This document shows, in pieces, positions 1 to 59,312 of a stretch of 59,312 nucleotides of DNA. The stretch is from a virus (lineage: Duplodnaviria > Caudoviricetes). Below the pieces are notes generated by a model, which was not told the DNA's origin, made no database searches, and saw only the letters and a list, made by a program, of their open reading frames with translations. The translations under genes were made by a program, and so were the position numbers. Positions within the stretch are counted from its first letter, which is position 1; each line of letters starts with the position of its first letter. The stretch lies in the IMG/VR virus record IMGVR_UViG_3300032898_000005, positions 1-59,312 of that record; one strand, written 5' to 3'.

Positions 1-218
1 GTGTTGAAGTCGTCAAACAGGGCGGGCACCTGGAGCCCGGCCCCGGACGCCAGGCTGAGCCCGGACGGCGATCCGGCGGGGGCGGCCAGGACCATCGTGG
101 CGGTGACGCCGGAGACCGACACCGGGCCGCTCGACACCGACACCGCCCCGGCCGGGGCGGCGAGGGCGAGGGCGGCCACCGCCCCGTTTATGCCGGATAC
201 CGAGGGAGCGCCCGCCGG
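1..218. repeat. Terminal direct repeat / circular assembly overlap (copy 1)
   Basis: 1-218 matches 59095-59312 except A91 vs G59185, and the tail ORF reads through the junction in frame. Confidence 0.95.
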
Positions 219-899
219 GGCGGCCAGGACCATCGTGGCGGTGACGCCGGTGACGCTGGCCCCGGCGGAGGACTCGATGATAGCCGCCCCGGCCGCCCAG
301 TTGCCGGTGGACACGGTGCCCGCGTACGTGACCGAGCCGGAGCTGATCAGCTGGTACGAGGCGCAGCCGAAGTCGCTGGACATCTGAGTGAGGTTGGTCC
401 AGCCGCCGCTGGTCGGCGGGGTGACGGTCTGCCCGAATCCCACCACGCAACCGACGCCGATGCTCGCCTGGGAGGTACTGCCGGTAGCGCCCGAGCTGAA
501 CGACCCGCTGGACCCTCCGGCCGAGTTCGGGGTAATGACCGTGGGGCTGGCTCCCAGTCCGGACACCTCTATGCCCCACGACCCGGTGGCACCGGAGCCG
601 AAGTTGCTGGCGTTAGTCACGGTCAGGCCGACTGCGGACGACCCTCCGGCGACGTTCGGCATCAGCCAGCCGGTCGAGTAGGGGACGTTAGACGTGCCCT
701 CGTTCTGGCTCCATAGCTGCGTGGATCCCGAGGGCGTCGACCCGGCGAACGTAGGGGACGAGCTGGACATCGTGGTCGTGCTGTTAGCGCCGGTCGCCAG
801 CAGGATTACCGAGCTTGCCGCCGTGACGTTAGAGCCGAAGTTGCCGCCGTAACCAGACCCGCTCTGGTTGATGATGGCTGCCTGGACGACCGCTACCAT
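1..899 (-). CDS. N-terminal part of the large minor tail / receptor-binding protein; continues across the origin into 59094..54867 (about 1708 aa in total)
   Basis: ATG at 899 overlaps the upstream stop. The frame MVAVVQAAIINQSGSGYGGNFG... is open to base 1 and in frame with ORF 54867..59273. Gly/Ser/Thr-rich. Missing from the ORF track. Confidence 0.85.
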   Translation of the reverse strand, partial: MVAVVQAAIINQSGSGYGGNFGSNVTAASSVILLATGANSTTTMSSSSPTFAGSTPSGSTQLWSQNEGTSNVPYSTGWLMPNVAGGSSAVGLTVTNASNFGSGATGSWGIEVSGLGASPTVITPNSAGGSSGSFSSGATGSTSQASIGVGCVVGFGQTVTPPTSGGWTNLTQMSSDFGCASYQLISSGSVTYAGTVSTGNWAAGAAIIESSAGASVTGVTATMVLAAPAGAPSVSGINGAVAALALAAPAGAVSVSSGPVSVSGVTATMVLAAPAGSPSGLSLASGAGLQVPALFDDFN

Positions 900-1093
900 A
901 AGGCGGGCCAGTCGTCAAGGCAGCCCTTGCACCCGTGGATCGTCGGGTCGGCCGGTACGATCGACAGCTTCTCGTCCCCCAGCTTGCGAAACTCGGCCAC
1001 GGTCCGCAGCACGTGGCTCTTGCACGCGAATATCACCTGACCGGCCGCCACCCGGATGACGGCAGTGGTCGCCGGGGTCTCGGTTGACGCCAT
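893..1093 (-). CDS. Small hypothetical protein with C/H motifs (66 aa)
   Basis: Tightly packed between tail genes; CxxH and CxxC motifs. Confidence 0.55.
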   Translation of the reverse strand: MASTETPATTAVIRVAAGQVIFACKSHVLRTVAEFRKLGDEKLSIVPADPTIHGCKGCLDDWPALW

Positions 1094-1103
1094 CCTAGCC
1101 CCC

Positions 1104-1565
1104 TTAGCTGGCCGTGGCGGTCAGCAGGCCGCTGCCGCTGATAGTCAGTGTGAACGTGTTGGCCGACACAGGGACGGACCCGCCGAAGTCCCAGAAGCAG
1201 ATCAGCTGGTAGGTGGACGCGGACGACTCGTAGAATATCGCCTGGTTGGCTGAGAAGGTGGCCGCGGACCACGACGGGTTGGACGCGCTAGTCCAGGTGG
1301 CGACTGAGTTGTTAGACCCTCCGGCCACGAACGTAGGGCTGGACACGGTAGCGCCACCGGCGGTGTAGCCGGTTCCGGTGATCTCGGCCGCGACGTTGGT
1401 GGTCCAGTCTGTGAGCAGCTTGGCGGTGCTGACGCCCGACGTGGCGAGGGTGATCGGGCCTGCGGCGTTGGACAGGGCCACCTTGTAGGTGCCGGAAGTC
1501 AGGTTGATGTTGCCTGTACCCAGCCCGATGGCGAACTGGGGGAAGACGTGGGGCGTGACGGTCAT
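1104..1565 (-). CDS. Minor tail protein
   Basis: Follows the tape measure gene; GAAGGAG RBS; EITGTGYTAGG motif typical of virion tail proteins. Confidence 0.7.
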   Translation of the reverse strand: MTVTPHVFPQFAIGLGTGNINLTSGTYKVALSNAAGPITLATSGVSTAKLLTDWTTNVAAEITGTGYTAGGATVSSPTFVAGGSNNSVATWTSASNPSWSAATFSANQAIFYESSASTYQLICFWDFGGSVPVSANTFTLTISGSGLLTATAS

Positions 1566-1578
1566 CGGGTCTCCTTCA

Positions 1579-4146
1579 TCAAGCGGCCAGTCCAGGCTTT
1601 ACCACGCCGGTGATAGCCCCGCTGTTGCGAATGTTGTACTGGTACAGCTCGGACTGCATGACCTGGAACAGCTTCTGGCCGTTGACGTTAACCGTAATGG
1701 TGCCGCTGCCGCCACCGGCGCTGCCGCCGGAGGAGCTGCCGCCGCTGTACCCGGCCGTCGCCCCGTAAGCGCTGGCCGGTACGCCCAGCTGCGTCGACGC
1801 GACGGCCGAGGACACCTGGTTCATGGTGCTACGCACGTACTGGTACCCGGCCTTGACCCCATTGGCGTATCCTAGCATGGTGTTCATGCCGTGGTTAAAG
1901 AATACCCGCGACGGTGACAGGATCGACAGCGCCGAGCTGAACACCGAGGAGATGTCGTGGCCGAGCCCGCCGACCAGGCCGGTGACCATGCCCCAGGCCG
2001 CCTTGATGCCGTTTACCAGGCCCTGCATCAGGTCCTTACCGGCGGAGTACAGCAAGTTGATGAATCCGCTAGTGATCGACTTGATGATCGAGACCACTGC
2101 ATTGAGCCAGGTGTGGGCCAGGTCCCGAATCCGCTCCCAGGCCGCGCCCCAGTGGCCCTCGATGATGTCGAGGACCGCCGCTATCACGTCGTAGACCGTG
2201 TGGATGGCGGCGGTGACCAGGGCGCTTACCACCTTCCAGGTGGTCTCTGTCACGATGCGGATGACGTCCCATACCGCCTTGAATACGCCCTCTATCACGG
2301 CGAACTCGGTCTTGAGGACGCCCACCACGATGGCCAGGTACGTCTTGAATATGGAGCTGATGAGCAGCCAGGCGGTCTTCACGATCGCCTCGACCGTCTT
2401 GCCGTGGTCGGTCCACCAGCGGGCCATGTCGTCGATGACGTTGTGGATCCAGCTGACCACCGGGGCCAGGATTCCCTTGATGTCGGCCCACAGGCCCTGC
2501 CAGAACCCACGGAACGCGGCGCAATGGTTCCACAGCTCGTAGAACGCGAAGGCCAGGGCGGCGATCAGGCCGATGACCCAGCCGACCGGGGTGGCCTCGA
2601 ACGCCATCCCAAGGAGGCCGAACGCCTTGCTGACCAGGCCCAGGACCTTGATCAGCTCGGTGATGGCGATGACGCCGGAGATCACGTCGACGGCCAGCTG
2701 AGCGAACATCGGGTGGGCCAGCAGACCGGCCAGCCAGGTGAACGCCGGGAGGATCGCCTTCAGCAGGCCAGGCAGCATGCCGAACGCCAGCATGAACGGG
2801 CTGTTCGGAGTGAGGGCGTTCTCGATCAGGGGGGCCAGGTCGGTCAGGATCTTGAGGAACGCGCCGCCCAGCAGTCCGACCACCTGCTTGATGATCGGGA
2901 TGAACGACTGGAACGACGACCCTATGCCGTTCAGGACCATCGTAGCGAAAGCAGACAGGCCGGGGAGCAGCGGCTCGACCGCCTGCCCGAGGCCGACCAG
3001 CAGGCCGACCGCGATCTTGAGGACCGCCGCCAGCGGCCCGCCGAGCGCCTTGACCAGGGCGGTGATCACGCCGATGAACGGCACCGACAGGGGGGCCAGC
3101 TGGGTCAGGGACTGGCCCAGCGCGCCGAGCAGGGCACCGGCCAGGCCGGTTATGGCCTTAGTGGCGGGGACCACCAGCGAAGTCATCAGGTGCATGAACG
3201 AGATGAACCCGCTCGACTGGAGGCCGGAGCTTAGCCAGTGCACCAGGTCGCCCATGGCTATCGCGCCCTGCTGGATCAGCGGGATCAGCGTGGGCATTAG
3301 GTTCTTGATGGCGGTCAGCAGGGTGCCCATCATCGCGAACACCTGCGGCTTGACCGCGTTAGCCAGCTTGGTGTACTCGCCCTCCAGGCCCCGGATGCCC
3401 TCGACCACGGACCGCTCACCGGCGGGAAGGGCGTCCAGCTGGGACTTGGTGTCCTTGAGCGCGCCGAACACCGACATCACGGCGGGGACAGCCACCCCGG
3501 CGAACGCACCCAGGCCGAGCCCGGCGGCCAGCACCGCCGGGGCGACTCCGGCCGCGACCACGACGATGGCCGCGATCACGCCCATCAGCGGGGCGAGAGA
3601 GGAGAAGGTGCCTAGTCCGGACACGCCCATAAGGTCGAGCTTCTCGGCCGCGCGCTCGGCCGAGTCGCCCAGCTCCTTCTCGGCCGCCGACGCCTCTAGC
3701 GCCTCGTCGCGGACGTGGCCGAGAGCCTCTCCGGCCTCTATCGCCTCGTCTCTCAGATGGCCCTCGGCCTCAGACGCCTTCACGGCATCGTCGCGCAGGT
3801 CGGCCATGGCGCGGCCCTGCTCGATCGCCTCGTCGCGAGCGTGGCCCAGCATCTCGGCCGCACCGGCGTTGGCAAGGGCGAAGTCGTCGATGGCGTCCCT
3901 GGCGCTGTCGGTCTCGTCCTTGAGGTCCTTAGCCGACGCCGCGTCGTTCAGCATGGCGTCGCGCATCTCGCGCAGGACCGCCGTGTTCGCCTTGATCTCG
4001 CGAGCCAGGGCCGCCAGGCCCTCGTCCACCCGGCTGTTCTCCTGGGCGAACCGCTTGGCCTCGTCCTCGCCCCGCTGGAACTCCTCGATATACGGGGCGA
4101 GGTCGGCCCGGACTACCTGGTTAATAGGCTCTAGCTCGTCAGCCAT
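1579..4146 (-). CDS. Tape measure protein (855 aa)
   Basis: Long alpha-helical Ala/Leu-rich protein with Trp-spaced repeats and the C-terminal ILSPSRVF motif; position in tail operon. Confidence 0.9.
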   Translation of the reverse strand: MADELEPINQVVRADLAPYIEEFQRGEDEAKRFAQENSRVDEGLAALAREIKANTAVLREMRDAMLNDAASAKDLKDETDSARDAIDDFALANAGAAEMLGHARDEAIEQGRAMADLRDDAVKASEAEGHLRDEAIEAGEALGHVRDEALEASAAEKELGDSAERAAEKLDLMGVSGLGTFSSLAPLMGVIAAIVVVAAGVAPAVLAAGLGLGAFAGVAVPAVMSVFGALKDTKSQLDALPAGERSVVEGIRGLEGEYTKLANAVKPQVFAMMGTLLTAIKNLMPTLIPLIQQGAIAMGDLVHWLSSGLQSSGFISFMHLMTSLVVPATKAITGLAGALLGALGQSLTQLAPLSVPFIGVITALVKALGGPLAAVLKIAVGLLVGLGQAVEPLLPGLSAFATMVLNGIGSSFQSFIPIIKQVVGLLGGAFLKILTDLAPLIENALTPNSPFMLAFGMLPGLLKAILPAFTWLAGLLAHPMFAQLAVDVISGVIAITELIKVLGLVSKAFGLLGMAFEATPVGWVIGLIAALAFAFYELWNHCAAFRGFWQGLWADIKGILAPVVSWIHNVIDDMARWWTDHGKTVEAIVKTAWLLISSIFKTYLAIVVGVLKTEFAVIEGVFKAVWDVIRIVTETTWKVVSALVTAAIHTVYDVIAAVLDIIEGHWGAAWERIRDLAHTWLNAVVSIIKSITSGFINLLYSAGKDLMQGLVNGIKAAWGMVTGLVGGLGHDISSVFSSALSILSPSRVFFNHGMNTMLGYANGVKAGYQYVRSTMNQVSSAVASTQLGVPASAYGATAGYSGGSSSGGSAGGGSGTITVNVNGQKLFQVMQSELYQYNIRNSGAITGVVKPGLAA

Positions 4147-4627
4147 CAGTCACCACCGAGCGCATCTCGGCAACCGCTGCGCGGCGCATCCGGCCGTTGA
4201 CGATCACGGTCCGGTGAGTAGGTGCCATGTACGGTCGCTTGGGCAGCGTGACCGACTTGGCAAAGAAGTCGATCCCGCCGCTGACCCAGTGCAGGGCCTT
4301 GCCGTGGGCGCGGATCGTGCCGCCCATCTCCTGAATGCGCGCGTAAACGATCATCGGACGGACCCGGCTCTCGGCCGTGTACGGTCCGGTGCGGCTCGCC
4401 GCGTACAGCCGGACGGATCTCCGCAGGTGCCCGCCGACCAGTGCCGGAGGGCCGCCCGGCGGGCTCGGCGTCTGCGTCTCGCGCTTGTGGGAGTAGCGGG
4501 TCAGGGTCTCCTCGGTAAGCTCCTCGTGGAACTCGCGGGCCATCGCGTAGGCCACCCGGGGCGGACCCTCGTTCTGAATCCGCTGACGCAGCCGGGCCAG
4601 GTACTCGACGTTACCCTGTGCGTCCAT
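4139..4627 (-). CDS. HK97 gp10-like / virion morphogenesis (tail completion) protein
   Basis: GHLRRSV, VYARIQEMGG and LPKRPYMAP motifs. Confidence 0.7.
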   Translation of the reverse strand: MDAQGNVEYLARLRQRIQNEGPPRVAYAMAREFHEELTEETLTRYSHKRETQTPSPPGGPPALVGGHLRRSVRLYAASRTGPYTAESRVRPMIVYARIQEMGGTIRAHGKALHWVSGGIDFFAKSVTLPKRPYMAPTHRTVIVNGRMRRAAVAEMRSVVTDG

Positions 4628-4855
4628 TCAGTCCGAGTCCTCCGACCTTATCCTAGCTAGGCAAAGCTCCACCGGGACGATCCAGGTGTCCACCTCCAGC
4701 GGCAGGTTCGCCCGCCCCGGCTCGCCGTCCGGCGTCAGCCCGTAGTTGATCAGGTACATCACGTCTCGCAAGCCCGTGGCGGTGAGTCCCTCGGGCAGGG
4801 TCTGGCTGGACCCTTTCAGGCATCGGTAGAGCCGGCCGTAGTCGTCTCTTTTGGG
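4628..4855 (-). CDS. Tail assembly chaperone -1 frameshift extension (G-T fusion)
   Basis: C CCA AAA heptamer at 4855-4849. The -1 frame (PKRDDYGRLYRCLKG...SEDSD) is open to a TGA at 4630-4628 that abuts the next ATG. Confidence 0.75.
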   Translation of the reverse strand, partial: PKRDDYGRLYRCLKGSSQTLPEGLTATGLRDVMYLINYGLTPDGEPGRANLPLEVDTWIVPVELCLARIRSEDSD

Positions 4856-5235
4856 TCTGGCTTCCGGACGACCTTATCGATGTACGGCTGCAGCAGGTCG
4901 GTGATCTCGTTGAAGTCGTCCAGCGGAATCTCGCCAAACGATTCGTCGTTCTCGATCTCCATGCCGGTCCACTTCGGTATCGGCAGGATCGGGCTGGTCA
5001 CGTCCTCGTCGTCCACCCGGAACGTCCAGCCCGAGATCAGGGTGGCCATCAGCGCGTTTCGCTGAAGTTTGGCCAGGGACATGGACAGGGGCATGCCGGA
5101 CATGTCCGGCTCGCCCTTTTCGTTGAACTTCATGTAGATCTTGGGAGCGCCCTCGTAGGCGTCCCGGTGCTTTGCCTTCAGTCCGGTGATCGGAGTGATC
5201 TCTATCGAGTGCCCGGACGCTAGGTCGACGTGCAT
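4816..5235 (-). CDS. Tail assembly chaperone (short form)
   Basis: Directly after the tail tube gene; slippery CCCAAAA near its 3' end. Confidence 0.8.
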   Translation of the reverse strand: MHVDLASGHSIEITPITGLKAKHRDAYEGAPKIYMKFNEKGEPDMSGMPLSMSLAKLQRNALMATLISGWTFRVDDEDVTSPILPIPKWTGMEIENDESFGEIPLDDFNEITDLLQPYIDKVVRKPDPKETTTAGSTDA

Positions 5236-5272
5236 GAGCTGTGCCTCTCCACGTGGGTGACGGTCGGATGGA

Positions 5273-6583
5273 TTAGAAGGTAGGCACCGCGTTGTTCAGC
5301 GTCACCTTGATGGCGCTGTAGCCGCCGGACCAGCCGGTCGACACCACCGAGTTGCGGGTGGTCGCCGTGTGCGTTGTCTTGAACGTCACGTCGTACCCGA
5401 ACAGGGACTTGGAGCTGTTGATCTTGCTGGTGTCGTAGTCCGCGAACGGGATGTCTACCTGCAGGGCCAGGTAGCCCGGGGCGGAGGTCGCCAGCCCGTT
5501 GGTGACCAGGATCTGCAGCTGCGGCTGGGTGTTCTGCAGCATGTACAGCAGGGCCGACTCGTCGACCGCCGGGCTGACCGTCAGCTTGCCGCTCACGGTC
5601 AGCTTGCCAGCGCCGATAACGAACGGGTTCTGAGACCCGTCGTTCGGCAGGTACGGCTCGACCTGGCGGCCGATCGTGACCGACCACTCGGTGATGTCGT
5701 AGATCGGGGCCAGCGCGCCCGACGTGGCCAGGCTGACCGTGGTGTTCCACGCGGGGACGGCCCGGACGGTCGAGAAGCTCGGGGCCGGGGGCGAGGACGC
5801 GATCTGGCCGGTGTAGCTGGTCAGCGCGCCGTTCCACATCAGCAGCTTCTCGGCGTTGCCCGTGAGGGTGACGTCCGACATCCGCCCGAACGCGTACTGG
5901 CGGGCCAGGCCGGTCGTGGGAACCTGGGTGCGGTCGGTCCAGCAGTGGGTCGGGGGCTGACCGAAGTTGGTGTAGATGCCCGACCCGATGAGGTTGCTGT
6001 TCAGCACCGAGAAAGCGTGCTGGTAGGTCCCTGCGCTGACCGTCGTGTTGGTGACGGTGCAGCCGGTAGTGTGGTTCAGGCGGAGCGGCGTGGAGGTCTG
6101 CAGCGTGATCGTGGTCGACGCGCCGGTAAGAACCTGCACGATCTCGGACGGGCCGGTCGAGCCGGTAACGTAGACCTGAATCCACATACCGACCGTGAAG
6201 GAGGTGCCCGAGGTCACCGTGAGGGTGGTGGCCCCGGCCGCCGCCGTGGCGGTGGTGGTGGTGTTCGGCGTGGCCGCCGGTGCCGACTGGGTGTAGTCGC
6301 CCAGGACCCCGAACAGCGGGTTGCCGATCATGTCCATGTACACGGGAGACGCGGGGATCGAGGTCTCCGCGACCATCGGACCCTGCAGCATGTCGTAGAT
6401 GTCGCCCATGGCCGCGCGCAGCGACTCATCAGGCAGCCAGATGGGCTTGTCCTCGGGGTCGAACCCGACGACTGGCATGGACTGGCCGACCGCGGCGGGG
6501 ATCGTGCCGGGGATAAGCTCCCGGTTGACGGCAACGAATCTCTCCTGTGTCGGAAATACCGTGCTTGGAACGGTGAACGGCAC
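5273..6583 (-). CDS. Major tail (tube) protein with inserted beta domain
   Basis: 436 aa, Thr/Ser-rich, located between tail terminator and chaperone. Confidence 0.75.
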   Translation of the reverse strand: MPFTVPSTVFPTQERFVAVNRELIPGTIPAAVGQSMPVVGFDPEDKPIWLPDESLRAAMGDIYDMLQGPMVAETSIPASPVYMDMIGNPLFGVLGDYTQSAPAATPNTTTTATAAAGATTLTVTSGTSFTVGMWIQVYVTGSTGPSEIVQVLTGASTTITLQTSTPLRLNHTTGCTVTNTTVSAGTYQHAFSVLNSNLIGSGIYTNFGQPPTHCWTDRTQVPTTGLARQYAFGRMSDVTLTGNAEKLLMWNGALTSYTGQIASSPPAPSFSTVRAVPAWNTTVSLATSGALAPIYDITEWSVTIGRQVEPYLPNDGSQNPFVIGAGKLTVSGKLTVSPAVDESALLYMLQNTQPQLQILVTNGLATSAPGYLALQVDIPFADYDTSKINSSKSLFGYDVTFKTTHTATTRNSVVSTGWSGGYSAIKVTLNNAVPTF

Positions 6584-6841
6584 CTACTTCTCCTCGTCCG
6601 TCGGGTCCTCCTGTGCCGAGGCCGTTTCCACGTCGGGTGACGGACCCAGGTACTGATGCCCGCTGCGGACATCGTACCACTTCCCGTCATCGGGGGGCGA
6701 GACGGCACCGAAGTCGACGATCTCGCCCGGCTCGGCCGACAGGACGCCGGGCCGCTCGGGGTGAAGGTGCGACGGGTACTGCAGCTCGATATGGCCCCGG
6801 AACTCGTACTCTCCCGTGGGCTCGGCCGCTGGTTCGCTCAT
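6584..6841 (-). CDS. Small acidic virion-region protein
   Basis: Coupled to both neighbours; start probably MSEPAA at 6841. Confidence 0.55.
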   Translation of the reverse strand: MSEPAAEPTGEYEFRGHIELQYPSHLHPERPGVLSAEPGEIVDFGAVSPPDDGKWYDVRSGHQYLGPSPDVETASAQEDPTDEEK

Positions 6842-7368
6842 GCCTGTATCCATTCCTCGACCGGGGCGGTGATCAGGGCGTCGTTCCGCTGCATCCGCTG
6901 GCTGGCAGTCGAACGGGTCGGGACGTACTCGTAGTTGAGTACCTCGCCCAGGTTAATCAGCTGGCAGTTGATGCCGGTAGCCGGGTCAACCAGGTCCATC
7001 GGCATCTTGCAGCACCGGAGGATGTTCATCACCAGGTCGACTACCAGCGGGAACGACGCGTTGATCTGCGGGTCCCGGTTGTCATTGAACCAGGTGAGGT
7101 AGATCTCCAGGTTGTGGTTCAGGATCTTGAACCCAGAGTTGGTACTGGCCGGGGTCGGCTGCGGCGCACCGGCGGGCGGGGTGTTGCGCTTGCCGCTGTT
7201 GCGCTTCTCCGGTCCTTTTGACGCCCAGACGTAGGCGTGGGGGTTCTTCTGGGTGGTCTCCGGGTCGGGCGCTGAGATGAACGATTCGAGGCGGACCCCG
7301 GCGTTGCCCGGGATCGACGCGCCGTCGAGCAGGCTATTGACGTGGGCCAGGGTGGACGAGATGGGCAC
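6838..7368 (-). CDS. Putative tail terminator / head-tail joining protein
   Basis: Size and position upstream of the tail tube gene. Confidence 0.55.
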   Translation of the reverse strand: MPISSTLAHVNSLLDGASIPGNAGVRLESFISAPDPETTQKNPHAYVWASKGPEKRNSGKRNTPPAGAPQPTPASTNSGFKILNHNLEIYLTWFNDNRDPQINASFPLVVDLVMNILRCCKMPMDLVDPATGINCQLINLGEVLNYEYVPTRSTASQRMQRNDALITAPVEEWIQA

Positions 7369-8325
7369 CTAGACCACCCGTGCGTACGACTTGACGGCGT
7401 TCTCTGCGAACGTCCGCAGCTGCTCGGGGCCGACCGGCCCGCCGCCGCCGGAGCCGCCGCCTGACATCGACTGAATCTCGGTGGCGGTCGCGCCGCGCTC
7501 CAGGGCCAGCGCCGAGCACATGTCAATCGTGGCGTTCATGACCGCGCGGGACAGCGTGGTGAACAGCGTACCGGCGTCGTGGGGCCACGCCAGGGGAGAC
7601 ATCAGCGTGACCGTTCCTGGGCCGTACGCCACCGACGTGGACAGGGCCTGCGCGACCTCTTGCTGGAACCCGTCGTACACGATGCCGGTCGCGCCGTTGG
7701 GAAAGTAGGTGTCCGTCCCGGCCGTGGTCGGTGCCCAGCCGGTGCAGTCGTCGACCTGGATCGTGGTAGCGCCCTGGGCGGCCGGTGCGGTCAGGGAGGT
7801 GTGAGGCCATCCGTTTATGTAGCTGATCACGTAGCGCCAGCCGCGGCGGCCGAGGTCCCAGTTGACCAGGCCCGGGGCCAGGAGGATCGCCTGGCCGCCC
7901 TCGGACACGTCCGCCGCCTGGGCCGCCCCGAACAGGCCGATAGGCGGGAACTCGATGTCCATCTGGTTCAGAGCGATGGTCTGCCAGTTGCGCGGGAACG
8001 CGTAGTTCGGGCTGACCTGGCCGCTGACCACGGCCAGGATCGGCCACCGGGACGTGAGCAGACGACCGACCTGATTGTTGGCGCGGACCGTGACCCGCCA
8101 GTCTGGGCCGTCAAAGTACTCGGTGTCGAGGGTGGCCCGCAGGGGCTGGTTGGTGATGCCCTCGATCAGGCCGGTGGCCCTGAGGCAGATGTTCGACTGC
8201 TCGGCGTACTGCTCGCGCGGGCCGGACCGGCGGTCCGGGATCGTGGTCCAGTCGATCCCGGTGGGCGCGCTCAGCAACACCTCGGGGGTGATGTACGGCG
8301 TACCGGGTCCCGTTAGGAGCCCCAC
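7369..8325 (-). CDS. Head-to-tail adaptor
   Basis: N-terminal YITPEVL, RATGLIEGITNQPL and ISYINGW, typical of adaptor proteins; position. Confidence 0.65.
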   Translation of the reverse strand: MGLLTGPGTPYITPEVLLSAPTGIDWTTIPDRRSGPREQYAEQSNICLRATGLIEGITNQPLRATLDTEYFDGPDWRVTVRANNQVGRLLTSRWPILAVVSGQVSPNYAFPRNWQTIALNQMDIEFPPIGLFGAAQAADVSEGGQAILLAPGLVNWDLGRRGWRYVISYINGWPHTSLTAPAAQGATTIQVDDCTGWAPTTAGTDTYFPNGATGIVYDGFQQEVAQALSTSVAYGPGTVTLMSPLAWPHDAGTLFTTLSRAVMNATIDMCSALALERGATATEIQSMSGGGSGGGGPVGPEQLRTFAENAVKSYARVV

Positions 8326-8407
8326 CGGCCATCACCCCCGAACTCGTGCCCGCCATCGCCACAACAGCAGTAGGGCGATCCTACCACGTTGGTGGCGGTT
8401 GGTGCAG

Positions 8408-8623
8408 CTAGAGCGCTTCCTTGACGACCGTCTCGGCCGCGTCCTCGCCGTCCGCCGCAGCGGCGTTGATCAGGCTGGCCGGGACGTACTTCTCCAGCTC
8501 GGCCAGGATCGACTTGCCACGGCTGAGAATGTCCGTGATGAAGCCGTGGGCCGCCGCCCCGGCCGCCTGCTCGGCGGTCACGGCATCGGTCGTCTGGGCG
8601 GGCTCGGTGGGCTGGGTGCTCAT
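8408..8623 (-). CDS. Hypothetical protein (71 aa)
   Basis: GGAGG RBS; coupled to the upstream gene. Confidence 0.6.
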   Translation of the reverse strand: MSTQPTEPAQTTDAVTAEQAAGAAAHGFITDILSRGKSILAELEKYVPASLINAAAADGEDAAETVVKEAL

Positions 8624-9159
8624 GGTGTGCCTCCACTAAGGATCGACTCCGCGATCCGATCGATAAGGTCCTCGCGGGTGCCGGATACAGTTAGGTTACG
8701 TTCCCGGCATACGTCCTTGAGGTCTGTCTTGGTGAGGGTGGCGTAATCGGCCTTGACCTGCTCTACCATGATCGCGGTCGCCGCCGCCTTCACCGACGCT
8801 GGCTGCTCCTCGGGATCCGAGGAAACAACTAGGTCGTCTGGGTTAATGTCCGGCTGCGCGTTGCGAGCCGCCATCTGATTGGTCACCGCCGCCTGGGCCA
8901 GCATGAGCTGCTGCTGGTGCATCGCGGACTCGGCCGCCGCCTTGGCGTCGGCGGCCTCCTGCTCCTCGTCGGGAGTGAGCGGAATCTTGTACCGGCTGGA
9001 GGACCAGGCCGGGTTGCCCGAGAGGGAGCGCTCGCACGGAGGGCAGTCGATGCCCCAGATCGGCACCCGAGTCCCGTCGCTCTTGCGAGGTCGAGAATGC
9101 GAGTGACCGGTGCTCATGTCGTGGTGCGCGTTGATGTCGTTTCGTGCATAGAGGACCAT
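8620..9159 (-). CDS. Protein with N-terminal H/C cluster and C-terminal SAP/Rho-N-like nucleic-acid-binding motif
   Basis: YATLTKTDLKDVCRERNLTVSGTREDLIDRI matches the SAP-type pattern; CPPC. Confidence 0.7.
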   Translation of the reverse strand: MVLYARNDINAHHDMSTGHSHSRPRKSDGTRVPIWGIDCPPCERSLSGNPAWSSSRYKIPLTPDEEQEAADAKAAAESAMHQQQLMLAQAAVTNQMAARNAQPDINPDDLVVSSDPEEQPASVKAAATAIMVEQVKADYATLTKTDLKDVCRERNLTVSGTREDLIDRIAESILSGGTP

Positions 9160-9201
9160 GCTAAGTGGAAGGAGACCTTAGGGCCGCTTCCTTCACCTTC
9201 T

Positions 9202-9495
9202 CTATTCGGGTTGGGTAGGACTCCCGCAGCCGGGGCAGGTCTTGGTCCACGCCTGGTTCACGCGAGGACTGCACCTTGCTGAGCAGACCATGCCGACCCG
9301 GGTGCCGAGGGTGTAGGTGCGACCGGTCCCGATGATTCCGTTGCGGACTGCATCGCTCTGCTTGAACTCGTCCATATAGGGATCCGGAATGTCGACGTAC
9401 CCGCCCGGCTTGCTGTTGAAGCTCTCGCCGGTCGAGCCCATCTCCACGCCGTAGCATCCTGCAGGAAGGGTGACCTGGGTCGTACCGTTGCTCAC
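9202..9495 (-). CDS. Small zinc-ribbon protein
   Basis: C-terminal CSARC...CPGC. Confidence 0.6.
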   Translation of the reverse strand: MSNGTTQVTLPAGCYGVEMGSTGESFNSKPGGYVDIPDPYMDEFKQSDAVRNGIIGTGRTYTLGTRVGMVCSARCSPRVNQAWTKTCPGCGSPTQPE

Positions 9496-9528
9496 CGGGC
9501 AAGTATACCGCCCAGGTTGGCTCGGCTG

Positions 9529-9873
9529 CTAGACGGTGATGATCGCGGTGGCCTTGCCGCCCACGATCGGCGTGGTGACCACCACCCGGGCGAGGACAGC
9601 GCCAGCGACGGCGGACGGGGCCGGGATGGTGGCACCGCCGCCCGCCGTGACCGACACGGGGGTACCGGCCGCCTGCCACGTGGGGACGCCCGCCACCACG
9701 GTCGCGAGCTGCAGGGCGACGGCACCGGCGGTGATGCCGGACTCGCCTACCACCCCGCCATGGCAGGTGACCGAGCCGCCGACCGTGATGCCGAGCTGCG
9801 AGGCGAGGTCGACGACCGCCCCGTAGCCGCCTACCGCGTTGTCGAGGTCGTCGATTGCGACCGAGTTAGCCAT
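9529..9873 (-). CDS. Small virion (decoration-like) protein
   Basis: Gly/Ala/Val/Thr-rich; AGGAG RBS; downstream of capsid gene. Confidence 0.55.
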   Translation of the reverse strand: MANSVAIDDLDNAVGGYGAVVDLASQLGITVGGSVTCHGGVVGESGITAGAVALQLATVVAGVPTWQAAGTPVSVTAGGGATIPAPSAVAGAVLARVVVTTPIVGGKATAIITV

Positions 9874-9882
9874 GCTGATCTC

Positions 9883-10173
9883 CTAGCTTACGTTGGTTCC
9901 TACGAACCAGCTGAGCGTCGACCCGGTGGCCGCCGCGATCGCGTAGAGCGGGCCGGGGCCTAGGTTGCCCAGGGCCGCCAGGGGGACCACCGAGTTGGGC
10001 GGGATGGTGGCCTGCCCCGGCCCGGTCCCGCCCGCCGTGACGTTGGACCCGCCGATGGTGACGGCACCGGCACCGGAAACCGCCAGGACCAGCGACCCGG
10101 GGCCGCTGGCCTGCAGGCCGGTGCATGGGGTCGCCGTGGCGAGGACGGCCACCGAGCCGATGCTCAGGCTCAT
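9883..10173 (-). CDS. Small virion (decoration-like) protein
   Basis: Beta-rich; LYAIAA motif shared with its neighbour. Confidence 0.55.
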   Translation of the reverse strand: MSLSIGSVAVLATATPCTGLQASGPGSLVLAVSGAGAVTIGGSNVTAGGTGPGQATIPPNSVVPLAALGNLGPGPLYAIAAATGSTLSWFVGTNVS

Positions 10174-10439
10174 CAGGAAGGACCGATCCCTGCGGTGAGC
10201 TGGAGGTTGGCGATCGTGTTCGCCGCCGTGATCGCGTAGAGCGGAAGGCCGTTCTTGAGCAGCTTCATCTCAGACCCGGGCGGGAACGGCGTGCCGGTCG
10301 ACGCGGTGACTCCGGACGCCTGCCCGGTGAAGCAGGTAGACGGACCGGCGTTGACCACGGTCTGGTTCTCCAGGCCGTTGGACGGGTTGCGTACTAGGGT
10401 GGCGGCCGGGGTGACCCTCACCGAGAACTGGTCAGCCAC
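10173..10439 (-). CDS. Small virion (decoration-like) protein
   Basis: AAGGAG RBS; LYAITA motif, probable paralogue of 9883..10173. Confidence 0.55.
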   Translation of the reverse strand: MADQFSVRVTPAATLVRNPSNGLENQTVVNAGPSTCFTGQASGVTASTGTPFPPGSEMKLLKNGLPLYAITAANTIANLQLTAGIGPS

Positions 10440-10459
10440 GAGGTCTCCTTACCTGGTGG

Positions 10460-10500
10460 CCAAGGGGCGGCACCGGGGCACAGCCGGTGCCGCCCCTTGG
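10460..10500 (-). terminator. GC-rich hairpin terminator after capsid/HNH
   Basis: 17-bp inverted repeat CCAAGGGGCGGCACCGG / CCGGTGCCGCCCCTTGG. Confidence 0.7.
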
Positions 10501-10503
10501 GGC

Positions 10504-10920
10504 TTACGATCGATGCGGGCAGACCCCGCCGTTGAAGTGCCGAGCGCAGTTGCAGTTCCAACACAGCGTCTGATAGCCGGGCGGCCAGCCCTCGCGCCGG
10601 AGTCGGCGGAGGATTGCCTGGTTCTTTCCGCGAGGACTGTTCTCTGATCTGCGCTCCGCTGCGCCGTCACCGTTGATATGATCAATGGTGAGAAACCGGT
10701 ACTCGACTTCTCCGCAGCACTGGCATACCCCGCCGTAAGCTTCGATAGCCTCACGGCGGAGCTTGTGCCAGGATTTGCGATTAGCTTCGTTCCATTTCTC
10801 CGGATTAGCTTTCTGGTCGGCCGCGACGCGAGCGCGCGTGGCTGCCTGGTACTCCGGGTGCGTCCGGTAGTACTCACGCTGCCACTCGTTTCTGTCGAAT
10901 GCCGTCTTGTCGTCCGTCAT
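10504..10920 (-). CDS. HNH endonuclease
   Basis: CQCCG...LTIDHING...YQTLCWNCNCARH. Confidence 0.85.
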   Translation of the reverse strand: MTDDKTAFDRNEWQREYYRTHPEYQAATRARVAADQKANPEKWNEANRKSWHKLRREAIEAYGGVCQCCGEVEYRFLTIDHINGDGAAERRSENSPRGKNQAILRRLRREGWPPGYQTLCWNCNCARHFNGGVCPHRS

Positions 10921-10955
10921 ATGCCCAGTGTATCAGGCATATGACGTCCGCCGTA

Positions 10956-12887
10956 CTAACTGTAAGGTGTCGTGTCGCGGGCCTGAAGCCCGGTCAGGAT
11001 GCCGCAGTACATCGGGGCGTTGCAGAGCAGCGCGCCGTACATGAACATCGAGTACCGGAACGTGGGGTCGATCACGGGCCAGGAGACCGAGAGGTAGTCC
11101 TGGACCAGCACCATCTCCCAGATGTTGGAGACGTTCGACCAGGAGTAGGGGACGGTGTAGGACATCGCCGCGACGGTGCCCTGCGGCCACCACGGGTGGA
11201 CCAGGAGCTTGAGGATGTCCCGCGTGAACGGGTTCACGTACTGCGACACCGCCGCACCGGCGATGACGTTGGACACCTGGTTCTGGTCGATCTTGAGCTG
11301 GTAGTTGTTCGCCTGCCCGGCCTGCAGGATGTCGTTGGACAGGTTGCTGATGTCGGTCGAGTTACCGACCAGCTCGGTCGGGCTGGCCTTGAACGCGCCG
11401 AACCCGGTGCCGTACTGCTGCGACCCGTTCCACAGCCCGTTCAGCATCTGGTTGAGGGCCGGGATGCTGAGGTGAGTGCCCACGTTCGGCTGGTAGTAAC
11501 CGGCCTGCCAGCCCACCCCGGTCGGGTAGTTGCTGCCGCCGGTCGACGCTGCCCCGGTGAGCGTCGGGATGACGCCCAGCATACGGTTCTGACCGGCGGT
11601 GCCGGAGTCGCTCGTGGGCGGCTGGTGGCCGGTCGACGGGAGGGTCGGACCCTGGATCGTGATCTTGTTGCCGCCGAGCTGCGCGTAGAAGTACGAGTTC
11701 CCCTGGCCGGGAGTCGCGCTGGTCGAGACGTACACGGCCCAGTTGTTCGCGCCCGGGGGCAGCTTGCTGGAGATCGTCACGTCCACCACGTCGCCCGCCG
11801 CCACCGTGGTGATCGCGGCGGTGTAAGTGCCGACCGTCTCGCCCCAGTAGTTCTGGGCGGTGATGCCGACGCCAAAGTCGGCGAGGGTGCCCAGGGCGGT
11901 CTCGTTCGAGCCTGCGGTACGGACGGTGAGGGTCGGGGCGGTGATGCCCGAGGTCGAGATCGCGGTGGTGTTACCAGCGATCATCTGGTACTCCTCCATG
12001 AGCATGAACTGCTGCAGGAGGATCAGGTTGGCGAGGGCGGAGATGTCCTCGTAGCCCTGGCCCGCGAACTGCGACAGCCAGGACAGCGCCTCCGACATCC
12101 CAAAGAACTGGTAGGGGATGTTGATCGGCACGGCCGACTGCACGCCGGTGACGGGCATGTTGACCGGGAACGTGCCGCCGGGCATCGTCATCGAGGAGTT
12201 CGGGACGTCCGCGAGGGAGATGTCCACGACCGCGCCTGTGCCGCCGCCGGTGCCGCCGAAGGTCTGCGAGCCGGAGATGCCCGTGACCACGTTGACCCTG
12301 CGGCTGGTGCCCTGGCCCTGGACCCGGGCGAACTTGTTGCGCAGGGGCGAGTACACCGGGTAGATCAGCCGCGACGGGTTCACCAGGTCGTAAGGGACCA
12401 GGCCCTGCGTGGCCGCCGTCAGCGGGACGGTCAGGTTGATGTTCTTGCCCAGCTCGCCCAGCGCCTGCTCGACCTGCTGGAACAGCTGGGACATCCACGC
12501 GCCGTTGCCGCCGCCCGGTCCGTCCATGGCCGCCATGAACGAGCCGTACTGGTTCAAGAAGTTGGGGTTGAGCCCCTTCATGACCTTCTTGGGGTTCTGG
12601 AACGACTTCCGTACCGTCAACCGCAGGGCCTTAGTCGCGGCGAACGCCAGACGGAAGCCGTCCGGGTCCGAGTCGTCCATCGGCGCGATCCCGTGGACCC
12701 GCCGGTTGGACCGCTCGTCGAGGACACCCGCGCCGTAACCGGCGTAGCCTGCGCCCTTTACCGCCATGTGCATCTTGCTGCCGAGCGCGTCCTGTGCCGC
12801 GCCGAACCGGCCGATGTCGCCCAGGAGGTCGGAATCCGCAGAGTCCCGGGCATGAGTCGGCCGCGTGAGGGTGTTAGCCACCTTCAA
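10956..12887 (-). CDS. Major capsid protein (643 aa) with presumed cleaved N-terminal prodomain and inserted beta-sandwich domain
   Basis: Follows the protease/scaffold; AAGGAG RBS; YDL...LIYPVYSPLRNKFARV capsid-like segment. Confidence 0.75.
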   Translation of the reverse strand: MKVANTLTRPTHARDSADSDLLGDIGRFGAAQDALGSKMHMAVKGAGYAGYGAGVLDERSNRRVHGIAPMDDSDPDGFRLAFAATKALRLTVRKSFQNPKKVMKGLNPNFLNQYGSFMAAMDGPGGGNGAWMSQLFQQVEQALGELGKNINLTVPLTAATQGLVPYDLVNPSRLIYPVYSPLRNKFARVQGQGTSRRVNVVTGISGSQTFGGTGGGTGAVVDISLADVPNSSMTMPGGTFPVNMPVTGVQSAVPINIPYQFFGMSEALSWLSQFAGQGYEDISALANLILLQQFMLMEEYQMIAGNTTAISTSGITAPTLTVRTAGSNETALGTLADFGVGITAQNYWGETVGTYTAAITTVAAGDVVDVTISSKLPPGANNWAVYVSTSATPGQGNSYFYAQLGGNKITIQGPTLPSTGHQPPTSDSGTAGQNRMLGVIPTLTGAASTGGSNYPTGVGWQAGYYQPNVGTHLSIPALNQMLNGLWNGSQQYGTGFGAFKASPTELVGNSTDISNLSNDILQAGQANNYQLKIDQNQVSNVIAGAAVSQYVNPFTRDILKLLVHPWWPQGTVAAMSYTVPYSWSNVSNIWEMVLVQDYLSVSWPVIDPTFRYSMFMYGALLCNAPMYCGILTGLQARDTTPYS

Positions 12888-12893
12888 GCTCCT

Positions 12894-15362
12894 TTACTTC
12901 GTAAGTAGCGTGGTGAGCATCTTGGTCGCGTTGAGCCGCAGACCAGGGTCACCAGACGCCGCAAGACCGTTCACGAATGCTAGGAACTCTGCGTCCTCGC
13001 TGCCGCCCTCGTCCGCACCGCCGGTGCCGATCGACTTGGCTACGAAGCTATCGCGGTCCACCGGACCGTCAAGGATGGGCAGGCCCCGGTAGGGGGCTTG
13101 TTCCGGGTCGGGGAGCGCGCCGAGCGCGGCGTTCTCCGCTGCTAGGGACTTGTTCAGGATCTCGGCCTTGGCCAGCTTCTTCCGAAGCTTGCGCTCGGCG
13201 TCGGTCTCGATTGACTTGGTTTGGCCGGGTGCCATCGCGAACGTGGGTCGCTGGCCGGGCTTGATGCCCGTCTGGCCCTCGGCCGCGGTGTAGTCCTGCA
13301 GGGACACGTTAATCGGGCACATGTCCGGCCATAGCGCGCGGACGGACTGGTGCAGCTGGGCCAGCGAGTTGATCGCCTGGCCGAACGCTGCGGTACCGGC
13401 GGTGGCCTGGCGGCCCTCGCCTGGGCTGGAGTTCGCGCGGCCCGACTGGATGTAGCCGCGCTGGAAGTCGCTAGCCGACACCGAGTGCACGGTAGCGTTC
13501 GGCAGCGAGGAGTGGCCGGACTCGCTACCGGCGGACAGGCTGGGCCGTCCGGCTGACTGGTAGCCGCGCCGGAACTGAGTCGGCTTGATGTTGGACTGCT
13601 GGGTTGGCTTGGTGTTGGGGAACAGCTCGGGGAACGCCTTCCTGGCGTCCAGGAGCGTGTCCGGCCCGATCGACTGCATCTCACCGATCGTCCGCAGCAC
13701 GTCAGTGAAGTAGGCGGCCTCGTCGGCGCGGCCCTTGGTGATCGCCTCGATGGCGACGGACTGGATCTCCTGAACCGGCAGCGCGCTTACCACGTCGGTG
13801 ACGCCGTACGCCTTGCGGACCAGCTTCCACTTGTGGCCGGGGCAGGTCAGGTCGTGCAGCCGCCGCATGCCGTCGCTGGGCGCAGACTTCGTGACGCCCC
13901 AGCTCGACCCGGGCACCCCGGTCTCGTCGCCGGGCTCGGTAGTCGAGTTCATCGACGCGTCGTGCTCGACGCCCTCGACCTGCGCGCCGTCCGGCTCGCG
14001 GTGCTTACCCGCTGGCTTCATGGTCTTGTCCTTGGCCGTGCCGTAACCGCTCTCGGCCGCGTCCCGGTCGGGCTTGCCCCGGACGCCTGCCGGAGTGTTA
14101 CCGCCGTTGTCGCCCCGGGCCGCCGCCTGGAGCGCGTTCTTCTGGGCCTTGAGAGCCAGACGGAGCGACTTGGGGAGCTTCTGCTTCTTCTTGCTCCCGG
14201 ACGTGCTCTTGTCGTCCCCGTCGCCCTCGGAGGAGCCGTCGTCGGCGTCGTCGTCCGAGTCGTCCCCGGCCGCGTCGGTGTCGGCGTCGTAGTCCGCGAT
14301 CGTGCCGTCGTCGTCGCCCTCGTCGCCCGGGGCGTCATCGGCTGCGTCGGACTTGATAACGCCGGGCTTGGCGGTCTTCTTGACGAATCCGTTTTCGCAG
14401 TCCGGGCAGTCTCGGTGACCCTCGAGGATCTTGCCGTCTCCGTGGCAGGTCGGACAGGGCTTCATGCCGTCCGGGACCTTGACGGCCTTGAGCACCATGC
14501 CCTTGCCACCGCACTTCTCGCAGTCGCTGTCGGGGCCGCTGCACGCCGGGCACGGCTTCATCCGAGCCTTGTTAGATGGTTTGTTCTGGAGGCTGGGTGG
14601 CAGGTCGCTGTCTTCCATACCGAACTTTCGGTGAGCGATAGAGCGGATCCTCGACCGTACCGCCCCGGGGTCGTCAGCGTGGTGAGCCAGGCTGGCCGCG
14701 TCGGGAACGTCGGCGGGTCCCTTGATCGGGAACGTGTGATTAGGACCGGCGAAGTCGCCGGGCGGGACGTCGGAGACGTCGCGGCCGGAGGAGTCGACGA
14801 TCTTCTTCTTTTTTCCCAGCGCCACGCGCGCCATGGGAGACAGGCTCACGGTTTTCGCCACCAGGCGCACCCCGCCGCCCTCGATCGACTTGGCGATCTC
14901 GAACGTTGTGTTCTTGTTGCTGCCCCGGTCGACCAGGCTGACCTCACCGATCGAGCCGCCGCAGATCGTCCCGCCGGGAGCGATCCGAGACTTGAACACA
15001 ATCTGCGGGTCAAGAATCCCGATCGAGAAGTCCCGAAGGACCCCCTTCTCGACCAGGTTCTTGGCGTTGGTCTCGCAGACCAGCGCCTTGAGGTAGTGCC
15101 CGCCCTGGCCGTCCTTGTCGAGTTCAAGCGCCAGTCCCTTACCCGCAGGGTACAGGAACGGGCTGTGCTGAACACGCATGTTGCCGCCGGTCGAAAGCCA
15201 CTTCTTCAGCTCTCGGGCCGACCAGCCAGGGTCGACGATCTGGTGATCGGCGTCAACGGTGCCGTCAGTGCACTTGCCGTACACTACCAGGTCTCCGTCT
15301 GGCGTCTTGTCGAACTTCAAGATTGGAAACGAGACGTGCTGAATGCGCAGATCCGTGGCCAA
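12894..15362 (-). CDS. Prohead protease fused to accessory domains and scaffold (about 822 aa)
   Basis: GGAGGTGA RBS before TTG at 15362; HK97-type protease motifs (D..HQIVD, MRVQH, FSIG, EVSLVDRGSN); DnaJ-like CxxCxGxG repeats; acidic linker; coiled-coil C-terminus. Confidence 0.8.
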   Translation of the reverse strand: MATDLRIQHVSFPILKFDKTPDGDLVVYGKCTDGTVDADHQIVDPGWSARELKKWLSTGGNMRVQHSPFLYPAGKGLALELDKDGQGGHYLKALVCETNAKNLVEKGVLRDFSIGILDPQIVFKSRIAPGGTICGGSIGEVSLVDRGSNKNTTFEIAKSIEGGGVRLVAKTVSLSPMARVALGKKKKIVDSSGRDVSDVPPGDFAGPNHTFPIKGPADVPDAASLAHHADDPGAVRSRIRSIAHRKFGMEDSDLPPSLQNKPSNKARMKPCPACSGPDSDCEKCGGKGMVLKAVKVPDGMKPCPTCHGDGKILEGHRDCPDCENGFVKKTAKPGVIKSDAADDAPGDEGDDDGTIADYDADTDAAGDDSDDDADDGSSEGDGDDKSTSGSKKKQKLPKSLRLALKAQKNALQAAARGDNGGNTPAGVRGKPDRDAAESGYGTAKDKTMKPAGKHREPDGAQVEGVEHDASMNSTTEPGDETGVPGSSWGVTKSAPSDGMRRLHDLTCPGHKWKLVRKAYGVTDVVSALPVQEIQSVAIEAITKGRADEAAYFTDVLRTIGEMQSIGPDTLLDARKAFPELFPNTKPTQQSNIKPTQFRRGYQSAGRPSLSAGSESGHSSLPNATVHSVSASDFQRGYIQSGRANSSPGEGRQATAGTAAFGQAINSLAQLHQSVRALWPDMCPINVSLQDYTAAEGQTGIKPGQRPTFAMAPGQTKSIETDAERKLRKKLAKAEILNKSLAAENAALGALPDPEQAPYRGLPILDGPVDRDSFVAKSIGTGGADEGGSEDAEFLAFVNGLAASGDPGLRLNATKMLTTLLTK

Positions 15363-15408
15363 CCGGTCACCTCCGATGTCTGGAGTAATCCTATCACGCG
15401 CCCGTGAG

Positions 15409-15570
15409 CTAGGCCACCTGGCAGGTAACCTCGATGACCACCGCATCCGTCTCGGTGATAAAAACGACCGGAGGGCCGGAGGTGGCCCCGGTGTAGACGG
15501 TCTGGTCGGTGTTGTCGATCGAGGAGTCCGAGCCCGCGATGTAGGCAACCGGCTGCTGGGTCGTGGCCAC
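15409..15570 (-). CDS. Small hypothetical protein (53 aa, MATTQQPVAY...)
   Basis: TAGGAG RBS before GTG at 15570; corresponds to the C-terminal part of track ORF 15409..16014. Confidence 0.55.
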   Translation of the reverse strand: MATTQQPVAYIAGSDSSIDNTDQTVYTGATSGPPVVFITETDAVVIEVTCQVA

Positions 15571-15578
15571 GTCCGCTC

Positions 15579-16004
15579 CTAAGGCTGGATAGACGGGTCC
15601 AGATAGAACTGGCCCCAGAACAGGTTCCGCTCGGACCCGGCCACGTCGTAGTCCATCCACAGGGCGTGGTAACCCTGGTACGGCGCTCCCAGCGGCAGCG
15701 TGGCGGCCGGATTGATCGTCAGAATCACCGAGGTCAGGAGCGAGCTGGACTGCACCGCCAGCTCGCCGCCGCCGCTCGGGATCGGGCTGGCGTCTCCGCC
15801 GTCCGAGGTCAGCAGGATCACCGGATCGGCGTCGGTCACGTTGGTCTTTACCACGTACGCGAACGTGTGCTCGGCCGGGGGGTACGGCACGATCCCGCCC
15901 GGCTGAAACATGTTGAATGACCACTGGGTGAACGACCCCCACGCCATCCGGAGGTCCCACTGCAGTGACGATACGCCTAGTGGCATGAGCCCAGTATACA
16001 GCAA
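15579..16004 (-). CDS. Hypothetical protein, possibly structural
   Basis: Beta-rich 141-aa ORF in the head operon. Confidence 0.55.
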   Translation of the reverse strand: MLYTGLMPLGVSSLQWDLRMAWGSFTQWSFNMFQPGGIVPYPPAEHTFAYVVKTNVTDADPVILLTSDGGDASPIPSGGGELAVQSSSLLTSVILTINPAATLPLGAPYQGYHALWMDYDVAGSERNLFWGQFYLDPSIQP

Positions 16005-16046
16005 GGCCCGGCACCGGTCACCCGGTCCGGGCCCTGGCTTGCCTGG

Positions 16047-16304
16047 CTACTGCATCTCGGCCTCGATCTTGTAGCCGTTCCTGACGTACTCGACGTAGCC
16101 CTCCTCGGTCAGGTTGTCCAGTTCCTCCCGGGTGAACCCGACGAGCCAGATGCCCGTGTCGGCGTCCACCTCCTCGACCGTCCGCGTCCAGGCGGTCGGA
16201 TCCATCGCGGCATTGACGGCCTCAATCGCGCTTCCGATCGACCGGACGGGCAGGCCGCTTATGGTCTCGATTATCGCGACCTGAACCAGATTGATCTCTC
16301 GCAT
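16047..16304 (-). CDS. Hypothetical protein (85 aa)
   Basis: GAGGAG RBS; followed by a hairpin at about 16003-16033. Confidence 0.6.
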   Translation of the reverse strand: MREINLVQVAIIETISGLPVRSIGSAIEAVNAAMDPTAWTRTVEEVDADTGIWLVGFTREELDNLTEEGYVEYVRNGYKIEAEMQ

Positions 16305-16318
16305 GTCTCGCTCCTCGC

Positions 16319-16411
16319 TTATTGAACGTCTGCCGCGCGCTTGGCCGCGCGGAACATGTAGCGGGTGATCGTCCAGCCGGTGAGCCGGGCTCCGGTCTCG
16401 TCTGTGTTCAT
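16319..16411 (-). CDS. Leaderless 30-aa ORF (MNTDETGARLTGWTITRYMFRAAKRAADVQ)
   Basis: ATG lies 7 nt downstream of a TGG-TTTAAT -10 box with TTGTCC -35. Confidence 0.45.
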   Translation of the reverse strand: MNTDETGARLTGWTITRYMFRAAKRAADVQ

Positions 16412-16417
16412 ACCACT

Positions 16418-16447
16418 ATTAAACCACACAGAGTGACATCCGGACAA
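16418..16447 (-). promoter_or_regulatory. SigA-type promoter overlapping palindromic operator
   Basis: TTGTCC-N18-TTTAAT; operator TTGTC-CGGAT-GTCAC at 16447-16433. Confidence 0.65.
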
Positions 16448-16452
16448 GCGGT

Positions 16453-16671
16453 TTATTTGATCGTATTTGGTCCGGTCAGGGCCGCCGCGTTACTGACGAT
16501 CGCGGGCGGGGCGGCCTGCCAGGCGGGCAGCTTCTTGAACTGACGGATAGCCGCCGCCTGCTGCGCGGCCGGTACCCCGGTTACCCCCAGGTAGCTGAGA
16601 AAGTCGTCCCAGTCGCCCAGATCCCACGTAAGGGTCTTGATCCAGTCCTCGTTAGTGTCGTCGTTAGCCAT
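16453..16671 (-). CDS. Small protein directly downstream of the ART-like domain; candidate immunity or partner protein
   Basis: GGAGGAG RBS and its own promoter; NEDWIKTLTWDL motif; position typical of an immunity gene in polymorphic toxin loci. Confidence 0.6.
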   Translation of the reverse strand: MANDDTNEDWIKTLTWDLGDWDDFLSYLGVTGVPAAQQAAAIRQFKKLPAWQAAPPAIVSNAAALTGPNTIK

Positions 16672-16692
16672 GGATATCATCTCCTCCCTACC

Positions 16693-16722
16693 ATTAAAAC
16701 ACGCTTATTGTCTCCCGGTCAA
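16693..16722 (-). promoter_or_regulatory. SigA-type promoter / operator
   Basis: TTGACC-N18-TTTAAT; TTGTC-TCCCG-GTCAA at 16708-16722 overlaps the stop codon of the giant ORF. Confidence 0.65.
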
Positions 16723-19700
16723 GTATTGCTGGTCGGCCCGACGGTTACCACGCCGGTGGCGTCCAGGCCCACCAGCTCGTACTCATTCAGGCATCCGAAG
16801 CCGGACCGGGGCCAGGACAGGATCGAGGTGACCGGCATGGACGACTTCAAGATCACGCTGGTCGAGCCGCCGTTTGCGAACGACTTGGCCGTTCCCGTGT
16901 TGACGGTCCACGACGACAGCGGCCGGAGCGGCGGGACCTCGATCTTGTCGCCGGACTTGATGCCCTTGGCCCAGTCCGGCAGCATGCCCGCATCCCATTT
17001 CATGCCACGGATGACGTTGACCCGAGTGATCCCGCGCTCCTTGAAATCCTCCTGCGTAAGCTCGTACTGGGCTCGGAGGAACGCTCGATAAGCTTCACCA
17101 TGCTGGGCGTATGCCTCGTCGATCTCGTCTTGCTTTCCCGAATCCAGGGTCCATGGGGCTACGTGGCCGCGATCGAGCCCGAACTCGTCGATAGCGGCCT
17201 CCTGCGCGACCAGGGACTTGGTGCTGGTGTCGTTCGACGTACCGGCCCAGTTCTGTACCAGCTTGGCCGCCGCCCATTGCTTGATGTCGGCGGCGGTCAG
17301 CTGCTTGTCGTAGTCGGACAGCGGGTTGAGGGCGTTCTTCTTCGAGATCGTCAGCTCGTACCCGATGTTACTCTTCTTGAACGTGTACTTGTCCGGGTGC
17401 TCGGCCGCGTCCATCATCAGGTTGTAGTGTTCGGTGTCCTCGTTGCCGTCTCCGGCGAACGCGGCGGCCACCATCTTCTTGGGCTCGACCTGGATGCGCG
17501 CGGCCAGCCGGGAAGCTACCAGCTGCTTGTGAGCCACCGCGTCATTCGCGCTGTACGGATGGCCCGGCAGGTCCTCATTGAACAGCGCGTCACGGATCGC
17601 GGTGTGCGACTCGTCCTTGGAGTCCCACGCGCCCATCTCGTGGCTGGCCGGTGCCCCGGGCTCGGGCTTGGGCACCTTGGGCGCGTTGGTCGACGCGGCG
17701 GTAGGCTTGGGCACCTTGGGCTTGGACGGAACCGCCCCGGGCTTGGTGCTCAGCTCGGCTACGATCGCGGCAGCATCGAATTCGACCTTCTCCTGCTTCT
17801 GAGCACCCTGCATGTGCTCACCGATCAGGTTGTACACCTTGACGTTAGACGAGTTCAGGCTGGCGATGGTGGTATCGGCCATCGGCCCGGCCGGGGCGAA
17901 CGTGCCGTCCGGCTGCTTTGCCTCGATCGTTACCTTGCCGTCGCCCTTGTACACCGCCCGCAGTCCGGCGTTTCGCAGTCCGGGCTTGCCCTCCGGGTGA
18001 GGCTCGATCGCGAACATCGAGTCCTTGCCGTCCGTGGTGACCACGTAAGCCCAGTTCCGGCCGTCCGGAGTGACTCCCACGTCGGTGTACGCGACCCCGG
18101 CCGTGGACCCTTCCGGCTTGCCCCCGCCCGGCTCGTCGGAGTTCTCAAGGGCGGCGGCCAGGTCCGCTAGGTGCTCGTCCGAGGTCTCGCCCGGGGCCGG
18201 GTGGGTGGCGGCGGCCGGGGCGGTCGGCTTGGGCTTGGCGGTGCCCAGCTTGGACGCCAGCTTGTCCTGCAGCTTGGCGCTGTGGCTAAGCTCCTCGTGG
18301 GCCTGGGCGTGGGTGATGTCGCCGTTCTTTACCGACGCCACCAGCTGGCTGACGTGCTTCGAGTCGTGACCAGGCAGGTAGTTCCCGCCCTTGGTCTTGG
18401 CTCCGCAGCCGTCGTGGCAGTGGCCCGGCTCGATCTTAGGCTTAGCCGGGGCCGGGTTCGGGTCGAACGTGTGGTTAGCGTGGGCGTCATAGTCCGCAGT
18501 GGAGTGGTAGAACGGGCTGACCGGGTGTCCGCTATTGTTCAGCTTTGTCTCTAGCTTACCCTGCAGCTTGGGCTTGCCGTGGAGCATGCCCAGCGCGGAC
18601 TCGGCCGTGATGTGCCCGTCCTGCACCGCCTGGTGAAGGTGGCTCACGTGCTTGGCGTCGTGGCCGGGCAGGTAGTTGCCGCCCTTGGTCTTGCCGCCGC
18701 ACCCGTCGTGGCAGTCGTTCGCGGCCGGGTCGATCAGCACGTAGCCGTGGTGGTAGGTGTACGCGGTACCGGCGATGTGGTGCCCGTGGAAGCTGTCCTT
18801 GATCAGCCGCGGGATCGCGTGCTTGTTCTTGGGGTCGCTGCCCTCGTGCACCTGGTCGAGGTGGGTCTCCTCCATGTCGTGCCGGTCGGCTGGCTCGATG
18901 TCACCGATCCACGCGGGGATCAGCTCGTCCAGCTCGTGGTACGCTAGCGCCCTATGGTGGCCGTCGACGTCGATGTAGTCGCCGTCCGGGTCGACCACCA
19001 AGACCGCCGGGTTTACGTGCTCGCCCGCCCGGATCTTGCGCTTGAACTCGTCGACCTTACCACGCTGGTGACTGGCCGCCCACTTGTCCATGTCGTCGTG
19101 GTCGACCTCGGCCCACGGCACCAGGTGCGGACCGCTCCAGGTCGCGTCCTTTACCCACTCGATCGAGTCGGGCGGGTAGTTCCGGAGCAGCTGCTGGTAG
19201 ACCTGCTCACCGATGCTGGCCGCGCTCTTCTCGATCGGGTCGCCGGTGGCCTCCAGGGCTCGGCGGACGCGCTTGGGGTGGTCCCTCAGCTCGTCTCGGA
19301 CCGCCGGGTTGTCCTTGAGTTCCGCAGGGTCCCACCACGCGACAGCTTCCGGGTTATCGTTACCTGGATCGTCCGGATTGGCACCCTTGGCACGGTCGAG
19401 GATAGGTACGTCGGACTCGGACCGTACCACCACCACGTGCCCGCGATACGGTCCCGTATCCCAAGTCGCAACAGCGTTTCCCTTTGGAACCGGCAGGCCA
19501 GTCTCTTCCGCCCATTCGCGCCTAGCGGCGTCCTCAACGCTCTCGCCGTCTTCAAGCCTGCCTCCTGGGAACTCCCACTTGCCACCGGCCGGATCGTCCT
19601 CGTCGTGCGCCCGCTGGATCATCAGCACGCGGCCGGTGTCCTTGGCCCGGACTGCCAGCCCGCCCGCCTCGAATTCAGCGGCGTCGGACTTAAACACGTT

Positions 19701-22700
19701 GCGCATCGGCTCGTAGCGGGGCACCACGGTCTTGGGCCATCCCGCCATCTTGGGCTGACGGGTGTCGCGGATCGGTCCGACGTTCAGCGCGCCACGGTTG
19801 ATGACCACGGTGCGGGCCTTGCCCTCGGACACGCCGTCGACGCCGGTCAGGGCGGCCATCCTGCCAGCGTCGTACCGGACCAGGCTCTTGTATGGCTCGG
19901 GCAGCTGCATCGCCGCGTCTTCGAGATCGTCGGCCGACTCGACCTTAGACCCGGGCTTGAACTGCATCGGCATGACGTGGGGAGTATATATCGCCGCCCC
20001 GGACGGCCCCGTCTCGTGGTTGGCGGTGTAGAACCCGGCGGTGCGCCCGCCGGTCGACGTCCGGAAATCGCCGTTAACGAACTGGTCGGCGTAGTCGCTG
20101 GCCCCGCCGCCCTCGCTACCCGAGTGGCCGAGCCAGTCGCCAAACGCGTGGTAGTGGACCGGCCGATCCGGGTCGATCGGGTCGTGCCCCGGCTTGGCGT
20201 TAAAGCCCTGGATCTCCAGCATGCGCTTAAGCACCGGGTCCACGGGGTTGTGCTCGTTGTCGAGCGGCAGCTTGTCAAGCTCCTGCAGCTCGGCCAGGTG
20301 CGGTGCCCAGTCCTCGGGCTTGGTTAGCTTGGCCCCGCCGCCGCTGCCCGCGCCCGGCACGCCCACGAACACCCATCCGTGCTCGTAGCCGTGGGGTCCG
20401 ACCTTGCCCAGCTCGTGCCGCTCGAAGTCCCGGTAGGTCAGGCCGGACGCCAGGTACTCCTCCAGGACCAGCGACTTGGCCACCGACATCGGCGCTACGG
20501 TGGTGGACTCGACCGGGAGTCGCTTGGGCAGGATCGCGCAGCGGCACTCGGGGTGGCCGGGCGGGAAGGTGTCGCCGGTGTCGTACACCTGGTCGATCGG
20601 GATGACGCCCTGATCGACGTTCAGCTTGCAGTGCGGGCACACCCGGTCGTCCTTTGCACTGCTCCACTTCTTGGCGTCCTGGTCGGCCTTCCTGTACTCC
20701 GCGACTGATGCCTGCGTGGTAGCGCGGGCAAGCTCGGTACCGGCGACCATGAGGGCGCGCTGCGGGTTCGACAGGATCTGCTTGATGTCGGCGGCGATCG
20801 TGTCGGCGGAGTCGCCGTCCTCGAATCCCTCGGCCAGGGCGTTGGCCAGGTCGGTCATCCGGGTCTGGGTTACTGACTTGATCGTCTGGATGCCGTAGTC
20901 GTCGAGTAGCTGCTGAAGGCCGTTACCGGCGACCAGGCGGGCCGCCGCCGCGTCGCCCGGGGTCCACTCGTCCCAGAACGTCGAGTCGTAGGCGGAGCTT
21001 AGCTGCTCCCTGGCGGCCTCTCGGCCGACCGCGAATCCCTCGGCCCACAGGTTGCCAAGAACCTGCTGCACCACGTCCTGGATCGCCTGATCGAACCCAC
21101 GAGAGGTCAGCCAGCTCCACGCCTGCTGAGCGAGGTTCGACAGTGCGCCCTTGTTCGCCGTGGCAGTGCGGCTCTGCAGCCAGTCCTCGGCCATGTTCGA
21201 GTGCAGGGCCGCCAGACCGGCGGACAGCCGGTCGGCGTACAGGTCCTTGAGCTGTAGGTCGTACCGCCACCCGGCCCAGTCACGAGGGTAGGCCGTCGTA
21301 GGCCGCCCAGCTTTTGGGAGCACCGCCGCCCGCGACTTCTGGTTCTGGTCGACCGTAGCGCCGTTGTCGTGCTGGTGACCGTCGTGCGCGGCCTCACCAC
21401 GCGGGCAGTAGCGGCAGTTGCCGTCGCCGTCGTCGGTGAAGTCGTGCGGTCCGCTGCGATAGGACTGCTGGATAGGCTGCTCGCCCCGGTGCTGCCGCTG
21501 TCTCCCCACCGACGTGGTAAGCCCGCCCTGGCCGCCCATGAGGTCGTACGGGGCCAGGCCCTGCTGTCCGTCCTGCGAGTCCAGCGGCACGGTCGTGGAC
21601 AGCACCTTCTCGATCCGGCCTGCGATCGTCGGCGGGCCGAAGCATCCGATCACGAACTGGCGGGTGACGCGGTAAGCGTCGTCCGCGTCCAGCGACTTGA
21701 GCAGCTCGCCGTAGTGCTCGACCACCGGCTCGGGCAGGTGCCTCGACTGCCAGTCCTCGACCCGGGTGCCCTTCTTCACCTTGCGCCGCAGCGCGTCCAG
21801 CTCAGACAGCATCGCTTTGGTCGAGGGCCGCGCTGGCTGGTTCTGCTCCGAGCCGGGCAGCTCGTCGCTGGCGGACGGCGGCCGGACCGGCGGTGCCAGC
21901 GGCTTGCCTGCAGCGAAGTCCTCGTGCATCTGCTGCTGGACCTGGGCGTGGGCTTCCTGGGCGGACTGCCGCGCCTGACCCACCTTATCGTCGGGGTGCA
22001 GCTTGGGCGGCGGTGCCGGATGCTGGGGATCGGTGCCCGGGTCGCCCGGCTTGAGCGGCTTACCGAACGCGTCGGCAGGCCCGGCAGGCGGCCCGCCGGG
22101 TGCCGTGCCCGGCGGGCCGCCTGGCTTGGGAGCGCCAGCCGCGCCCGGTGGTGTCGTCCCGGGCTTCGGAGGGGTCGCGGAGCCACTCGGGAGCGCCGGG
22201 CGGCCAGCCGCACCGGGAACTTGCGGAGGGCCGCCCGGAGCGCCTCCGCCGGGCGGCGGGGGTGCGCCGATCGCGGCCGGGGGCGGGGTGCCCATCGGCT
22301 TGCCGGTGGTGGGGTCGATCGAGCCCAGCGGGACCATGCCCGCAGTCGGTGAGACGAACACGGGGTCGGAGGTGATCGGCAGTCCGTACGGGGGCTTGCC
22401 GAGGGCGATGCGGCACTCGTCGATCGGGGCCAGGCCGTTCGACAGCATCTTGACCAGGCGGTCGACGAGGGAGTCCTCGTCCTCGTCCTCCTCCAGGCCC
22501 TCGAACATGAACCGCATGTCCTCTTGCTTCCAGATCACCTGGATTAGGACATTGAAGATGTCGGTCAGGAACGACAAGGTTGGCTTGGTCGACTTGCGCT
22601 GCTGCTTGTCCTGGCTGGCCTTGGCCATCTGGTTCGACGCACCAGGCGACTGGGTGGCGCTGACCTTGGGCGAGATGCCAAGCTCCATCGGCTCGACGTC

Positions 22701-23939
22701 GTAGCCCATGCAGATCTGCGTCATGATCACCTCGTCCGACTGGTCCGCGATCTCGATGGGCTTCATCGGGAACACCTTGGAGCCAGGCGGAAGGGCGATG
22801 CTCTTGTGCTTCCAGGCGGGGTCGCCAGCCAGGGCGTTGTTCTGGTCCTGCCAGATCTGCAGCTGGTTCGGCGTCCAGCCTAGGTTCTCGCCGGGGCTGA
22901 TGTAGTTGCCCGGGATCGTGCCCTCGTCGAAGAAGTCCATCTGAAACTGCTGCTTGCGCAGTCCGGTGATGGTCGGGATCAAGGTGCGTTCGAGGGGCGG
23001 GAAGCCGTACGGGGTCCACGCGCGCTGCGTGTAGGGAAGGTACAGCAGCTGGTCGCCCCGGTACTCCTTGGCGGGCTTGCCCAGCTCCTTGATGACGTCC
23101 TGGTCGGTGCCGTCGAGGATCTGCATCAGGTCGACCCTAGGGACGCCGTAAAGGTACTGCTGGTAGCCGGGCGACGGCGGGGCCACCCGGCCGCCGCGCG
23201 TGTTAACCAGAGGGCGGATCGTGCTGCCGCTGATGACCTCCAGCGCGGCCACGTCGCTGCCGAAGGGTCCTGCGCCCTTCTTCTTCGTGGGGTGCACGTA
23301 CAGCGAGGTCGCGTCGGTTACCAGCATCTCCTCGACGATGGCGTCGATGTAGCTGCCGAAGCTGATGTAGTCGGGGTCGGGCCGCTTGAAGAACCGCACC
23401 ACCTCGGCACGCCGCTCGGCAAAGTCGCGGTGCGCCGCCACGTCGCCGCGCATCTTCTTCTCGGCTTCCTTGGTGGGCATGATGTCCCACTCAAGGCCGC
23501 GAATCTCGTTCTTTCGGAGCTGGATGCACGCGCGGGCGACCGAGTAGATGTCGGCGTACATCCGCAGCGTGCCGAACGACGCGAGCTTGAAGCCCTCCGA
23601 GCCGGGCACGCCTACCGGCATGTTCCAGCCGACCGGCATCTCGCGCTGCCTCGGGCCGGGCCGCTCGTCGTCGCCGTCCGGAACGTTGATCGGCACCGTC
23701 TCGATCGGCGTCAGCGGCGTGAACGTACCGGCCAGGAACTGCATCGGGTCGCGAGGGAGTGGGGCGGCCAGGTTGTGACCGTACAGCATCTGCTGGTAGG
23801 TCGACACGGCCGGGCTCATCACCGACACCCCGCCGACCTGCTTGCGAACCTCGTTCCGCATCTTGGCGCGCTTCATCGCCGCTACCACGCGGGTGGGATC
23901 AGTTGCCACCGTCACCTCGTCCGCTCGTCGCCGCGTCAA
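16719..23939 (-). CDS. Giant portal - MuF (gp7-like) - multi-effector fusion protein (2406 aa)
   Basis: Portal-like N-terminal ~545 aa (YSVARACI, PYGFPPLE); Pro-rich linker; MuF signature KKW...DDRVCPHC...PPGHPECRC; NUDIX box GGRLEDGESVEDAARREWAEETG; ParB-like DGHHRALA; two CHDGCG..GHD fingers; C-terminal R...SSWT...EYE ADP-ribosyltransferase pattern. Confidence 0.85.
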   Translation of the reverse strand: MTRRRADEVTVATDPTRVVAAMKRAKMRNEVRKQVGGVSVMSPAVSTYQQMLYGHNLAAPLPRDPMQFLAGTFTPLTPIETVPINVPDGDDERPGPRQREMPVGWNMPVGVPGSEGFKLASFGTLRMYADIYSVARACIQLRKNEIRGLEWDIMPTKEAEKKMRGDVAAHRDFAERRAEVVRFFKRPDPDYISFGSYIDAIVEEMLVTDATSLYVHPTKKKGAGPFGSDVAALEVISGSTIRPLVNTRGGRVAPPSPGYQQYLYGVPRVDLMQILDGTDQDVIKELGKPAKEYRGDQLLYLPYTQRAWTPYGFPPLERTLIPTITGLRKQQFQMDFFDEGTIPGNYISPGENLGWTPNQLQIWQDQNNALAGDPAWKHKSIALPPGSKVFPMKPIEIADQSDEVIMTQICMGYDVEPMELGISPKVSATQSPGASNQMAKASQDKQQRKSTKPTLSFLTDIFNVLIQVIWKQEDMRFMFEGLEEDEDEDSLVDRLVKMLSNGLAPIDECRIALGKPPYGLPITSDPVFVSPTAGMVPLGSIDPTTGKPMGTPPPAAIGAPPPPGGGAPGGPPQVPGAAGRPALPSGSATPPKPGTTPPGAAGAPKPGGPPGTAPGGPPAGPADAFGKPLKPGDPGTDPQHPAPPPKLHPDDKVGQARQSAQEAHAQVQQQMHEDFAAGKPLAPPVRPPSASDELPGSEQNQPARPSTKAMLSELDALRRKVKKGTRVEDWQSRHLPEPVVEHYGELLKSLDADDAYRVTRQFVIGCFGPPTIAGRIEKVLSTTVPLDSQDGQQGLAPYDLMGGQGGLTTSVGRQRQHRGEQPIQQSYRSGPHDFTDDGDGNCRYCPRGEAAHDGHQHDNGATVDQNQKSRAAVLPKAGRPTTAYPRDWAGWRYDLQLKDLYADRLSAGLAALHSNMAEDWLQSRTATANKGALSNLAQQAWSWLTSRGFDQAIQDVVQQVLGNLWAEGFAVGREAAREQLSSAYDSTFWDEWTPGDAAAARLVAGNGLQQLLDDYGIQTIKSVTQTRMTDLANALAEGFEDGDSADTIAADIKQILSNPQRALMVAGTELARATTQASVAEYRKADQDAKKWSSAKDDRVCPHCKLNVDQGVIPIDQVYDTGDTFPPGHPECRCAILPKRLPVESTTVAPMSVAKSLVLEEYLASGLTYRDFERHELGKVGPHGYEHGWVFVGVPGAGSGGGAKLTKPEDWAPHLAELQELDKLPLDNEHNPVDPVLKRMLEIQGFNAKPGHDPIDPDRPVHYHAFGDWLGHSGSEGGGASDYADQFVNGDFRTSTGGRTAGFYTANHETGPSGAAIYTPHVMPMQFKPGSKVESADDLEDAAMQLPEPYKSLVRYDAGRMAALTGVDGVSEGKARTVVINRGALNVGPIRDTRQPKMAGWPKTVVPRYEPMRNVFKSDAAEFEAGGLAVRAKDTGRVLMIQRAHDEDDPAGGKWEFPGGRLEDGESVEDAARREWAEETGLPVPKGNAVATWDTGPYRGHVVVVRSESDVPILDRAKGANPDDPGNDNPEAVAWWDPAELKDNPAVRDELRDHPKRVRRALEATGDPIEKSAASIGEQVYQQLLRNYPPDSIEWVKDATWSGPHLVPWAEVDHDDMDKWAASHQRGKVDEFKRKIRAGEHVNPAVLVVDPDGDYIDVDGHHRALAYHELDELIPAWIGDIEPADRHDMEETHLDQVHEGSDPKNKHAIPRLIKDSFHGHHIAGTAYTYHHGYVLIDPAANDCHDGCGGKTKGGNYLPGHDAKHVSHLHQAVQDGHITAESALGMLHGKPKLQGKLETKLNNSGHPVSPFYHSTADYDAHANHTFDPNPAPAKPKIEPGHCHDGCGAKTKGGNYLPGHDSKHVSQLVASVKNGDITHAQAHEELSHSAKLQDKLASKLGTAKPKPTAPAAATHPAPGETSDEHLADLAAALENSDEPGGGKPEGSTAGVAYTDVGVTPDGRNWAYVVTTDGKDSMFAIEPHPEGKPGLRNAGLRAVYKGDGKVTIEAKQPDGTFAPAGPMADTTIASLNSSNVKVYNLIGEHMQGAQKQEKVEFDAAAIVAELSTKPGAVPSKPKVPKPTAASTNAPKVPKPEPGAPASHEMGAWDSKDESHTAIRDALFNEDLPGHPYSANDAVAHKQLVASRLAARIQVEPKKMVAAAFAGDGNEDTEHYNLMMDAAEHPDKYTFKKSNIGYELTISKKNALNPLSDYDKQLTAADIKQWAAAKLVQNWAGTSNDTSTKSLVAQEAAIDEFGLDRGHVAPWTLDSGKQDEIDEAYAQHGEAYRAFLRAQYELTQEDFKERGITRVNVIRGMKWDAGMLPDWAKGIKSGDKIEVPPLRPLSSWTVNTGTAKSFANGGSTSVILKSSMPVTSILSWPRSGFGCLNEYELVGLDATGVVTVGPTSNT

Positions 23940-24285
23940 TGTGGGCCATGAGACGCTGCTCCAAGGATACCAGCTCGGTGGAGACGTGTCGACGCATGCG
24001 CTCGTCGCGCCTGTCCATGTGCGGCCCGTGGTGCTTGTTCCACCAGGCCAGTAGGCGCTTGCCCACCGAGTCCCGGAAGTACCAGACCACGAACCCGCCG
24101 AGCGCCAGGTCCTCGTACGTCGCGATCGTGTTCGACCACGTTCCGCCCTCCGGCCAGGCGAAGTACAGGCGGAACGTGGCGAACCTGCTGCCGAGCAGGG
24201 ACAGCGCCGCGACGACCAGCGCCACGGTGAGGGCGATCAGGTCGTCGCGCCTAGCCCTGGCCAGGTCCCTCGGAGACAGTCGCAT
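23899..24285 (-). CDS. Membrane protein
   Basis: Two hydrophobic segments. Confidence 0.55.
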   Translation of the reverse strand: MRLSPRDLARARRDDLIALTVALVVAALSLLGSRFATFRLYFAWPEGGTWSNTIATYEDLALGGFVVWYFRDSVGKRLLAWWNKHHGPHMDRRDERMRRHVSTELVSLEQRLMAHIDAATSGRGDGGN

Positions 24286-24787
24286 CCGGCGAGTCTACCG
24301 TGCCATGTCGCGCCACCTCAATGAGGGCCTCCAGCCGGTGCACCGCCTGGGCGACGTGCTCGCGGCACGGGTGCCGCCGCAGCGCGTTACGGACGCCGAC
24401 CAGGCCGTCTCTCCCGGTCAGCGTCGAGATCAGCAGCGATATGTCCTCGTCGAGGTCGTCGACCCGGATGAACGAGGACTCGTCGGGGTCGCCCTGGTCC
24501 TCGAACAGGACGCCGGTCCAGTCGACCTCCCGAGCTGGCCAGAACTCGACAACGGCCGGGGTGCCGTTCGGGTGGAACTCAAGCCGCTTCACCCGGGGGC
24601 ACGCTCGGGCGTGGTACCCGCCGCAGTGCATGCAGGTGTTGCCGTCGAGCTGCTCGATCTCCTCCTCGGTCAGCGACCGCTGCAGGCGTCGCTCCATCTC
24701 GCGACGGCGGGACAGGTCCTGGAGGATCCGCATGTTCTGGATCGCCTGCTCGCGGTCGCTGCCGAGCGACCTTACCGGCGTGCTCAC
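24251..24787 (-). CDS. Hypothetical protein with CMHCGGYH..AC zinc knuckle
   Basis: GTG at 24787 overlaps the upstream TGA. Confidence 0.55.
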   Translation of the reverse strand: MSTPVRSLGSDREQAIQNMRILQDLSRRREMERRLQRSLTEEEIEQLDGNTCMHCGGYHARACPRVKRLEFHPNGTPAVVEFWPAREVDWTGVLFEDQGDPDESSFIRVDDLDEDISLLISTLTGRDGLVGVRNALRRHPCREHVAQAVHRLEALIEVARHGTVDSPDATVSEGPGQG

Positions 24788-25020
24788 CAGGGGAAGCCCA
24801 TGAGCATGACCAGCTTGGCGGTGCCGAGCACGCACAGCCCGGAGAAGCACAGGAAGAACAGCAGCACGCTGAACAGGCCGAACGCCCTGGCCAGCTTGAA
24901 CAGCGGCAGCTGCTCGACGGTGCGGTCCGGCGGCGGCCCCACGGGCTCGGGCCGTCCGAAGGTCTTAGGCTGCATCTCGATCCGCCGGAATCGCTGGGTC
25001 GGCGCGCCTGGGTCGGTCAC
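24784..25020 (-). CDS. Small membrane protein
   Basis: C-terminal hydrophobic segment; GAGAGG RBS. Confidence 0.55.
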   Translation of the reverse strand: MTDPGAPTQRFRRIEMQPKTFGRPEPVGPPPDRTVEQLPLFKLARAFGLFSVLLFFLCFSGLCVLGTAKLVMLMGFPW

Positions 25021-25105
25021 GTCACTGCCTCTCGTCTAGGGCGACGGCCCCGGCCCTCCGCCCGAGGGATAGGAGGAGCCAGGTAGCCGGGGCCGCCTGC
25101 CCCGT

Positions 25106-25135
25106 AGGCTACCAGCGGGCTTGTCACGGAGTCAA
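25106..25135 (-). promoter_or_regulatory. SigA-type promoter / operator
   Basis: TTGACT-N18-TAGCCT; TTGTC-ACGGA-GTCAA at 25121-25135. Confidence 0.7.
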
Positions 25136-25190
25136 GAGACACAGACAGGCCCGGCACCCCGCGTGGCGGGGGCCGGGCCGGAGTCGGTTC

Positions 25191-25892
25191 CTACTTGGCG
25201 TCGGCTGGGGCCGGGGCCGCGTCCTTGGCGGCGGCCTTGGCCTGCTTGGCGGCGGCGGCCTTGTCGGCCCTGGCCTGCGCGTTGTCCAGCGCGCGGGTGG
25301 TCTTGGCCTTCAGCGGCTCGGAGATCTTGGCGGCGGCCTTGATCGCCTCGTCCCGGGAGGTCTCGCCCTTGCCGACCAGCGCGACCAGGTTGCTGACCAT
25401 CCGGGCGTCGTGGCCCTGGCGGAACAGCGAGCCCTTGCCGGTGACCTGGCCGCAGCCGCACTGGCACTGGACCGGGACCAGCTCGGGCTTGGGGGTCTTG
25501 GCGGGCTTCTCGGTCTTGGCGGGCTTAGTAGCCATCGCGGTCTCCTCAGTGTCAGTGCTGCTGCAGTATTCCTCGTGCTCCTCGCCCTCGGGGGCGAAGC
25601 ACTCGTCGCAAGTATCGGCGACGCTGACCCCGGCCGCGATGCGGTCGGCGTCGGTGACCGGGCGAGCCCAGAACCGGCTAGCGACGCCGCCGAACCAGAA
25701 CTCGCCGCCGACGATCCCGTCCACCACGTACTTGACGTGCAGGCCGTCGCGGTCGGTACTGATCAGGGCCAGCTTGCCCTCGGCCAGAGGCGACTTGCGG
25801 TCGCGGCCCAGCAGGACCAACTGGTCGGCGTGACCGTGGTCCTTGTGGGTGCCCCAAGTCGGCTCGGTCGCGGTGGTGGTGGTCTCGCTCAT
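25191..25892 (-). CDS. Protein with CxCGCG...GHDA zinc-finger and Lys/Ala-rich tail
   Basis: GAGG RBS before ATG at 25892; internal GAGGAG RBS before ATG at 25535; CQCGCGQVTGKGSLFRQGHDARM. Confidence 0.7.
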   Translation of the reverse strand: MSETTTTATEPTWGTHKDHGHADQLVLLGRDRKSPLAEGKLALISTDRDGLHVKYVVDGIVGGEFWFGGVASRFWARPVTDADRIAAGVSVADTCDECFAPEGEEHEEYCSSTDTEETAMATKPAKTEKPAKTPKPELVPVQCQCGCGQVTGKGSLFRQGHDARMVSNLVALVGKGETSRDEAIKAAAKISEPLKAKTTRALDNAQARADKAAAAKQAKAAAKDAAPAPADAK

Positions 25893-25936
25893 CTCGGGCT
25901 CCTCTCGGCGGGCGGAACGCCCGCCCTGTAATTCCA

Positions 25937-26078
25937 ATTAAACCATGGCCCGTGACTCCTTGACAAGTCCATTCGACATATCCGTGCGAACCAAGATCGT
26001 AGCACACGCTTTGCTTCTCTCGCGTACGCACGAGCCCGCGAACGGGGGTTGTCACGGTGTCAATTAGTGTGGTTTACT
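25937..26078. promoter_or_regulatory. Divergent promoter pair, each on a TTGWC-N5-GWCAA-type operator
   Basis: Leftward TTGTCA-N18-TTTAAT (25966-25937); rightward TTGTCA-N18-TTTACT (26049-26078). Confidence 0.7.
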
Positions 26079-26129
26079 GGTGGTGCGGGGCCGGACCGGC
26101 CGGCCCGACCGCCACAGGAGGAACACACG

Positions 26130-27122
26130 ATGGCTAAGATCACCGAGGCCCAGGGCACCACCTCTCGCCTGGACACCATCCGCGCGCTGCTGGCCAAGGC
26201 TGAGGGTGCCTCGACCGACCCGGAGCGGGACGCCTACACCGCTAAGGCGGCCGAGCTGATCGCAAAGTATGGCGTAGACGAGGCCATGCTGAACGGATCG
26301 AAGAACGACAGCGGCCAGGTAGTGGACGTCGTGGTGTGGGTCGTCCGGCCGTTCGGGGACCGCATGCAGGACCTGCTCCGGGGGATCGCCGTGGAGATGG
26401 GCGCGCAGACGCGCCAGGTCAAGCAGCATACCGGCAACTACCAGGTCGGCCAGCTCAAGTGGCAGCACGGCCTGCGGGTGTTCGCGTTCAAGTCCGACCT
26501 TAATCGCATCGAGGTCATGTACACGTCGCTGCGGAACCAGGCCCTGGCCGGGGCCAGCCGGATCAAGGGCGAGCACAAGTTCGGGCAGGACCAGAAGGCC
26601 CACCGCGAGTCGTACCTGGACGGGTTCGTCTGCGCCGTCCTCGGCCGCATCTCCAGGGCCGAGGAGGCGGCCAGGCAGGCGGCCGAGGCCGAGCGCGAGA
26701 TGCGCGACGAGCAGCGTCTGCTGTCCGGCGACCTGACCGTCAGCCGCTCGGTCGAGCTGGTCCTGGCGGACCGCAGGTCGGTGGTCCGGAACACCATGAC
26801 GATGGCCCTGTACGGAAAGTCGGCGGCCGAGCTGGACGCCAACGCCGCAGCCAGCCGGGAGCGGTGGGCCGAGATGGGCCGGCGGGCCGAGGAGCGGCGG
26901 CAGGCCCGGATCGCGGAGCACGCGAGCTGCAAGAAGTGCCACGCGGCCAAGTCTGGCTACTGCGCCGATCACCGCGACATGAGGCCGTCCCAGGCCAGCT
27001 ACCGCTCGTACGAGCGGGTCGGCAACCAGTTCGAGGCAGGTTACGTCGACGGCCGGAACGCCGACCTCGGCCCGTCCGGCAAGCAGGTCGCCCAGAACGG
27101 CCCGGCCGGAATCGAGGGATGA
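26130..27122 (+). CDS. DUF2786-like domain protein
   Basis: GGAGGA RBS; N-terminal LDTIRALLAKAE...ERDAYTAKAAELIAKYGVD is the DUF2786 pattern. Confidence 0.75.
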   Translation: MAKITEAQGTTSRLDTIRALLAKAEGASTDPERDAYTAKAAELIAKYGVDEAMLNGSKNDSGQVVDVVVWVVRPFGDRMQDLLRGIAVEMGAQTRQVKQHTGNYQVGQLKWQHGLRVFAFKSDLNRIEVMYTSLRNQALAGASRIKGEHKFGQDQKAHRESYLDGFVCAVLGRISRAEEAARQAAEAEREMRDEQRLLSGDLTVSRSVELVLADRRSVVRNTMTMALYGKSAAELDANAAASRERWAEMGRRAEERRQARIAEHASCKKCHAAKSGYCADHRDMRPSQASYRSYERVGNQFEAGYVDGRNADLGPSGKQVAQNGPAGIEG

Positions 27123-27571
27123 TGCGATTCTCTGGTCGCTCGTGTTCTTTGCCCTGCTCGACGCGCTTACCACGCTGGTGGCGGCGCTGCTGCGGTTGAC
27201 CGCGCCGAGCTGATCCGTGTAGGATCGGGGTCTGCTCGACACGCTGGGCCATCCGCGAACAGGTCGCTTGGTCGACCGTAGTAGCCCGACAACCCACCTT
27301 GCGGCAGTTAGTGACGAGGCCAGGTCCTGGCATCAAAACCAGGGTAGCCTGGCCTCGTCCGTGTCTCGGGGAGGTCGCGTTGTCGTGGAGATGCGAGCAG
27401 TGGGGGCATAAGATGTCGCCGCGGTCGCCCTGGGTCCAGCTCAACCGGCACCAGTGCCAGCGCAGCCGGTGCTGCCGACGCTGCAAGGCGATGGACCTGA
27501 TCGACGTCCGGCCGCACCGGCGGCGCTGGCTCCGGCCCAACGAGTGCCGCCGGTGCGGCGCGTTCCTGCCG

Positions 27572-29134
27572 CTACCGGAGGAGCGCCGCGAGTAGCGCTG
27601 GGTCGATCGGCTCGCGGCAGTGCGGGCAGCTCGGCCGGTCCTTCATCAGCAGACTCCCTCGGTTGCAGCGAGGGCACTCGTAGGGCGGGTTGTACAGCTG
27701 GGTCCAGTCGGCGTTCTGGGTCAGCTCGGTCATTCCCCAGACCAGGGCGTCGAGGCGGTCCGGCGACTCCCGGTCGAGCGGCGTCCACGAGCATAGCTGG
27801 TCCTCCAGGATCGGGAACGTGCCGACGTGGTGCGCCCGGCCCTGCTCGTAGATCGCGGAGATCGGCTCGGCTCGCACCGCCTTACCACGGCTGGCCGTCA
27901 CGGTCCGGTACGGCACGTTCTCGTCGATCGTCCGCAGCAGCTCCTCGATGAAGTCGCCGCCGTTGTTGGCCTCACCGATGATCCGGTCGGCCTCGTGCTC
28001 GTAGTACGCCTTCACCGCGCACCGCATCGCCGCGCCCGGGGTCATCCGGCCGGACAGGTCCTCCAGCAGGTACACCTGGCCGTCCGCGCCGAGCGCCACG
28101 ACCATGATGCCGAACTCGGCCGAGCTGTTCTTGCTCGTGGTCGACGGGTCCATCGCGACCACCACGCGCTGCAGCGGCGGCAGCACGGGCTTGCCGGTGC
28201 GGATGTCGATCGGGGGCCGCAGCCGCTGGTCGTCGAGCCAGGCCCGCCTCCACAGCGCGCCCTCGACGTCCGCGATAAGCTCGCCTTCAAGTTCCTGGCG
28301 GCCGATCCGGGTGCCGCCGTACCGCCGGTACAGCTCCTTCAGGGCGACCTCGGACAGGTTGGCCTGGTTCTCCAGCGTCGAGCCCTGCGTGATGTGCACC
28401 GACCCGTCCGTGCGCCCGGCCAGCTCGCGCAGGAGCGGCGTGCCGCGGGGGGTCGTCGTGACCAGCATCCGGGGCTTCTCACCGATGCGGAGGGCGGGCA
28501 TCAGGCCCTCGTGCCAGGTCGCCTCATAGCGCCACGACGCAAGCTCGTCGGCCCAGCCGCCCCACAGGTTCGAGCCTCGAACTCGGTCGGGCCTGTCCGC
28601 ACTGAACCCGTAGATCACCGAGCCGTTGACCAGCTCGATCTCCAGGTCGTTCCGCCGGTAGTTCGACAGCTCTTCCTTGCGGATCGCGCGGAGCAGGCCC
28701 GAGCTGCCCTCGATGCACACCCGCCTGGTGTCGCTGAACGTCGGGGCGATCACGCACCAGGCCGAGTTCGGGTACTTGAGCGCCTGCTCCGACAGCCAGC
28801 TCGCGCCCACCCACGTCTTGCCGAAGCCGCGTCCCGACATCAGCAGCCAGGTGGACCAGTCGAGGTCGGGCTGGAACCCGTCCCTGTGGCACTGGCACGC
28901 GGCCATGTGGAACTGCTCGCCGTTCTTGCCGACAATCGTCTGCGCGAACCCGTGGCGAGGGTCGTCCGGCGGCAGCTGCTTGTACCTGGCGTGCTTGCGC
29001 CAGTCGCGCATGCGCTGCCGCGCCCTGGCCGCAGCCAGCTCGCGCCTAAGCTTCTTCTTCTTTCCTACCGGCCACGACTCCCACCCTGCCGGCAGGCCGT
29101 ACTGATCGAGCTTAGCTGCAGCGGCCGTGGCCAC
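27572..29134 (-). CDS. terL: Terminase large subunit
   Basis: Walker A SGRGFGKT, Walker B WADE, coupling motif VTTTP, nuclease VAMDP...SPDRLDA. Confidence 0.95.
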   Translation of the reverse strand: MATAAAAKLDQYGLPAGWESWPVGKKKKLRRELAAARARQRMRDWRKHARYKQLPPDDPRHGFAQTIVGKNGEQFHMAACQCHRDGFQPDLDWSTWLLMSGRGFGKTWVGASWLSEQALKYPNSAWCVIAPTFSDTRRVCIEGSSGLLRAIRKEELSNYRRNDLEIELVNGSVIYGFSADRPDRVRGSNLWGGWADELASWRYEATWHEGLMPALRIGEKPRMLVTTTPRGTPLLRELAGRTDGSVHITQGSTLENQANLSEVALKELYRRYGGTRIGRQELEGELIADVEGALWRRAWLDDQRLRPPIDIRTGKPVLPPLQRVVVAMDPSTTSKNSSAEFGIMVVALGADGQVYLLEDLSGRMTPGAAMRCAVKAYYEHEADRIIGEANNGGDFIEELLRTIDENVPYRTVTASRGKAVRAEPISAIYEQGRAHHVGTFPILEDQLCSWTPLDRESPDRLDALVWGMTELTQNADWTQLYNPPYECPRCNRGSLLMKDRPSCPHCREPIDPALLAALLR

Positions 29135-29271
29135 GTGCTACCTGTACACGACTTGGGTCGTGGTGGGCTGGACGTGCGTGCCCACGGTCATCGGCAGGAT
29201 CAGCGCGAACATCAGCACGCCCTGCCGGACCCCGATGCAGACCGCCTCCAGCCACGATACTTTCTCGCGGT

Positions 29272-29682
29272 TCACGACGGTACCTCCCCGAGCCTCTCGC
29301 CCTCGACCGCCTGCTCCTGCTCCCACGGTCGCCACGGGTTCCGGCCGCGAGGAGCGCGGATCTCGCCCACGCGGAAGTCGAACCCTGCGACGTAGAACGT
29401 GAACTCGGCCGTGATCACCTCGCCCAGCTGGTCGATCACCATCGCGTCACCGAGGTAGACCGGCTCGCCGTCTTCGGTGGCGAACATCCGCAACCGCGCC
29501 GTCACGGTGCCGTCCGCGGTAGCTCCGATCCGCACTTCCGCGTTGGTCACGGTCGGGATCAGCTCGCCCGTCACCGCGTCCTTCACCGCCACCGCCCATC
29601 CCGGCATCGGCCTGCTGTCGAGCCGCGACACCAGCGGTACCTCTATCCGCACCGTCCGCTTCTGAATCTCTGTCTCGCTCAT
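29272..29682 (-). CDS. Hypothetical protein (136 aa)
   Basis: TAGGAG RBS. Confidence 0.6.
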   Translation of the reverse strand: MSETEIQKRTVRIEVPLVSRLDSRPMPGWAVAVKDAVTGELIPTVTNAEVRIGATADGTVTARLRMFATEDGEPVYLGDAMVIDQLGEVITAEFTFYVAGFDFRVGEIRAPRGRNPWRPWEQEQAVEGERLGEVPS

Positions 29683-29943
29683 CTCGATCTCCTAACGCAA
29701 TCTGGGCCTGGTCGCCCGCAGGCACCACACAAGCTGCTTTCCTGTGCACACCTGGCACACGCCATTCGGGCTCGGGTTGCTGCCGCGTCTCGCGCACACG
29801 CACGGGAGCAGGACCAGGGCGTCAGTCGCGTGTGTCTTCTCCATCGTCGCCGTAGGGGTCATCGTCGGGTGCCTCCAGCCAGTACCGGCCGATCGCCTTC
29901 ATCCGCTCCCAGCAGGCGAGGACGACCCTTACCCACAGCCGGT

Positions 29944-29973
29944 ACCTTACCACGGGGGTTGTCACGCTGACAA
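29944..29973 (-). promoter_or_regulatory. Promoter / operator with perfectly inverted arms
   Basis: TTGTC-ACGCT-GACAA at 29959-29973; TTGTCA-N18-TAAGGT leftward. Confidence 0.6.
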
Positions 29974-30189
29974 TGGAGGCTGGTAGTTGAACTGACGCTG
30001 ACCGGCCCGGTTCAAACGTCCCGAGTCGACGTACACCAACTCAGTAAGCGTGCCGAACGGTGCTTGGCCGGGCCGGCCTGGCGACCTGGTGCCGCGCCTC
30101 CACTCGGTGCACGCCTTGAGCACGGTTATCGTGCTTCCGTCGTCGGCCCCGCCGACCAGCTCCACCACGTCCTGCCCCGGATTGTCCAC
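29962..30189 (-). CDS. Hypothetical protein (about 75 aa)
   Basis: GTG overlaps the terS stop; ELVGGADDG motif. Confidence 0.5.
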   Translation of the reverse strand: MDNPGQDVVELVGGADDGSTITVLKACTEWRRGTRSPGRPGQAPFGTLTELVYVDSGRLNRAGQRQFNYQPPLSA

Positions 30190-30791
30190 TACTTGCTCGC
30201 CTTCATCGACTCGGGGTGCGCCTCCAGCACCACCGCGTTGCCCGTCTCGGTCATCTCCTGAACGAGCTGCCTGATCTCCTCGTCCACCGACTCGTCTTCC
30301 TTGTCCGCCTTCTCCGGCATCGCGTCGAGGCCGTTGAGCTTGGCTCGCCTGGTGTACACCGCGAGCAGGACGTTGACCACCCGCAGGATCGGGTCGTGGT
30401 CCACGATCTCCTCCAGCTTCGGCACCATCTTGCCGTCGCTGTCGAACATCACCTGGCCCGAGTCGTCCGTCATCCACCCCACGAACCTGGTAACCACCCG
30501 GCCCTGCTGGATCACGATGTGCTCGGCCACCAGCACCTTGAGCAGGTCCTGCTCTCGCTCGTCCAGCTTCAGGTTCTCGATCGCCCTGAGACTGTCCACG
30601 TGGGGTGACGGGTACTTGTCGAGGTAGTCCTGCACCGCCCCGAACGCGGCACCCGGGCCGCTGTACCCCACCTCGTCCGCGATCTGCTGCCAGGTCTTCC
30701 CGCGGACCCGCAAGCTTACCGCTTTCTCTCTCTTTTCTTTTGCCGTCACGCGTCGGCTTACCGACTCCGGGTCGTACCTCACGGGTAGCAC
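30189..30791 (-). CDS. terS: Terminase small subunit
   Basis: N-terminal HTH (LRVRGKTWQQIADEVGY) and RRAKLNGLDA motif; upstream of terL. Confidence 0.8.
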   Translation of the reverse strand: MLPVRYDPESVSRRVTAKEKREKAVSLRVRGKTWQQIADEVGYSGPGAAFGAVQDYLDKYPSPHVDSLRAIENLKLDEREQDLLKVLVAEHIVIQQGRVVTRFVGWMTDDSGQVMFDSDGKMVPKLEEIVDHDPILRVVNVLLAVYTRRAKLNGLDAMPEKADKEDESVDEEIRQLVQEMTETGNAVVLEAHPESMKASK

Positions 30792-31267
30792 CCCGGCTCG
30801 GGCGTCAGCGCGCCGTCCGCTCCGTACTGCCTTACCACGGTCTCCGTCCTAGGTTCCTGCGGTATCTCCATCGCCCTCCTGCCCGGTGCACTCGCCGTCG
30901 CAGCCGCACTCCCGCTTGTCCGCGTCGTCTGTGAGCAGTCTACACCCGCACTCCCCCGAGCACATCCACGGCCAGCCTAGCCCAAGCTCCTCCATCAGCT
31001 CGGCCATTCGCTGCATGAACCCGCTGCCGTGCGGCCGGCCCGGCGTGCACCCCAGGTACTCGAACTCTTGCCTGGTTATCCGGCCCAGCAGCTCCGCGCA
31101 GTACCTCCCGCACTCGTCCGTGGTCATCGCGGCCATGTTCCTGTCCCAGCCCACGTTCGCCACCCCGCCGCACCGCTCGCACCGGAACGACCAGTTGAAG
31201 TCAATTACGGGCAGGAGCCGGAGCGCGTGAGCTCCGCACCCCGGCTCGAACCCCGTTGCGTGTACTC

Positions 31268-31567
31268 TCAATCGATCCTGATCCTCGTCACGTCGACGTG
31301 CTCCGGCCGCGTGCACTCTCCCTTGCGGTTGAAGCACTTGGAGGTCTTGGTCTGGACTGAGAACCTCTTCCGGCCGTCCCTCACCACGTCCGTGGTGATA
31401 TTGACCACCCGGTAGTCGTGGGTGTGCTTGACCGTGTTCTCGGGCGGGCCGGCCTTCTCGCTCCGCCGCTCCCCTGCGCCCTTCTTGCCCTGCGTGCAGC
31501 TCCCAGGTCCCCTGCCGCCGATGCACGGCTGCATCTGGCACTGGTCGCAGTAACCTCTCCTGCCCAC
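31268..31567 (-). CDS. Cys/His-rich hypothetical protein
   Basis: GAGGAGG RBS before GTG. Confidence 0.5.
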   Translation of the reverse strand: MGRRGYCDQCQMQPCIGGRGPGSCTQGKKGAGERRSEKAGPPENTVKHTHDYRVVNITTDVVRDGRKRFSVQTKTSKCFNRKGECTRPEHVDVTRIRID

Positions 31568-31600
31568 TCAGACCTCCTCGGTACGGTTAACCACAACTTC

Positions 31601-31677
31601 AGTAAGCCACGCCGTGTGTCTTCGTGTCAAACCATTCACGGCCGGGCCGCTTACCACGTGGGTAGCGGCCCGGCCGT
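31601..31677 (-). terminator. Terminator hairpin (31638-31677) followed by promoter/operator (31630-31601)
   Basis: 14-bp stem ACGGCCGGGCCGCT / AGCGGCCCGGCCGT; TTGACA-N18-CTTACT. Confidence 0.65.
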
Positions 31678-31688
31678 CCCGGTCCTGC

Positions 31689-32519
31689 CTAGCTGCAGGC
31701 GTTGACCCCGGTGATGTCGCCGGTCTGGCCGGACGCGGCGTCCGCCCACTGCTCGCAGGTGTTCGGCGCGCTGTACGTCCAGGACCAGTTCGTCAGGTTC
31801 GGCGTGCTGATCACCGTGCCGCTGGCGAAGAACAGGCTCACCCAGTCGGTCGTGCTCGGGGTGTCGCCCGTCACCGTGCCGGGCACCGCCGCCGTGGGGC
31901 TGCCCGAGCTGGCGTAGAACTCCACGTCGCTGCCGCCGGTGAACGTTCCGTCGACCACTCCGCTGATCGGCGTGCCCTTGCTCGGGGAGTCCGCCCCGCT
32001 GACCGTCTGGAACGTGCCCGAGTCCGCGATCGTGCCCGTGTAGAACCAGCAGGCTGCCGCGCCGCTGCCGCAGTCGGCGGCCGGGGCCGCGCCGTGCCGC
32101 GTTACCGACACCGTTCGCGTGTACGCGTCCTTGGCCCAGTTCCCGTTGTCGCCGCTGTCGTCGCGGTCCGACACCGCAGTCGTCGCGGTCGCTGCCACCG
32201 GCTCGTACGAGGCCCCGGCGGGACCCTGCGGCCCGGTCGCGCCCTTGGGTCCCTGCGGCCCGGTCGCCCCGGTCGCGCCCTTTGCCCCGGTCGCGCCGGT
32301 AGCGCCCTTCGGCCCCACCGCGCCAGTGAACGTCTTGTACTTGGCCGGGCAGGTGTTGTGCACCGCCAGCACGCTGCCGCCCGCGTTGTAGCACAGCTTG
32401 TTCGGCGCAGGAGTGGCCGCCGTCGACGTCGCCGCCACCGCCACCCCTCCGGCCAGGGTCAGCGCGGCGACCGCCGCGATGACCAGCGCGGAGACCCGCG
32501 CCCTCGTCGTCTTGAACAC
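31689..32519 (-). CDS. Secreted protein with collagen-like Gly-X-Y repeat
   Basis: Sec signal peptide [29 protein letters not shown]; [34 protein letters not shown]. Confidence 0.85.
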
Positions 32520-32568
32520 TGTTTCTCCTTGGTTGTTGTTAACCGACCTGGCTCGCCGCCAGGAAGTC

Positions 32569-33132
32569 CTACTGCTGGACCGGCTGCGGACCGGTGGGCG
32601 GCGGCTCGGCCGGCTGGGCCATCGTCGGCCGCAGGTCGCTCACCGGGACCGGCGGCAGCTCGGCCTGGCCCGGCCTCAGCAGGCTGGCCAGGGTCTCCGA
32701 ACTCGGCTTTAGCTTGGCGAACTCCTCGCCCGGGAGCACCAGGACGTGCACGTCGATCAGGCCGTGCCACCCCAGCAGCTCGTTGATCGACCGCTGGTAG
32801 TTCGAGATCTGGTCCGAGTTCAGCCACGGCGGCACCCGCACCGCCAGCACCTCGCCCGGCCTCACCACCATCACCGCCGCCTCCAGCGCGGCCAGGATCT
32901 GGTCCATCGTCGGGCCGAGCCTGGGCGGGTCGGCCTGCACGCGCTCGGCCGGGCTGACCTCCTTCGGCTGCCGGTCCTTGCGCTGCTGCTCCAGCATCAG
33001 CTCGAACCGCGCCCACTGCTCCGGCGTCATCGTGTCCGCGAACTCGCGCTCGGCCTCGGTCAGCTCGTCCGGCACCGGGTGCATCGCCGCGTCAGCCAGC
33101 TCCCTGGCCGGCCGGTCGTCGTTCTCGCTCAT
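32569..33132 (-). CDS. Hypothetical protein (187 aa)
   Basis: AAGGAG RBS. Confidence 0.65.
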
Positions 33133-33144
33133 CTTTCAAGCTCC

Positions 33145-33573
33145 TTATCTCGGCTGTAGCCCGCCGGGCATGAACCCGGCCGGGGTCGCGGCCACCAGGC
33201 CGCTTTGCCTTGCGTTCGGCTGGTTGTTCGAGAAGCACAGCATGCACAGCGTGTTGCCGTTTACGAACATGTCCGCTGGCCGGATCGCGGGCACGAACGG
33301 CGGCACCTGGTCACCGAGCTGGTCCAGCATCCCCGGGTTCCGGCTCACCATCTCGCCCAGCGCGATCGCCTGCTCCATCAGCTGGCCGAACTCCTCGGAC
33401 GCCGGGTCCTTTCCCGCCGCCTTGAGCTGCCCCGCGATCTCGATCACGGCCTTCCTGTGGTTGTCCGCGCACATCACGCACGCGGGCCGCCACGGCTGCA
33501 GCATCGCCAGCGGGTTGAAGCCTGGGCCGAGGTCGTCCTCGGGCTCGCCGTCCGCGTCCTTCGGCGGCGTCAC
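33145..33573 (-). CDS. Hypothetical protein with split CxxC...CxxC
   Basis: GTG at 33573 overlaps the upstream TGA; CVMC and CMLC. Confidence 0.55.
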   Translation of the reverse strand: MTPPKDADGEPEDDLGPGFNPLAMLQPWRPACVMCADNHRKAVIEIAGQLKAAGKDPASEEFGQLMEQAIALGEMVSRNPGMLDQLGDQVPPFVPAIRPADMFVNGNTLCMLCFSNNQPNARQSGLVAATPAGFMPGGLQPR

Positions 33574-33719
33574 CTGGTCGCCCACGCGAACACCCTCACG
33601 AACCCGACCACGGCCACGCACGCCATCGCGATCACGGACGCCTGCGGCCCGTTGGCCGCGGCCACGATCAGCCCGGCCGCCGCCGCTGACGTCACGAGGT
33701 CCCGCACCCGCAGCACCAT
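33570..33719 (-). CDS. Small two-TM membrane protein (49 aa)
   Basis: GAGGAGG RBS; MVLRVRDLVTSAAAAGLIVAA...; missing from the ORF track. Confidence 0.55.
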   Translation of the reverse strand: MVLRVRDLVTSAAAAGLIVAAANGPQASVIAMACVAVVGFVRVFAWATR

Positions 33720-33760
33720 CGCCGTACCTCCTCTGCTTACCTCGACTAGCCTTGCCCATC

Positions 33761-33790
33761 AGTGAACCACGTTCCTTGTCACGGTGTCAA
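33761..33790 (-). promoter_or_regulatory. Promoter / operator
   Basis: TTGACA-N18-TTCACT; TTGTC-ACGGT-GTCAA at 33776-33790. Confidence 0.65.
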
Positions 33791-33794
33791 TTGG

Positions 33795-34430
33795 TTACGA
33801 GCCGCTCGACCCGAACCCGGCCTGGCCCCGCTCGCCCTCGGGCAGGTCCAGGCCCTTGGGCAGCGTGACCACCTCGACCTGCTCCATCAGGTTGGGCAGC
33901 ACGATCAGCTGGCCCATCCGCGTGCCTGCGGGCAGGTGCAGCCGCTCGGCGTAGTCCTCGCTGGTGACCGGACGGAACAGCATCACGAACAGCTCGCCGC
34001 GCCACGTCTCGTCGATGATGCCGGGCATCACGATCACTTGGTGCTTGGCCCACGTCGACGACCGTCCCGTGATCCAGCCGAAGGTGTTGGGGGGCAGCGC
34101 GACCGCCACCCCCGTGGCAGCGTTCACGGTGTCGCCCAGGTCCATCACCACGTCCTCGGTCAGGGCCAGGTCGAGCCCGCAGTCGTGGGGGTAACTGGGC
34201 GGGCTGAACGCGGGGAACGGCTGGTCGTCCAGCCGCTTGGCCAGCAGCTTGTCCGTCCGCGACGTCCGCACCGCGTTGGCCAGGTTCTCCTGCATCGACC
34301 TGAGGCCGATCCGCCTGGGCAGCGGCGGGGCCTCCAGCGGCCCGTCTGGCACCGAGCTGCCCGGCTGGAAGGCCGCAACCAGATCGGCCAGCCGCTTCTG
34401 CTGCTCTGGGGTCGGGTTCTCCAGGCTCAT
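33795..34430 (-). CDS. dut: Trimeric dUTPase-family pyrophosphatase (divergent)
   Basis: Five motifs: CGLDL, GRSS, GIIDETWRG, RMGQ, RGQAGFGSSG. Confidence 0.85.
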   Translation of the reverse strand: MSLENPTPEQQKRLADLVAAFQPGSSVPDGPLEAPPLPRRIGLRSMQENLANAVRTSRTDKLLAKRLDDQPFPAFSPPSYPHDCGLDLALTEDVVMDLGDTVNAATGVAVALPPNTFGWITGRSSTWAKHQVIVMPGIIDETWRGELFVMLFRPVTSEDYAERLHLPAGTRMGQLIVLPNLMEQVEVVTLPKGLDLPEGERGQAGFGSSGS

Positions 34431-34945
34431 GCGAGCTTGCCTCCGTTCGCGCGGACGTAGCGCGCCATCCGCGCGTACGTCTCAAGGTCCTTCCAGGTGT
34501 CGTCCCCGGGCTGGTTGCCGTTCTCCCACGCGCTGAACAGCCGGGCGGCCTTGCCCAGGGCGTAGTGGGACAGGGCCAGCTCCTGGCCGACCACGGCCGG
34601 GTCGGCGGTGCCGCCCTTGGGCAGCATCCGGGCCTGGGCCGCGCCCATCACGGCCAGGTCGGACGAGCCGTACTCCGCCAGCTTGTCCAGCATGTCCTTG
34701 AGGTCCGCCTCGAACTGGGCGCGCATCCAGACCTCGATCGGGCTGGCCGAGGAGGCGGCGATGCCCCGGGCGACGTCCAGGGAGCTGATCGGGACGGCCT
34801 TGCCGTTGGCGTCGTGCGTGTACGAGGTGCGGTTGGAGAAGCGCACGCCGCAGACCTGGCACTGATCGCCGGGCTGTGGCTCCTCGCTGGTCCAGACGTG
34901 ACCGTTGGCGTCGGTGTACGTCTGCGGGTAACCGGGCTGAGTCAC
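34427..34945 (-). CDS. Putative all-alpha nucleotide pyrophosphatase-like (nucleotide-modification-associated) protein with N-terminal Zn ribbon
   Basis: KLAEYG...GKAARL...DDTWKDLETYARM resembles MazG-like/DUF1599-type helical domains; lies between purZ and dut. Confidence 0.5.
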   Translation of the reverse strand: MTQPGYPQTYTDANGHVWTSEEPQPGDQCQVCGVRFSNRTSYTHDANGKAVPISSLDVARGIAASSASPIEVWMRAQFEADLKDMLDKLAEYGSSDLAVMGAAQARMLPKGGTADPAVVGQELALSHYALGKAARLFSAWENGNQPGDDTWKDLETYARMARYVRANGGKLA

Positions 34946-34946
34946 G

Positions 34947-36149
34947 TCACATTCCCTTGCGTAGGTCGATCACGGAGTCGGGGCCGGTGCCGACCAGCTC
35001 GACCAGCGCGCCGATGTCGCGCGAGATCTTGGTGATCAGCGAGTAGTACCGGGCCGCGTCGGCGTCCTCGGTAAGGTTGCCGATGTCGGTCATGCCGCGC
35101 AGGGCCGGGATCACGTGGTCGGCCATGGTGAGGGCCGCCCGGACCGGGCCGGGTCCGCCGTTCGGGTGCATCCCGTTGGCCACCATCGCCGCGCGGGCCT
35201 GCGGCCCGTTCCAGAGGCCGACCCGGCGGATCTTGCGGGTCACGGTGGTAAGCTCGGGCTCCAGTCCCAGCTCCTCCCACGTCACCTCGTTGGTGAGGGG
35301 ACCGGAGTCGCCCGCCACCCGGATCGGGTAAGTGCGGAACACCACCCACACCTCCAGCTGCTCGGGCTCGACCACCCACGGCGACAGACCGGCCATGGAC
35401 AGGAAGTCGATCGCGGTGCAGTCTGAGGTGGTGCACTTCGGATAGTGTCCCGCGTGAGTGCCCAGCAGGTGCCCCTGGGTTCCCTCGATCAGCACGTCGC
35501 CGCCGTCGCGGGTCCACTGGGCCGCGATGTCCGCCACCGAGTGAGTGACGTGCACGTAGTTCTCCGCGCCGATGTCGAGGGAGTACCCGCTGGAGAGCTG
35601 GCCGATGATCCTGGCACCTCGCATGGCGCGGTCCGCGCGGGCCGCCCCGACGCCCTTGCCGGTCGAGCCGATCCGTCCCACGAGCTGCTCGGCCGCCTCC
35701 GCCTGGGCGTGGTGGGGCTCCAGTACGGTGGCCTGGTGGTCGACGATCAGCCGCTGGCTGACGTGGTACCCGGCGGCGTCTAGAAGGCGCAGCTCGCGGC
35801 TGAGGATGGCCAGGTCGACCTCGGACCCGGCCGCGATCGCGAGCGTCTCCGTCTGGTTCGAGACCGCCGCGACGGGCACCTGCTGCAGCCGCCACGGGTG
35901 AGCGTCAGAAGCGTGATGGCCAGGACTGAGCGGACTGCCCGCGTGGAACGCCATAAGAGCGGCGTCGCCCAGATTGGCGGCCGAGTCCTCGCAGTCGGGC
36001 GGGCACCGGCCGATGACGGTGTGCCCGGCGTTGGGTCCGGCCACCCGGATCGACAGGCCCCGGCGGTGCTCGCGGGCGAGGAACGCGGCGATCGCGCCCT
36101 TGCCCTCCGACCCGGCCTGCCCGCCGACTACCACTTGCAGTTGCGACAC
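34947..36149 (-). CDS. purZ: PurZ/PurZ0: N6-succino-2-amino-dAMP synthase (adenylosuccinate synthetase paralogue)
   Basis: GGQAGSEGKG (Ser in place of the PurA catalytic Asp), GPNAGHT, IGSTGKGVG, EGTQG, RTYPIRVAG, TTVTRKIRRVG, TMAD. Confidence 0.85.
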   Translation of the reverse strand: MSQLQVVVGGQAGSEGKGAIAAFLAREHRRGLSIRVAGPNAGHTVIGRCPPDCEDSAANLGDAALMAFHAGSPLSPGHHASDAHPWRLQQVPVAAVSNQTETLAIAAGSEVDLAILSRELRLLDAAGYHVSQRLIVDHQATVLEPHHAQAEAAEQLVGRIGSTGKGVGAARADRAMRGARIIGQLSSGYSLDIGAENYVHVTHSVADIAAQWTRDGGDVLIEGTQGHLLGTHAGHYPKCTTSDCTAIDFLSMAGLSPWVVEPEQLEVWVVFRTYPIRVAGDSGPLTNEVTWEELGLEPELTTVTRKIRRVGLWNGPQARAAMVANGMHPNGGPGPVRAALTMADHVIPALRGMTDIGNLTEDADAARYYSLITKISRDIGALVELVGTGPDSVIDLRKGM

Positions 36150-36150
36150 G

Positions 36151-36315
36151 CTAGTACCTCCAGGTTGAGATGACCCTACCGGCCTGCTGACGGCGGACCC
36201 GGTAGACCGGGTACCACAACCCGCAGGTGGACAGCATCATCAGGCAATGAAACGCGAACTCCGGCCCGGACATGCCGGACCGGACCTTGGTCACCCGTAC
36301 CAGGCGTTCGTGCAC
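36151..36315 (-). CDS. Small membrane protein (54 aa)
   Basis: GAGGAG RBS; FHCLMMLSTCGLWYPVY; missing from the ORF track. Confidence 0.5.
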   Translation of the reverse strand: MHERLVRVTKVRSGMSGPEFAFHCLMMLSTCGLWYPVYRVRRQQAGRVISTWRY

Positions 36316-36359
36316 GGTCGTCTCTCCTCATGTCGGCCCCGGGACGGGGCAGGAATCCC

Positions 36360-36388
36360 AGAATACCGCGTGCTTGTCACCGTGTCAA
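36360..36388 (-). promoter_or_regulatory. Promoter / operator of the purZ operon
   Basis: TTGACA-N17-TATTCT; TTGTC-ACCGT-GTCAA at 36374-36388. Confidence 0.75.
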
Positions 36389-36934
36389 CGGGCTGGACTT
36401 ATTCCTGGCACTCCAAACTATCCCGTGCGAGCAGGCGTCCCGGCGGTGCGGCATCCCGGGCAGGTCGAAGTCGGGGCCACGGTACTTGAACCTGCCGGAG
36501 CCGAGGGCGCGGTCCTTCATGCGGAACCCGGCGTCCAGGGCGATCGCGCGGCCCGCCTTCAGGTTGCCCTTGGCGTCCTGCAGGGTGACCGGCACGTCGT
36601 TGCGCTTGGCGATGTAGCGGACCACCCCCACGCACTGAGAGGTCAGCAGCTCGGAGTAGCCCTGCTCGCGCGCCAGCCACGGGTACAGTGAGTAGCGTTC
36701 GAGGACGACGTGGTGGAGCAGGCGGATATCGCGCTCCAGGGCGGAGTGCAGGTCGTCCGGGCGAAGGGTAAGGGCCTCGACCAGCCGTATCCGGCCCTTC
36801 TTCGACTGGTCGAGGTACTCGCCCTTCCCCGGCTCGGTAGACCCGGGCCACAGCTCGAACCGGGCGAGCCCGCACCACGACTCGCCCGGGTCCACCGCGT
36901 CGACCTTGTAGACGCGGCCCTTGGCCAGGCTCAT
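36377..36934 (-). CDS. RuvC-like Holliday junction resolvase
   Basis: AVDPG...VVLERY...HRRDA acidic pattern; GGAGG-like RBS, ATG overlapping the upstream stop. Confidence 0.65.
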   Translation of the reverse strand: MSLAKGRVYKVDAVDPGESWCGLARFELWPGSTEPGKGEYLDQSKKGRIRLVEALTLRPDDLHSALERDIRLLHHVVLERYSLYPWLAREQGYSELLTSQCVGVVRYIAKRNDVPVTLQDAKGNLKAGRAIALDAGFRMKDRALGSGRFKYRGPDFDLPGMPHRRDACSHGIVWSARNKSSPLTR

Positions 36935-37109
36935 ATCGTGTACCACCACCGACGCCAGGCCCGGGTGCGCTTGCGGCGGACCCGGCCGCCGCCGGGCACC
37001 CACTCGCGCAGGCACAGCAGGCAGATGTACCGGCCGTCCGCCGCGCCACGGCGCGCGAGCTGGTGCTTGTGCGGCCACAGCAGCCGCCACCGGGACATGC
37101 GGCCGGTGC

Positions 37110-37322
37110 TCACAGCGGCACCGTCGGGTCGGAGTCGGTCAGCATGACGATGCTGATCGTGAACGAGTCGGCGGCCCGGCCCAGGTAGATCGTGTGCAGG
37201 TCGGTGCGGTCGAGGTGCTGGTTCAGGTGCTTATCGCCAGCGACTGACGCGCGCTCGGCTGTGGAGTATGCGCCGCCCGCCAGCTGACACTTGCACGACC
37301 ACATGTGGGTTGGCTCCATCAC
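37110..37322 (-). CDS. Small C/H zinc-binding protein
   Basis: WSCKC...HLNQH; coupled to the polymerase stop. Confidence 0.45.
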   Translation of the reverse strand: MMEPTHMWSCKCQLAGGAYSTAERASVAGDKHLNQHLDRTDLHTIYLGRAADSFTISIVMLTDSDPTVPL

Positions 37323-39301
37323 ACTGCCTCAAGGTAAGAGGTGTGGCCGAAGGGCTTAGTGTCGGCCTTAAAAGGGACTCCCGAGAACAGTCGACTGAAA
37401 GTCGACACGATGGTGTCCTGCATCAGGGCGGAGACCCTTTCCACGTCGGTGACGGGAATGCGGTCAACCAGGGAGTCGTGAATCTGGAGGACCAGCATGC
37501 CGGGGCACTCGCGGTCGTGCTTGACCATGGCTATGCGCATCGCCTCGGAGACGTCGCCCTGGACTCGCTGGTTAAAGGCCTTGTGGACCGGCTCGTAGTC
37601 CGCGAACTTCCGGACCTTGCCGGTGCAGAGGCGGACGAAACCGTTCTCGGTGGCCATGTCGGAGTACTGGTACAGGGCGCGGGCGAAACCGGGGAACGCG
37701 TTCTTGTAATCGGAGATGAACTCGCGGGTCTGGTCCACGGTGTACTCGTAGCCGGTGAACTTGGCGATCTGGGCCTTGAGTTCCTTGGCCCCGATGCCGT
37801 AGAGGATGCCGAGGTTGCAGCGCTTGGCCACGCCTCGGTAGCGCTCCCAGTCGGGGTCGAGCAGGGCGTCGGCCAGGGCGGTCGACGGGTAGAACATGAG
37901 CTTGCAGGCCGCGTTGTGGGAGTCGACGCCCTTCTTGAGGGCGCGCAGCATGTTCTTCTCCTTGGCCACCCAGGTAGCCACGCGAATCTCGGCCTGGCTG
38001 GCGTCCGACTCCCAGTACTCGTAGCCGGGGTCGTAGCCGAGGAACCTGCGGATCGGTTCGAGGCCGGAGGGGATCTGGTAGTCGTGAGGGAGGGCCTGGG
38101 CCTGCCAGCGCTCGACCGAGAGACGGCCGGAGACGACGCGGCCCTGCCGGTGGCAAGTGCGCAGGCGCCCGTCCGGGCCGACGAGGGCGGGGAAGGCCGC
38201 GTACCACTTGCTGTTGGCCGACTGCAGCTCCTGGAAATGGGCGTACTCGGCAGCGCCGGGGGCGTTGAGCTTGATCAGGCGCTGGACCGACTCGTCGTCG
38301 ACCTGGGGCCTGCCACCGGCGGTCATCTTGTCGGCGTAGGGGAGGTAGCCCAGGCCGCCGTCCTTGGGTGCGCCGAAGAAGTACTTGACGGCGGCGGGTC
38401 CGGTGGGCTTGCCGGTGCCGCCCTTGAACGGTACGGCGGAGGCGGCCTCCTTGATCAGGCCGGTGAGCTTTACGGACTCGCGACGGCATCCGTCGGAATC
38501 GAACCCGACGCCGCGCTTCTCCATGCCGTAGAGGGTGCGCATCAGGGCCTGCTCCTCCTCGATCCGGATCGAGAGCTGGTCGGTGAGGAGGGTCTGCTGG
38601 TGCTCGTAGAGCAGGTAGGTGAGCTGGGCGTCACGCTGGGCGTAGGTGCCGAGGACGGACCAGGGGATGAGGTCGTACCGGGGGTCGGCCTGGGGACCCT
38701 TCCACGGGGCGAGGGCCTCGGCCTCGTCGGCCTCCGCTCCCTCCTCGATGCCAAGCTCCTTGCCGATGTTGAGGCGGACCGAGGTGGGCTTGAGCGAGGT
38801 GGACTCGCCCGGCCACAGCTGGCCGGAGGCGAGCATGGTGTCCCACACCACGCGGGAACCTAGGTCGTAGTGGCCGCCGTCCCACGGGGGGCAGGCGGGG
38901 CCGTCCGAGGTGCAGTACTGGTCGTGGGGGCGGTCGCGCTGGCCTGCCAGGAACATCAGCAGGTCGTACTTGGCGTTCTGCAGGATGAGATGCTGGCGGG
39001 ACAGCCAGCGCATGAGCTGGTCCCACGCGGCCAGGGACCGGTTGGGAGTGTAGAGGTCGGCGTCCGACCACTTGGAGATCCGGCGCAGGTGCGAGGACGG
39101 GATCTGCTTGGGGCCGAGGGGAAGGCACCCGTCGTAGTATCCCTGGTCGAAAGGGACGGCGATCGAGACAAGCTCGGCGGTGACGGGATCGCGCCAGGCG
39201 GCGGAGACGGCGGAGACGCGGGCACCGTCGTCAGCGAAGAGACCAGAGTCCTCGGAGTCCAGGGCGACAAGGTGGTCGGAGACGTCGGGGAGTCGGGTCA
39301 T
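37319..39301 (-). CDS. Family A DNA polymerase with 3'-5' exonuclease
   Basis: Exo DSE, QNAKYD, YAQRD; motif A DASQAEIR; motif B KRCNLGILYG; motif C IHDS. Confidence 0.92.
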   Translation of the reverse strand: MTRLPDVSDHLVALDSEDSGLFADDGARVSAVSAAWRDPVTAELVSIAVPFDQGYYDGCLPLGPKQIPSSHLRRISKWSDADLYTPNRSLAAWDQLMRWLSRQHLILQNAKYDLLMFLAGQRDRPHDQYCTSDGPACPPWDGGHYDLGSRVVWDTMLASGQLWPGESTSLKPTSVRLNIGKELGIEEGAEADEAEALAPWKGPQADPRYDLIPWSVLGTYAQRDAQLTYLLYEHQQTLLTDQLSIRIEEEQALMRTLYGMEKRGVGFDSDGCRRESVKLTGLIKEAASAVPFKGGTGKPTGPAAVKYFFGAPKDGGLGYLPYADKMTAGGRPQVDDESVQRLIKLNAPGAAEYAHFQELQSANSKWYAAFPALVGPDGRLRTCHRQGRVVSGRLSVERWQAQALPHDYQIPSGLEPIRRFLGYDPGYEYWESDASQAEIRVATWVAKEKNMLRALKKGVDSHNAACKLMFYPSTALADALLDPDWERYRGVAKRCNLGILYGIGAKELKAQIAKFTGYEYTVDQTREFISDYKNAFPGFARALYQYSDMATENGFVRLCTGKVRKFADYEPVHKAFNQRVQGDVSEAMRIAMVKHDRECPGMLVLQIHDSLVDRIPVTDVERVSALMQDTIVSTFSRLFSGVPFKADTKPFGHTSYLEAV

Positions 39302-39523
39302 CGTCCTGTCGCAATGTGGTAGACGGTGCTGGCGACGAAGCACAGCACCAGGGCGGCCAGCGCGATGCGGAGCATGGCGTCGGTTGACGGAATGAATCGG
39401 CCGGGGCCTCGGACGCTCACGGGGCGACTCCGAGGTAGGTGAGGGAGATAGCGAGGGCGCAGGCCGCAGAGAGCAGGCCGAGGATAAGTAGGAAGTCGCG
39501 GACGGCGACGAGGTAGCGGTACG

Positions 39524-39943
39524 TCACTGGTTGCCGATCCCGTCGACCCGGTAGGCGAGCTGGTTGACGATGGCGATAGCGTTGTCGAGGTGGTCGGCGG
39601 ACTGGCCGAACTCTAGGCGGACGGCGCGGTCGTCGAGGTAGGCGACGGCGGCGACCTTGCGGTTGGTGACGAGGACGACATCGCCGTCGCCTGGGCCGCC
39701 GGTCCAGAACGAGCGGGTCATGTCGGGGTCGGGCTGGACGCGGAAGCTGAGACGGCGCAGGACCTGGGCGACCGGCTCGACCGGGCGGCAGGTGGAGACG
39801 ACCACGGCGTAGGCGAGAATGTGAAGGCGGCGGATGATGGTGGCGTCGATCTTGCCGTAGATCGCGCCGTCCTGCCAGCCGTTCTCGTAGGAGTGAATCA
39901 GGCCGTCGAAGTCGACGGAGACGCACTGTCGTCGTGTGGGCAT
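39524..39943 (-). CDS. HAD-superfamily phosphatase-like protein
   Basis: VDFDGLI (DxD), VSTCR, K and YLDDRA motifs. Confidence 0.75.
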
Positions 39944-40648
39944 CTAAGCTCCTATGCTATAAAGATACTCGACGGGTAGGGCCTTGCCGCTCCTGATGCC
40001 AGCGCTCCGCTGGCCCTCCCATACCACGGACAGTCCGGGGATGCGCTCGTATTCCGACAAGAACACCGCGCACTCGCGATCTGCCCATTTCCTGGCCCTG
40101 CGGATCAGGCGGTCCAGGTCCAGGTCCTGATAACTGCTGTTGTGGTTCTTGGTACGGGACTGGTACGGAGGGTCGCAGTAGATCACGCACCCCATCGGCG
40201 GGCGCAAGGTGTCGTATGATCGCGTCATGAACTGTCGTATGCCGCCGTGGTCGCGGATCTGAGCGGCCTGGCGCATGACGGTACGACTGGAGGCAGCTGC
40301 TGACATGTTGCCCCGTCCGTAGCCCTCGAACCATATGCCGCCGAAAGAGCACCCGTAGCCGACGAACCCCCGCAAGGCGGACGGGCTGGCGTGACGCAAG
40401 CTCCGGTACTCGTCTTCGGACACCGCGTCGGGCGGGGTCCACCCACCGTTAACCACGGCGTCCCACATCAGCACGAGGTCTTCGTGCACGTCGCTCCCTA
40501 CCGCCTTGTGAAAATGGGGGGCCATCTTGGCGAACACGGACGCTCCGCCCAGGAACGGCTCCCAGTAGGTCAGTCTCTCATTGGTGTGGCGAAGCATGAC
40601 AGCGGCCAGCTGACTAGCTATCCGGTGCTTGCCGCCCATATATTGCAT
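39944..40648 (-). CDS. DNA adenine methyltransferase (D12/Dam class)
   Basis: YMGGK, EPFLGGASV, YCDPPY. Confidence 0.9.
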   Translation of the reverse strand: MQYMGGKHRIASQLAAVMLRHTNERLTYWEPFLGGASVFAKMAPHFHKAVGSDVHEDLVLMWDAVVNGGWTPPDAVSEDEYRSLRHASPSALRGFVGYGCSFGGIWFEGYGRGNMSAAASSRTVMRQAAQIRDHGGIRQFMTRSYDTLRPPMGCVIYCDPPYQSRTKNHNSSYQDLDLDRLIRRARKWADRECAVFLSEYERIPGLSVVWEGQRSAGIRSGKALPVEYLYSIGA

Positions 40649-40683
40649 TGTGCTCCTCTTCCATCAAATCGTGACGTGCGCCT

Positions 40684-40728
40684 ATGGTATCAGATGGGTT
40701 GTCACCCGGTCAACGGACATGATAAAAT
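40684..40728. promoter_or_regulatory. Bidirectional promoter with interdigitated -35 boxes
   Basis: TTGTC-ACCCG-GTCAA at 40699-40713; rightward TTGTCA-N18-TAAAAT; leftward TTGACC-N18-TACCAT. Confidence 0.75.
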
Positions 40729-40748
40729 TTGGAGTAAGGAGGTGCGAG

Positions 40749-42248
40749 ATGAGCATGGTGCTGAACTCGGAGCAGAGGGCGATCGTCAAGGCGAGCAAGA
40801 CCGCCCGGACGATGCGCGTGGTGGCGCTCGCGGGAACGGGCAAGACGAGCACGCTGGCGGAGGTGGCGGAAGCCAACCCGTACGTGCAGTACCTGTACGT
40901 GGCGTACAACAAGGCGGCCCAGCTGGACGCGGCGGCGAGGTTCCCCAGGAACGTCAAGTGCCAGACCAGCCACGGCATGGTGTTCATGCAATACGGGAAG
41001 AGGTACAGCTCTAAGCTGAACGCGCCGAGGGTGCCCGCGTGGAAGGCGGCCAAGGTCCTGGGGCTGGCCGAGCTGCGGGTGGAGTACTGCGTCAGCTGCA
41101 GTATGGTGACGAGCGAGGGCGGTGACCACGCGGGTCACGCGGTGCTGGCGGAGACGGTGAACACCACGGCGATGGCGAGCCTGGTGATGCGGGGGGTGGA
41201 CCGGTGGTGCCACTCGGACCAGGCGGAGATCGACTGGTGGCACATCCCGCCGGTGAAAGGCGCGGACGAGCGGCTGCAGCGGGCGATCCGGGAGAGCCTG
41301 GTGAGCAGCGCGCGGGAGGCGTGGAAGGACCTGAAGAGCGCGAACGGGCAGCTGAAGTTCAGCCACGACATGTACCTGAAGATGGCGCAGCTGGACGGCT
41401 GGCGGACGGACCGGAACTCGGTGATGCTGGACGAGGCCCAGGACACCAACCCGTGCGTGGCGAGCATGCTGCTGTCGGCCAAGGGCAAGCGGATGACGAT
41501 GGTGGGGGACCCCAACCAGGCGATCTACGAGTGGAGGGGGGCCACGGACGCGATGGACAAGTTCGAGGCCGACGAGACGCTGGGGCTGACGGGGAGCTAC
41601 CGGTTCGGGCCGGAGATCGCGGAGTTCGCTAACGAGTGGCTCGGGATGCTCGGCAGCGAGATGCAGCTCAAGGGCTGGAAGAAGCTGGAGGGAAAGGTAG
41701 TCGACTTCGTGGAGGAGCCGGACGCGATCCTGTGCCGGAGCAACGGCGGGTGCGTGGCGGCGGCGATGCACTGGCTGGAGGCGGGCAGGAAAGTGGCGGT
41801 GGTGGGCGGAGGAGGAGAGATCGAGTCGCTGGCGAGGGGGGCGCAGGGGCTGATGGCCGGTAGGAGGAGCGAGCACCCCGACCTGGTGAACTTCGACAGC
41901 TGGGGCGCGGTGCAGGCATACTGCAAGGAAGAGCCGGAGGCGGCCGGGACGCTGGTGCCGCTGGTGCGGGCGATCAGCCAGTACGGGCCGGAGGCGATCA
42001 TGACGATGGCGCGGAGCCTGGTGCCGGAGGACCGGGCCGACGTGACGGTGAGCACCCAGCACCGGAGCAAGGGCAGGCAGTGGAAGACGGTACAGATCGC
42101 GGGCGACGTGATGCAGCCGAAGGCGGGCGAGGAGCTGCCGAGGGAAGAGCTGCGGCTGAGCTACGTCGCGGCGACGAGGGCGCAGGACGTGCTGGCCACG
42201 GGCGGGGATGGCGGCCTGGGCTGGATCAAGGGCGGGCTGGCCACGTAA
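40749..42248 (+). CDS. UvrD/Rep-like SF1 helicase
   Basis: ALAGTGKT, LDEAQD, VGDPNQAIYEWRGA, SYRFG, HRSKGRQW, YVAATRA; AAGGAGG RBS. Confidence 0.92.
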   Translation: MSMVLNSEQRAIVKASKTARTMRVVALAGTGKTSTLAEVAEANPYVQYLYVAYNKAAQLDAAARFPRNVKCQTSHGMVFMQYGKRYSSKLNAPRVPAWKAAKVLGLAELRVEYCVSCSMVTSEGGDHAGHAVLAETVNTTAMASLVMRGVDRWCHSDQAEIDWWHIPPVKGADERLQRAIRESLVSSAREAWKDLKSANGQLKFSHDMYLKMAQLDGWRTDRNSVMLDEAQDTNPCVASMLLSAKGKRMTMVGDPNQAIYEWRGATDAMDKFEADETLGLTGSYRFGPEIAEFANEWLGMLGSEMQLKGWKKLEGKVVDFVEEPDAILCRSNGGCVAAAMHWLEAGRKVAVVGGGGEIESLARGAQGLMAGRRSEHPDLVNFDSWGAVQAYCKEEPEAAGTLVPLVRAISQYGPEAIMTMARSLVPEDRADVTVSTQHRSKGRQWKTVQIAGDVMQPKAGEELPREELRLSYVAATRAQDVLATGGDGGLGWIKGGLAT

Positions 42249-42257
42249 GGGAAACAC

Positions 42258-42301
42258 GACGAGGCCCCGGTTACCACGTGGGTGGCGGCCGGGGCCTCGT
42301 C
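42258..42301. terminator. Bidirectional hairpin terminator
   Basis: 13-bp stem GACGAGGCCCCGG / CCGGGGCCTCGTC between convergent genes. Confidence 0.7.
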
Positions 42302-42406
42302 CTTGTTTACTCGCCGGGCTTACGGGCGGTCAGCTCCCAGGCCAGGGCCAGCTCCCAGCTGGAGGGGCGCTGCGGGCCGTGAACCGAGTCCTGCCCGGTC
42401 CAGTTG

Positions 42407-42532
42407 TTACGCTTGTTCATCGTCGTTCACCTCCTCGGGCTCGGAGTGGTCGTCCAGGATGTGCCGGTTAAAGTCCGTGTCCGAGATGAACACGGCGTCC
42501 GGGCACTGAGTGCAACGGATCAAGGCCGCCAC
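42407..42532 (-). CDS. 41-aa C2H2-type zinc-finger microprotein
   Basis: CTQCPDAVFISDTDFNRHILDDH; downstream of promoter 42605-42576; missing from the ORF track. Confidence 0.5.
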   Translation of the reverse strand: MAALIRCTQCPDAVFISDTDFNRHILDDHSEPEEVNDDEQA

Positions 42533-42575
42533 CACCAATCGAGGCGTAAGCCGCCCCGGCGGCGGCCCCGGACCC

Positions 42576-42605
42576 AGTAGACCAGATGGGTTGTCACGGA
42601 GACAA
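42576..42605 (-). promoter_or_regulatory. Promoter / operator
   Basis: TTGTC-ACGGA-GACAA at 42591-42605; TTGTCT-N18-TCTACT. Confidence 0.55.
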
Positions 42606-42762
42606 GGGCATGGTCGGATGGGAACAGAGGGCCGGTTCGCGGCCCTTACGGTGATCGACGGCTACCTGCAGCAGTAGTGCAGGCGCGCGGCCCCGGCCCC
42701 GACAAGGGTGTCCGGGGCCTGGTTGTACTCGGAGTGACCAGGCCATCACAGTGTGATTCACG

Positions 42763-42866
42763 ACCCTGTACCCTGTGTACCCTGTGTACCCTTCTCTTCC
42801 TCTATCTCTCTTTGGAAGACCGGAAGGGGGAGAGGGGAGGGACGGAGGGTACACAGGGTACACAGG
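42763..42866. repeat. Iterated and inverted repeat; candidate replication origin
   Basis: CCTGTGTACCCTGTGTACCCT (42772-42792) and its exact reverse complement (42846-42866) flank a pyrimidine tract and a purine tract, directly after the primase-helicase stop. Confidence 0.6.
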
Positions 42867-45098
42867 CTACATCCGGCGCAATGACCAGACCTGACCCCGG
42901 CTGGACCTGCTCTTTTCCATTACGACGCCCGACTTGCGCAGGATGCCGGACAGGCGGCCCAGGCGCATCCCGATCTGGGTAGGACTCTTGGGCCAGCCGG
43001 TGTCAGCGCCCCGGTCGAGTCGGCCGTGATAGGTGGAGAACAGGGCCGACGTGGTGCCCTCCCAGCCCTGCTCCGCGAGGGCCAGTACATGGACGGTGAA
43101 GGCGTCCGTCTCCACTGACGCGCGGACGCCCTCGGCTACCTTGCGGCGGTACGTGTCGACCGTGCGCGAGCCGGTGGCGCGGTCCATCGCGGCGCAGACG
43201 TGCACGAAGTCGGCCATCCGCTCGCGAGAGAAGTCGCCCGACTCGGCCACGGCCGGGAGGTGAGCCAGGACCGACGAGGCGAGGTCGAGCAGCGCGCCGA
43301 GGGCGACCGGACGGTCGCGCTCCCATTGCCTGGCCAGGTCGGTCTGAGTGATGAACGTGGAGATCGGCTCGGGCTCGAACAAGACGGTCCGGTCCACCAG
43401 GTCCCCACGGGAGACCAGGGAGTCGATCGAGGTCACCACGAACGAGCGGCGGACCGACACCACGGACAGGTCCTGGTCGGAGTACTTGCGGCGTTTGACG
43501 TCGCCGGTTTTGGTGACGGCGGTGCAGATCGCGTCGGACAGCCAGTCAGGCATCGTGGACAGGTTGTCGAGAACGACGATGGGCTGACCAGCGATGGTGA
43601 CCTCCCAGTCCTCGTCGCGACCGGGCTGGCGGCGGACGGCGACGGGGGAGGGGTCGACCAGGGAGCGGATGAGGCGGGCCATCGAGGACTTGGCGGTGCC
43701 CTCCTCGCCGCGCAGGTAGACCACGGGGTGATCGATGTCGGGGATCAGCCAGGCGAGGATGCAGGCGACCAGCAGGGCGCGGTCGGCCGGGGGTAGGTTC
43801 AGGAGCGGGTAGAGGGTGTCTTTGAGCTTGCCGCCCCGGACGGGCGTGGGCAGCTCGCCGGTAAGGTCGGTCCGGCGGAACAGCACAGGGGGCTCCTCGA
43901 CTACCTTCCAGGTGCCGGGACCGATCACGATGGCGCGGCCGGTCTGGTCCCCGAGGTCGAGCACGATCTCGCCGTCGTGCCACGCGGTCCGCATCGGGAG
44001 GGGGGTCGTGGGCTTGTAGGCGGCCCGGCCTTCGAGGACGGTCATCACGTCGGCCAGGGCCCCGTTCGATGGCGGATGTCCGAACTCCTGTTCATGCTGG
44101 GCGGCCAGGGCCGCGCGCATCGAGCCCGAGCCGCCGCGCAGGGCGCGCACCACGCGGGGGCCGGTGAGAGGAACGCCGAAAGGCACGTTCTCCTCGGACC
44201 GGACTAGCTCGTAGTCGCGCATGGCGATCCTCATCAGTCGCTGGGCCATGGTCGGCTTGTCGCCGTCCGCGCCCTCCAGCAGCTCGGTCCGAGCCTGCTC
44301 CAGGCACCGGGCCAGCTCCATCGGCCACCAGTTCGGCTGCTGCCGCTTGCGCTCGGCCCGGCGCGACGTGGTGATGGCGTCGGCCTCGGCCAGCTCGCGG
44401 ATCTGGTCGTCGTCGAGTCCGGCCCGCATCGCGTGCTTGATCAGCAGGAACGTGTGGTCGCTGGGGTCGGTGCCCTTGGGTACCACCACGCGCAGCCCGG
44501 CGGGGACGCGGCTGCTGGATGGTATCTCGGCGGTCACGGAAGGGGTCACCTCGGGCCTCATCAGCCAGTCCGGTGCATCGGCCAGGGGACGCCACGACGA
44601 TACCTCATAGATGCCCTCCTGGCTGCGGGAGGGCGGCAGGATCACGTAATCGTGACTCAGGCCGCCCCGGATGTCTATCGTCTTGTCCTTGTACTTGCGA
44701 GCGGGCGCGCCAAGCTTACCTGACTGCCGTTCGCCACGGTAGAACATGTGGGTACCGCGAACGCCCTCATGTCCGGGCGTGCTTACCACGCGGGTGGCGG
44801 GCAGGTGCCCTAGGCTCAGCCGGTCCTCGGCGTGGCCGGTCTTGTAGGAGTCGAAGTCGAGGATGACCAGGTGGTCGGCCCGGCCGCCGATCAGGGCGTC
44901 CGGCCAGGTCTCCCACCAGATGTGTATCTGCTCCACGTCGACGGTAGCCGAATGCTTGCCACCGGCGGTTAGCGGGGCCTTGTCGGCACCGCAGGGAAGA
45001 ACTGGGATTCCGAATTGCTGGGACCAGACGAGCGCCCACATCAGCATCGGCTGGACGGACTCGACACGGGCAGCCACTTCGGCTGGTAGCTTGCACAA
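42867..45098 (-). CDS. Bifunctional primase-polymerase (Prim-Pol) fused to helicase/ATPase
   Basis: PVLPC...KAPL...AT.D...WWETWPDA, LDFD, GTHMFY, YVILPPS; P-loop GEEGTAKS, LDN. Confidence 0.85.
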   Translation of the reverse strand: MCKLPAEVAARVESVQPMLMWALVWSQQFGIPVLPCGADKAPLTAGGKHSATVDVEQIHIWWETWPDALIGGRADHLVILDFDSYKTGHAEDRLSLGHLPATRVVSTPGHEGVRGTHMFYRGERQSGKLGAPARKYKDKTIDIRGGLSHDYVILPPSRSQEGIYEVSSWRPLADAPDWLMRPEVTPSVTAEIPSSSRVPAGLRVVVPKGTDPSDHTFLLIKHAMRAGLDDDQIRELAEADAITTSRRAERKRQQPNWWPMELARCLEQARTELLEGADGDKPTMAQRLMRIAMRDYELVRSEENVPFGVPLTGPRVVRALRGGSGSMRAALAAQHEQEFGHPPSNGALADVMTVLEGRAAYKPTTPLPMRTAWHDGEIVLDLGDQTGRAIVIGPGTWKVVEEPPVLFRRTDLTGELPTPVRGGKLKDTLYPLLNLPPADRALLVACILAWLIPDIDHPVVYLRGEEGTAKSSMARLIRSLVDPSPVAVRRQPGRDEDWEVTIAGQPIVVLDNLSTMPDWLSDAICTAVTKTGDVKRRKYSDQDLSVVSVRRSFVVTSIDSLVSRGDLVDRTVLFEPEPISTFITQTDLARQWERDRPVALGALLDLASSVLAHLPAVAESGDFSRERMADFVHVCAAMDRATGSRTVDTYRRKVAEGVRASVETDAFTVHVLALAEQGWEGTTSALFSTYHGRLDRGADTGWPKSPTQIGMRLGRLSGILRKSGVVMEKSRSSRGQVWSLRRM

Positions 45099-45336
45099 TC
45101 GGACGCGCTCCTAGTACAATAGTCAACTGGAAGAGGTCTCGCTCATCTCGCCCTAGCGGACCCCCGATCGCCAGACTGTCGCGGCCTGGCGGCCGGGGGT
45201 TCTCGCTATCTCAGCACCCAGGTTCGGGCACAGTAAAGGCCGGGTACCCAGGGGAAGTGGATACCCGGCCTTCACGTCCGACCGCCCGGTAGACCCCTCG
45301 GCGGGGTGCTCGAACGGCGGCCGGGGTCAGGGGCGA

Positions 45337-45804
45337 CTAAAAGTCGTCGTCGTCCGCGTCGTCGTCGGAGTCGTCGTCCTCGCCGTCCGAGTTGGACCCG
45401 ACCGGCAGCAGGGTCTGCAGGTCCGACGCCATCTGGCCCTTGCGAGCGCCCTTCTGGATCTCGCGCTGGCCGACGATTCCCTTGACCTCCTTGCCGAGGA
45501 GGATGTCGGTGTCGACGTTGGGCTTGACCTCGAACGCCTCGAAGAACATCTTGAGGAACCACGCCTGGTTCTCCGCGAAACCGGTGTTGGCGCGGATCGT
45601 CTTGCCCTTGAACTTGTCGCCGGTCAGCTGGCCGGACACCACGGAAAAGGTCCAGATCCAGTAGCCGTTGCCGTTGACGTCCGGCTTGGGCGAGACGACC
45701 ACCTTGTCGAGCTTGAGGACGTACTCGTCCTCGTCGAGCAGGGCGGAGCCGCTGCCCTCGGCCTTGGCCACGGCCTTTGCGGTTGCTGCGTCGAGCTTGG
45801 GCAC
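45337..45804 (-). CDS. ssDNA-binding protein-like (DUF669-type) with acidic tail
   Basis: Located in the exonuclease-ATPase-SSB module; ends DDDSDDDADDDDF. Confidence 0.65.
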   Translation of the reverse strand: MPKLDAATAKAVAKAEGSGSALLDEDEYVLKLDKVVVSPKPDVNGNGYWIWTFSVVSGQLTGDKFKGKTIRANTGFAENQAWFLKMFFEAFEVKPNVDTDILLGKEVKGIVGQREIQKGARKGQMASDLQTLLPVGSNSDGEDDDSDDDADDDDF

Positions 45805-45844
45805 TTGGTGCCTCCCAGTTAGTGCGGATCGTGTGTCGGGCGCT

Positions 45845-45874
45845 ATCGTACTGCGGTGGTTGTCAGCGTGTCAA
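45845..45874 (-). promoter_or_regulatory. Promoter / operator
   Basis: TTGACA-N18-TACGAT; TTGTC-AGCGT-GTCAA. Confidence 0.75.
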
Positions 45875-46164
45875 CGGGACTTGGTCGAGTAATTGGTGGC
45901 CCGGCCGCGTGCGTGCTTGCCGACGCGGACGCCGGGCAGCAGGTCGAGCAGCTGCTTGCCGCTGCCGCGCCACTCGCTGACCTTGCCCACGGCCGGTGGT
46001 GCCGCCGGAGGGCGGGTAGGCTGGCACGTCTCGCACCGCTCGCGCTTGGGACGCCGGACCCCGGGCACCTTCTCGGGCTTGGGCTCGTGGTCGGCTGCGG
46101 TGTGGCCGCCCGCCATGTACCGGCGGTTAGCCTTCTGCCGGGCGCGTTTGCGTGCTGTCGTCAT
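45871..46164 (-). CDS. Basic hypothetical protein
   Basis: AGGAG RBS; CETC. Confidence 0.45.
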   Translation of the reverse strand: MTTARKRARQKANRRYMAGGHTAADHEPKPEKVPGVRRPKRERCETCQPTRPPAAPPAVGKVSEWRGSGKQLLDLLPGVRVGKHARGRATNYSTKSR

Positions 46165-46598
46165 CTTCGAACTCTCCTAGATCTCTGGTTGCGTAGTCGG
46201 CAGTCCTGATCACGTCCAGCATCGCGAGCTGGTAGCGAATCACGGCCTGGGCTAGGGGGGCCACCGCCGCCAGGGCGTCGACGGCCTCACTTACGGGAAC
46301 GTGGGGAGCGCCGCGCTGCCGCATCGCGATCGTCTCCCGGTCCATGCCGGTGGCCAGCTTCCTGGCCCGGCTGGCGATCTGGGTGCGCTCCTCCGCGCTC
46401 ACCGATCGATCCTTATCGATCGTTTGTGCAGACTAGCGTGCATTCTGGTTGCATGCTCAGAGCATGTGCGTTGCGGTCTGGAGTCGATACGTCCAGGGGA
46501 TTGAACGATGTACATCGTGGTTAGCTGGGGACACTCGCCGTGATTCCAGTCGCACTGTCCCAGATCGCCTACGCACACCGTGTCCGTGACGGGCACGA

Positions 46599-47441
46599 TC
46601 ATTCAGCGTCTCCCTTCTTGCGGACCTTGAGAAGCTCGCGGTACTCGGTCTGGATCGGGTCGGTGTCCTTGGTAAGGTCGCCCGAGACGTAGGCGAGGAG
46701 ACGGTCGAACGTGGGGACGGCCAGGCGGGCGGGTAGGACGCCGAAGTTGTCCTTACCGGTAAACTGGGCCGAGGGGCGGGGGTAGCCGACGACCACGGGC
46801 CGCCCGTCCGGCCAGGAGCCCTCCTGCTGCAGGCGGATGACCATGTTCGAATAGCCGATGAGGTCGCCTCGGAGGGCGGGGTTTACGGCCGGAGTGCGCT
46901 TGACCGCGCCGGAGCCCTCGTCCACTTCGAGGGTCATCTGGCAGGCCACGGCGACGTGGCAGGGCAGCTCGACCAGGGAGCGCATCAGGCGGCGCATCTC
47001 CTGGGTGACGCCCTTGTACTGGTCCCGGCCGTCGCCGGTGGTGTACCGCTCCAGGGGGTTCAGCTCGACGTGGTTGCGCTCGGACTGGGTGACCGCGCGC
47101 TGCCAGTCGAAGTCGACGTACTTCTCGATCCGGCGGGCCACCCACTCGGTGGCGGTGTCGATTGCGATGCCCGCGAGGGCGGCCGGGTCGTCGTCCAGCA
47201 TCTCGCGCCACTCCTCGATAGTCTTCTCCATCGAGATCGGGTCGAGCTGGTCGATCGGGTCGATGCGGTCGGTGGGGATGCCGAGGGCCTTCAGCGGCTT
47301 GTTTCGGATGCCCTTGTCGGCCCGGATCCACTTTACCAGTCCGAGCTTTGCCATGTAGGCCATGGAAGTAGTCTTGCCGGTGCCGTAGTCACCGAAGTAG
47401 AGGACCCGCAGGCGGTCGTCCTCGTCGTCTAGAGATGCCAT
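46599..47441 (-). CDS. AAA ATPase (Sak4/AAA_24-like recombination ATPase)
   Basis: FGDYGTGKT, IAIDT; adjacent to the exonuclease and SSB-like genes. Confidence 0.75.
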   Translation of the reverse strand: MASLDDEDDRLRVLYFGDYGTGKTTSMAYMAKLGLVKWIRADKGIRNKPLKALGIPTDRIDPIDQLDPISMEKTIEEWREMLDDDPAALAGIAIDTATEWVARRIEKYVDFDWQRAVTQSERNHVELNPLERYTTGDGRDQYKGVTQEMRRLMRSLVELPCHVAVACQMTLEVDEGSGAVKRTPAVNPALRGDLIGYSNMVIRLQQEGSWPDGRPVVVGYPRPSAQFTGKDNFGVLPARLAVPTFDRLLAYVSGDLTKDTDPIQTEYRELLKVRKKGDAE

Positions 47442-47447
47442 GGGCCG

Positions 47448-47492
47448 AGTGTACCAGAGGACTTGTCACCGTGTCACGTCGTATGGTTTAAT
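47448..47492. promoter_or_regulatory. Bidirectional promoter for two leaderless mRNAs
   Basis: TTGTC-ACCGT-GTCAC at 47463-47477; leftward GTGACA-N18-TACACT then ATG at 47441; rightward TTGTCA-N18-TTTAAT then ATG at 47499. Confidence 0.75.
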
Positions 47493-47498
47493 GGGTTT

Positions 47499-47576
47499 AT
47501 GACGAACTACGGATACGAGGACGAGGCCGAGCACATCGACCTGAGCGGCGACTACAGCGAGGAGCCGCCGTTCTAG
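47499..47576 (+). CDS. 25-aa acidic microprotein ending in an SSB-like C-terminal tip (MTNYGYEDEAEHIDLSGDYSEEPPF)
   Basis: ATG 7 nt after the -10 box; GC3-rich codons; followed by a terminator. Confidence 0.6.
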   Translation: MTNYGYEDEAEHIDLSGDYSEEPPF

Positions 47577-47589
47577 GACCGAGCACAGC

Positions 47590-47786
47590 TGAGGCCCGCA
47601 CCTGATGGAGGGTGCGGGCCTCGCTGTTTCTAAGGCGGGTACCGAGGGGACCAGATCCCCATCCTGCCCTCGGTACCCGCCACGACGCTGACGGAAGGGT
47701 CGCCCAGCTACGGGGGTAGAACTGGGTTCCGCTTGGCGAACGGTGGCTCGTCCGGCACCGTCCGCTTGAGACCGCCAGCGGATATG
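47590..47786 (-). ncRNA. Candidate ~200-nt structured small RNA
   Basis: Own promoter TTGACA-N18-TAGGTT (47821-47792); 15-bp perfect stem 47634-47681; terminal hairpin; no credible long ORF. Confidence 0.4.
47591..47622. terminator. Bidirectional hairpin terminator
   Basis: 12-bp stem GAGGCCCGCACC / GGTGCGGGCCTC. Confidence 0.7.
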
Positions 47787-47874
47787 GGACCAACCTACCG
47801 GACCGGTTGTCGGCGTGTCAAGCGGGCGGTTACCACGCGGGTGGCGTCAGTGCCGCTGATCGTAGCACGCGGCA

Positions 47875-48789
47875 CTAGTGACGGGAGAAATCCTGAGTAA
47901 AGCCTTGGTCGCGCAGGAAGCCCTGCACGTTAAGGCCCTTGCGCCCGGCCAGGCAGGCGTCCCGGAAATCGCACCGCCACGCGCATCGGTCCGGGTCCGT
48001 GGACCTGGGCGACATGGCTCCGGCACGGCTTACGGCGGCCTGCTGGGTGTACCTGGCCAGGGCCAGCTGATAGGTCTCCCGGGCCACGATGTCTAGCTCG
48101 CGATCGGATCGTACCATAGGCAGGCGTCGGAACCGCTCGTCGAGCGGGGTCGCGCCCGGGGTGGCGACGTCGGCCTGCAGGCGGTAGGTGCGGGCCGCGT
48201 TGTAGATCTGGCCGAACACCCGCTTGCCGAGCTGCCGCATCGCCCAGGTGTACAGGCCGAACTGGTCGTCCAGGGCGAGGAGCTTCTCCCCGGGCAGGTC
48301 CTTGCCGGACTTGTGGTCGACTACGTAGATCTTCTTGTTCCGCCGGTTGCGGACCACCAGGTCGATCTTGACCTTAAGCCAGAACGAGGACGGCGTTCCC
48401 TTGAGCGTGGGCAGTCGGCACTCGGCCGCGTGCTCGACGGCCAGGATCTGCCACTCGGGGTCGGTGCCCCAGTGGGCGACGTAGCCCGAGTACATCCACT
48501 CGGTCAGCCCGGCCAGGTCGTCCGGCATCCGGCGCATCTCGGACTCGACCGCCTTGCGGCACAACCCGAGCAGCGCACCGCTGAACGAATTGGGCGAGTC
48601 CTGCTCCTTCTGCAGGCGCATGAGGGTGTTGTAGTGGGCCTCCATGACCTGATGCCAGGCGGTGCCCTTGGCCAGGGCGGTCTCGGGGCCGTGGGGCTTG
48701 GACCAGCGATCGACGTAGCCGAGCTGGTGCTTGAGGGCGCATTGCTTGGCCGTGTCGATCTCGCTGTAGCTGACGATCCGCCTAGGCAT
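47875..48789 (-). CDS. PD-(D/E)XK exonuclease (RecB/Cas4-like)
   Basis: SYSEI...C, GTAWH, KIDLVV...VVDHKS, QFGLY, C-terminal CAWRCDFRDAC. Confidence 0.85.
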   Translation of the reverse strand: MPRRIVSYSEIDTAKQCALKHQLGYVDRWSKPHGPETALAKGTAWHQVMEAHYNTLMRLQKEQDSPNSFSGALLGLCRKAVESEMRRMPDDLAGLTEWMYSGYVAHWGTDPEWQILAVEHAAECRLPTLKGTPSSFWLKVKIDLVVRNRRNKKIYVVDHKSGKDLPGEKLLALDDQFGLYTWAMRQLGKRVFGQIYNAARTYRLQADVATPGATPLDERFRRLPMVRSDRELDIVARETYQLALARYTQQAAVSRAGAMSPRSTDPDRCAWRCDFRDACLAGRKGLNVQGFLRDQGFTQDFSRH

Positions 48790-49123
48790 CTCCGGTAACC
48801 TCCCTATGCTGTCGGTAAGCGAGCGCGGCGACGTGCACGCACTGGCTGATTAGCGCGCGGAACTCCAGGTCGCTGATCCCGTCCGGGTGGCTGCGGGCGA
48901 TCTGGCCGAACGAGCCCATCAGGTCCATCAGGATCGCGGCGAACTGCTCGCCGGTTACCCGGTAAGAGTCCAGCGCCGTGACGATGTTGATCGCCATGAT
49001 GTCGAACGCGTCGTGGTGGGCGGGGTTGTCGCATTGCAGCTTGACCCGATCGGTCGGGTCCTCCTCGACCAAGAACCGCTTCTGGTCGTCAGTCAGTATC
49101 GGCATGTATCTCCGGCTTTCCAC
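48782..49123 (-). CDS. Hypothetical protein
   Basis: Coupled ORF in the early operon. Confidence 0.5.
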   Translation of the reverse strand: MESRRYMPILTDDQKRFLVEEDPTDRVKLQCDNPAHHDAFDIMAINIVTALDSYRVTGEQFAAILMDLMGSFGQIARSHPDGISDLEFRALISQCVHVAALAYRQHREVTGDA

Positions 49124-49400
49124 GGGGCCTCCGGCTGACTGCGGACGCCAGGAGGACCAGACTGACCTTATAACCTTCCAGATTGCCCCGAAGACCGTCG
49201 TCGGGGCCTTTCAGGATGCCCTCGACCGACATGGCCACCTCCATCAGGAACTGGGCCAGGCGGATATCGGACATCGGGTACGAGTCGCGCAAGGACTCCA
49301 CCGACATCAGCATCGTGGACGGGTCGACCCCCGACCAGGCAGCAGAGCTGTCTGCCTGGTCGAGGGCCTCCCTGATCGTCCGCGTGAGCGGTCGTGTCAC
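49089..49400 (-). CDS. Hypothetical protein
   Basis: GTG overlaps the upstream stop. Confidence 0.5.
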   Translation of the reverse strand: MTRPLTRTIREALDQADSSAAWSGVDPSTMLMSVESLRDSYPMSDIRLAQFLMEVAMSVEGILKGPDDGLRGNLEGYKVSLVLLASAVSRRPRGKPEIHADTD

Positions 49401-49996
49401 TGCGAATCGTCGCTACTGAACGTAGGGTCGGACGGCCCGTCGCCGGGCTCGTCGACGTGACTGCCCTCGTTATCGTACGAGTTCTCGCCGTCCGTTCCGA
49501 TGAACGAGAAGGGGAACCCGACCGAGCGGAACACGTCGGCCAGCGAGTTAGGCACGGCCTTGTTGGCCTGGATCTCGGCCCCGGGCGGCGGGAACTTCTG
49601 CGGGAACTCAGCGAACGACAGCGGCGACCCGTCTTCGTAAGAGAACATCTTCTCGTGGTCGGCGTCAGTGTGGCCGCAGGGGTACTGAGCGTCGGACGGG
49701 AGGATCTGCCCGGCCGGGGGCGGCACGACCTCGTAGTGGCGGAGGGTCCAGCCGCTGATGAGGTCGAGCACCTCGTCCCAGGTGCGCGCACGGTGGCCGT
49801 AGCGGCCGGTGAGATACCACGAGCCGTTGTCGGCGCGGATCGCGGCGTAGGTGTAGGTCTGGTCCGCCAGGACGCGGAAGATGCGCAGCATCGCGCCCTC
49901 GGCTGGTTCGGGGCCGAACGCTTCTTCCAGTCGCTTGAACTCGGCCAGGCGCTCGGCTACCTGGTCCATGAGGGCGGCGGCCGCCGCCCTGGTCAT
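49397..49996 (-). CDS. Hypothetical protein (about 199 aa)
   Basis: TYTYAAIRA..GSWYLTG..TWDEVL motif; first gene after the leftward promoter at 50078. Confidence 0.6.
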   Translation of the reverse strand: MTRAAAAALMDQVAERLAEFKRLEEAFGPEPAEGAMLRIFRVLADQTYTYAAIRADNGSWYLTGRYGHRARTWDEVLDLISGWTLRHYEVVPPPAGQILPSDAQYPCGHTDADHEKMFSYEDGSPLSFAEFPQKFPPPGAEIQANKAVPNSLADVFRSVGFPFSFIGTDGENSYDNEGSHVDEPGDGPSDPTFSSDDSQ

Positions 49997-50048
49997 CTTC
50001 GACACATCTCGCTCCGATCGGGCCGCCCCGGCGGCGGCCTGTCCCGGC

Positions 50049-50124
50049 AGTGTATCGCATTGCTTGACTACGTGACAACGGCGGGGAACGGTCGTTGCCA
50101 CGGAGTCACCGCCTGGGGTATCCT
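50049..50124. promoter_or_regulatory. Divergent promoters with two operators (switch-like region)
   Basis: TTGAC-TACGT-GACAA at 50064-50078 (leftward, -10 TACACT); TTGCC-ACGGA-GTCAC at 50095-50109 (rightward, -10 TATCCT). Confidence 0.7.
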
Positions 50125-50142
50125 GGGGGCGGAGGTTACACG

Positions 50143-50475
50143 GTGCTTTCACTACACGAGTTCGGCGAAACTGTTTCGTGCGACTATACCACGGCGTCGA
50201 GGCTGCTATCCGGCGAGCGCGCGCCGTCCACCGCCCTGCTGCAGCGCATCTGCAGGGCGTATCAGCTTGACGCGAACGCGGCCCTGGCCGCGCTGGCGGA
50301 GGACCGGACCGGCGGGTCCAAGCGGACGCCGGTCTTTGCCGCGTTCCTACGCGAGCAGGTGTTCGACGCCAGTGTGGCATACCTCACATCCGGAAGTACT
50401 TTGTCAGGAGGACAAGAAGGCGATAAGATGGTTGTTGATGCAGGGGCGAGCCGCCCCGCCGACCTAGGGAGCTAG
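50143..50475 (+). CDS. XRE/Cro-family HTH regulator
   Basis: GGAGG RBS; LSLHEFGETVSCDYTTASRLLSGERAPSTALLQRICRAYQL. Confidence 0.75.
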   Translation: MLSLHEFGETVSCDYTTASRLLSGERAPSTALLQRICRAYQLDANAALAALAEDRTGGSKRTPVFAAFLREQVFDASVAYLTSGSTLSGGQEGDKMVVDAGASRPADLGS

Positions 50476-50478
50476 CAG

Positions 50479-51006
50479 ATGAGCGAGACCGAGACCAAGC
50501 CCACGATCAACAAGCTCAAGCAGTGCGCGTGCCTCACCGGAACCGACCAGGTGTGCACCGCCACCACCCGCAAGGTGTTCGCCCAGGGCCACGACGCCCG
50601 GATGTCGTCCCGGCTGGCCGTGGCGGTCGCCAGCACCGAGGACCCGATGACCGAGGCCGACGCGGTGACCCTGATCAAGAAGGCTGGCGGCGGGATGGCG
50701 CTGATCAGCAAGACCACCCACTCGGCCAAGCTGCGGGCGCAGCGCGCGGCCGGTGGCGACAAGCCCAAGGTCGAGAAGAAGGCGAAGAAGCCGAGCACGG
50801 CCGAGCAGGCGATCGAGTCGGCCGGTCCGCAGATCAAGGGCACCAAGGTCATCGTGTACCACGGCAAGGCCAAGTCCGAGGCGATCGTCGTCGCCAACGC
50901 GTCCGAGGAGCTGGTGGCCCGCCACCGCCGCCAGGGCAAGAACTGCGACCACCAGATCGAGGTCGAGGAGGGTCCGGACGGCAAGCCGGAGATCTTCACC
51001 AAGTAG
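50479..51006 (+). CDS. Protein with CxC...C...GHDA zinc-finger
   Basis: CACLTGTDQVC...FAQGHDARM; upstream promoter TTGTCA-N17-TAAGAT at 50401. Confidence 0.75.
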   Translation: MSETETKPTINKLKQCACLTGTDQVCTATTRKVFAQGHDARMSSRLAVAVASTEDPMTEADAVTLIKKAGGGMALISKTTHSAKLRAQRAAGGDKPKVEKKAKKPSTAEQAIESAGPQIKGTKVIVYHGKAKSEAIVVANASEELVARHRRQGKNCDHQIEVEEGPDGKPEIFTK

Positions 51007-51013
51007 CGACCCG

Positions 51014-51052
51014 GACGAGGCCCGGCACCCGGCGTGGTGACCGGGCCTCGTC
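51014..51052 (+). terminator. Hairpin terminator
   Basis: 12-bp stem GACGAGGCCCGG / CCGGGCCTCGTC. Confidence 0.7.
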
Positions 51053-51057
51053 GTGTG

Positions 51058-51087
51058 TTGACTGCGTGACAAGTATTCCGGTAGACT
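51058..51087 (+). promoter_or_regulatory. Promoter / operator
   Basis: TTGACT-N18-TAGACT; TTGAC-TGCGT-GACAA. Confidence 0.75.
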
Positions 51088-51117
51088 GCCCGGCATGACC
51101 AACCACAGGAGCTACTA

Positions 51118-51504
51118 ATGGCAGGATTCGACATCCCAGAGGCGATGGGGACGCTGTACGACCTGTTCCGCGCGGCCGACTGGAAGCAGCCGTCCAGCGA
51201 GCCGGACGAGTGGGTGAGCTGGGACGGACTGTTCGAGGTCCAGATCTCGCACTCCAGCCAGATGTGCACGATCCGCTGGCGGCGGGCGATCCCGCAGCTG
51301 GAGGCCGCGGCCGACCGGCCCAGGGAGTCAGCCCAGGCGTACCTAGCCCGCAAGCGCGAGATGGGCTGGGCGGTGAGCCGGTTCAAGCCGCACGGCCAGG
51401 CCGCCACGCCGTTCGTGCAGTGGCTCGGCACTGTGTTCGGGGAGATCGTGGTGTGGTGCACGCAGATGGCGGAGGTGGTCGACGCACCTAGCCGGGATGA
51501 GTGA
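51118..51504 (+). CDS. Hypothetical protein (128 aa)
   Basis: AGGAG RBS. Confidence 0.65.
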   Translation: MAGFDIPEAMGTLYDLFRAADWKQPSSEPDEWVSWDGLFEVQISHSSQMCTIRWRRAIPQLEAAADRPRESAQAYLARKREMGWAVSRFKPHGQAATPFVQWLGTVFGEIVVWCTQMAEVVDAPSRDE

Positions 51505-51704
51505 CCGGCCGCGCCACGTCTTCGTGGTCAGGTTCCAGTTCCTTACCGGGCTTACCCAGGTCTGCTGCCCGTGCACCCCGCGAGACGCCACGGACATGCG
51601 AGGGAAGCCCTTGCAGGAGCCGACCCGCCAGACAGTCGAGGACATGCTCCGCGTGTTCAGGGAGCATGTCCTCGGGGCCGCCGCGCCTACCACGCGGGTG
51701 GCGG

Positions 51705-52487
51705 CTACTCGACCGTCAGCCCAGCGGTCCAGGTTTGCTGACCCACCTCGCCGTCGACCGTCAGGTGATTCGCCTCCTGGAAAGCCCGCGTCGCCTCGTC
51801 GGTGATGTTGCCGAAGTCGCCGTCAATGCCGTCGCGGAGCTTGCCGGAGGTGCCGAGGTCGTGATCGTTCGCGATCAGCACCCCCTGCCAGATCCGCACG
51901 GCCTTGCCGGTGTCACCGGTCTTGATCTCGGGCATTGTCGCCACTAGCTGCTCCTCCCACGTTTCGGTACTGGACTCGAAGAAGTCCGGCTTGAGGACGG
52001 ACGCGTCGATCAGGCTGTGAATCCGGCCCGACGCGGCGTCGGTCCACTGGGTGCCGTCCATGCTGACGGCGATGCCCGGGTACTTGCAGGTGTCCGGGCC
52101 GCAGATGTGCTCGCCCTCGCCGTAGTGAGCCGACAGCAGCCGGACCTCCTCGACGGCGATGTCGCGGGACGCCAGCTCCTCGATGACGGCGGGCATCCCG
52201 GAGATCGAGGCGTACACGATCGGGCGGACGTATCCGGCGGTGAGCCGGTACTCCACCCAGTCGGCCGCGCCCTCGGGCGAGGTGTCCTTCTCCTCGCAGT
52301 CCACCCCGTCCGCGACGGCCTTACCGCCGAACACGGTCATCGAGATGTGGTAGGCGTCGGGGAACAGCTTGACGATCGCGCTGTACGTCCGGAAGTCTCC
52401 GTCGACGTAGCCGAGGTAAGCGTCGTACCCGTCCAGCAGGTTCTGTGGTACCGTGGAGTCGGCGCAGCTAAGGTTTTGGGCTGTCAC
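51705..52487 (-). CDS. Endolysin: glycoside hydrolase-like catalytic domain plus peptidoglycan-binding domain
   Basis: GYVDG, DCE, PIVYAS, TQWTD; PG-binding GDTGKAVRIWQ...DGDFG..T..A.RAFQ....LTVDGEVGQQTW. Confidence 0.85.
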   Translation of the reverse strand: MTAQNLSCADSTVPQNLLDGYDAYLGYVDGDFRTYSAIVKLFPDAYHISMTVFGGKAVADGVDCEEKDTSPEGAADWVEYRLTAGYVRPIVYASISGMPAVIEELASRDIAVEEVRLLSAHYGEGEHICGPDTCKYPGIAVSMDGTQWTDAASGRIHSLIDASVLKPDFFESSTETWEEQLVATMPEIKTGDTGKAVRIWQGVLIANDHDLGTSGKLRDGIDGDFGNITDEATRAFQEANHLTVDGEVGQQTWTAGLTVE

Positions 52488-52791
52488 ACTCGAACTTCCT
52501 TTCTAGACGCTGGAAGTCGCTGTCCAGCTTCATGAGCCCTGACTGGCTCTTGGACGGGGGCTTCCCCGACGTCAGCAGGTCGAGACTATCGCACCACTGG
52601 CGGTTGCTGGCCGCAATAGCCGCCTTGATCGCGTTGCGCTGGCTGGCCTGGGCGGCTACCAGGGCCTCGTGCTGGTTGGCGTTGGCCCGGCCCACGTTAA
52701 CCGAGGTCCAGACGAGGTTTCCCCCGCCGATGACCACCACCAGGACCACGATCGATACCACGCCACGGGCGCGGACCGACAGCCACGCCAT
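52468..52791 (-). CDS. Membrane-anchored lysis-region protein
   Basis: One N-terminal TM helix followed by a coiled coil. Confidence 0.55.
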   Translation of the reverse strand: MAWLSVRARGVVSIVVLVVVIGGGNLVWTSVNVGRANANQHEALVAAQASQRNAIKAAIAASNRQWCDSLDLLTSGKPPSKSQSGLMKLDSDFQRLERKFECDSPKP

Positions 52792-52807
52792 TAGCCCACC
52801 ACCAGGA

Positions 52808-53068
52808 TCAGGCCGGCTGCGATCCAGGCGACTGCGACGATGGTGCAGATTCCGATTCTCCATCGTCGGCTGAATGTTTTCCCGAGGCGCTGCCTGAGGG
52901 TGAGCCAGAGAGCACGGCTTTTGCGTGATCGGCCAGCGTGGGAGTGGTGAGGGCGAGCCCGGTAACGAGGAGGGCCGTGTTTGGCGCGTGGCTGAGCATC
53001 TGGGACAAGATCAGAGCCAGGCCGGTACCGGTAAGTAGGATGTCCTTCAAGAGGGACCATACGCTCAC
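52808..53068 (-). CDS. Putative holin
   Basis: Two TM segments; upstream of the endolysin. Confidence 0.55.
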   Translation of the reverse strand: MSVWSLLKDILLTGTGLALILSQMLSHAPNTALLVTGLALTTPTLADHAKAVLSGSPSGSASGKHSADDGESESAPSSQSPGSQPA

Positions 53069-53077
53069 TCCACACCC

Positions 53078-54862
53078 TTATTCACTAACCCAGATCAGTT
53101 CGAAGTGGCTCTCGCACCCGGTTACCACGCTGGTGGCGTAGGTGCTGGCCCCGTTCAGCTGCTCGTACGACGGCCATACCTCGTCCCCGACGGCCAGGTA
53201 AGTCAAGTCCAGTCCGTCCGCCCCGGGCGGCAGCGTGGTGCCGCCGTTGTTGGTGCTCGACTGCTGCTGCAGCGTGGTTACCGGTATCACGTCGCCCAGC
53301 GAGTTCTGCAGGCCGAAGCCCGCCGAGCAGACGTACGGCACCGTGGTACCCGGGACTTGAGATCCGCCGGTGACGACCAGGTACCAGCCCGCCACCTGGG
53401 CCGTGTAGTGGTTGGACGCTCCGGACGTCCAGCCGCCGTAGTTGTCCCCCACGGTACCATGCACCCGGCCCGTGGCGCTCTGCATCTGCAAGATCTCCTG
53501 GGTGCCGTTCGGCAGGGAGGTCTGGGCTGTGGTCTGGTAGCCGAGGAAGTACGGGCGGTTCAGCAAGAAGTTGAGGTCGTTACCTAGGTGCTGGTCGAAC
53601 TGAGCCAGCAGGGCCGCGTCCTCGACCCCGGCGGTCCACCGGAACGTCACGTCCGGCGGGGTGAACGCCAGGTTCGAGACGGACGACTGGTTGCCCATCC
53701 AGACTACCAGCATGTTGCCGATGCCGGACAGCGTGCCCGAGTTGGTGAGGGTGGTGCAGACGCCCTGGATCGTGTCGCCCGCGTTCAGGTCCAGGAGGCG
53801 GGTCATCTGCGGCCGGATGAACCCGCTTCCCGACGCGCTGCTGTGGGCCGGTCCGTACAGGTTAAGCGAACCGTTGATCTGGACGCCGACCCGCCGCTGC
53901 CCGGCCGTCGCGTCGGAGAACTCGGACATAAGGTGGACCAGGTAGACGCCAGGGACGGGCACCGTGTACTTGTGGGTGCTAGGCGAGTAACCCGAGTAGT
54001 TGTCGGTGGTGGCGCTGGACGGGTTGAGCGCGGTGAGGGTAGAGACCGCCACCGAGCCGGTCTGGTTGCCGGTGACGCGGAGCTGGGGCCGGTTGTTCAG
54101 GAAGCTTAGGGTGTTGCTGACGTACTGGTTCAGGTTTACGCTAGAGGCCAGTGACCACGTGGTGGACGGGGTCGGCACCGGGCTGATTACCGCAGGGGTT
54201 ATGGACGAAGTGCCCAGGCCGATCCACAGGTAGCCGAGTCGGCAGGACGTGGAGACCGGGATCGAGTTGGCCTGGGCCGCGTAGCTGTTCGCGCTAGAGT
54301 CCTGGACGATCGACTGCAGCGAGATGCAGATGGGGGAGGACGGGGTGGTGGTCAGGAGGTCCAGGCAGTAGGCCACGTTCTGCTGGGCGGTGGACCCGAG
54401 CTGGGACCCGCCCCGGGTGCTGCTCGACAGCAGGTTGTTGAACAGACCGGCGCTGACGTAGCCGGTCGCGTTGGTGACCGCGGTGATGCCGAGGTGGCTG
54501 AACTCCAGGTAGGTGCCGGAGCCTAGGGAGATGCTGCCGTCGGCCCCTGGAGTGTTGCCTAGGGCAGTTCCCTGGTAGACCCCTACCCCGCCGTAGTACA
54601 GGGCCTCGTTGTTTACGTAGGTACCCCAGTGGTTGGTTGTCCCGGTATCAGACACGTTGGTGGTCGAGCCGCCCGCCGCCGCCGAGCTGGTGACGGTCAT
54701 GCCGGTGGCGTTGATCCAGCCGGACTTCAGTGGCGGGAACGCGTGATACAGGACGCCGTTCGGGGCGTGGTTGTTGTACGGAACGTACGAGTACAGGTCG
54801 TTGTTCAGGTACTTGGCCGACACGAAGCTGCCGGGGATCCACGAGCGGGGAGGCATCGGCAT
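53078..54862 (-). CDS. Minor tail / tail fibre protein with repeated modules
   Basis: Repeated L.FL.NRP...DNY.G....YT..V.G.YLV units. Confidence 0.75.
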   Translation of the reverse strand: MPMPPRSWIPGSFVSAKYLNNDLYSYVPYNNHAPNGVLYHAFPPLKSGWINATGMTVTSSAAAGGSTTNVSDTGTTNHWGTYVNNEALYYGGVGVYQGTALGNTPGADGSISLGSGTYLEFSHLGITAVTNATGYVSAGLFNNLLSSSTRGGSQLGSTAQQNVAYCLDLLTTTPSSPICISLQSIVQDSSANSYAAQANSIPVSTSCRLGYLWIGLGTSSITPAVISPVPTPSTTWSLASSVNLNQYVSNTLSFLNNRPQLRVTGNQTGSVAVSTLTALNPSSATTDNYSGYSPSTHKYTVPVPGVYLVHLMSEFSDATAGQRRVGVQINGSLNLYGPAHSSASGSGFIRPQMTRLLDLNAGDTIQGVCTTLTNSGTLSGIGNMLVVWMGNQSSVSNLAFTPPDVTFRWTAGVEDAALLAQFDQHLGNDLNFLLNRPYFLGYQTTAQTSLPNGTQEILQMQSATGRVHGTVGDNYGGWTSGASNHYTAQVAGWYLVVTGGSQVPGTTVPYVCSAGFGLQNSLGDVIPVTTLQQQSSTNNGGTTLPPGADGLDLTYLAVGDEVWPSYEQLNGASTYATSVVTGCESHFELIWVSE

Positions 54863-54866
54863 CAGG

Positions 54867-57800
54867 TCACCACGCCAGGGCGTTCGAGCCGATGACGTCC
54901 CGGCCAGCTACGTCGGCCTGCAGGACGGTGCCCTCGGGCACGTACGGGCTCTGCTGGTAGTCGGTCGTCCAGGTACCGGGGCCGATGTGCGTCTCGACGC
55001 GCTGGGTGATCACGGGGAGATTGTACCGCGTCGGGTTGAGCGGGGACCTGATGGTGACGGCCGGGTCGCCCAGGTCGGTCTGCAAGATCGAGTTGAAGGT
55101 GGCGGGCCGGGAGTGCGAGACCACGGTAATCGAGCGGACGCGGATCGAGGGTCGCTGGTACTTGCCGATGGACCAGTTGGCGCGATCGTAGGCGTCGCCC
55201 GCGGTGGTGCCCGAGACGGCCTGCTGGAGCGGTCCGCGCTGGAAGTACTGCAGGATCGACGGCTGGTTGACCACGGTGGGGGTGGCGGTGGTGATCGTGC
55301 CCTCGGTGACGGACGCCTTTACCGAGTTGTTCACGTAGGTGTTGTCGTAGTCCATCGCCTGGGCGGGCAGGTACGTGACCTGATCGTTCTGCAGGCGGAT
55401 CGCGGCCTGGTCCACGTACACCTGCGTGGTAGTGGGCGGGGTGCCGCCGATGACCACGCGGAGGTGGCCGTACGATGCGGTGGCGGGGGAGGGGCCGATG
55501 GGATTCACGGGCACCCAGACGCCCGGCGGCAGCGCGATGTCCGGACCGCCCGTGCTGGACAGGTACGTGTTGCTGGAGTTGTACCAGTCGACCTGGATAC
55601 CGGCCCCGCCGTACCAGCCGCCCGGCGACATCAGCCAGGTCTCCAGGTCGTACCCGGTCGACGGGCTCACGGGTATCTGCCCGCCGGAGTCGGCGTTGAG
55701 GCTGCAGCCCGAGCTGGTGCCGTTGAACGTGAGCAGGCAGGACTGGGAGAAGGTGAATCTGGCAGCGCTCGTGATCGAGGCGGTGCAGTTCGTGGCGGAC
55801 CAGCCGGTGAGGCCCTGCTGGAAGTTCCAGTTGGCGTTTAGCGGCCCTACCGGCTCGTCTCCGAACGTGACGGCGGCGGTCTGGTTGAACTGGACCTGAC
55901 GGGTCTGGAGGACCAGGTTGCCGTTGGCGATACCGGCCCATCGCGCGGCGAACGACAGGGCGTCCCCGTTCAGCGCGCTGGCCAGGCTGGACCCGGCGGT
56001 GGAGTAGGCCGGGCCAAGCTCGGAGTACAGGTCCTGCGGCCCGGCCAGGCCGAGGTTGAGGCCAGCCCACGCGACGTATCGCAGGGCGCGGTCGGTCAGC
56101 CCGTCCTGGCCGAACCCGGACAGGCCCGACAGGACGTGGCAGACCTGCCGCCAGCTCGGCATCGCCCCGGGGAACATGCATCCGTACGACATGGCGTACT
56201 GATAGGTGTCGTAGTAGTTGCCGTAAGCGTATACCGCCTGGCCGAACGCGATGGCCACGGCGTTGCCCGGGGTGGCGGTGTAGGGCAGCGTCGAGGAGAC
56301 CCCGCCGTTGAGAGTTACGGTAACGGTCGACGAGGTAAGCTCGATATGTATCAGGTTGGACGGTATGCTGAACGTGGACCCGTTGATCGGGTAGTTGTTG
56401 ACGCCCAGCGGGGCTATGACGGTAAACCCGGAGCTGCTGTTGGTGGCGAAGACCAGGGACGGGATGTCGTTGGTCGTGGTGAACTGAGCCCCGACGAATA
56501 CCAGGGACCCGGGGCCGAGTCCCACCGTATTCAGGTCGGGCGGGTACGCCAGCGAGAACAGCTTGATGGTGCGGGTGGCGGTTACGGCGGTGGTGACATA
56601 CGGCACGGCTGCCCAGAACTCGAATGAGCAGGGCACCCCCGGCATGGCCGGGTCGGGGCCGTACAGCACCCCGGCCCCGGGGGCGGCGACAGTGGAGGGG
56701 GAGGTGTCCGCCGACTCGCCCATGCCGGTGCCGGAGTCGCCCAGCAGGCCGGAGGTCTGGCCGGTGATCACCGGGACGTTCGCCCCGTTGGTATAGGTGC
56801 CCGACTTGGCGTTGTACAGGGAGGTGTTGCCCGCAAACATGCCGTCGACCCCGGACAGCGGAATCTCCGCATCGGGGGCGGTGTACTGCTCGTTGAACGG
56901 CAGGCTGATGTACGGCATGTCGGCCAGGATCTCGCCCTGCACCGCCGAGGGCAGGTTCACGGAGGACGCGACGCCTACCACGTCGGTGGCGATAAGGTTG
57001 GACCAGCCCCACTGCGGGAAGTCGGGCCAGTCCTGCGGCCAGCGCTCGACGTAGCCGAACCCCACCGGGTACCGGCGGCCCTGCCAGAAGCACGACACTC
57101 GCGTGGGTACGCCGAGCCGGACCAGCCCGGTCTGCATCGGGATCGATCCTATGGCGAACCCTACCTCGGCAACGTAGAATTCCTGGGTCGGGGACCCGGA
57201 CACCGTGAGCAGCGCGGTGATCGACGCCAGGTCGGCGGGCACGACGCCGGTGGCGGACAGCTGGGTCCACACCCCGGCGGGCACGTTGGTAAGGGTCTGG
57301 CTCCCGAGGACGGTGGTGGACCCCGCCAGGCTGGTGGCCTCCAGCTGCAGCTCGGTGTTGCCGCTGGCCCACCCGGACGGGAACATCACCCAGAGCGATG
57401 CGGTCACCGGGTAGTTGACGTTGATCGCGCCGGAGTAGACGTACTTGACGCCGATCACGGAGCCCGAGGACGGGGTGACGCCCAGGGACTCGTTGGCGTA
57501 GGCACCGGGGGCGGACGCGAACGTCTGGGCGGCGGTCATGCCGAGCTGGGCCGAGCCCGAGGTGACCGACCAGCCGGAGGTGCCGAGCAGCTGCATGGCC
57601 GGGTCCGGGTTGAGCGCGTTCGAGTAGAACACCGACCCGGCCCACTGCGGGTCGAAGTCCCCGGCCTGGTTGTTCATGGCGATGGTCATCTGCCCGGCCT
57701 CGGGCTGGGCCAGCTCGTACTGCTGGCCGCGCGAGGACGAGATCGCCACCTGGCCCTGCTTGCCCAGGGCATAGGTGCCCAGGTTAGTCCACTGGTCGTC

Positions 57801-59094
57801 CAGGATCGCGGCGGTGTTGTCGCCCGGATTCGCTCCGAACGCCTGCTCGACCAGGACGCGGGGGAACACCGACCGGGACTGGGCGGGCAGCGCGCTGGCC
57901 ATGCTGATCCCGACCATCAGCGCCACCGAGTTGCATACCTCGGTGTTGCCGATGGTCCAGGCGGCGGTAGCGGTGGTCAGCGGCGCGCAGGCCATGTAAG
58001 CCGTGGACATCTGAACCGTGGTCGAGGTGGTCCCGCCCGAGCCGCTGGATTCGGCCAGGATCTGGGTCCACCCGTAACTCGGGGACGATATGCTGTTGCC
58101 GTAGTACTGGTTCGCCACGGCGGAGAACACGTAGTCTGCGGTGGCGGTGGTGCCGCTGAGCGAGAGCGACGTGCCGCCGGTGCCGCTGGCCACGTGGAAG
58201 TCGAGCAGCGGCCAGTAGGACGCGGGCAGCCCATCCAGCTCGATCACCTGGAACATGAACGAGCCGGAGTAGCCCTGCGGGCAGAACGACAGCCAGCCCT
58301 CCACGGCCATCGCGTTGGAGCACACGAACGCGGCCAGCCGCACTCCGCTGATCACCTGGCCGGAGTCCCCGACGTACCGCCACCAGTTGCCCTGGTTGTC
58401 GGCCACGGCCCCGGCCGGAGTGGGCACGTAAGCGGACGCGGTGTTCCACGCGGCCAGCACCAGCAGCATGTTCCCCTGGTCGTTCCCGGGGGTCACCGCC
58501 CGGGGTCCGCAGTTCGGGGTGGTCAGTGCCTCGGTGAACGTGTAGCCGGTGGTGACGTTGACCACCGACACGGGCGAGATCACCGTAGCGTTGGTATTGA
58601 AGTTGGCGAACGTGGAGGTGCCCGACAAGCCGGACCCGTTGTCGGCCGCGTAGCACTGGACGTTGGTCGAGGTGATGGCGATCGAGTACGCGGTGGACCA
58701 GAGGTTGAACCAGGTGATGCCGTCCGACGACACGTCGAAGTAAACCGACCCGTCGAACTCGCGGATCCGCCACCAGGCGTGGTTAGTGGCGCTGTAGGCG
58801 ACGGTGCCGACCGTAGTAGGGACCCCGGCGGCCTCGTAGACCGCCACCAGGTTAGCGCCGTCGTAGTGCATCTCGAAGTAGTTGGAGCTGCTGGACCCCA
58901 CCTGCAGTGCGGTCCGGGTGCTCGCCCGGATCTGCGGGCTTACCTTCACCTGGTAGTACGACCCGGTGAGGTCGGCGGCGGTGCCCGACTTGAGACCGGC
59001 GGTGCCGCTGGCCGCGTAGGGGACGGTGGCCAGGCCGCCGGAGATCGACGGCGATCCGAAGCTGTTTCCCCACTTAGAGGACAGGGTAGACGGC
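54867..59094 (-). CDS. Large minor tail protein, C-terminal part (starts at 899 across the origin)
   Basis: Lectin/LamG-like WWRIRE segment, carbohydrate-binding-like repeats (PAGVWT, PPGVWV), tail-hub-like SRGQQYEL and C-terminal WTT.. Confidence 0.85.
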
Positions 59095-59312
59095 GTGTTG
59101 AAGTCGTCAAACAGGGCGGGCACCTGGAGCCCGGCCCCGGACGCCAGGCTGAGCCCGGACGGCGATCCGGCGGGGGCGGCCAGGGCCATCGTGGCGGTGA
59201 CGCCGGAGACCGACACCGGGCCGCTCGACACCGACACCGCCCCGGCCGGGGCGGCGAGGGCGAGGGCGGCCACCGCCCCGTTTATGCCGGATACCGAGGG
59301 AGCGCCCGCCGG
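59095..59312. repeat. Terminal direct repeat / circular assembly overlap (copy 2)
   Basis: Matches 1-218 with a single mismatch. Confidence 0.95.

Follow-up and report, generated by a model that had tools for sequence, protein, structure and literature searches.

Why should a phage portal fusion protein carry a copy of a peptide that lies in the major capsid protein? The window analysed here (the whole 59,312-nucleotide stretch of viral DNA) raises this question, because its portal-MuF-NUDIX fusion and its capsid protein have a 23-residue stretch in common (K778–L800 in the fusion, K148–L168 in the capsid protein; Table 1), hereafter the cassette. To our knowledge, the mechanism by which effectors fused to portal or MuF domains are released from the portal and retained in the head is not known. 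Such polyvalent proteins are presumed to be packed and injected, and those described in the relevant sections of one study have the architecture seen here, joining portal, MuF, NUDIX, ParB-like and other domains (Iyer, Burroughs, Anand, de Souza and Aravind 2017, PMC5512222). The passages of that study on MuF, cleavage, the portal and the prohead protease mention no copy of a capsid junction, and our literature search found no description of such a copy on cargo.

Table 1 Features of the locus (positions refer to the window).
Feature	Position	Strand	Evidence or remark
Portal-MuF-NUDIX-ParB-like polyvalent fusion, 2406 codons as longest ORF	16719..23939	(-)	
Start of conserved linker domain (TKAMLSELDALRRKVKKG...), ahead of the cassette	21768..21821	(-)	Found in all clades, cassette-less ones included
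Cassette copy in the portal-MuF fusion, K778-VLSTTVPLDSQDGQQGLAPYDL-L800	21540..21608	(-)	BLASTP, conservation in relatives, profile search
Cys/His cluster (NCRYCPRGEAAHDGH) directly behind the cassette	21375..21419	(-)	
Predicted prohead protease (N-terminal ~170 residues) with long scaffold-like tail	12894..15362	(-)	
Protease domain as modelled	14712..15344	(-)	
Invariant His of the protease domain	15165-15167	(-)	
Invariant Ser of the protease domain	15024-15026	(-)	
Scaffold-tail site with a conserved Lys, ARK-AFPELFPN	13614..13646	(-)	
Major capsid protein, 643 residues, HK97 fold (model)	10956..12887	(-)	
Capsid junction, K148-NINLTVPLTAATQGLVPYDL-L168, start of the N-arm directly behind the helical N-terminal domain	12384..12446	(-)	

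Re-reading of the sequence placed both peptides on the minus strand where the initial annotation had put them, and its naming of the two proteins was borne out. The large ORF, proposed to be a portal-MuF-cargo fusion, unites in one polypeptide a portal domain (residues ~95–521; PHROG portal family phrog_2662, E 4.3e-59; Pfam Phage_portal 33.8 bits, under the cut-off of 39.1), a MuF domain (residues 1030–1136; Phage_Mu_F 51.2 bits, cut-off 29.6) and a NUDIX domain (residues 1432–1544; 69.1 bits, cut-off 21.1), together with a weak ParB-like match. Other fusions also have comparable Cys/His clusters downstream of the cassette. Along the minus strand, the fusion is followed by three small ORFs, the protease-scaffold gene and the capsid gene.

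The product of the last of these is, on the evidence of its structural model, an HK97-fold major capsid protein whose first ~145 residues form a helical domain and which has a further domain inserted at about residues 305–425. VIA-align matched the model to 45 chains at Z of at least 8, including SPO1 (Z 11.4, rmsd 5.6, 216 aligned), HK97 1ohg (Z 9.7, rmsd 6.2, 199 aligned) and encapsulin shells (Z 8.4–10), and the matches listed were capsid or encapsulin shells with the exception of one to the inserted domain. The model is weak (mean pLDDT 56.7; below 50 over residues 99–281), and Foldseek returned only weak rows for it (SPO1, E 0.011). A search of solved structures by sequence with the capsid profile found no relative, and GenBank phage records yielded four weak capsid matches (two phages with two records each; closest 24–30% identity).

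We then evaluated the strength of the match between the two peptides. The common pattern, K-x6-P-L...QGL[AV]PYDL, occurs in only two copies in the window; in six-frame scans of the window, both PYDL and VP[LIVM]..G[LIVM].PYD were restricted to these fusion and capsid sites, and TVPL gave two extra, unrelated matches. When the fusion was compared with the capsid protein by BLASTP, the cassette segment ranked first (26.9 bits, E 0.010 for this single comparison), and hhalign of 12 copies against 43 capsid proteins aligned exactly the stretch K...PSR (P 5.8e-5, probability 66%). A profile of the copies, searched against 17,118 six-frame ORFs (1.9 M residues) from 80 related loci, placed the five capsid junctions of the window phage's clade at ranks 3–7, right behind the two true copies, at E 0.53–1.1 each, with the following matches at E 5 or higher; against the window alone, the capsid ORF ranked third of 998 (E 0.53). 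An E of ~0.5 at this rank does not make the profile hit on the capsid junction significant in its own right; what lends weight to the match is that a single specific site was hit and that relatives have kept the copy. A profile made without the window recovered the window's fusion copy at E 2.5e-13. Local alignment of each locus's junction with its upstream ORFs gave a clear excess only for the window (score 56, best shuffle 40) and locus L003 (51 and 37), the best shuffle being beaten by 2 points each, at unrelated sites, in L022, L028 and L078. By sequence comparison, the match between fusion and capsid exceeds chance, and the shared peptide claimed in the initial annotation is real.

The whole linker aligned with the capsid family at P 1.5e-4 across 89 columns (hhalign), whereas the part upstream of the cassette gave only P 0.013, and a broader profile of 22 linkers P 0.07; on these weak upstream scores, we rejected an extension of the likeness into the scaffolding domain and take it to be confined to the cassette. 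This confinement could be read to mean that the capsid likeness has no present meaning, being a coincidence or a relic of old recombination in a linker motif conserved for some unrelated reason, and such a reading would also suit the modest scores (BLASTP E 0.01; HMM E ~0.5 in the window and in the 80 loci) and a spacer that is 2 residues longer in the copies than in the capsid junction. We regard it as very improbable: the spacer of the capsid family itself ranges from 2 to 8 residues, the hhalign signal falls precisely at the junction, the junctions are the best non-self matches among the 17,118 ORFs, and the motif was retained after a move to a different protein. The Q-G-L signature, described below as specific to one clade, also speaks against it.

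The fusion copy is kept in 7 of 8 informative homologous fusions, as a linker with large insertions and deletions varies around it. Twelve instances align without gaps, with invariant K, P (+7), G (+13) and QGLAP (+15 to +19); conservation reaches ~20 residues past the Lys towards the C-terminus, is absent ahead of it, and is centred on two anchors, K-x-hydrophobic-x-hydrophobic..P-[LIMV] and QGLAP, the YDL that follows being lost in 6 of the 12. In locus L005 the fusion has no cassette, but the adjoining gene encodes a 427-residue protein that begins MTDTK-TFTTAQPLAEFDGAQGLAP. Among 84 homologues of this protein, five carry the cassette, four of them within the first 6 residues and followed by a polybasic run, and the remaining homologues begin straight at the conserved domain; a search of the window found no homologue. 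Since the copy is conserved in fusions, yet sits on the neighbouring protein where the fusion is without it, the cassette is portable, and its position at the head of a stand-alone protein favours a general signal over a portal-bound role.

A DNA pattern scan retrieved 13 true copies (all 3 viral matches, 10 of 15 metagenome matches and none of the 5 matches in reference genomes), of which 9 lie in fusion linkers and 4 are N-terminal, and an alignment-based search for the cassette with five rows returned the L003 contig only. In the four genomes where both proteins could be paired, the cassette is on exactly one of them (the fusion in three, the stand-alone protein in one); the assignment of copies and capsid proteins to one genome is partly indirect, relying in some cases on contigs of equal length. 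Five distant relatives (genomes of 78–130 kb with portal-cargo fusions) contained no second copy of their own junction: genome searches with that junction hit the capsid gene only, an HMM run over their ~269,000 translated residues gave a best E of 0.76, and inspection of their fusion linkers by eye revealed no junction copy. The cassette is thus dispensable for such fusions in general.

On the capsid side, the junction Lys (K148; K146 in 641-residue numbering) is at least 90% conserved, the basic residue at this site is K or R all through the family, and GLVPxDL keeps its G, P and L in all 43 homologues. QGLVPYDL is present in 21 of 21 capsid proteins of the window phage's clade and Q-G-L in all cassette copies, whereas none of the 37 other rows of the capsid alignment has Q at that site (the nearest outgroups have [SA]GF); among capsid proteins, Q-G-L is specific to this clade. 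Co-variation of copy and capsid, which had been put forward as a check on the relationship, is therefore seen between clades (Q-G-L, PYDL), but not within the clade, where the capsid junction is invariant and the copies vary after QGLAP.

The position of the junction was compared with that of HK97. Predicted helices of the capsid protein stop at residue 142, four residues short of the Lys at 146 (641-residue numbering), in keeping with its earlier placement at the end of the helical N-terminal domain; HK97 residue 120 aligns to model residue 167, which sets HK97 S104 at about residue 151, so that in structural register the Lys lies ~5 residues or less from the mapped HK97 cut. According to the account of the scaffolding domain in PMC10275583, the HK97 gp5 cut, K103/S104, falls in a flexible stretch, within a helix-turn-strand arrangement in which the strand K92–G97 precedes the cut at K103; the strand from K92 joins the P-domain sheet, and the N-arm takes roughly the place of the scaffold once the latter is removed. 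The window phage resembles this system (gp5 with the gp4 protease, as presented there) in its HK97-fold capsid protein, the helical N-terminal scaffolding domain with a Lys at its end, the flexible stretch ahead of the N-arm, and a predicted protease gene just upstream. It differs in having a 643-residue capsid protein with an inserted domain, a protease with a scaffold-like tail of ~650 residues, and a junction peptide that is also found on a portal fusion or another head-gene product. By this analogy, which makes the cut position in the window phage's capsid a prediction, the shell protein is probably trimmed near the shared stretch; compared with the cut directly after the Lys proposed in the initial annotation, one behind the strand-like part, 6–12 residues past the Lys, fits the HK97 layout equally well.

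Judged from its sequence family and its model, the gene upstream of the capsid gene probably encodes a remote prohead protease. Its likely start is a TTG at 15362 preceded by GGAGG, the longest ORF extending to 15548. All 30 sequences compared have H60 and S107, which presumably form the catalytic pair. The three top Foldseek matches of the model (pLDDT 74) were T4 gp21 chains of 5jbl (E 0.008–0.019, prob 1.00, TM 0.46–0.59), with herpesvirus proteases lower in the same list (E 0.14–0.22) and no match at E of 0.001 or below. The window's own domain had no Pfam match up to E 10, PF04586 included; Peptidase_S78 was found in 7 of 10 homologues at 11.7–17.6 bits (under the curated cut-off of 21), and S78_2 in one at 20.2 bits (cut-off 24). 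The scaffold-like tail is conserved family-wide, and at least 39 of 54 loci have in it a K-[ASE]-F site that may be a third substrate site; the resemblance of this site to the cassette is limited to K, a hydrophobic +2 residue and, in the window phage's clade, Pro at +7. Complex prediction of the protease domain with the cassette, run twice without controls, scored 0.00 both times and carries no weight in either direction.

The explanation that we favour, and to which we give about an even chance, is that the peptide common to both proteins serves in protease processing and targeting, as a cassette through which cargo is freed from the portal. The cassette would be a portable copy of the maturation junction, i.e., the stretch linking the capsid scaffolding domain to the N-arm. 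The prohead protease, whose gene lies between those for portal and capsid and which is located inside the procapsid, would handle any protein bearing it like the capsid protein; the 12 portal fusions would be cut at or near K778, and the MuF-NUDIX-ParB cargo (~1600 residues) would be released from the portal ring within the head. In relatives, an N-terminal cassette would mark the stand-alone protein for identical handling. We infer recognition by the protease, cutting at the cassette and the exact cut position from several lines: the likeness is specific to the capsid junction with its clade-specific Q-G-L, the copy is conserved in a variable linker and portable, the junction position fits a maturation site with a predicted protease present, and the K-[ASE]-F site is conserved in the scaffold tail. 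Counted against processing are the window protease without a Pfam match and the sub-threshold S78 scores of its homologues, and likewise the junction profile E of ~0.5, the distant fusions without a copy and the indirect genome pairing.

With ~20 conserved residues C-terminal of the Lys and none N-terminal, the cassette looks odd as a simple P4-P4' protease site. In the N-terminal copies, moreover, where only 2–5 residues precede the Lys, cutting right behind it would seem pointless; by HK97 analogy, the Lys may instead open a docking strand, with the cut further on. The same features suit a docking or loading peptide, a broader form of the idea in the initial annotation (which also allowed for nucleation of capsid assembly at the portal), in which the cassette mimics the capsid strand and the start of the N-arm, binds the inner face of the shell and holds the MuF cargo or the stand-alone protein in the procapsid, cleavage being secondary or absent. 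The two anchors span more than a protease needs, hardly anything precedes the Lys in N-terminal copies, the first anchor alternates in a beta-strand-like manner (the HK97 K92 strand, as described in PMC10275583, joins the P-domain sheet), the four paired genomes have the cassette on one protein each, and the capsid match is clade-specific. We nevertheless consider docking rather unlikely, as no binding site is visible where the capsid model falls below pLDDT 50 (residues 99–281), vacant shell sites are hard to see, other than possibly at the portal vertex, given that each subunit has its own copy in cis, and YDL, the best N-arm match, is missing from 6 of the 12 aligned copies.

In encapsulins, cargo is brought to the inner surface of the shell by cargo-loading peptides, which are short and terminal. 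The parallel with the window phage is an HK97-fold shell, and the likeness is drawn as one of concept; encapsulins are without the protease step proposed for this phage. A combined version, in which the cassette is a cargo-loading peptide on the inner shell that holds host-bound enzymes until the head protease releases them, with docking sites perhaps being those left empty around the portal vertex, is unlikely in our estimate. If true, these phages would have their own equivalent of encapsulin cargo loading, movable from gene to gene.

In phage T4, the internal proteins IPI-III and Alt reportedly carry a portable short N-terminal capsid targeting sequence tied to the gp21 protease; proteins with this sequence are packed in the head and delivered to the host, and the signal is removed at an L/I-x-E site. 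PMC10052503 cites Mullaney and Black 1996 in this connection. The four stand-alone proteins of relatives are similar in being headed by a portable short peptide. The T4 signal, however, is unlike the T4 capsid protein, whereas here a capsid-junction copy of ~23 residues is found, also in mid-fusion, and L/I-x-E is not conserved in the 12 aligned copies. A signal of this kind could also work through the scaffold: the scaffold-like tail of the protease would grip the cassette on the capsid protein, and the copies would let the scaffold bring other proteins into the assembling head, as with the T4 internal proteins. The portable N-terminal placement resembles a targeting sequence, the ~650-residue tail is fused to the protease and conserved in the family, and the scaffold-binding parts of P22 and T7 lie under the capsomer near the N-arm (cited in PMC10275583, in its part on scaffolding). 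Nothing favours the scaffold tail over the protease or the shell, and, with a scaffolding-type domain already present at the N-terminus of the capsid protein, a second scaffold contact at this spot is an assumption; we thus hold scaffold binding to be quite unlikely.

For the processing cassette, a precedent comes from giant phages: as reported in the sections of PMC10052503 on SPN3US gp245 and phiKZ, one protease cuts capsid, portal and ejected proteins at a motif that they share, with 14 sites in nine substrates found by mass spectrometry. That motif consists of a few residues with P-side preferences, and N-terminal propeptides of 20–254 residues are removed (PMC10052503, same sections); the common stretch in the window phage, by contrast, is ~20 residues long and lies on the C-terminal side of the Lys.

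The cassette resembles a movable processing or loading signal. A portable peptide of ~23 residues would provide a direct handle on how giant portal/MuF-fused effectors are released and retained in the head and also, should it prove to function as a tag for loading or processing, a simple tool to place chosen proteins in HK97-type heads.

The peptide that the initial annotation had claimed for both the portal fusion and the major capsid protein was present in the two ORFs, as K778-VLSTTVPLDSQDGQQGLAPYDL in the fusion and K148-NINLTVPLTAATQGLVPYDL in the capsid protein, and a six-frame scan of the window found PYDL and the combined pattern at these two sites only. Below, the junction is the capsid stretch from the conserved Lys to the N-arm, and the cassette is the approximately 23-residue peptide resembling it. 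A BLASTP comparison of the fusion with the capsid protein gave E = 0.010 (single pair), and when 12 copies were aligned with the capsid family, hhalign gave P = 5.8e-5 and a probability of 66% over 27 columns, spanning exactly K...PSR. When the copy profile was searched against 17,118 ORFs from 80 related loci, two true copies ranked first, followed by five clade capsid junctions (E = 0.53–1.1), with all others at E of at least 5; within the window only, the capsid ORF ranked third of 998 (E = 0.53), behind one spurious frame. In comparisons of the upstream parts, the likeness between fusion linker and capsid protein did not continue N-terminal of the Lys. At the sequence level, the fusion–capsid similarity is thus specific, not strong.

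The window (an IMG/VR virus record of 59,312 bases, G+C 67%, completeness estimated at 86%) carries its genes mostly on the minus strand. Its largest head-module ORF combines a portal domain (residues 95–521, PHROG E = 4e-59; Pfam 33.8 bits, below the cut-off), a MuF domain (residues 1030–1136, 51 bits) and a NUDIX domain (residues 1432–1544, 69 bits), together with a weak ParB-like match and further domains. These matches bear out its designation as a portal-MuF-cargo fusion and place it among the portal/MuF polyvalent proteins, a class that Iyer et al. 2017 surveyed (PMC5512222). The protein collection's version of this fusion (P0123, 2087 residues) begins within the portal domain, at codon 320. 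Since the window ORF is open for its full 2406 codons and codon 320 falls inside the PHROG portal match, the shorter product seems to be a start-site artefact. The fusion also contains two tandem Cys/His-rich units (CHDGCG.KTKGGNYLPGHD.KHVS; phrog_5395/5477), a family also found as a separate ORF. By precomputed Pfam labels, parts of the window's cargo are replaced in the relatives P0124, P0131 and P0160 by an ADP-ribosyltransferase (PF03496) or by a zeta-toxin-like kinase that carries an AAA domain (PF06414, PF13671), which is typical polyvalent-protein mosaicism. Another junction peptide that recurs, K[VI]GPHGY.HGW, lies between cargo domains of the fusions, in the window as well as in P0124, P0127 (three times), P0131 (twice) and P0132, and within a stand-alone 427-residue protein; it may be a domain-border mark or a small hairpin module.

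Features of the window, in head-module order.
Feature	Coordinates	Strand	Length	Remarks
Large terminase	27572-29134			
Separate Cys/His-rich ORF	25191-25937	-	248 residues	upstream of portal gene
Portal/MuF fusion ORF	16719-23939	-	2406 codons	
Cassette in fusion	21540-21608	-		
K[VI]GPHGY.HGW peptide	20373-20405	-		within fusion
Tandem Cys/His-rich units	~18300-18800	-		within fusion
Three small ORFs				between fusion ORF and protease-scaffold ORF
Protease-scaffold ORF	12894-15362 (longest ORF to 15548)	-	about 820-880 codons	
CXXCXGXG cluster	14499-14552	-		in scaffold-like tail
Capsid ORF	10956-12887	-	643 codons	
Capsid junction	12384-12446	-		
HNH endonuclease gene	10504-10920	-		directly downstream of capsid gene; phrog_2255, E 2e-10
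Tail genes, including tape measure				

The 643-residue protein had no Pfam match, and PHROGs returned only a family of unknown function, from residue 138 onward. The AlphaFold2 model, computed from 43 homologues, was weak (pLDDT 56.7, residues 99–281 below 50); its structural search against representatives nevertheless returned 45 chains with Z of at least 8, and the rows shown were HK97-fold shells except for one matching an inserted domain. These included SPO1 (Z = 11.4), the HK97 head 1ohg (Z = 9.7, model 174–634 against chain 128–383) and HK97 Prohead I 3qpr (Z = 8.5, model 167 against chain 120). The modelled structure thus bears out the earlier choice of this ORF as the major capsid gene, with an HK97 fold. 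In passages of PMC10275583, HK97 is cleaved at K103/S104, in a flexible stretch. Register extrapolated through the low-confidence part of our model places S104, the mature N-terminus, at about residue 151, with the Lys at 146 in model numbering; helices are predicted to residue 142 and coil beyond, which would fit an N-terminal scaffolding-type domain. The Lys was conserved in at least 90% of the 43 homologues, and the G, P and L of GLVPxDL were invariant; other capsid clades have K or R as the junction basic residue, and a 24%-identical homologue from Thermoanaerobacterium phage THSA-485A reads AK-TLNVAS-GLQMYNL after only about 30 residues. A position at the maturation junction is plausible for this Lys: its proposed place at the N-arm boundary agrees with the end of the helical part, about 5 residues from the extrapolated HK97 site, while the cut after it is what we infer. 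A 51%-identical capsid homologue (P0033) comes from a 678-kb contig with the name Actinoallomurus vinaceus, which points to prophage relatives in actinobacteria and gives a clue to the group's host range.

Conservation of the motif in homologous fusions held in seven of the eight that cover the linker (window, P0124, P0125, P0127, P0128, P0129 and L003); P0126 and P0130, which start downstream of the cassette, were left out. The linker flanks carry large insertions and deletions; in P0127, for instance, some 200 additional residues stand immediately ahead of the cassette. The eighth fusion (P0131, identical to the fusion of L005) has the cassette stretch deleted, and the next gene in that genome, encoding 427 residues, begins MTDTK-TFTTAQPLAEFDGAQGLAP. 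Among 84 homologues of this stand-alone protein, five carry the cassette: in four of them it lies within the first six residues and a polybasic run comes next, in the fifth a leader of some 56 residues precedes it. The remaining 79 begin directly with the shared domain. Twelve instances aligned without gaps, with K, P(+7), G(+13) and QGLAP invariant and the sequence downstream of QGLAP variable (YDL, M.., L..). A DNA pattern scan built on these invariant positions yielded 13 true copies, nine in fusion linkers and four N-terminal, from 3/3 matches in viral contigs and 10/15 in metagenome contigs; none of the five matches in reference genomes was a true copy. In the four genomes where fusion and stand-alone protein could be paired, a small sample with partly indirect pairing, exactly one of the two bore the cassette. 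The cassette is real, conserved and portable. The stand-alone protein (L005:4652-5935) and its 84 homologues have in common a domain roughly 80 residues long (..AQTLRDYWSGHGH..WGTPGDFDRCV..AKGYCNLRHH..), which has no copy in the window and which in Streptomyces records is joined to Peptidase_S78 proteases plus 2H phosphoesterase or NUDIX domains.

Co-variation of copy and capsid was found only at the level of the clade, the window's own group of capsid proteins. All 21 clade capsid proteins read [ST]QGLVPYDL, with an invariant junction; Q preceded the Gly in 0/37 other rows of the family alignment, the nearest outgroups having [SA]GFVP there. QGLAP is common to all copies, and those extending further have YDL, never FDL. 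Since the spacer from P-L to G-L can be anything from 2 to 8 residues long among the capsid homologues, it is nothing unusual that copy and capsid differ by two residues here. Five distant relatives (78–130 kb), whose portal-cargo fusions have the same linker domain, carried neither the cassette nor a copy of their own junction. From the clade-only match and this absence, the cassette looks like an invention of the window's clade, modelled on its capsid junction.

The ORF upstream of the capsid gene is read as a remote prohead serine protease with a scaffold-like tail. Its N-terminal ~170 residues are conserved across the family, with H60 and S107 (the Ser at 15024-15026) invariant. The window's protease domain had no Pfam match even at E = 10, and homologues gave sub-threshold Peptidase_S78 in 7/10 (E = 0.004–0.29) and S78_2 in one, which leaves the domain outside formal Pfam membership. 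The top Foldseek matches of its model (pLDDT 74) were three T4 gp21 chains (E = 0.008–0.019, TM 0.46–0.59), with herpesvirus proteases ranking lower. Within the tail lies a zinc-finger cluster of the DnaJ type (CXXCXGXG; Pfam 26.7 bits, below the cut-off of 32.7). The tail also bears a conserved Lys site of the form K-[ASE]-F (ARK-AFPELFPN in the window), which a loose pattern recovered from no fewer than 39 of 54 loci and which is suggestive only as a third candidate site. In a distant clade (loci L015, L019, L022, L030, L064, L078 and others), the tail Lys site reads HK-[SAE]F[TRQ]DANPGPG; in the form HK-SFTDANPGPG it resembles that clade's own capsid junction, K-SFTAGNLGIG, which may be the protease's site signature. 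All sites share a K/R and, two positions on with any residue between, a hydrophobic residue, a pattern that the HK97 mature N-terminus (K|S-L) fits.

The most economical reading, to which we give roughly an even chance, is that the cassette would make its bearer a substrate, perhaps a client, of the head protease, as for the capsid protein, and that cargo would be cut off the portal inside the head. We go no higher because conservation lies wholly C-terminal of the Lys, because the N-terminal copies have almost no leader, and because the HK97 layout would let the Lys open a docking strand, with the cut further on. In passages of PMC10275583, HK97 scaffold residues 76–103 form a helix-turn-strand whose strand K92–G97 joins the P-domain sheet, and the N-arm moves roughly into the scaffold's place once this is removed. 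The same three points make docking a live rival, in which the cassette would mimic the capsid arm or a scaffold strand, comparable to an encapsulin loading peptide; docking may also be the second half of the substrate mechanism.

T4 has a portable capsid targeting sequence. For T4 and giant phages it is established that one protease motif can recur across capsid, portal and ejected proteins, with 14 cleavage sites measured across nine SPN3US substrates (passages of PMC10052503). The literature searched gave no description of a capsid-junction copy on cargo. Unlike those systems, the cassette belongs to an HK97-type phage with polyvalent cargo and copies the capsid junction itself. Shared protease motifs and portable targeting being already known, the new element is a junction copy of about 23 residues, carried on polyvalent cargo and movable between genes.

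Follow-up and report, generated by a model that had tools for sequence, protein, structure and literature searches.

Can a phage carry the C-terminal tail of a bacterial SSB as a gene of its own, detached from any SSB, and if so, which proteins would read it? The question is raised by a micro-ORF that lies in the spacer between two recombination genes of an uncultured phage. The SSB tail is the hub by which many bacterial enzymes of replication, repair and recombination find single-stranded DNA, and the blocking of this tail has been pursued as an antibacterial strategy. SSBs, like other replication proteins of phages, are known to have tails of this kind; a survey of titles and the openings of abstracts in the literature revealed no gene that encodes the SSB tail by itself.

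Genomic setting of the micro-ORF

The window, i.e. the whole stretch of DNA that was analysed, spans an entire IMG/VR virus record (59,312 bases), with a CheckV completeness of approximately 86 % and a G+C content of 65–70 %. Nearly all genes of the window were found on the minus strand, and the replication and recombination module that surrounds the micro-ORF was wholly on that strand (Table 1). The micro-ORF was therefore on the strand opposite to both of its flanking genes, which encode an exonuclease and a Sak4-like ATPase. The phage encodes its own polymerase, helicase and prim-pol together with an OB-fold SSB-like protein, and no SSB of family PF00436 was detected in the window (0 matches). 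The same order of exonuclease, recombinase, SSB-like protein and prim-pol was present in two distant, cultured phages, Streptomyces phage LazerLemon and Microbacterium phage Zanella.

The region 47300–48000 was without DNA similarity to any of 50,697 phage records, and no tRNA or tmRNA was found around the micro-ORF. The only Rfam matches there were two sub-threshold matches to Thr_leader (22 and 20.3 bits, compared with a gathering score of 55), which were dismissed as chance.

Table 1. Positions of the micro-ORF, the neighbouring genes and the signals of the spacer within the 59,312-base window
Feature	Position	Strand	Basis or detail
Micro-ORF, 25 codons + TAG, encoding MTNYGYEDEAEHIDLSGDYSEEPPF	47499..47576	+	Sequence; codon statistics
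TAG stop of micro-ORF	47574-47576	+	
PD-(D/E)XK exonuclease	47875-48789	-	phrog_1218 at 1.3e-59; PF12705
Sak4-like AAA_24 / RecA-like ATPase	46599-47441	-	phrog_124 1.2e-24; PF13479 1.6e-07
OB-fold SSB-like protein, 155 aa	45337-45804	-	C terminus DDDDF; predicted fold
Prim-pol	42867-45098	-	Pfam / PHROGs
Two-way promoter core, 15 bp, TTGTCAccgTGTCA(C)	47463..47477	both	Motif family, generic promoter scan
-35 TTGTCA of micro-gene	47463-47468	+	
-35 GTGACA of Sak4-like gene	47477-47472	-	Generic scan: GTGACA-N18-TACACT
Extended -10 TGG-TTTAAT of micro-gene	47484..47492	+	TGG 47484-47486, TTTAAT 47487-47492
-10 TACACT of Sak4-like gene, TGG before it	47448..47453	-	6 nt, then ATG 47441
Intrinsic-terminator-like hairpin + tail CTGTTTCTAA	47590..47633	+	14 pairs, 10 G-C, loop 6
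Second hairpin, perfect 15-bp stem	47635..47681	both	-36.1 kcal/mol
Converging promoter TTGACA-N18-TAGGTT	47792..47821	-	3 pattern matches vs 0.14 expected

The predicted peptide was strongly biased in composition, with eight acidic residues among its 25, three Tyr, one Phe and no Lys or Arg. No PDB chain was recovered at E ≤ 10 with the peptide as query, and the 37-aa frame that contains the micro-ORF matched no family in Pfam or PHROGs. The 37-aa version itself, which starts at TTG 47463, was discarded because this TTG is part of the -35 hexamer. An OB-fold domain N-terminal to the tail was absent, the whole product being 25 residues long. With this length, no Pfam or PHROGs family and no PF00436 match in the window, the product of the micro-ORF is not an SSB.

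Coding signal

Codon usage was scored with a table built from 24 long genes of the phage (11,192 codons). The micro-ORF had G or C at the third position in 23 of 24 codons, compared with eight of 24 at the second position, and scored 0.93–0.95 bits per codon, which was higher than about 94–96 % of equally long true-frame windows from the phage's own genes. It ranked third among the 912 start-to-stop ORFs of 20–45 aa in the window, the first two being the in-frame tail of the SSB-like gene and an ORF inside an 85-aa ORF. Its score was matched by 15 of 15,197 open intergenic 24-codon windows (the micro-ORF's own windows counted in) and by three of 46,017 wrong-frame windows inside genes. In a sliding profile the coding signal climbed at the ATG and fell away at the stop, and no other coding-like frame was found in the 434 bp spacer (47442–47874).

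Promoters and hairpins of the spacer

The -35 hexamers of the micro-gene and of the Sak4-like gene share a single two-way core. Read rightward, the sequence is TTGTCA-ccg-TGTCAC-gtcgta-TGG-TTTAAT-gggttt-ATG, ending at the micro-ORF start, and read leftward it is GTGACA-cgg-TGACAA-gtcctc-TGG-TACACT-cggccc-ATG, ending at the Sak4 start. On the micro-gene side the -35 and -10 hexamers are thus 18 nt apart, with TGG as the last bases of this spacing, and six bases (GGGTTT) separate TTTAAT from the ATG at 47499. The 15 bp motif TTGTCAnnnTGTCAA (other strand TTGACAnnnTGACAA) had 19 matches compared with 1.63 expected, and a layout of -35, N3, xGwCAA, N6, TGG and a TwnnnT hexamer was common to 18 sites, that of the micro-gene included. 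Three copies of the 9-mer TGGTTTAAT were present in the window, against 0.00 expected from 100 shuffles, and all three were located 6 nt beyond the 15 bp motif. Two spaced patterns were similarly enriched, TTGTCA-N{16,19}-TNNNAT with five matches (0.16 expected) and TTGACA-N16-19-TANNNT with three (0.14 expected). The generic sigma-70 scan passed over TTTAAT because its position 2 is not the consensus A; that the sequence recurs as a fixed 9-mer argues for a real, phage-specific promoter element.

The ATGs of the Sak4-like gene and of the micro-ORF are each placed 6 nt past their own -10 hexamer, which implies that both mRNAs would be leaderless and start at the ATG. In leaderless genes of the actinobacterial type the ATG or GTG is expected approximately 7 nt after the last base of the -10 element; in the micro-ORF, TTTAAT is followed by 6 nt and then the ATG. 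The Sak4 gene of one related phage, L004, has the same layout (TGG-TAGGCT-N6-ATG). Both the transcription start and the translation of the micro-gene are predictions made from this arrangement. For leaderless translation in mycobacteria, it is reported to be both necessary and sufficient that the mRNA begins with ATG or GTG, and this is a route by which hundreds of small proteins are produced (PMC4633059). The micro-gene resembles the small leaderless actinobacterial proteins of that report in its very small product, predicted 5'-end ATG and lack of a Shine–Dalgarno sequence, but differs from them in being phage-encoded and in having a transcription start predicted from promoter geometry (PMC4633059).

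Downstream, the terminator-like hairpin proper (47590–47623; -32.0 kcal/mol) lies 13 bases beyond the TAG and is followed by a U-rich tail. It was the only terminator-like site found in a scan of 45000–50000, a single site being within the chance expectation of 1.9 ± 1.3. The second hairpin probably stops or structures the transcript that would arrive from the converging minus-strand promoter. This promoter (47821–47792) is kept in L004 and has a structured non-coding stretch downstream of it (fold z -7.66).

All of the elements that the initial annotation had named, namely the promoter hexamers, the ATG at 47499, the peptide and the terminator, were found, and the strong coding signals support its proposal of a stand-alone, inverted mini transcription unit. 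The promoter that it had given, TTGTCA-N18-(TGG)TTTAAT, is present on the plus strand, but the annotation had missed that the -35 also belongs to a two-way promoter, the other half of which serves the Sak4-like gene. The coding signal, the membership of a promoter family and the hairpin after the stop together make it probable that the micro-ORF is a real gene.

Comparison of the peptide with SSB tails

The peptide ends in EEPPF, i.e. DEPPF with one conservative change. It has a free C-terminal Phe preceded by Pro (...P-P-F and then the TAG), and acidic residues (E-E) stand directly before this hydrophobic tip. Among published tips, the SSB of M. smegmatis ends ...GGGDDEPPF and is represented by the peptides GADDEPPF and FGGGDDEPPF (PMC3575820, PMC7847540), SsbA of S. 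coelicolor ends DEPPF (PMC3616714), and the E. coli SSB tip is ...DDDIPF (PMC3575820, PMC7847540, PMC3616714). The close resemblance to an actinobacterial DEPPF tip that had been noted initially therefore agrees with the published Mycobacterium and Streptomyces tips, and the accompanying remark on the different end, DDDDF, of the SSB-like protein encoded by the phage was also borne out.

In counts that are post hoc, the motif having been tested because the initial annotation had pointed to it, [DE][DE]PPF ended one of the 1,901 stop-delimited frames (at least 5 aa) of the window, and this was also the only frame ending in PPF. The motif did not occur in 200 Markov-random windows, in which the shorter [DE]PPF averaged 0.02 per window. 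A terminal Phe with at least three acidic residues in the last eight was found in two frames window-wide, the micro-ORF and the SSB-like protein.

The peptide is like the SSB C-terminal tail in its acidic run, in the Pro-Phe at a free C terminus and in its disordered context. It differs in that the micro-gene supplies a tail without an OB-fold or a Gly-rich linker, within a product of 25 residues in all, and in that this tail is phage-encoded and has its own promoter and terminator. Phage SSBs with acidic, Phe-terminated tails are exemplified by T7 gp2.5. Tails of the gp2.5 type are short and acidic, end in Phe and serve docking within the phage replisome, and the DDDDF protein of the present phage is in the same style; they are, however, parts of larger proteins that make phage-internal contacts, and none is known as a free-standing gene product.

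The SSB-like tip might be coincidental. The overall acidity and the tyrosines of a real peptide would then be what matters, and it might, for instance, mimic a nucleic acid or bind some other protein of the phage or the host. The eight acidic residues, the three Tyr, the lack of basic residues and the absence of a Pfam or PHROGs family would suit such a peptide, and its tip is one position off the canonical D-E-P-P-F. We consider this improbable, since 25 residues are short for a DNA mimic and it is exactly the PPF end behind two acidic residues that chance seldom produces.

Conservation in related phages

Queries of IMG/VR with the Sak4-like and SSB-like proteins gave five syntenic relatives (L004, which is on the same contig as L008, and L009–L012), with Sak4 identities of 46–59 %. 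An exonuclease–Sak4 spacer of approximately 200–680 bp was present in all five, as was the promoter motif. Neither the micro-ORF nor its -10 element was found in this spacer in any of the five, nor was an opposite-strand acidic ORF, and no PPF-type tail was encoded within 7.8–10.5 kb of these relatives, where the SSB-like proteins provided the only acidic Phe tails. L009, L011 and L012 had same-strand ORFs in the spacer, and in these three Sak4 was preceded by a Shine–Dalgarno sequence. In LazerLemon and Zanella, 7.8 kb of each likewise contained neither a micro-gene on the opposite strand nor a PPF tail.

Conservation of the EPPF-stop in related phages, which the initial annotation had proposed to check, was not recovered by tblastn (E ≤ 10; 0 matches in 50,697 phage records), and scans for the pattern DYSEEPPF-stop gave no occurrence in IMG/VR or in GTDB genomes. 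A query with the exonuclease only yielded no relatives in IMG/VR, whilst the Sak4 alignment found L004 only in IMG/VR, none in GTDB genomes and, in metagenomes, one relative of 34 % identity, the contig of which ended before any DNA upstream of the gene. Closer relatives are known as proteins only, one of the Sak4-like protein (P0002, 87 % identical) and one of the SSB-like protein (P0020, 94 % identical).

The L004 spacer was without the rightward -10 element and without the micro-ORF, but had a hairpin whose stems are homologous to the terminator-like hairpin. The 11-mer GCGACTACAGC within the micro-ORF was also present in L004 (blastn-short E 0.033), approximately 20 nt around the EEPPF-stop segment were without a counterpart, and a peptide search of the whole 20,214-base L004 record gave no match. 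The comparison fits either a loss in L004 or a recent origin in the present phage. Since the hairpin and the 11-mer both occur in L004 without the ORF, their roles need no peptide.

The absence of the ORF from all five relatives, with persistence of the promoter motif and the hairpin, would be expected if the ORF were untranslated and the spacer purely regulatory, consisting of a two-way promoter and back-to-back hairpins. The short plus-strand transcript, if made, would then act as an RNA, perhaps by antisense or interference against the minus-strand transcripts that run from 47821–47792 toward Sak4. The strong structure of the spacer on both strands (z -5.97 and -7.66) and the conservation of the converging promoter in L004 are in keeping with this, as is the chance-level number of terminator-like sites. 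A purely regulatory spacer does not account for a codon usage and a three-base periodicity that place the ORF in the 0.1 % to 0.007 % tail of the non-coding windows, for a coding signal limited exactly to the ATG-to-stop interval, for an ATG at the same N6 distance from its -10 as the Sak4 ATG, or for a tip whose expected number per window is below 0.02, and it is judged to be somewhat unlikely.

L004 is relevant also to the idea that an SSB gene once present here is decaying and has left the ORF as a remnant of its 3' end, as suggested by the host-type tip and the coding-like codon usage. L004 retains the 11-mer and the hairpin and is missing the approximately 20 nt around the EEPPF-stop, as a decaying remnant might. 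In the present phage, however, the ATG at which the coding signal begins follows a recurring -10 element at a distance of exactly 6 nt, the upstream sequence has no remnant of an OB-fold or Gly-rich linker and is occupied instead by the promoter and the Sak4 start, and the orientation is opposite to that of the module, so that a remnant is very improbable. A lineage-specific micro-gene is part of the explanation that we prefer, and is put forward tentatively with it.

The presumed host

All 147 phage records with relatives of Sak4 were named for actinobacterial genera, the best matches of the PurZ-like protein were in Streptomyces phages (44–47 % identity), and the nearest cultured relatives of the replication genes were actinobacteriophages. 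TAnnnT promoters and leaderless starts also fit Actinobacteria. The terminase was closest to terminases of cyanophages and alphaproteobacterial phages, and Pfam searches with the endolysin and other genes detected no host-specific domain. No prophage was found when GTDB genomes were queried with the SSB-like alignment, and this protein therefore gave no host lead. We tentatively infer an actinobacterial host. The tip matches the published SSB tips of Mycobacterium and Streptomyces.

The SSB-like protein and the Sak4-like ATPase

The SSB-like protein was modelled as an OB-fold (pLDDT 80.4). Its best fold match was the plasmid SSB-like protein PrgE (8s4s; E 7.2e-06; TM 0.53/0.61), followed by RPA and many bacterial SSBs. 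The tails of its family (n=35) all terminated in Phe, with ...DDDF in eight members, ...[ED]PDF in 23 and other tails in four; a PPF tail was found in none of the 35.

A phage-internal reader of a ...PPF tail has been described in phage HK620, whose Sak4 is reported to depend on the C-terminal hexapeptide NDYPPF of the cognate SSB both for binding SSB-covered single-stranded DNA and for stimulation (PMC5928155). The neighbourhood of exonuclease, Sak4 and SSB-like protein is the same in the two phages, and NDYPPF resembles the GDYSEEPPF of the peptide. In HK620 the tail is on the SSB itself (PMC5928155), whereas here the PPF tail is on a separate micro-peptide that is transcribed divergently from Sak4 and the cognate SSB-like protein ends in DDDDF.

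Complex prediction with the Sak4 alignment (18 rows) and the peptide gave a score of 0.46, compared with 0.14 for the best of three controls. This is a weak pass, and by the tool's own account most such passes are false if the pairing was not probable beforehand. The mark had been reached by 58 of 80 solved complexes and by two of 110 mismatches in a calibration that held no chain under 30 residues (the peptide has 25), and at scores of 0.60 or less only seven of the 80 solved complexes had passed, together with both mismatches. The runs shared at least 58 % of contacts, the partner pLDDT was approximately 46, and no interface is reported. The Sak4-like ATPase may be regarded as a candidate receptor of the peptide, weakly supported by modelling.

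If a real peptide had as its receptor the Sak4-like recombinase of the phage itself, a free SSB tail made together with Sak4 might switch the latter on in trans, or might compete with SSB-coated single-stranded DNA and so time or limit annealing. Such a partnership would make sense of one two-way promoter serving both genes in mirror geometry, of the tail read by Sak4 in HK620 (PMC5928155) and of the modelled score. Several observations nevertheless make it unlikely. The tail of the cognate SSB-like protein is DDDDF and PPF is absent from its family, so that this Sak4 would be expected to read another tail; all five relatives have Sak4 without the peptide; the model score falls where passes are more often wrong than right; and the advantage of a competing free tail is unclear.

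Proposed function

The reading that we prefer, tentatively, is that the peptide is an SSB-tail mimic that acts on host SSB clients, docking, as it may, into enzymes that read the SSB tip. The product is too small to fold and an SSB-type tip is its one distinctive feature, and it is for these reasons that it is read as a free SSB tail. The rightward arm of the two-way promoter would transcribe the leaderless micro-gene, with the other arm driving the Sak4-like recombinase gene, and transcription would stop at the hairpin 47590–47623 to give an mRNA of approximately 125 nt with the ATG as its first codon. The product would be a disordered, strongly acidic 25-residue peptide, the free ...EEPPF-COOH of which would copy the actinobacterial SSB docking tip. 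In proteins whose usual docking partner is SSB, its terminal Phe and carboxylate would enter the pockets for the SSB tail, and the peptide would compete with SSB-coated single-stranded DNA for these clients, or would activate them in trans.

Precedents for the behaviour of free tails come from mycobacteria. Free 10- and 19-residue ...DDEPPF peptides are reported to activate mycobacterial ClpX in trans in a terminal-Phe-dependent manner (PMC7847540). The M. smegmatis SSB tip is reported not to be bound by the RecO of that species and to be bound by E. coli RecO at only 3.0 µM (PMC3575820), and on account of this binding behaviour a decoy would need a high concentration and the list of actinobacterial clients is uncertain.

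Host SSB clients would be the most likely targets, the phage itself running on its own polymerase, helicase, prim-pol and DDDDF SSB-like protein. The PPF tip is of the host type, in contrast to the tails of the phage SSB-like family, and with its own polymerase, helicase and prim-pol the phage could afford to jam the host SSB hub. Host clients were ranked slightly above Sak4 because the cognate tail of the latter is DDDDF and because relatives with Sak4 lack the peptide. The decoy that the initial annotation had proposed, which would titrate host SSB partners, is purely conjectural, and the annotation had overlooked a serious alternative in a phage-internal Sak4 that reads a ...PPF tail, as reported for HK620 (PMC5928155).

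More broadly, free-standing SSB-tail peptides might form a class of phage microproteins, so far overlooked, that serve take-over or counter-defence. Unrelated phages would each encode a tiny acidic peptide with the tip of their host phylum, EEPPF in the present phage, and would jam the host SSB interactome (replication restart, repair nucleases and defence recruited by SSB), their own replication relying on an orthogonal SSB-like protein such as the one ending in DDDDF. This joint reading is speculative and, taken as a whole, rather unlikely.

The window provides a clean record of a promoter grammar, two-way and apparently leaderless, in an uncultured phage. If the preferred reading is true, a phage-encoded free copy of the SSB tail would be a very economical means of taking over or disarming the host, and would offer a ready-made probe, in peptide form, for an SSB interactome that is poorly mapped in Actinobacteria. 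It would also be a clear example of functional genes hidden below the usual ORF cut-off.

Promoter family and a structured minus-strand region

The 15-bp motif TTGTCAnnnTGTCAA was matched 19 times in the window, against 1.63 matches expected, and is the predicted basis of a promoter grammar spanning the whole phage (approximately 18 sites). A two-way layout was frequent among promoters of this type, as exemplified by the site at 40699/40713, with a helicase (+) and a methyltransferase (−), and the motif was also carried by the spacers between the exonuclease and Sak4-like genes of the syntenic relatives L009–L012. Two further family promoters, followed almost directly 3′ by G+C-rich hairpins, may give rise to short transcripts or to stabilising 5′ stem–loops.

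The minus-strand promoter TTGACA-N18-TAGGTT, which is conserved in the relative L004, precedes a non-coding RNA stretch of approximately 200 nt that is strongly structured (z −7.66) and has two strong hairpins at its end. This stretch, to which no Rfam family matched, is a candidate small RNA or, alternatively, a candidate 5′ leader with a regulatory role for the Sak4 operon.

Features identified in the phage genome
Feature	Position	Strand	Remark
Promoter and structured stretch	47580–47821	−	Directly past exonuclease stop
Single 2,406-aa ORF	16719–23939	−	
Second candidate leaderless micro-ORF	16319–16411	−	Behind TGGTTTAAT-N6-ATG, as is the 47499 micro-ORF
PurZ-like ‘2-aminooxy adenylosuccinate synthetase’	34947–36149	−	phrog_1211, 7e-75
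dUTPase-fold protein	33795–34430	−	PurZ-like neighbour
DNA polymerase	37319–39343	−	PurZ-like neighbour
TTGTCAnnnTGTCAA-type promoter sites (examples)	16433–16447, 25952–25966, 26049–26063, 29959–29973, 33776–33790, 36374–36388, 40699–40713, 45860–45874, 47463–47477, 47807–47821, 50064–50078, 51058–51072		
Family promoter with hairpin	25937–25966	−	
Family promoter with hairpin	42591–42650	+	

Predicted proteins

No Pfam family was found for the phage's own OB-fold SSB-like protein (45337–45804, −) or its relatives P0019–P0053, for which the nearest fold is that of plasmid PrgE. All 35 family members end in Phe, with two tail styles, ...[ED]PDF (23) and ...DDDF (8), the former one residue apart from the actinobacterial SSB tip DEPPF.

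The second candidate micro-ORF would encode 30 aa (MNTDETGARLTGWTITRYMFRAAKRAADVQ), with a codon score of only 0.24. Portal, MuF-like head-morphogenesis, NUDIX hydrolase and phrog_5395/5477 domains are united in the single 2,406-aa ORF. The PurZ-like protein shared 44–47 % identity with proteins of Streptomyces phages Galactica, Hiyaa and Keanu, and the phage may carry 2-aminoadenine in place of adenine.
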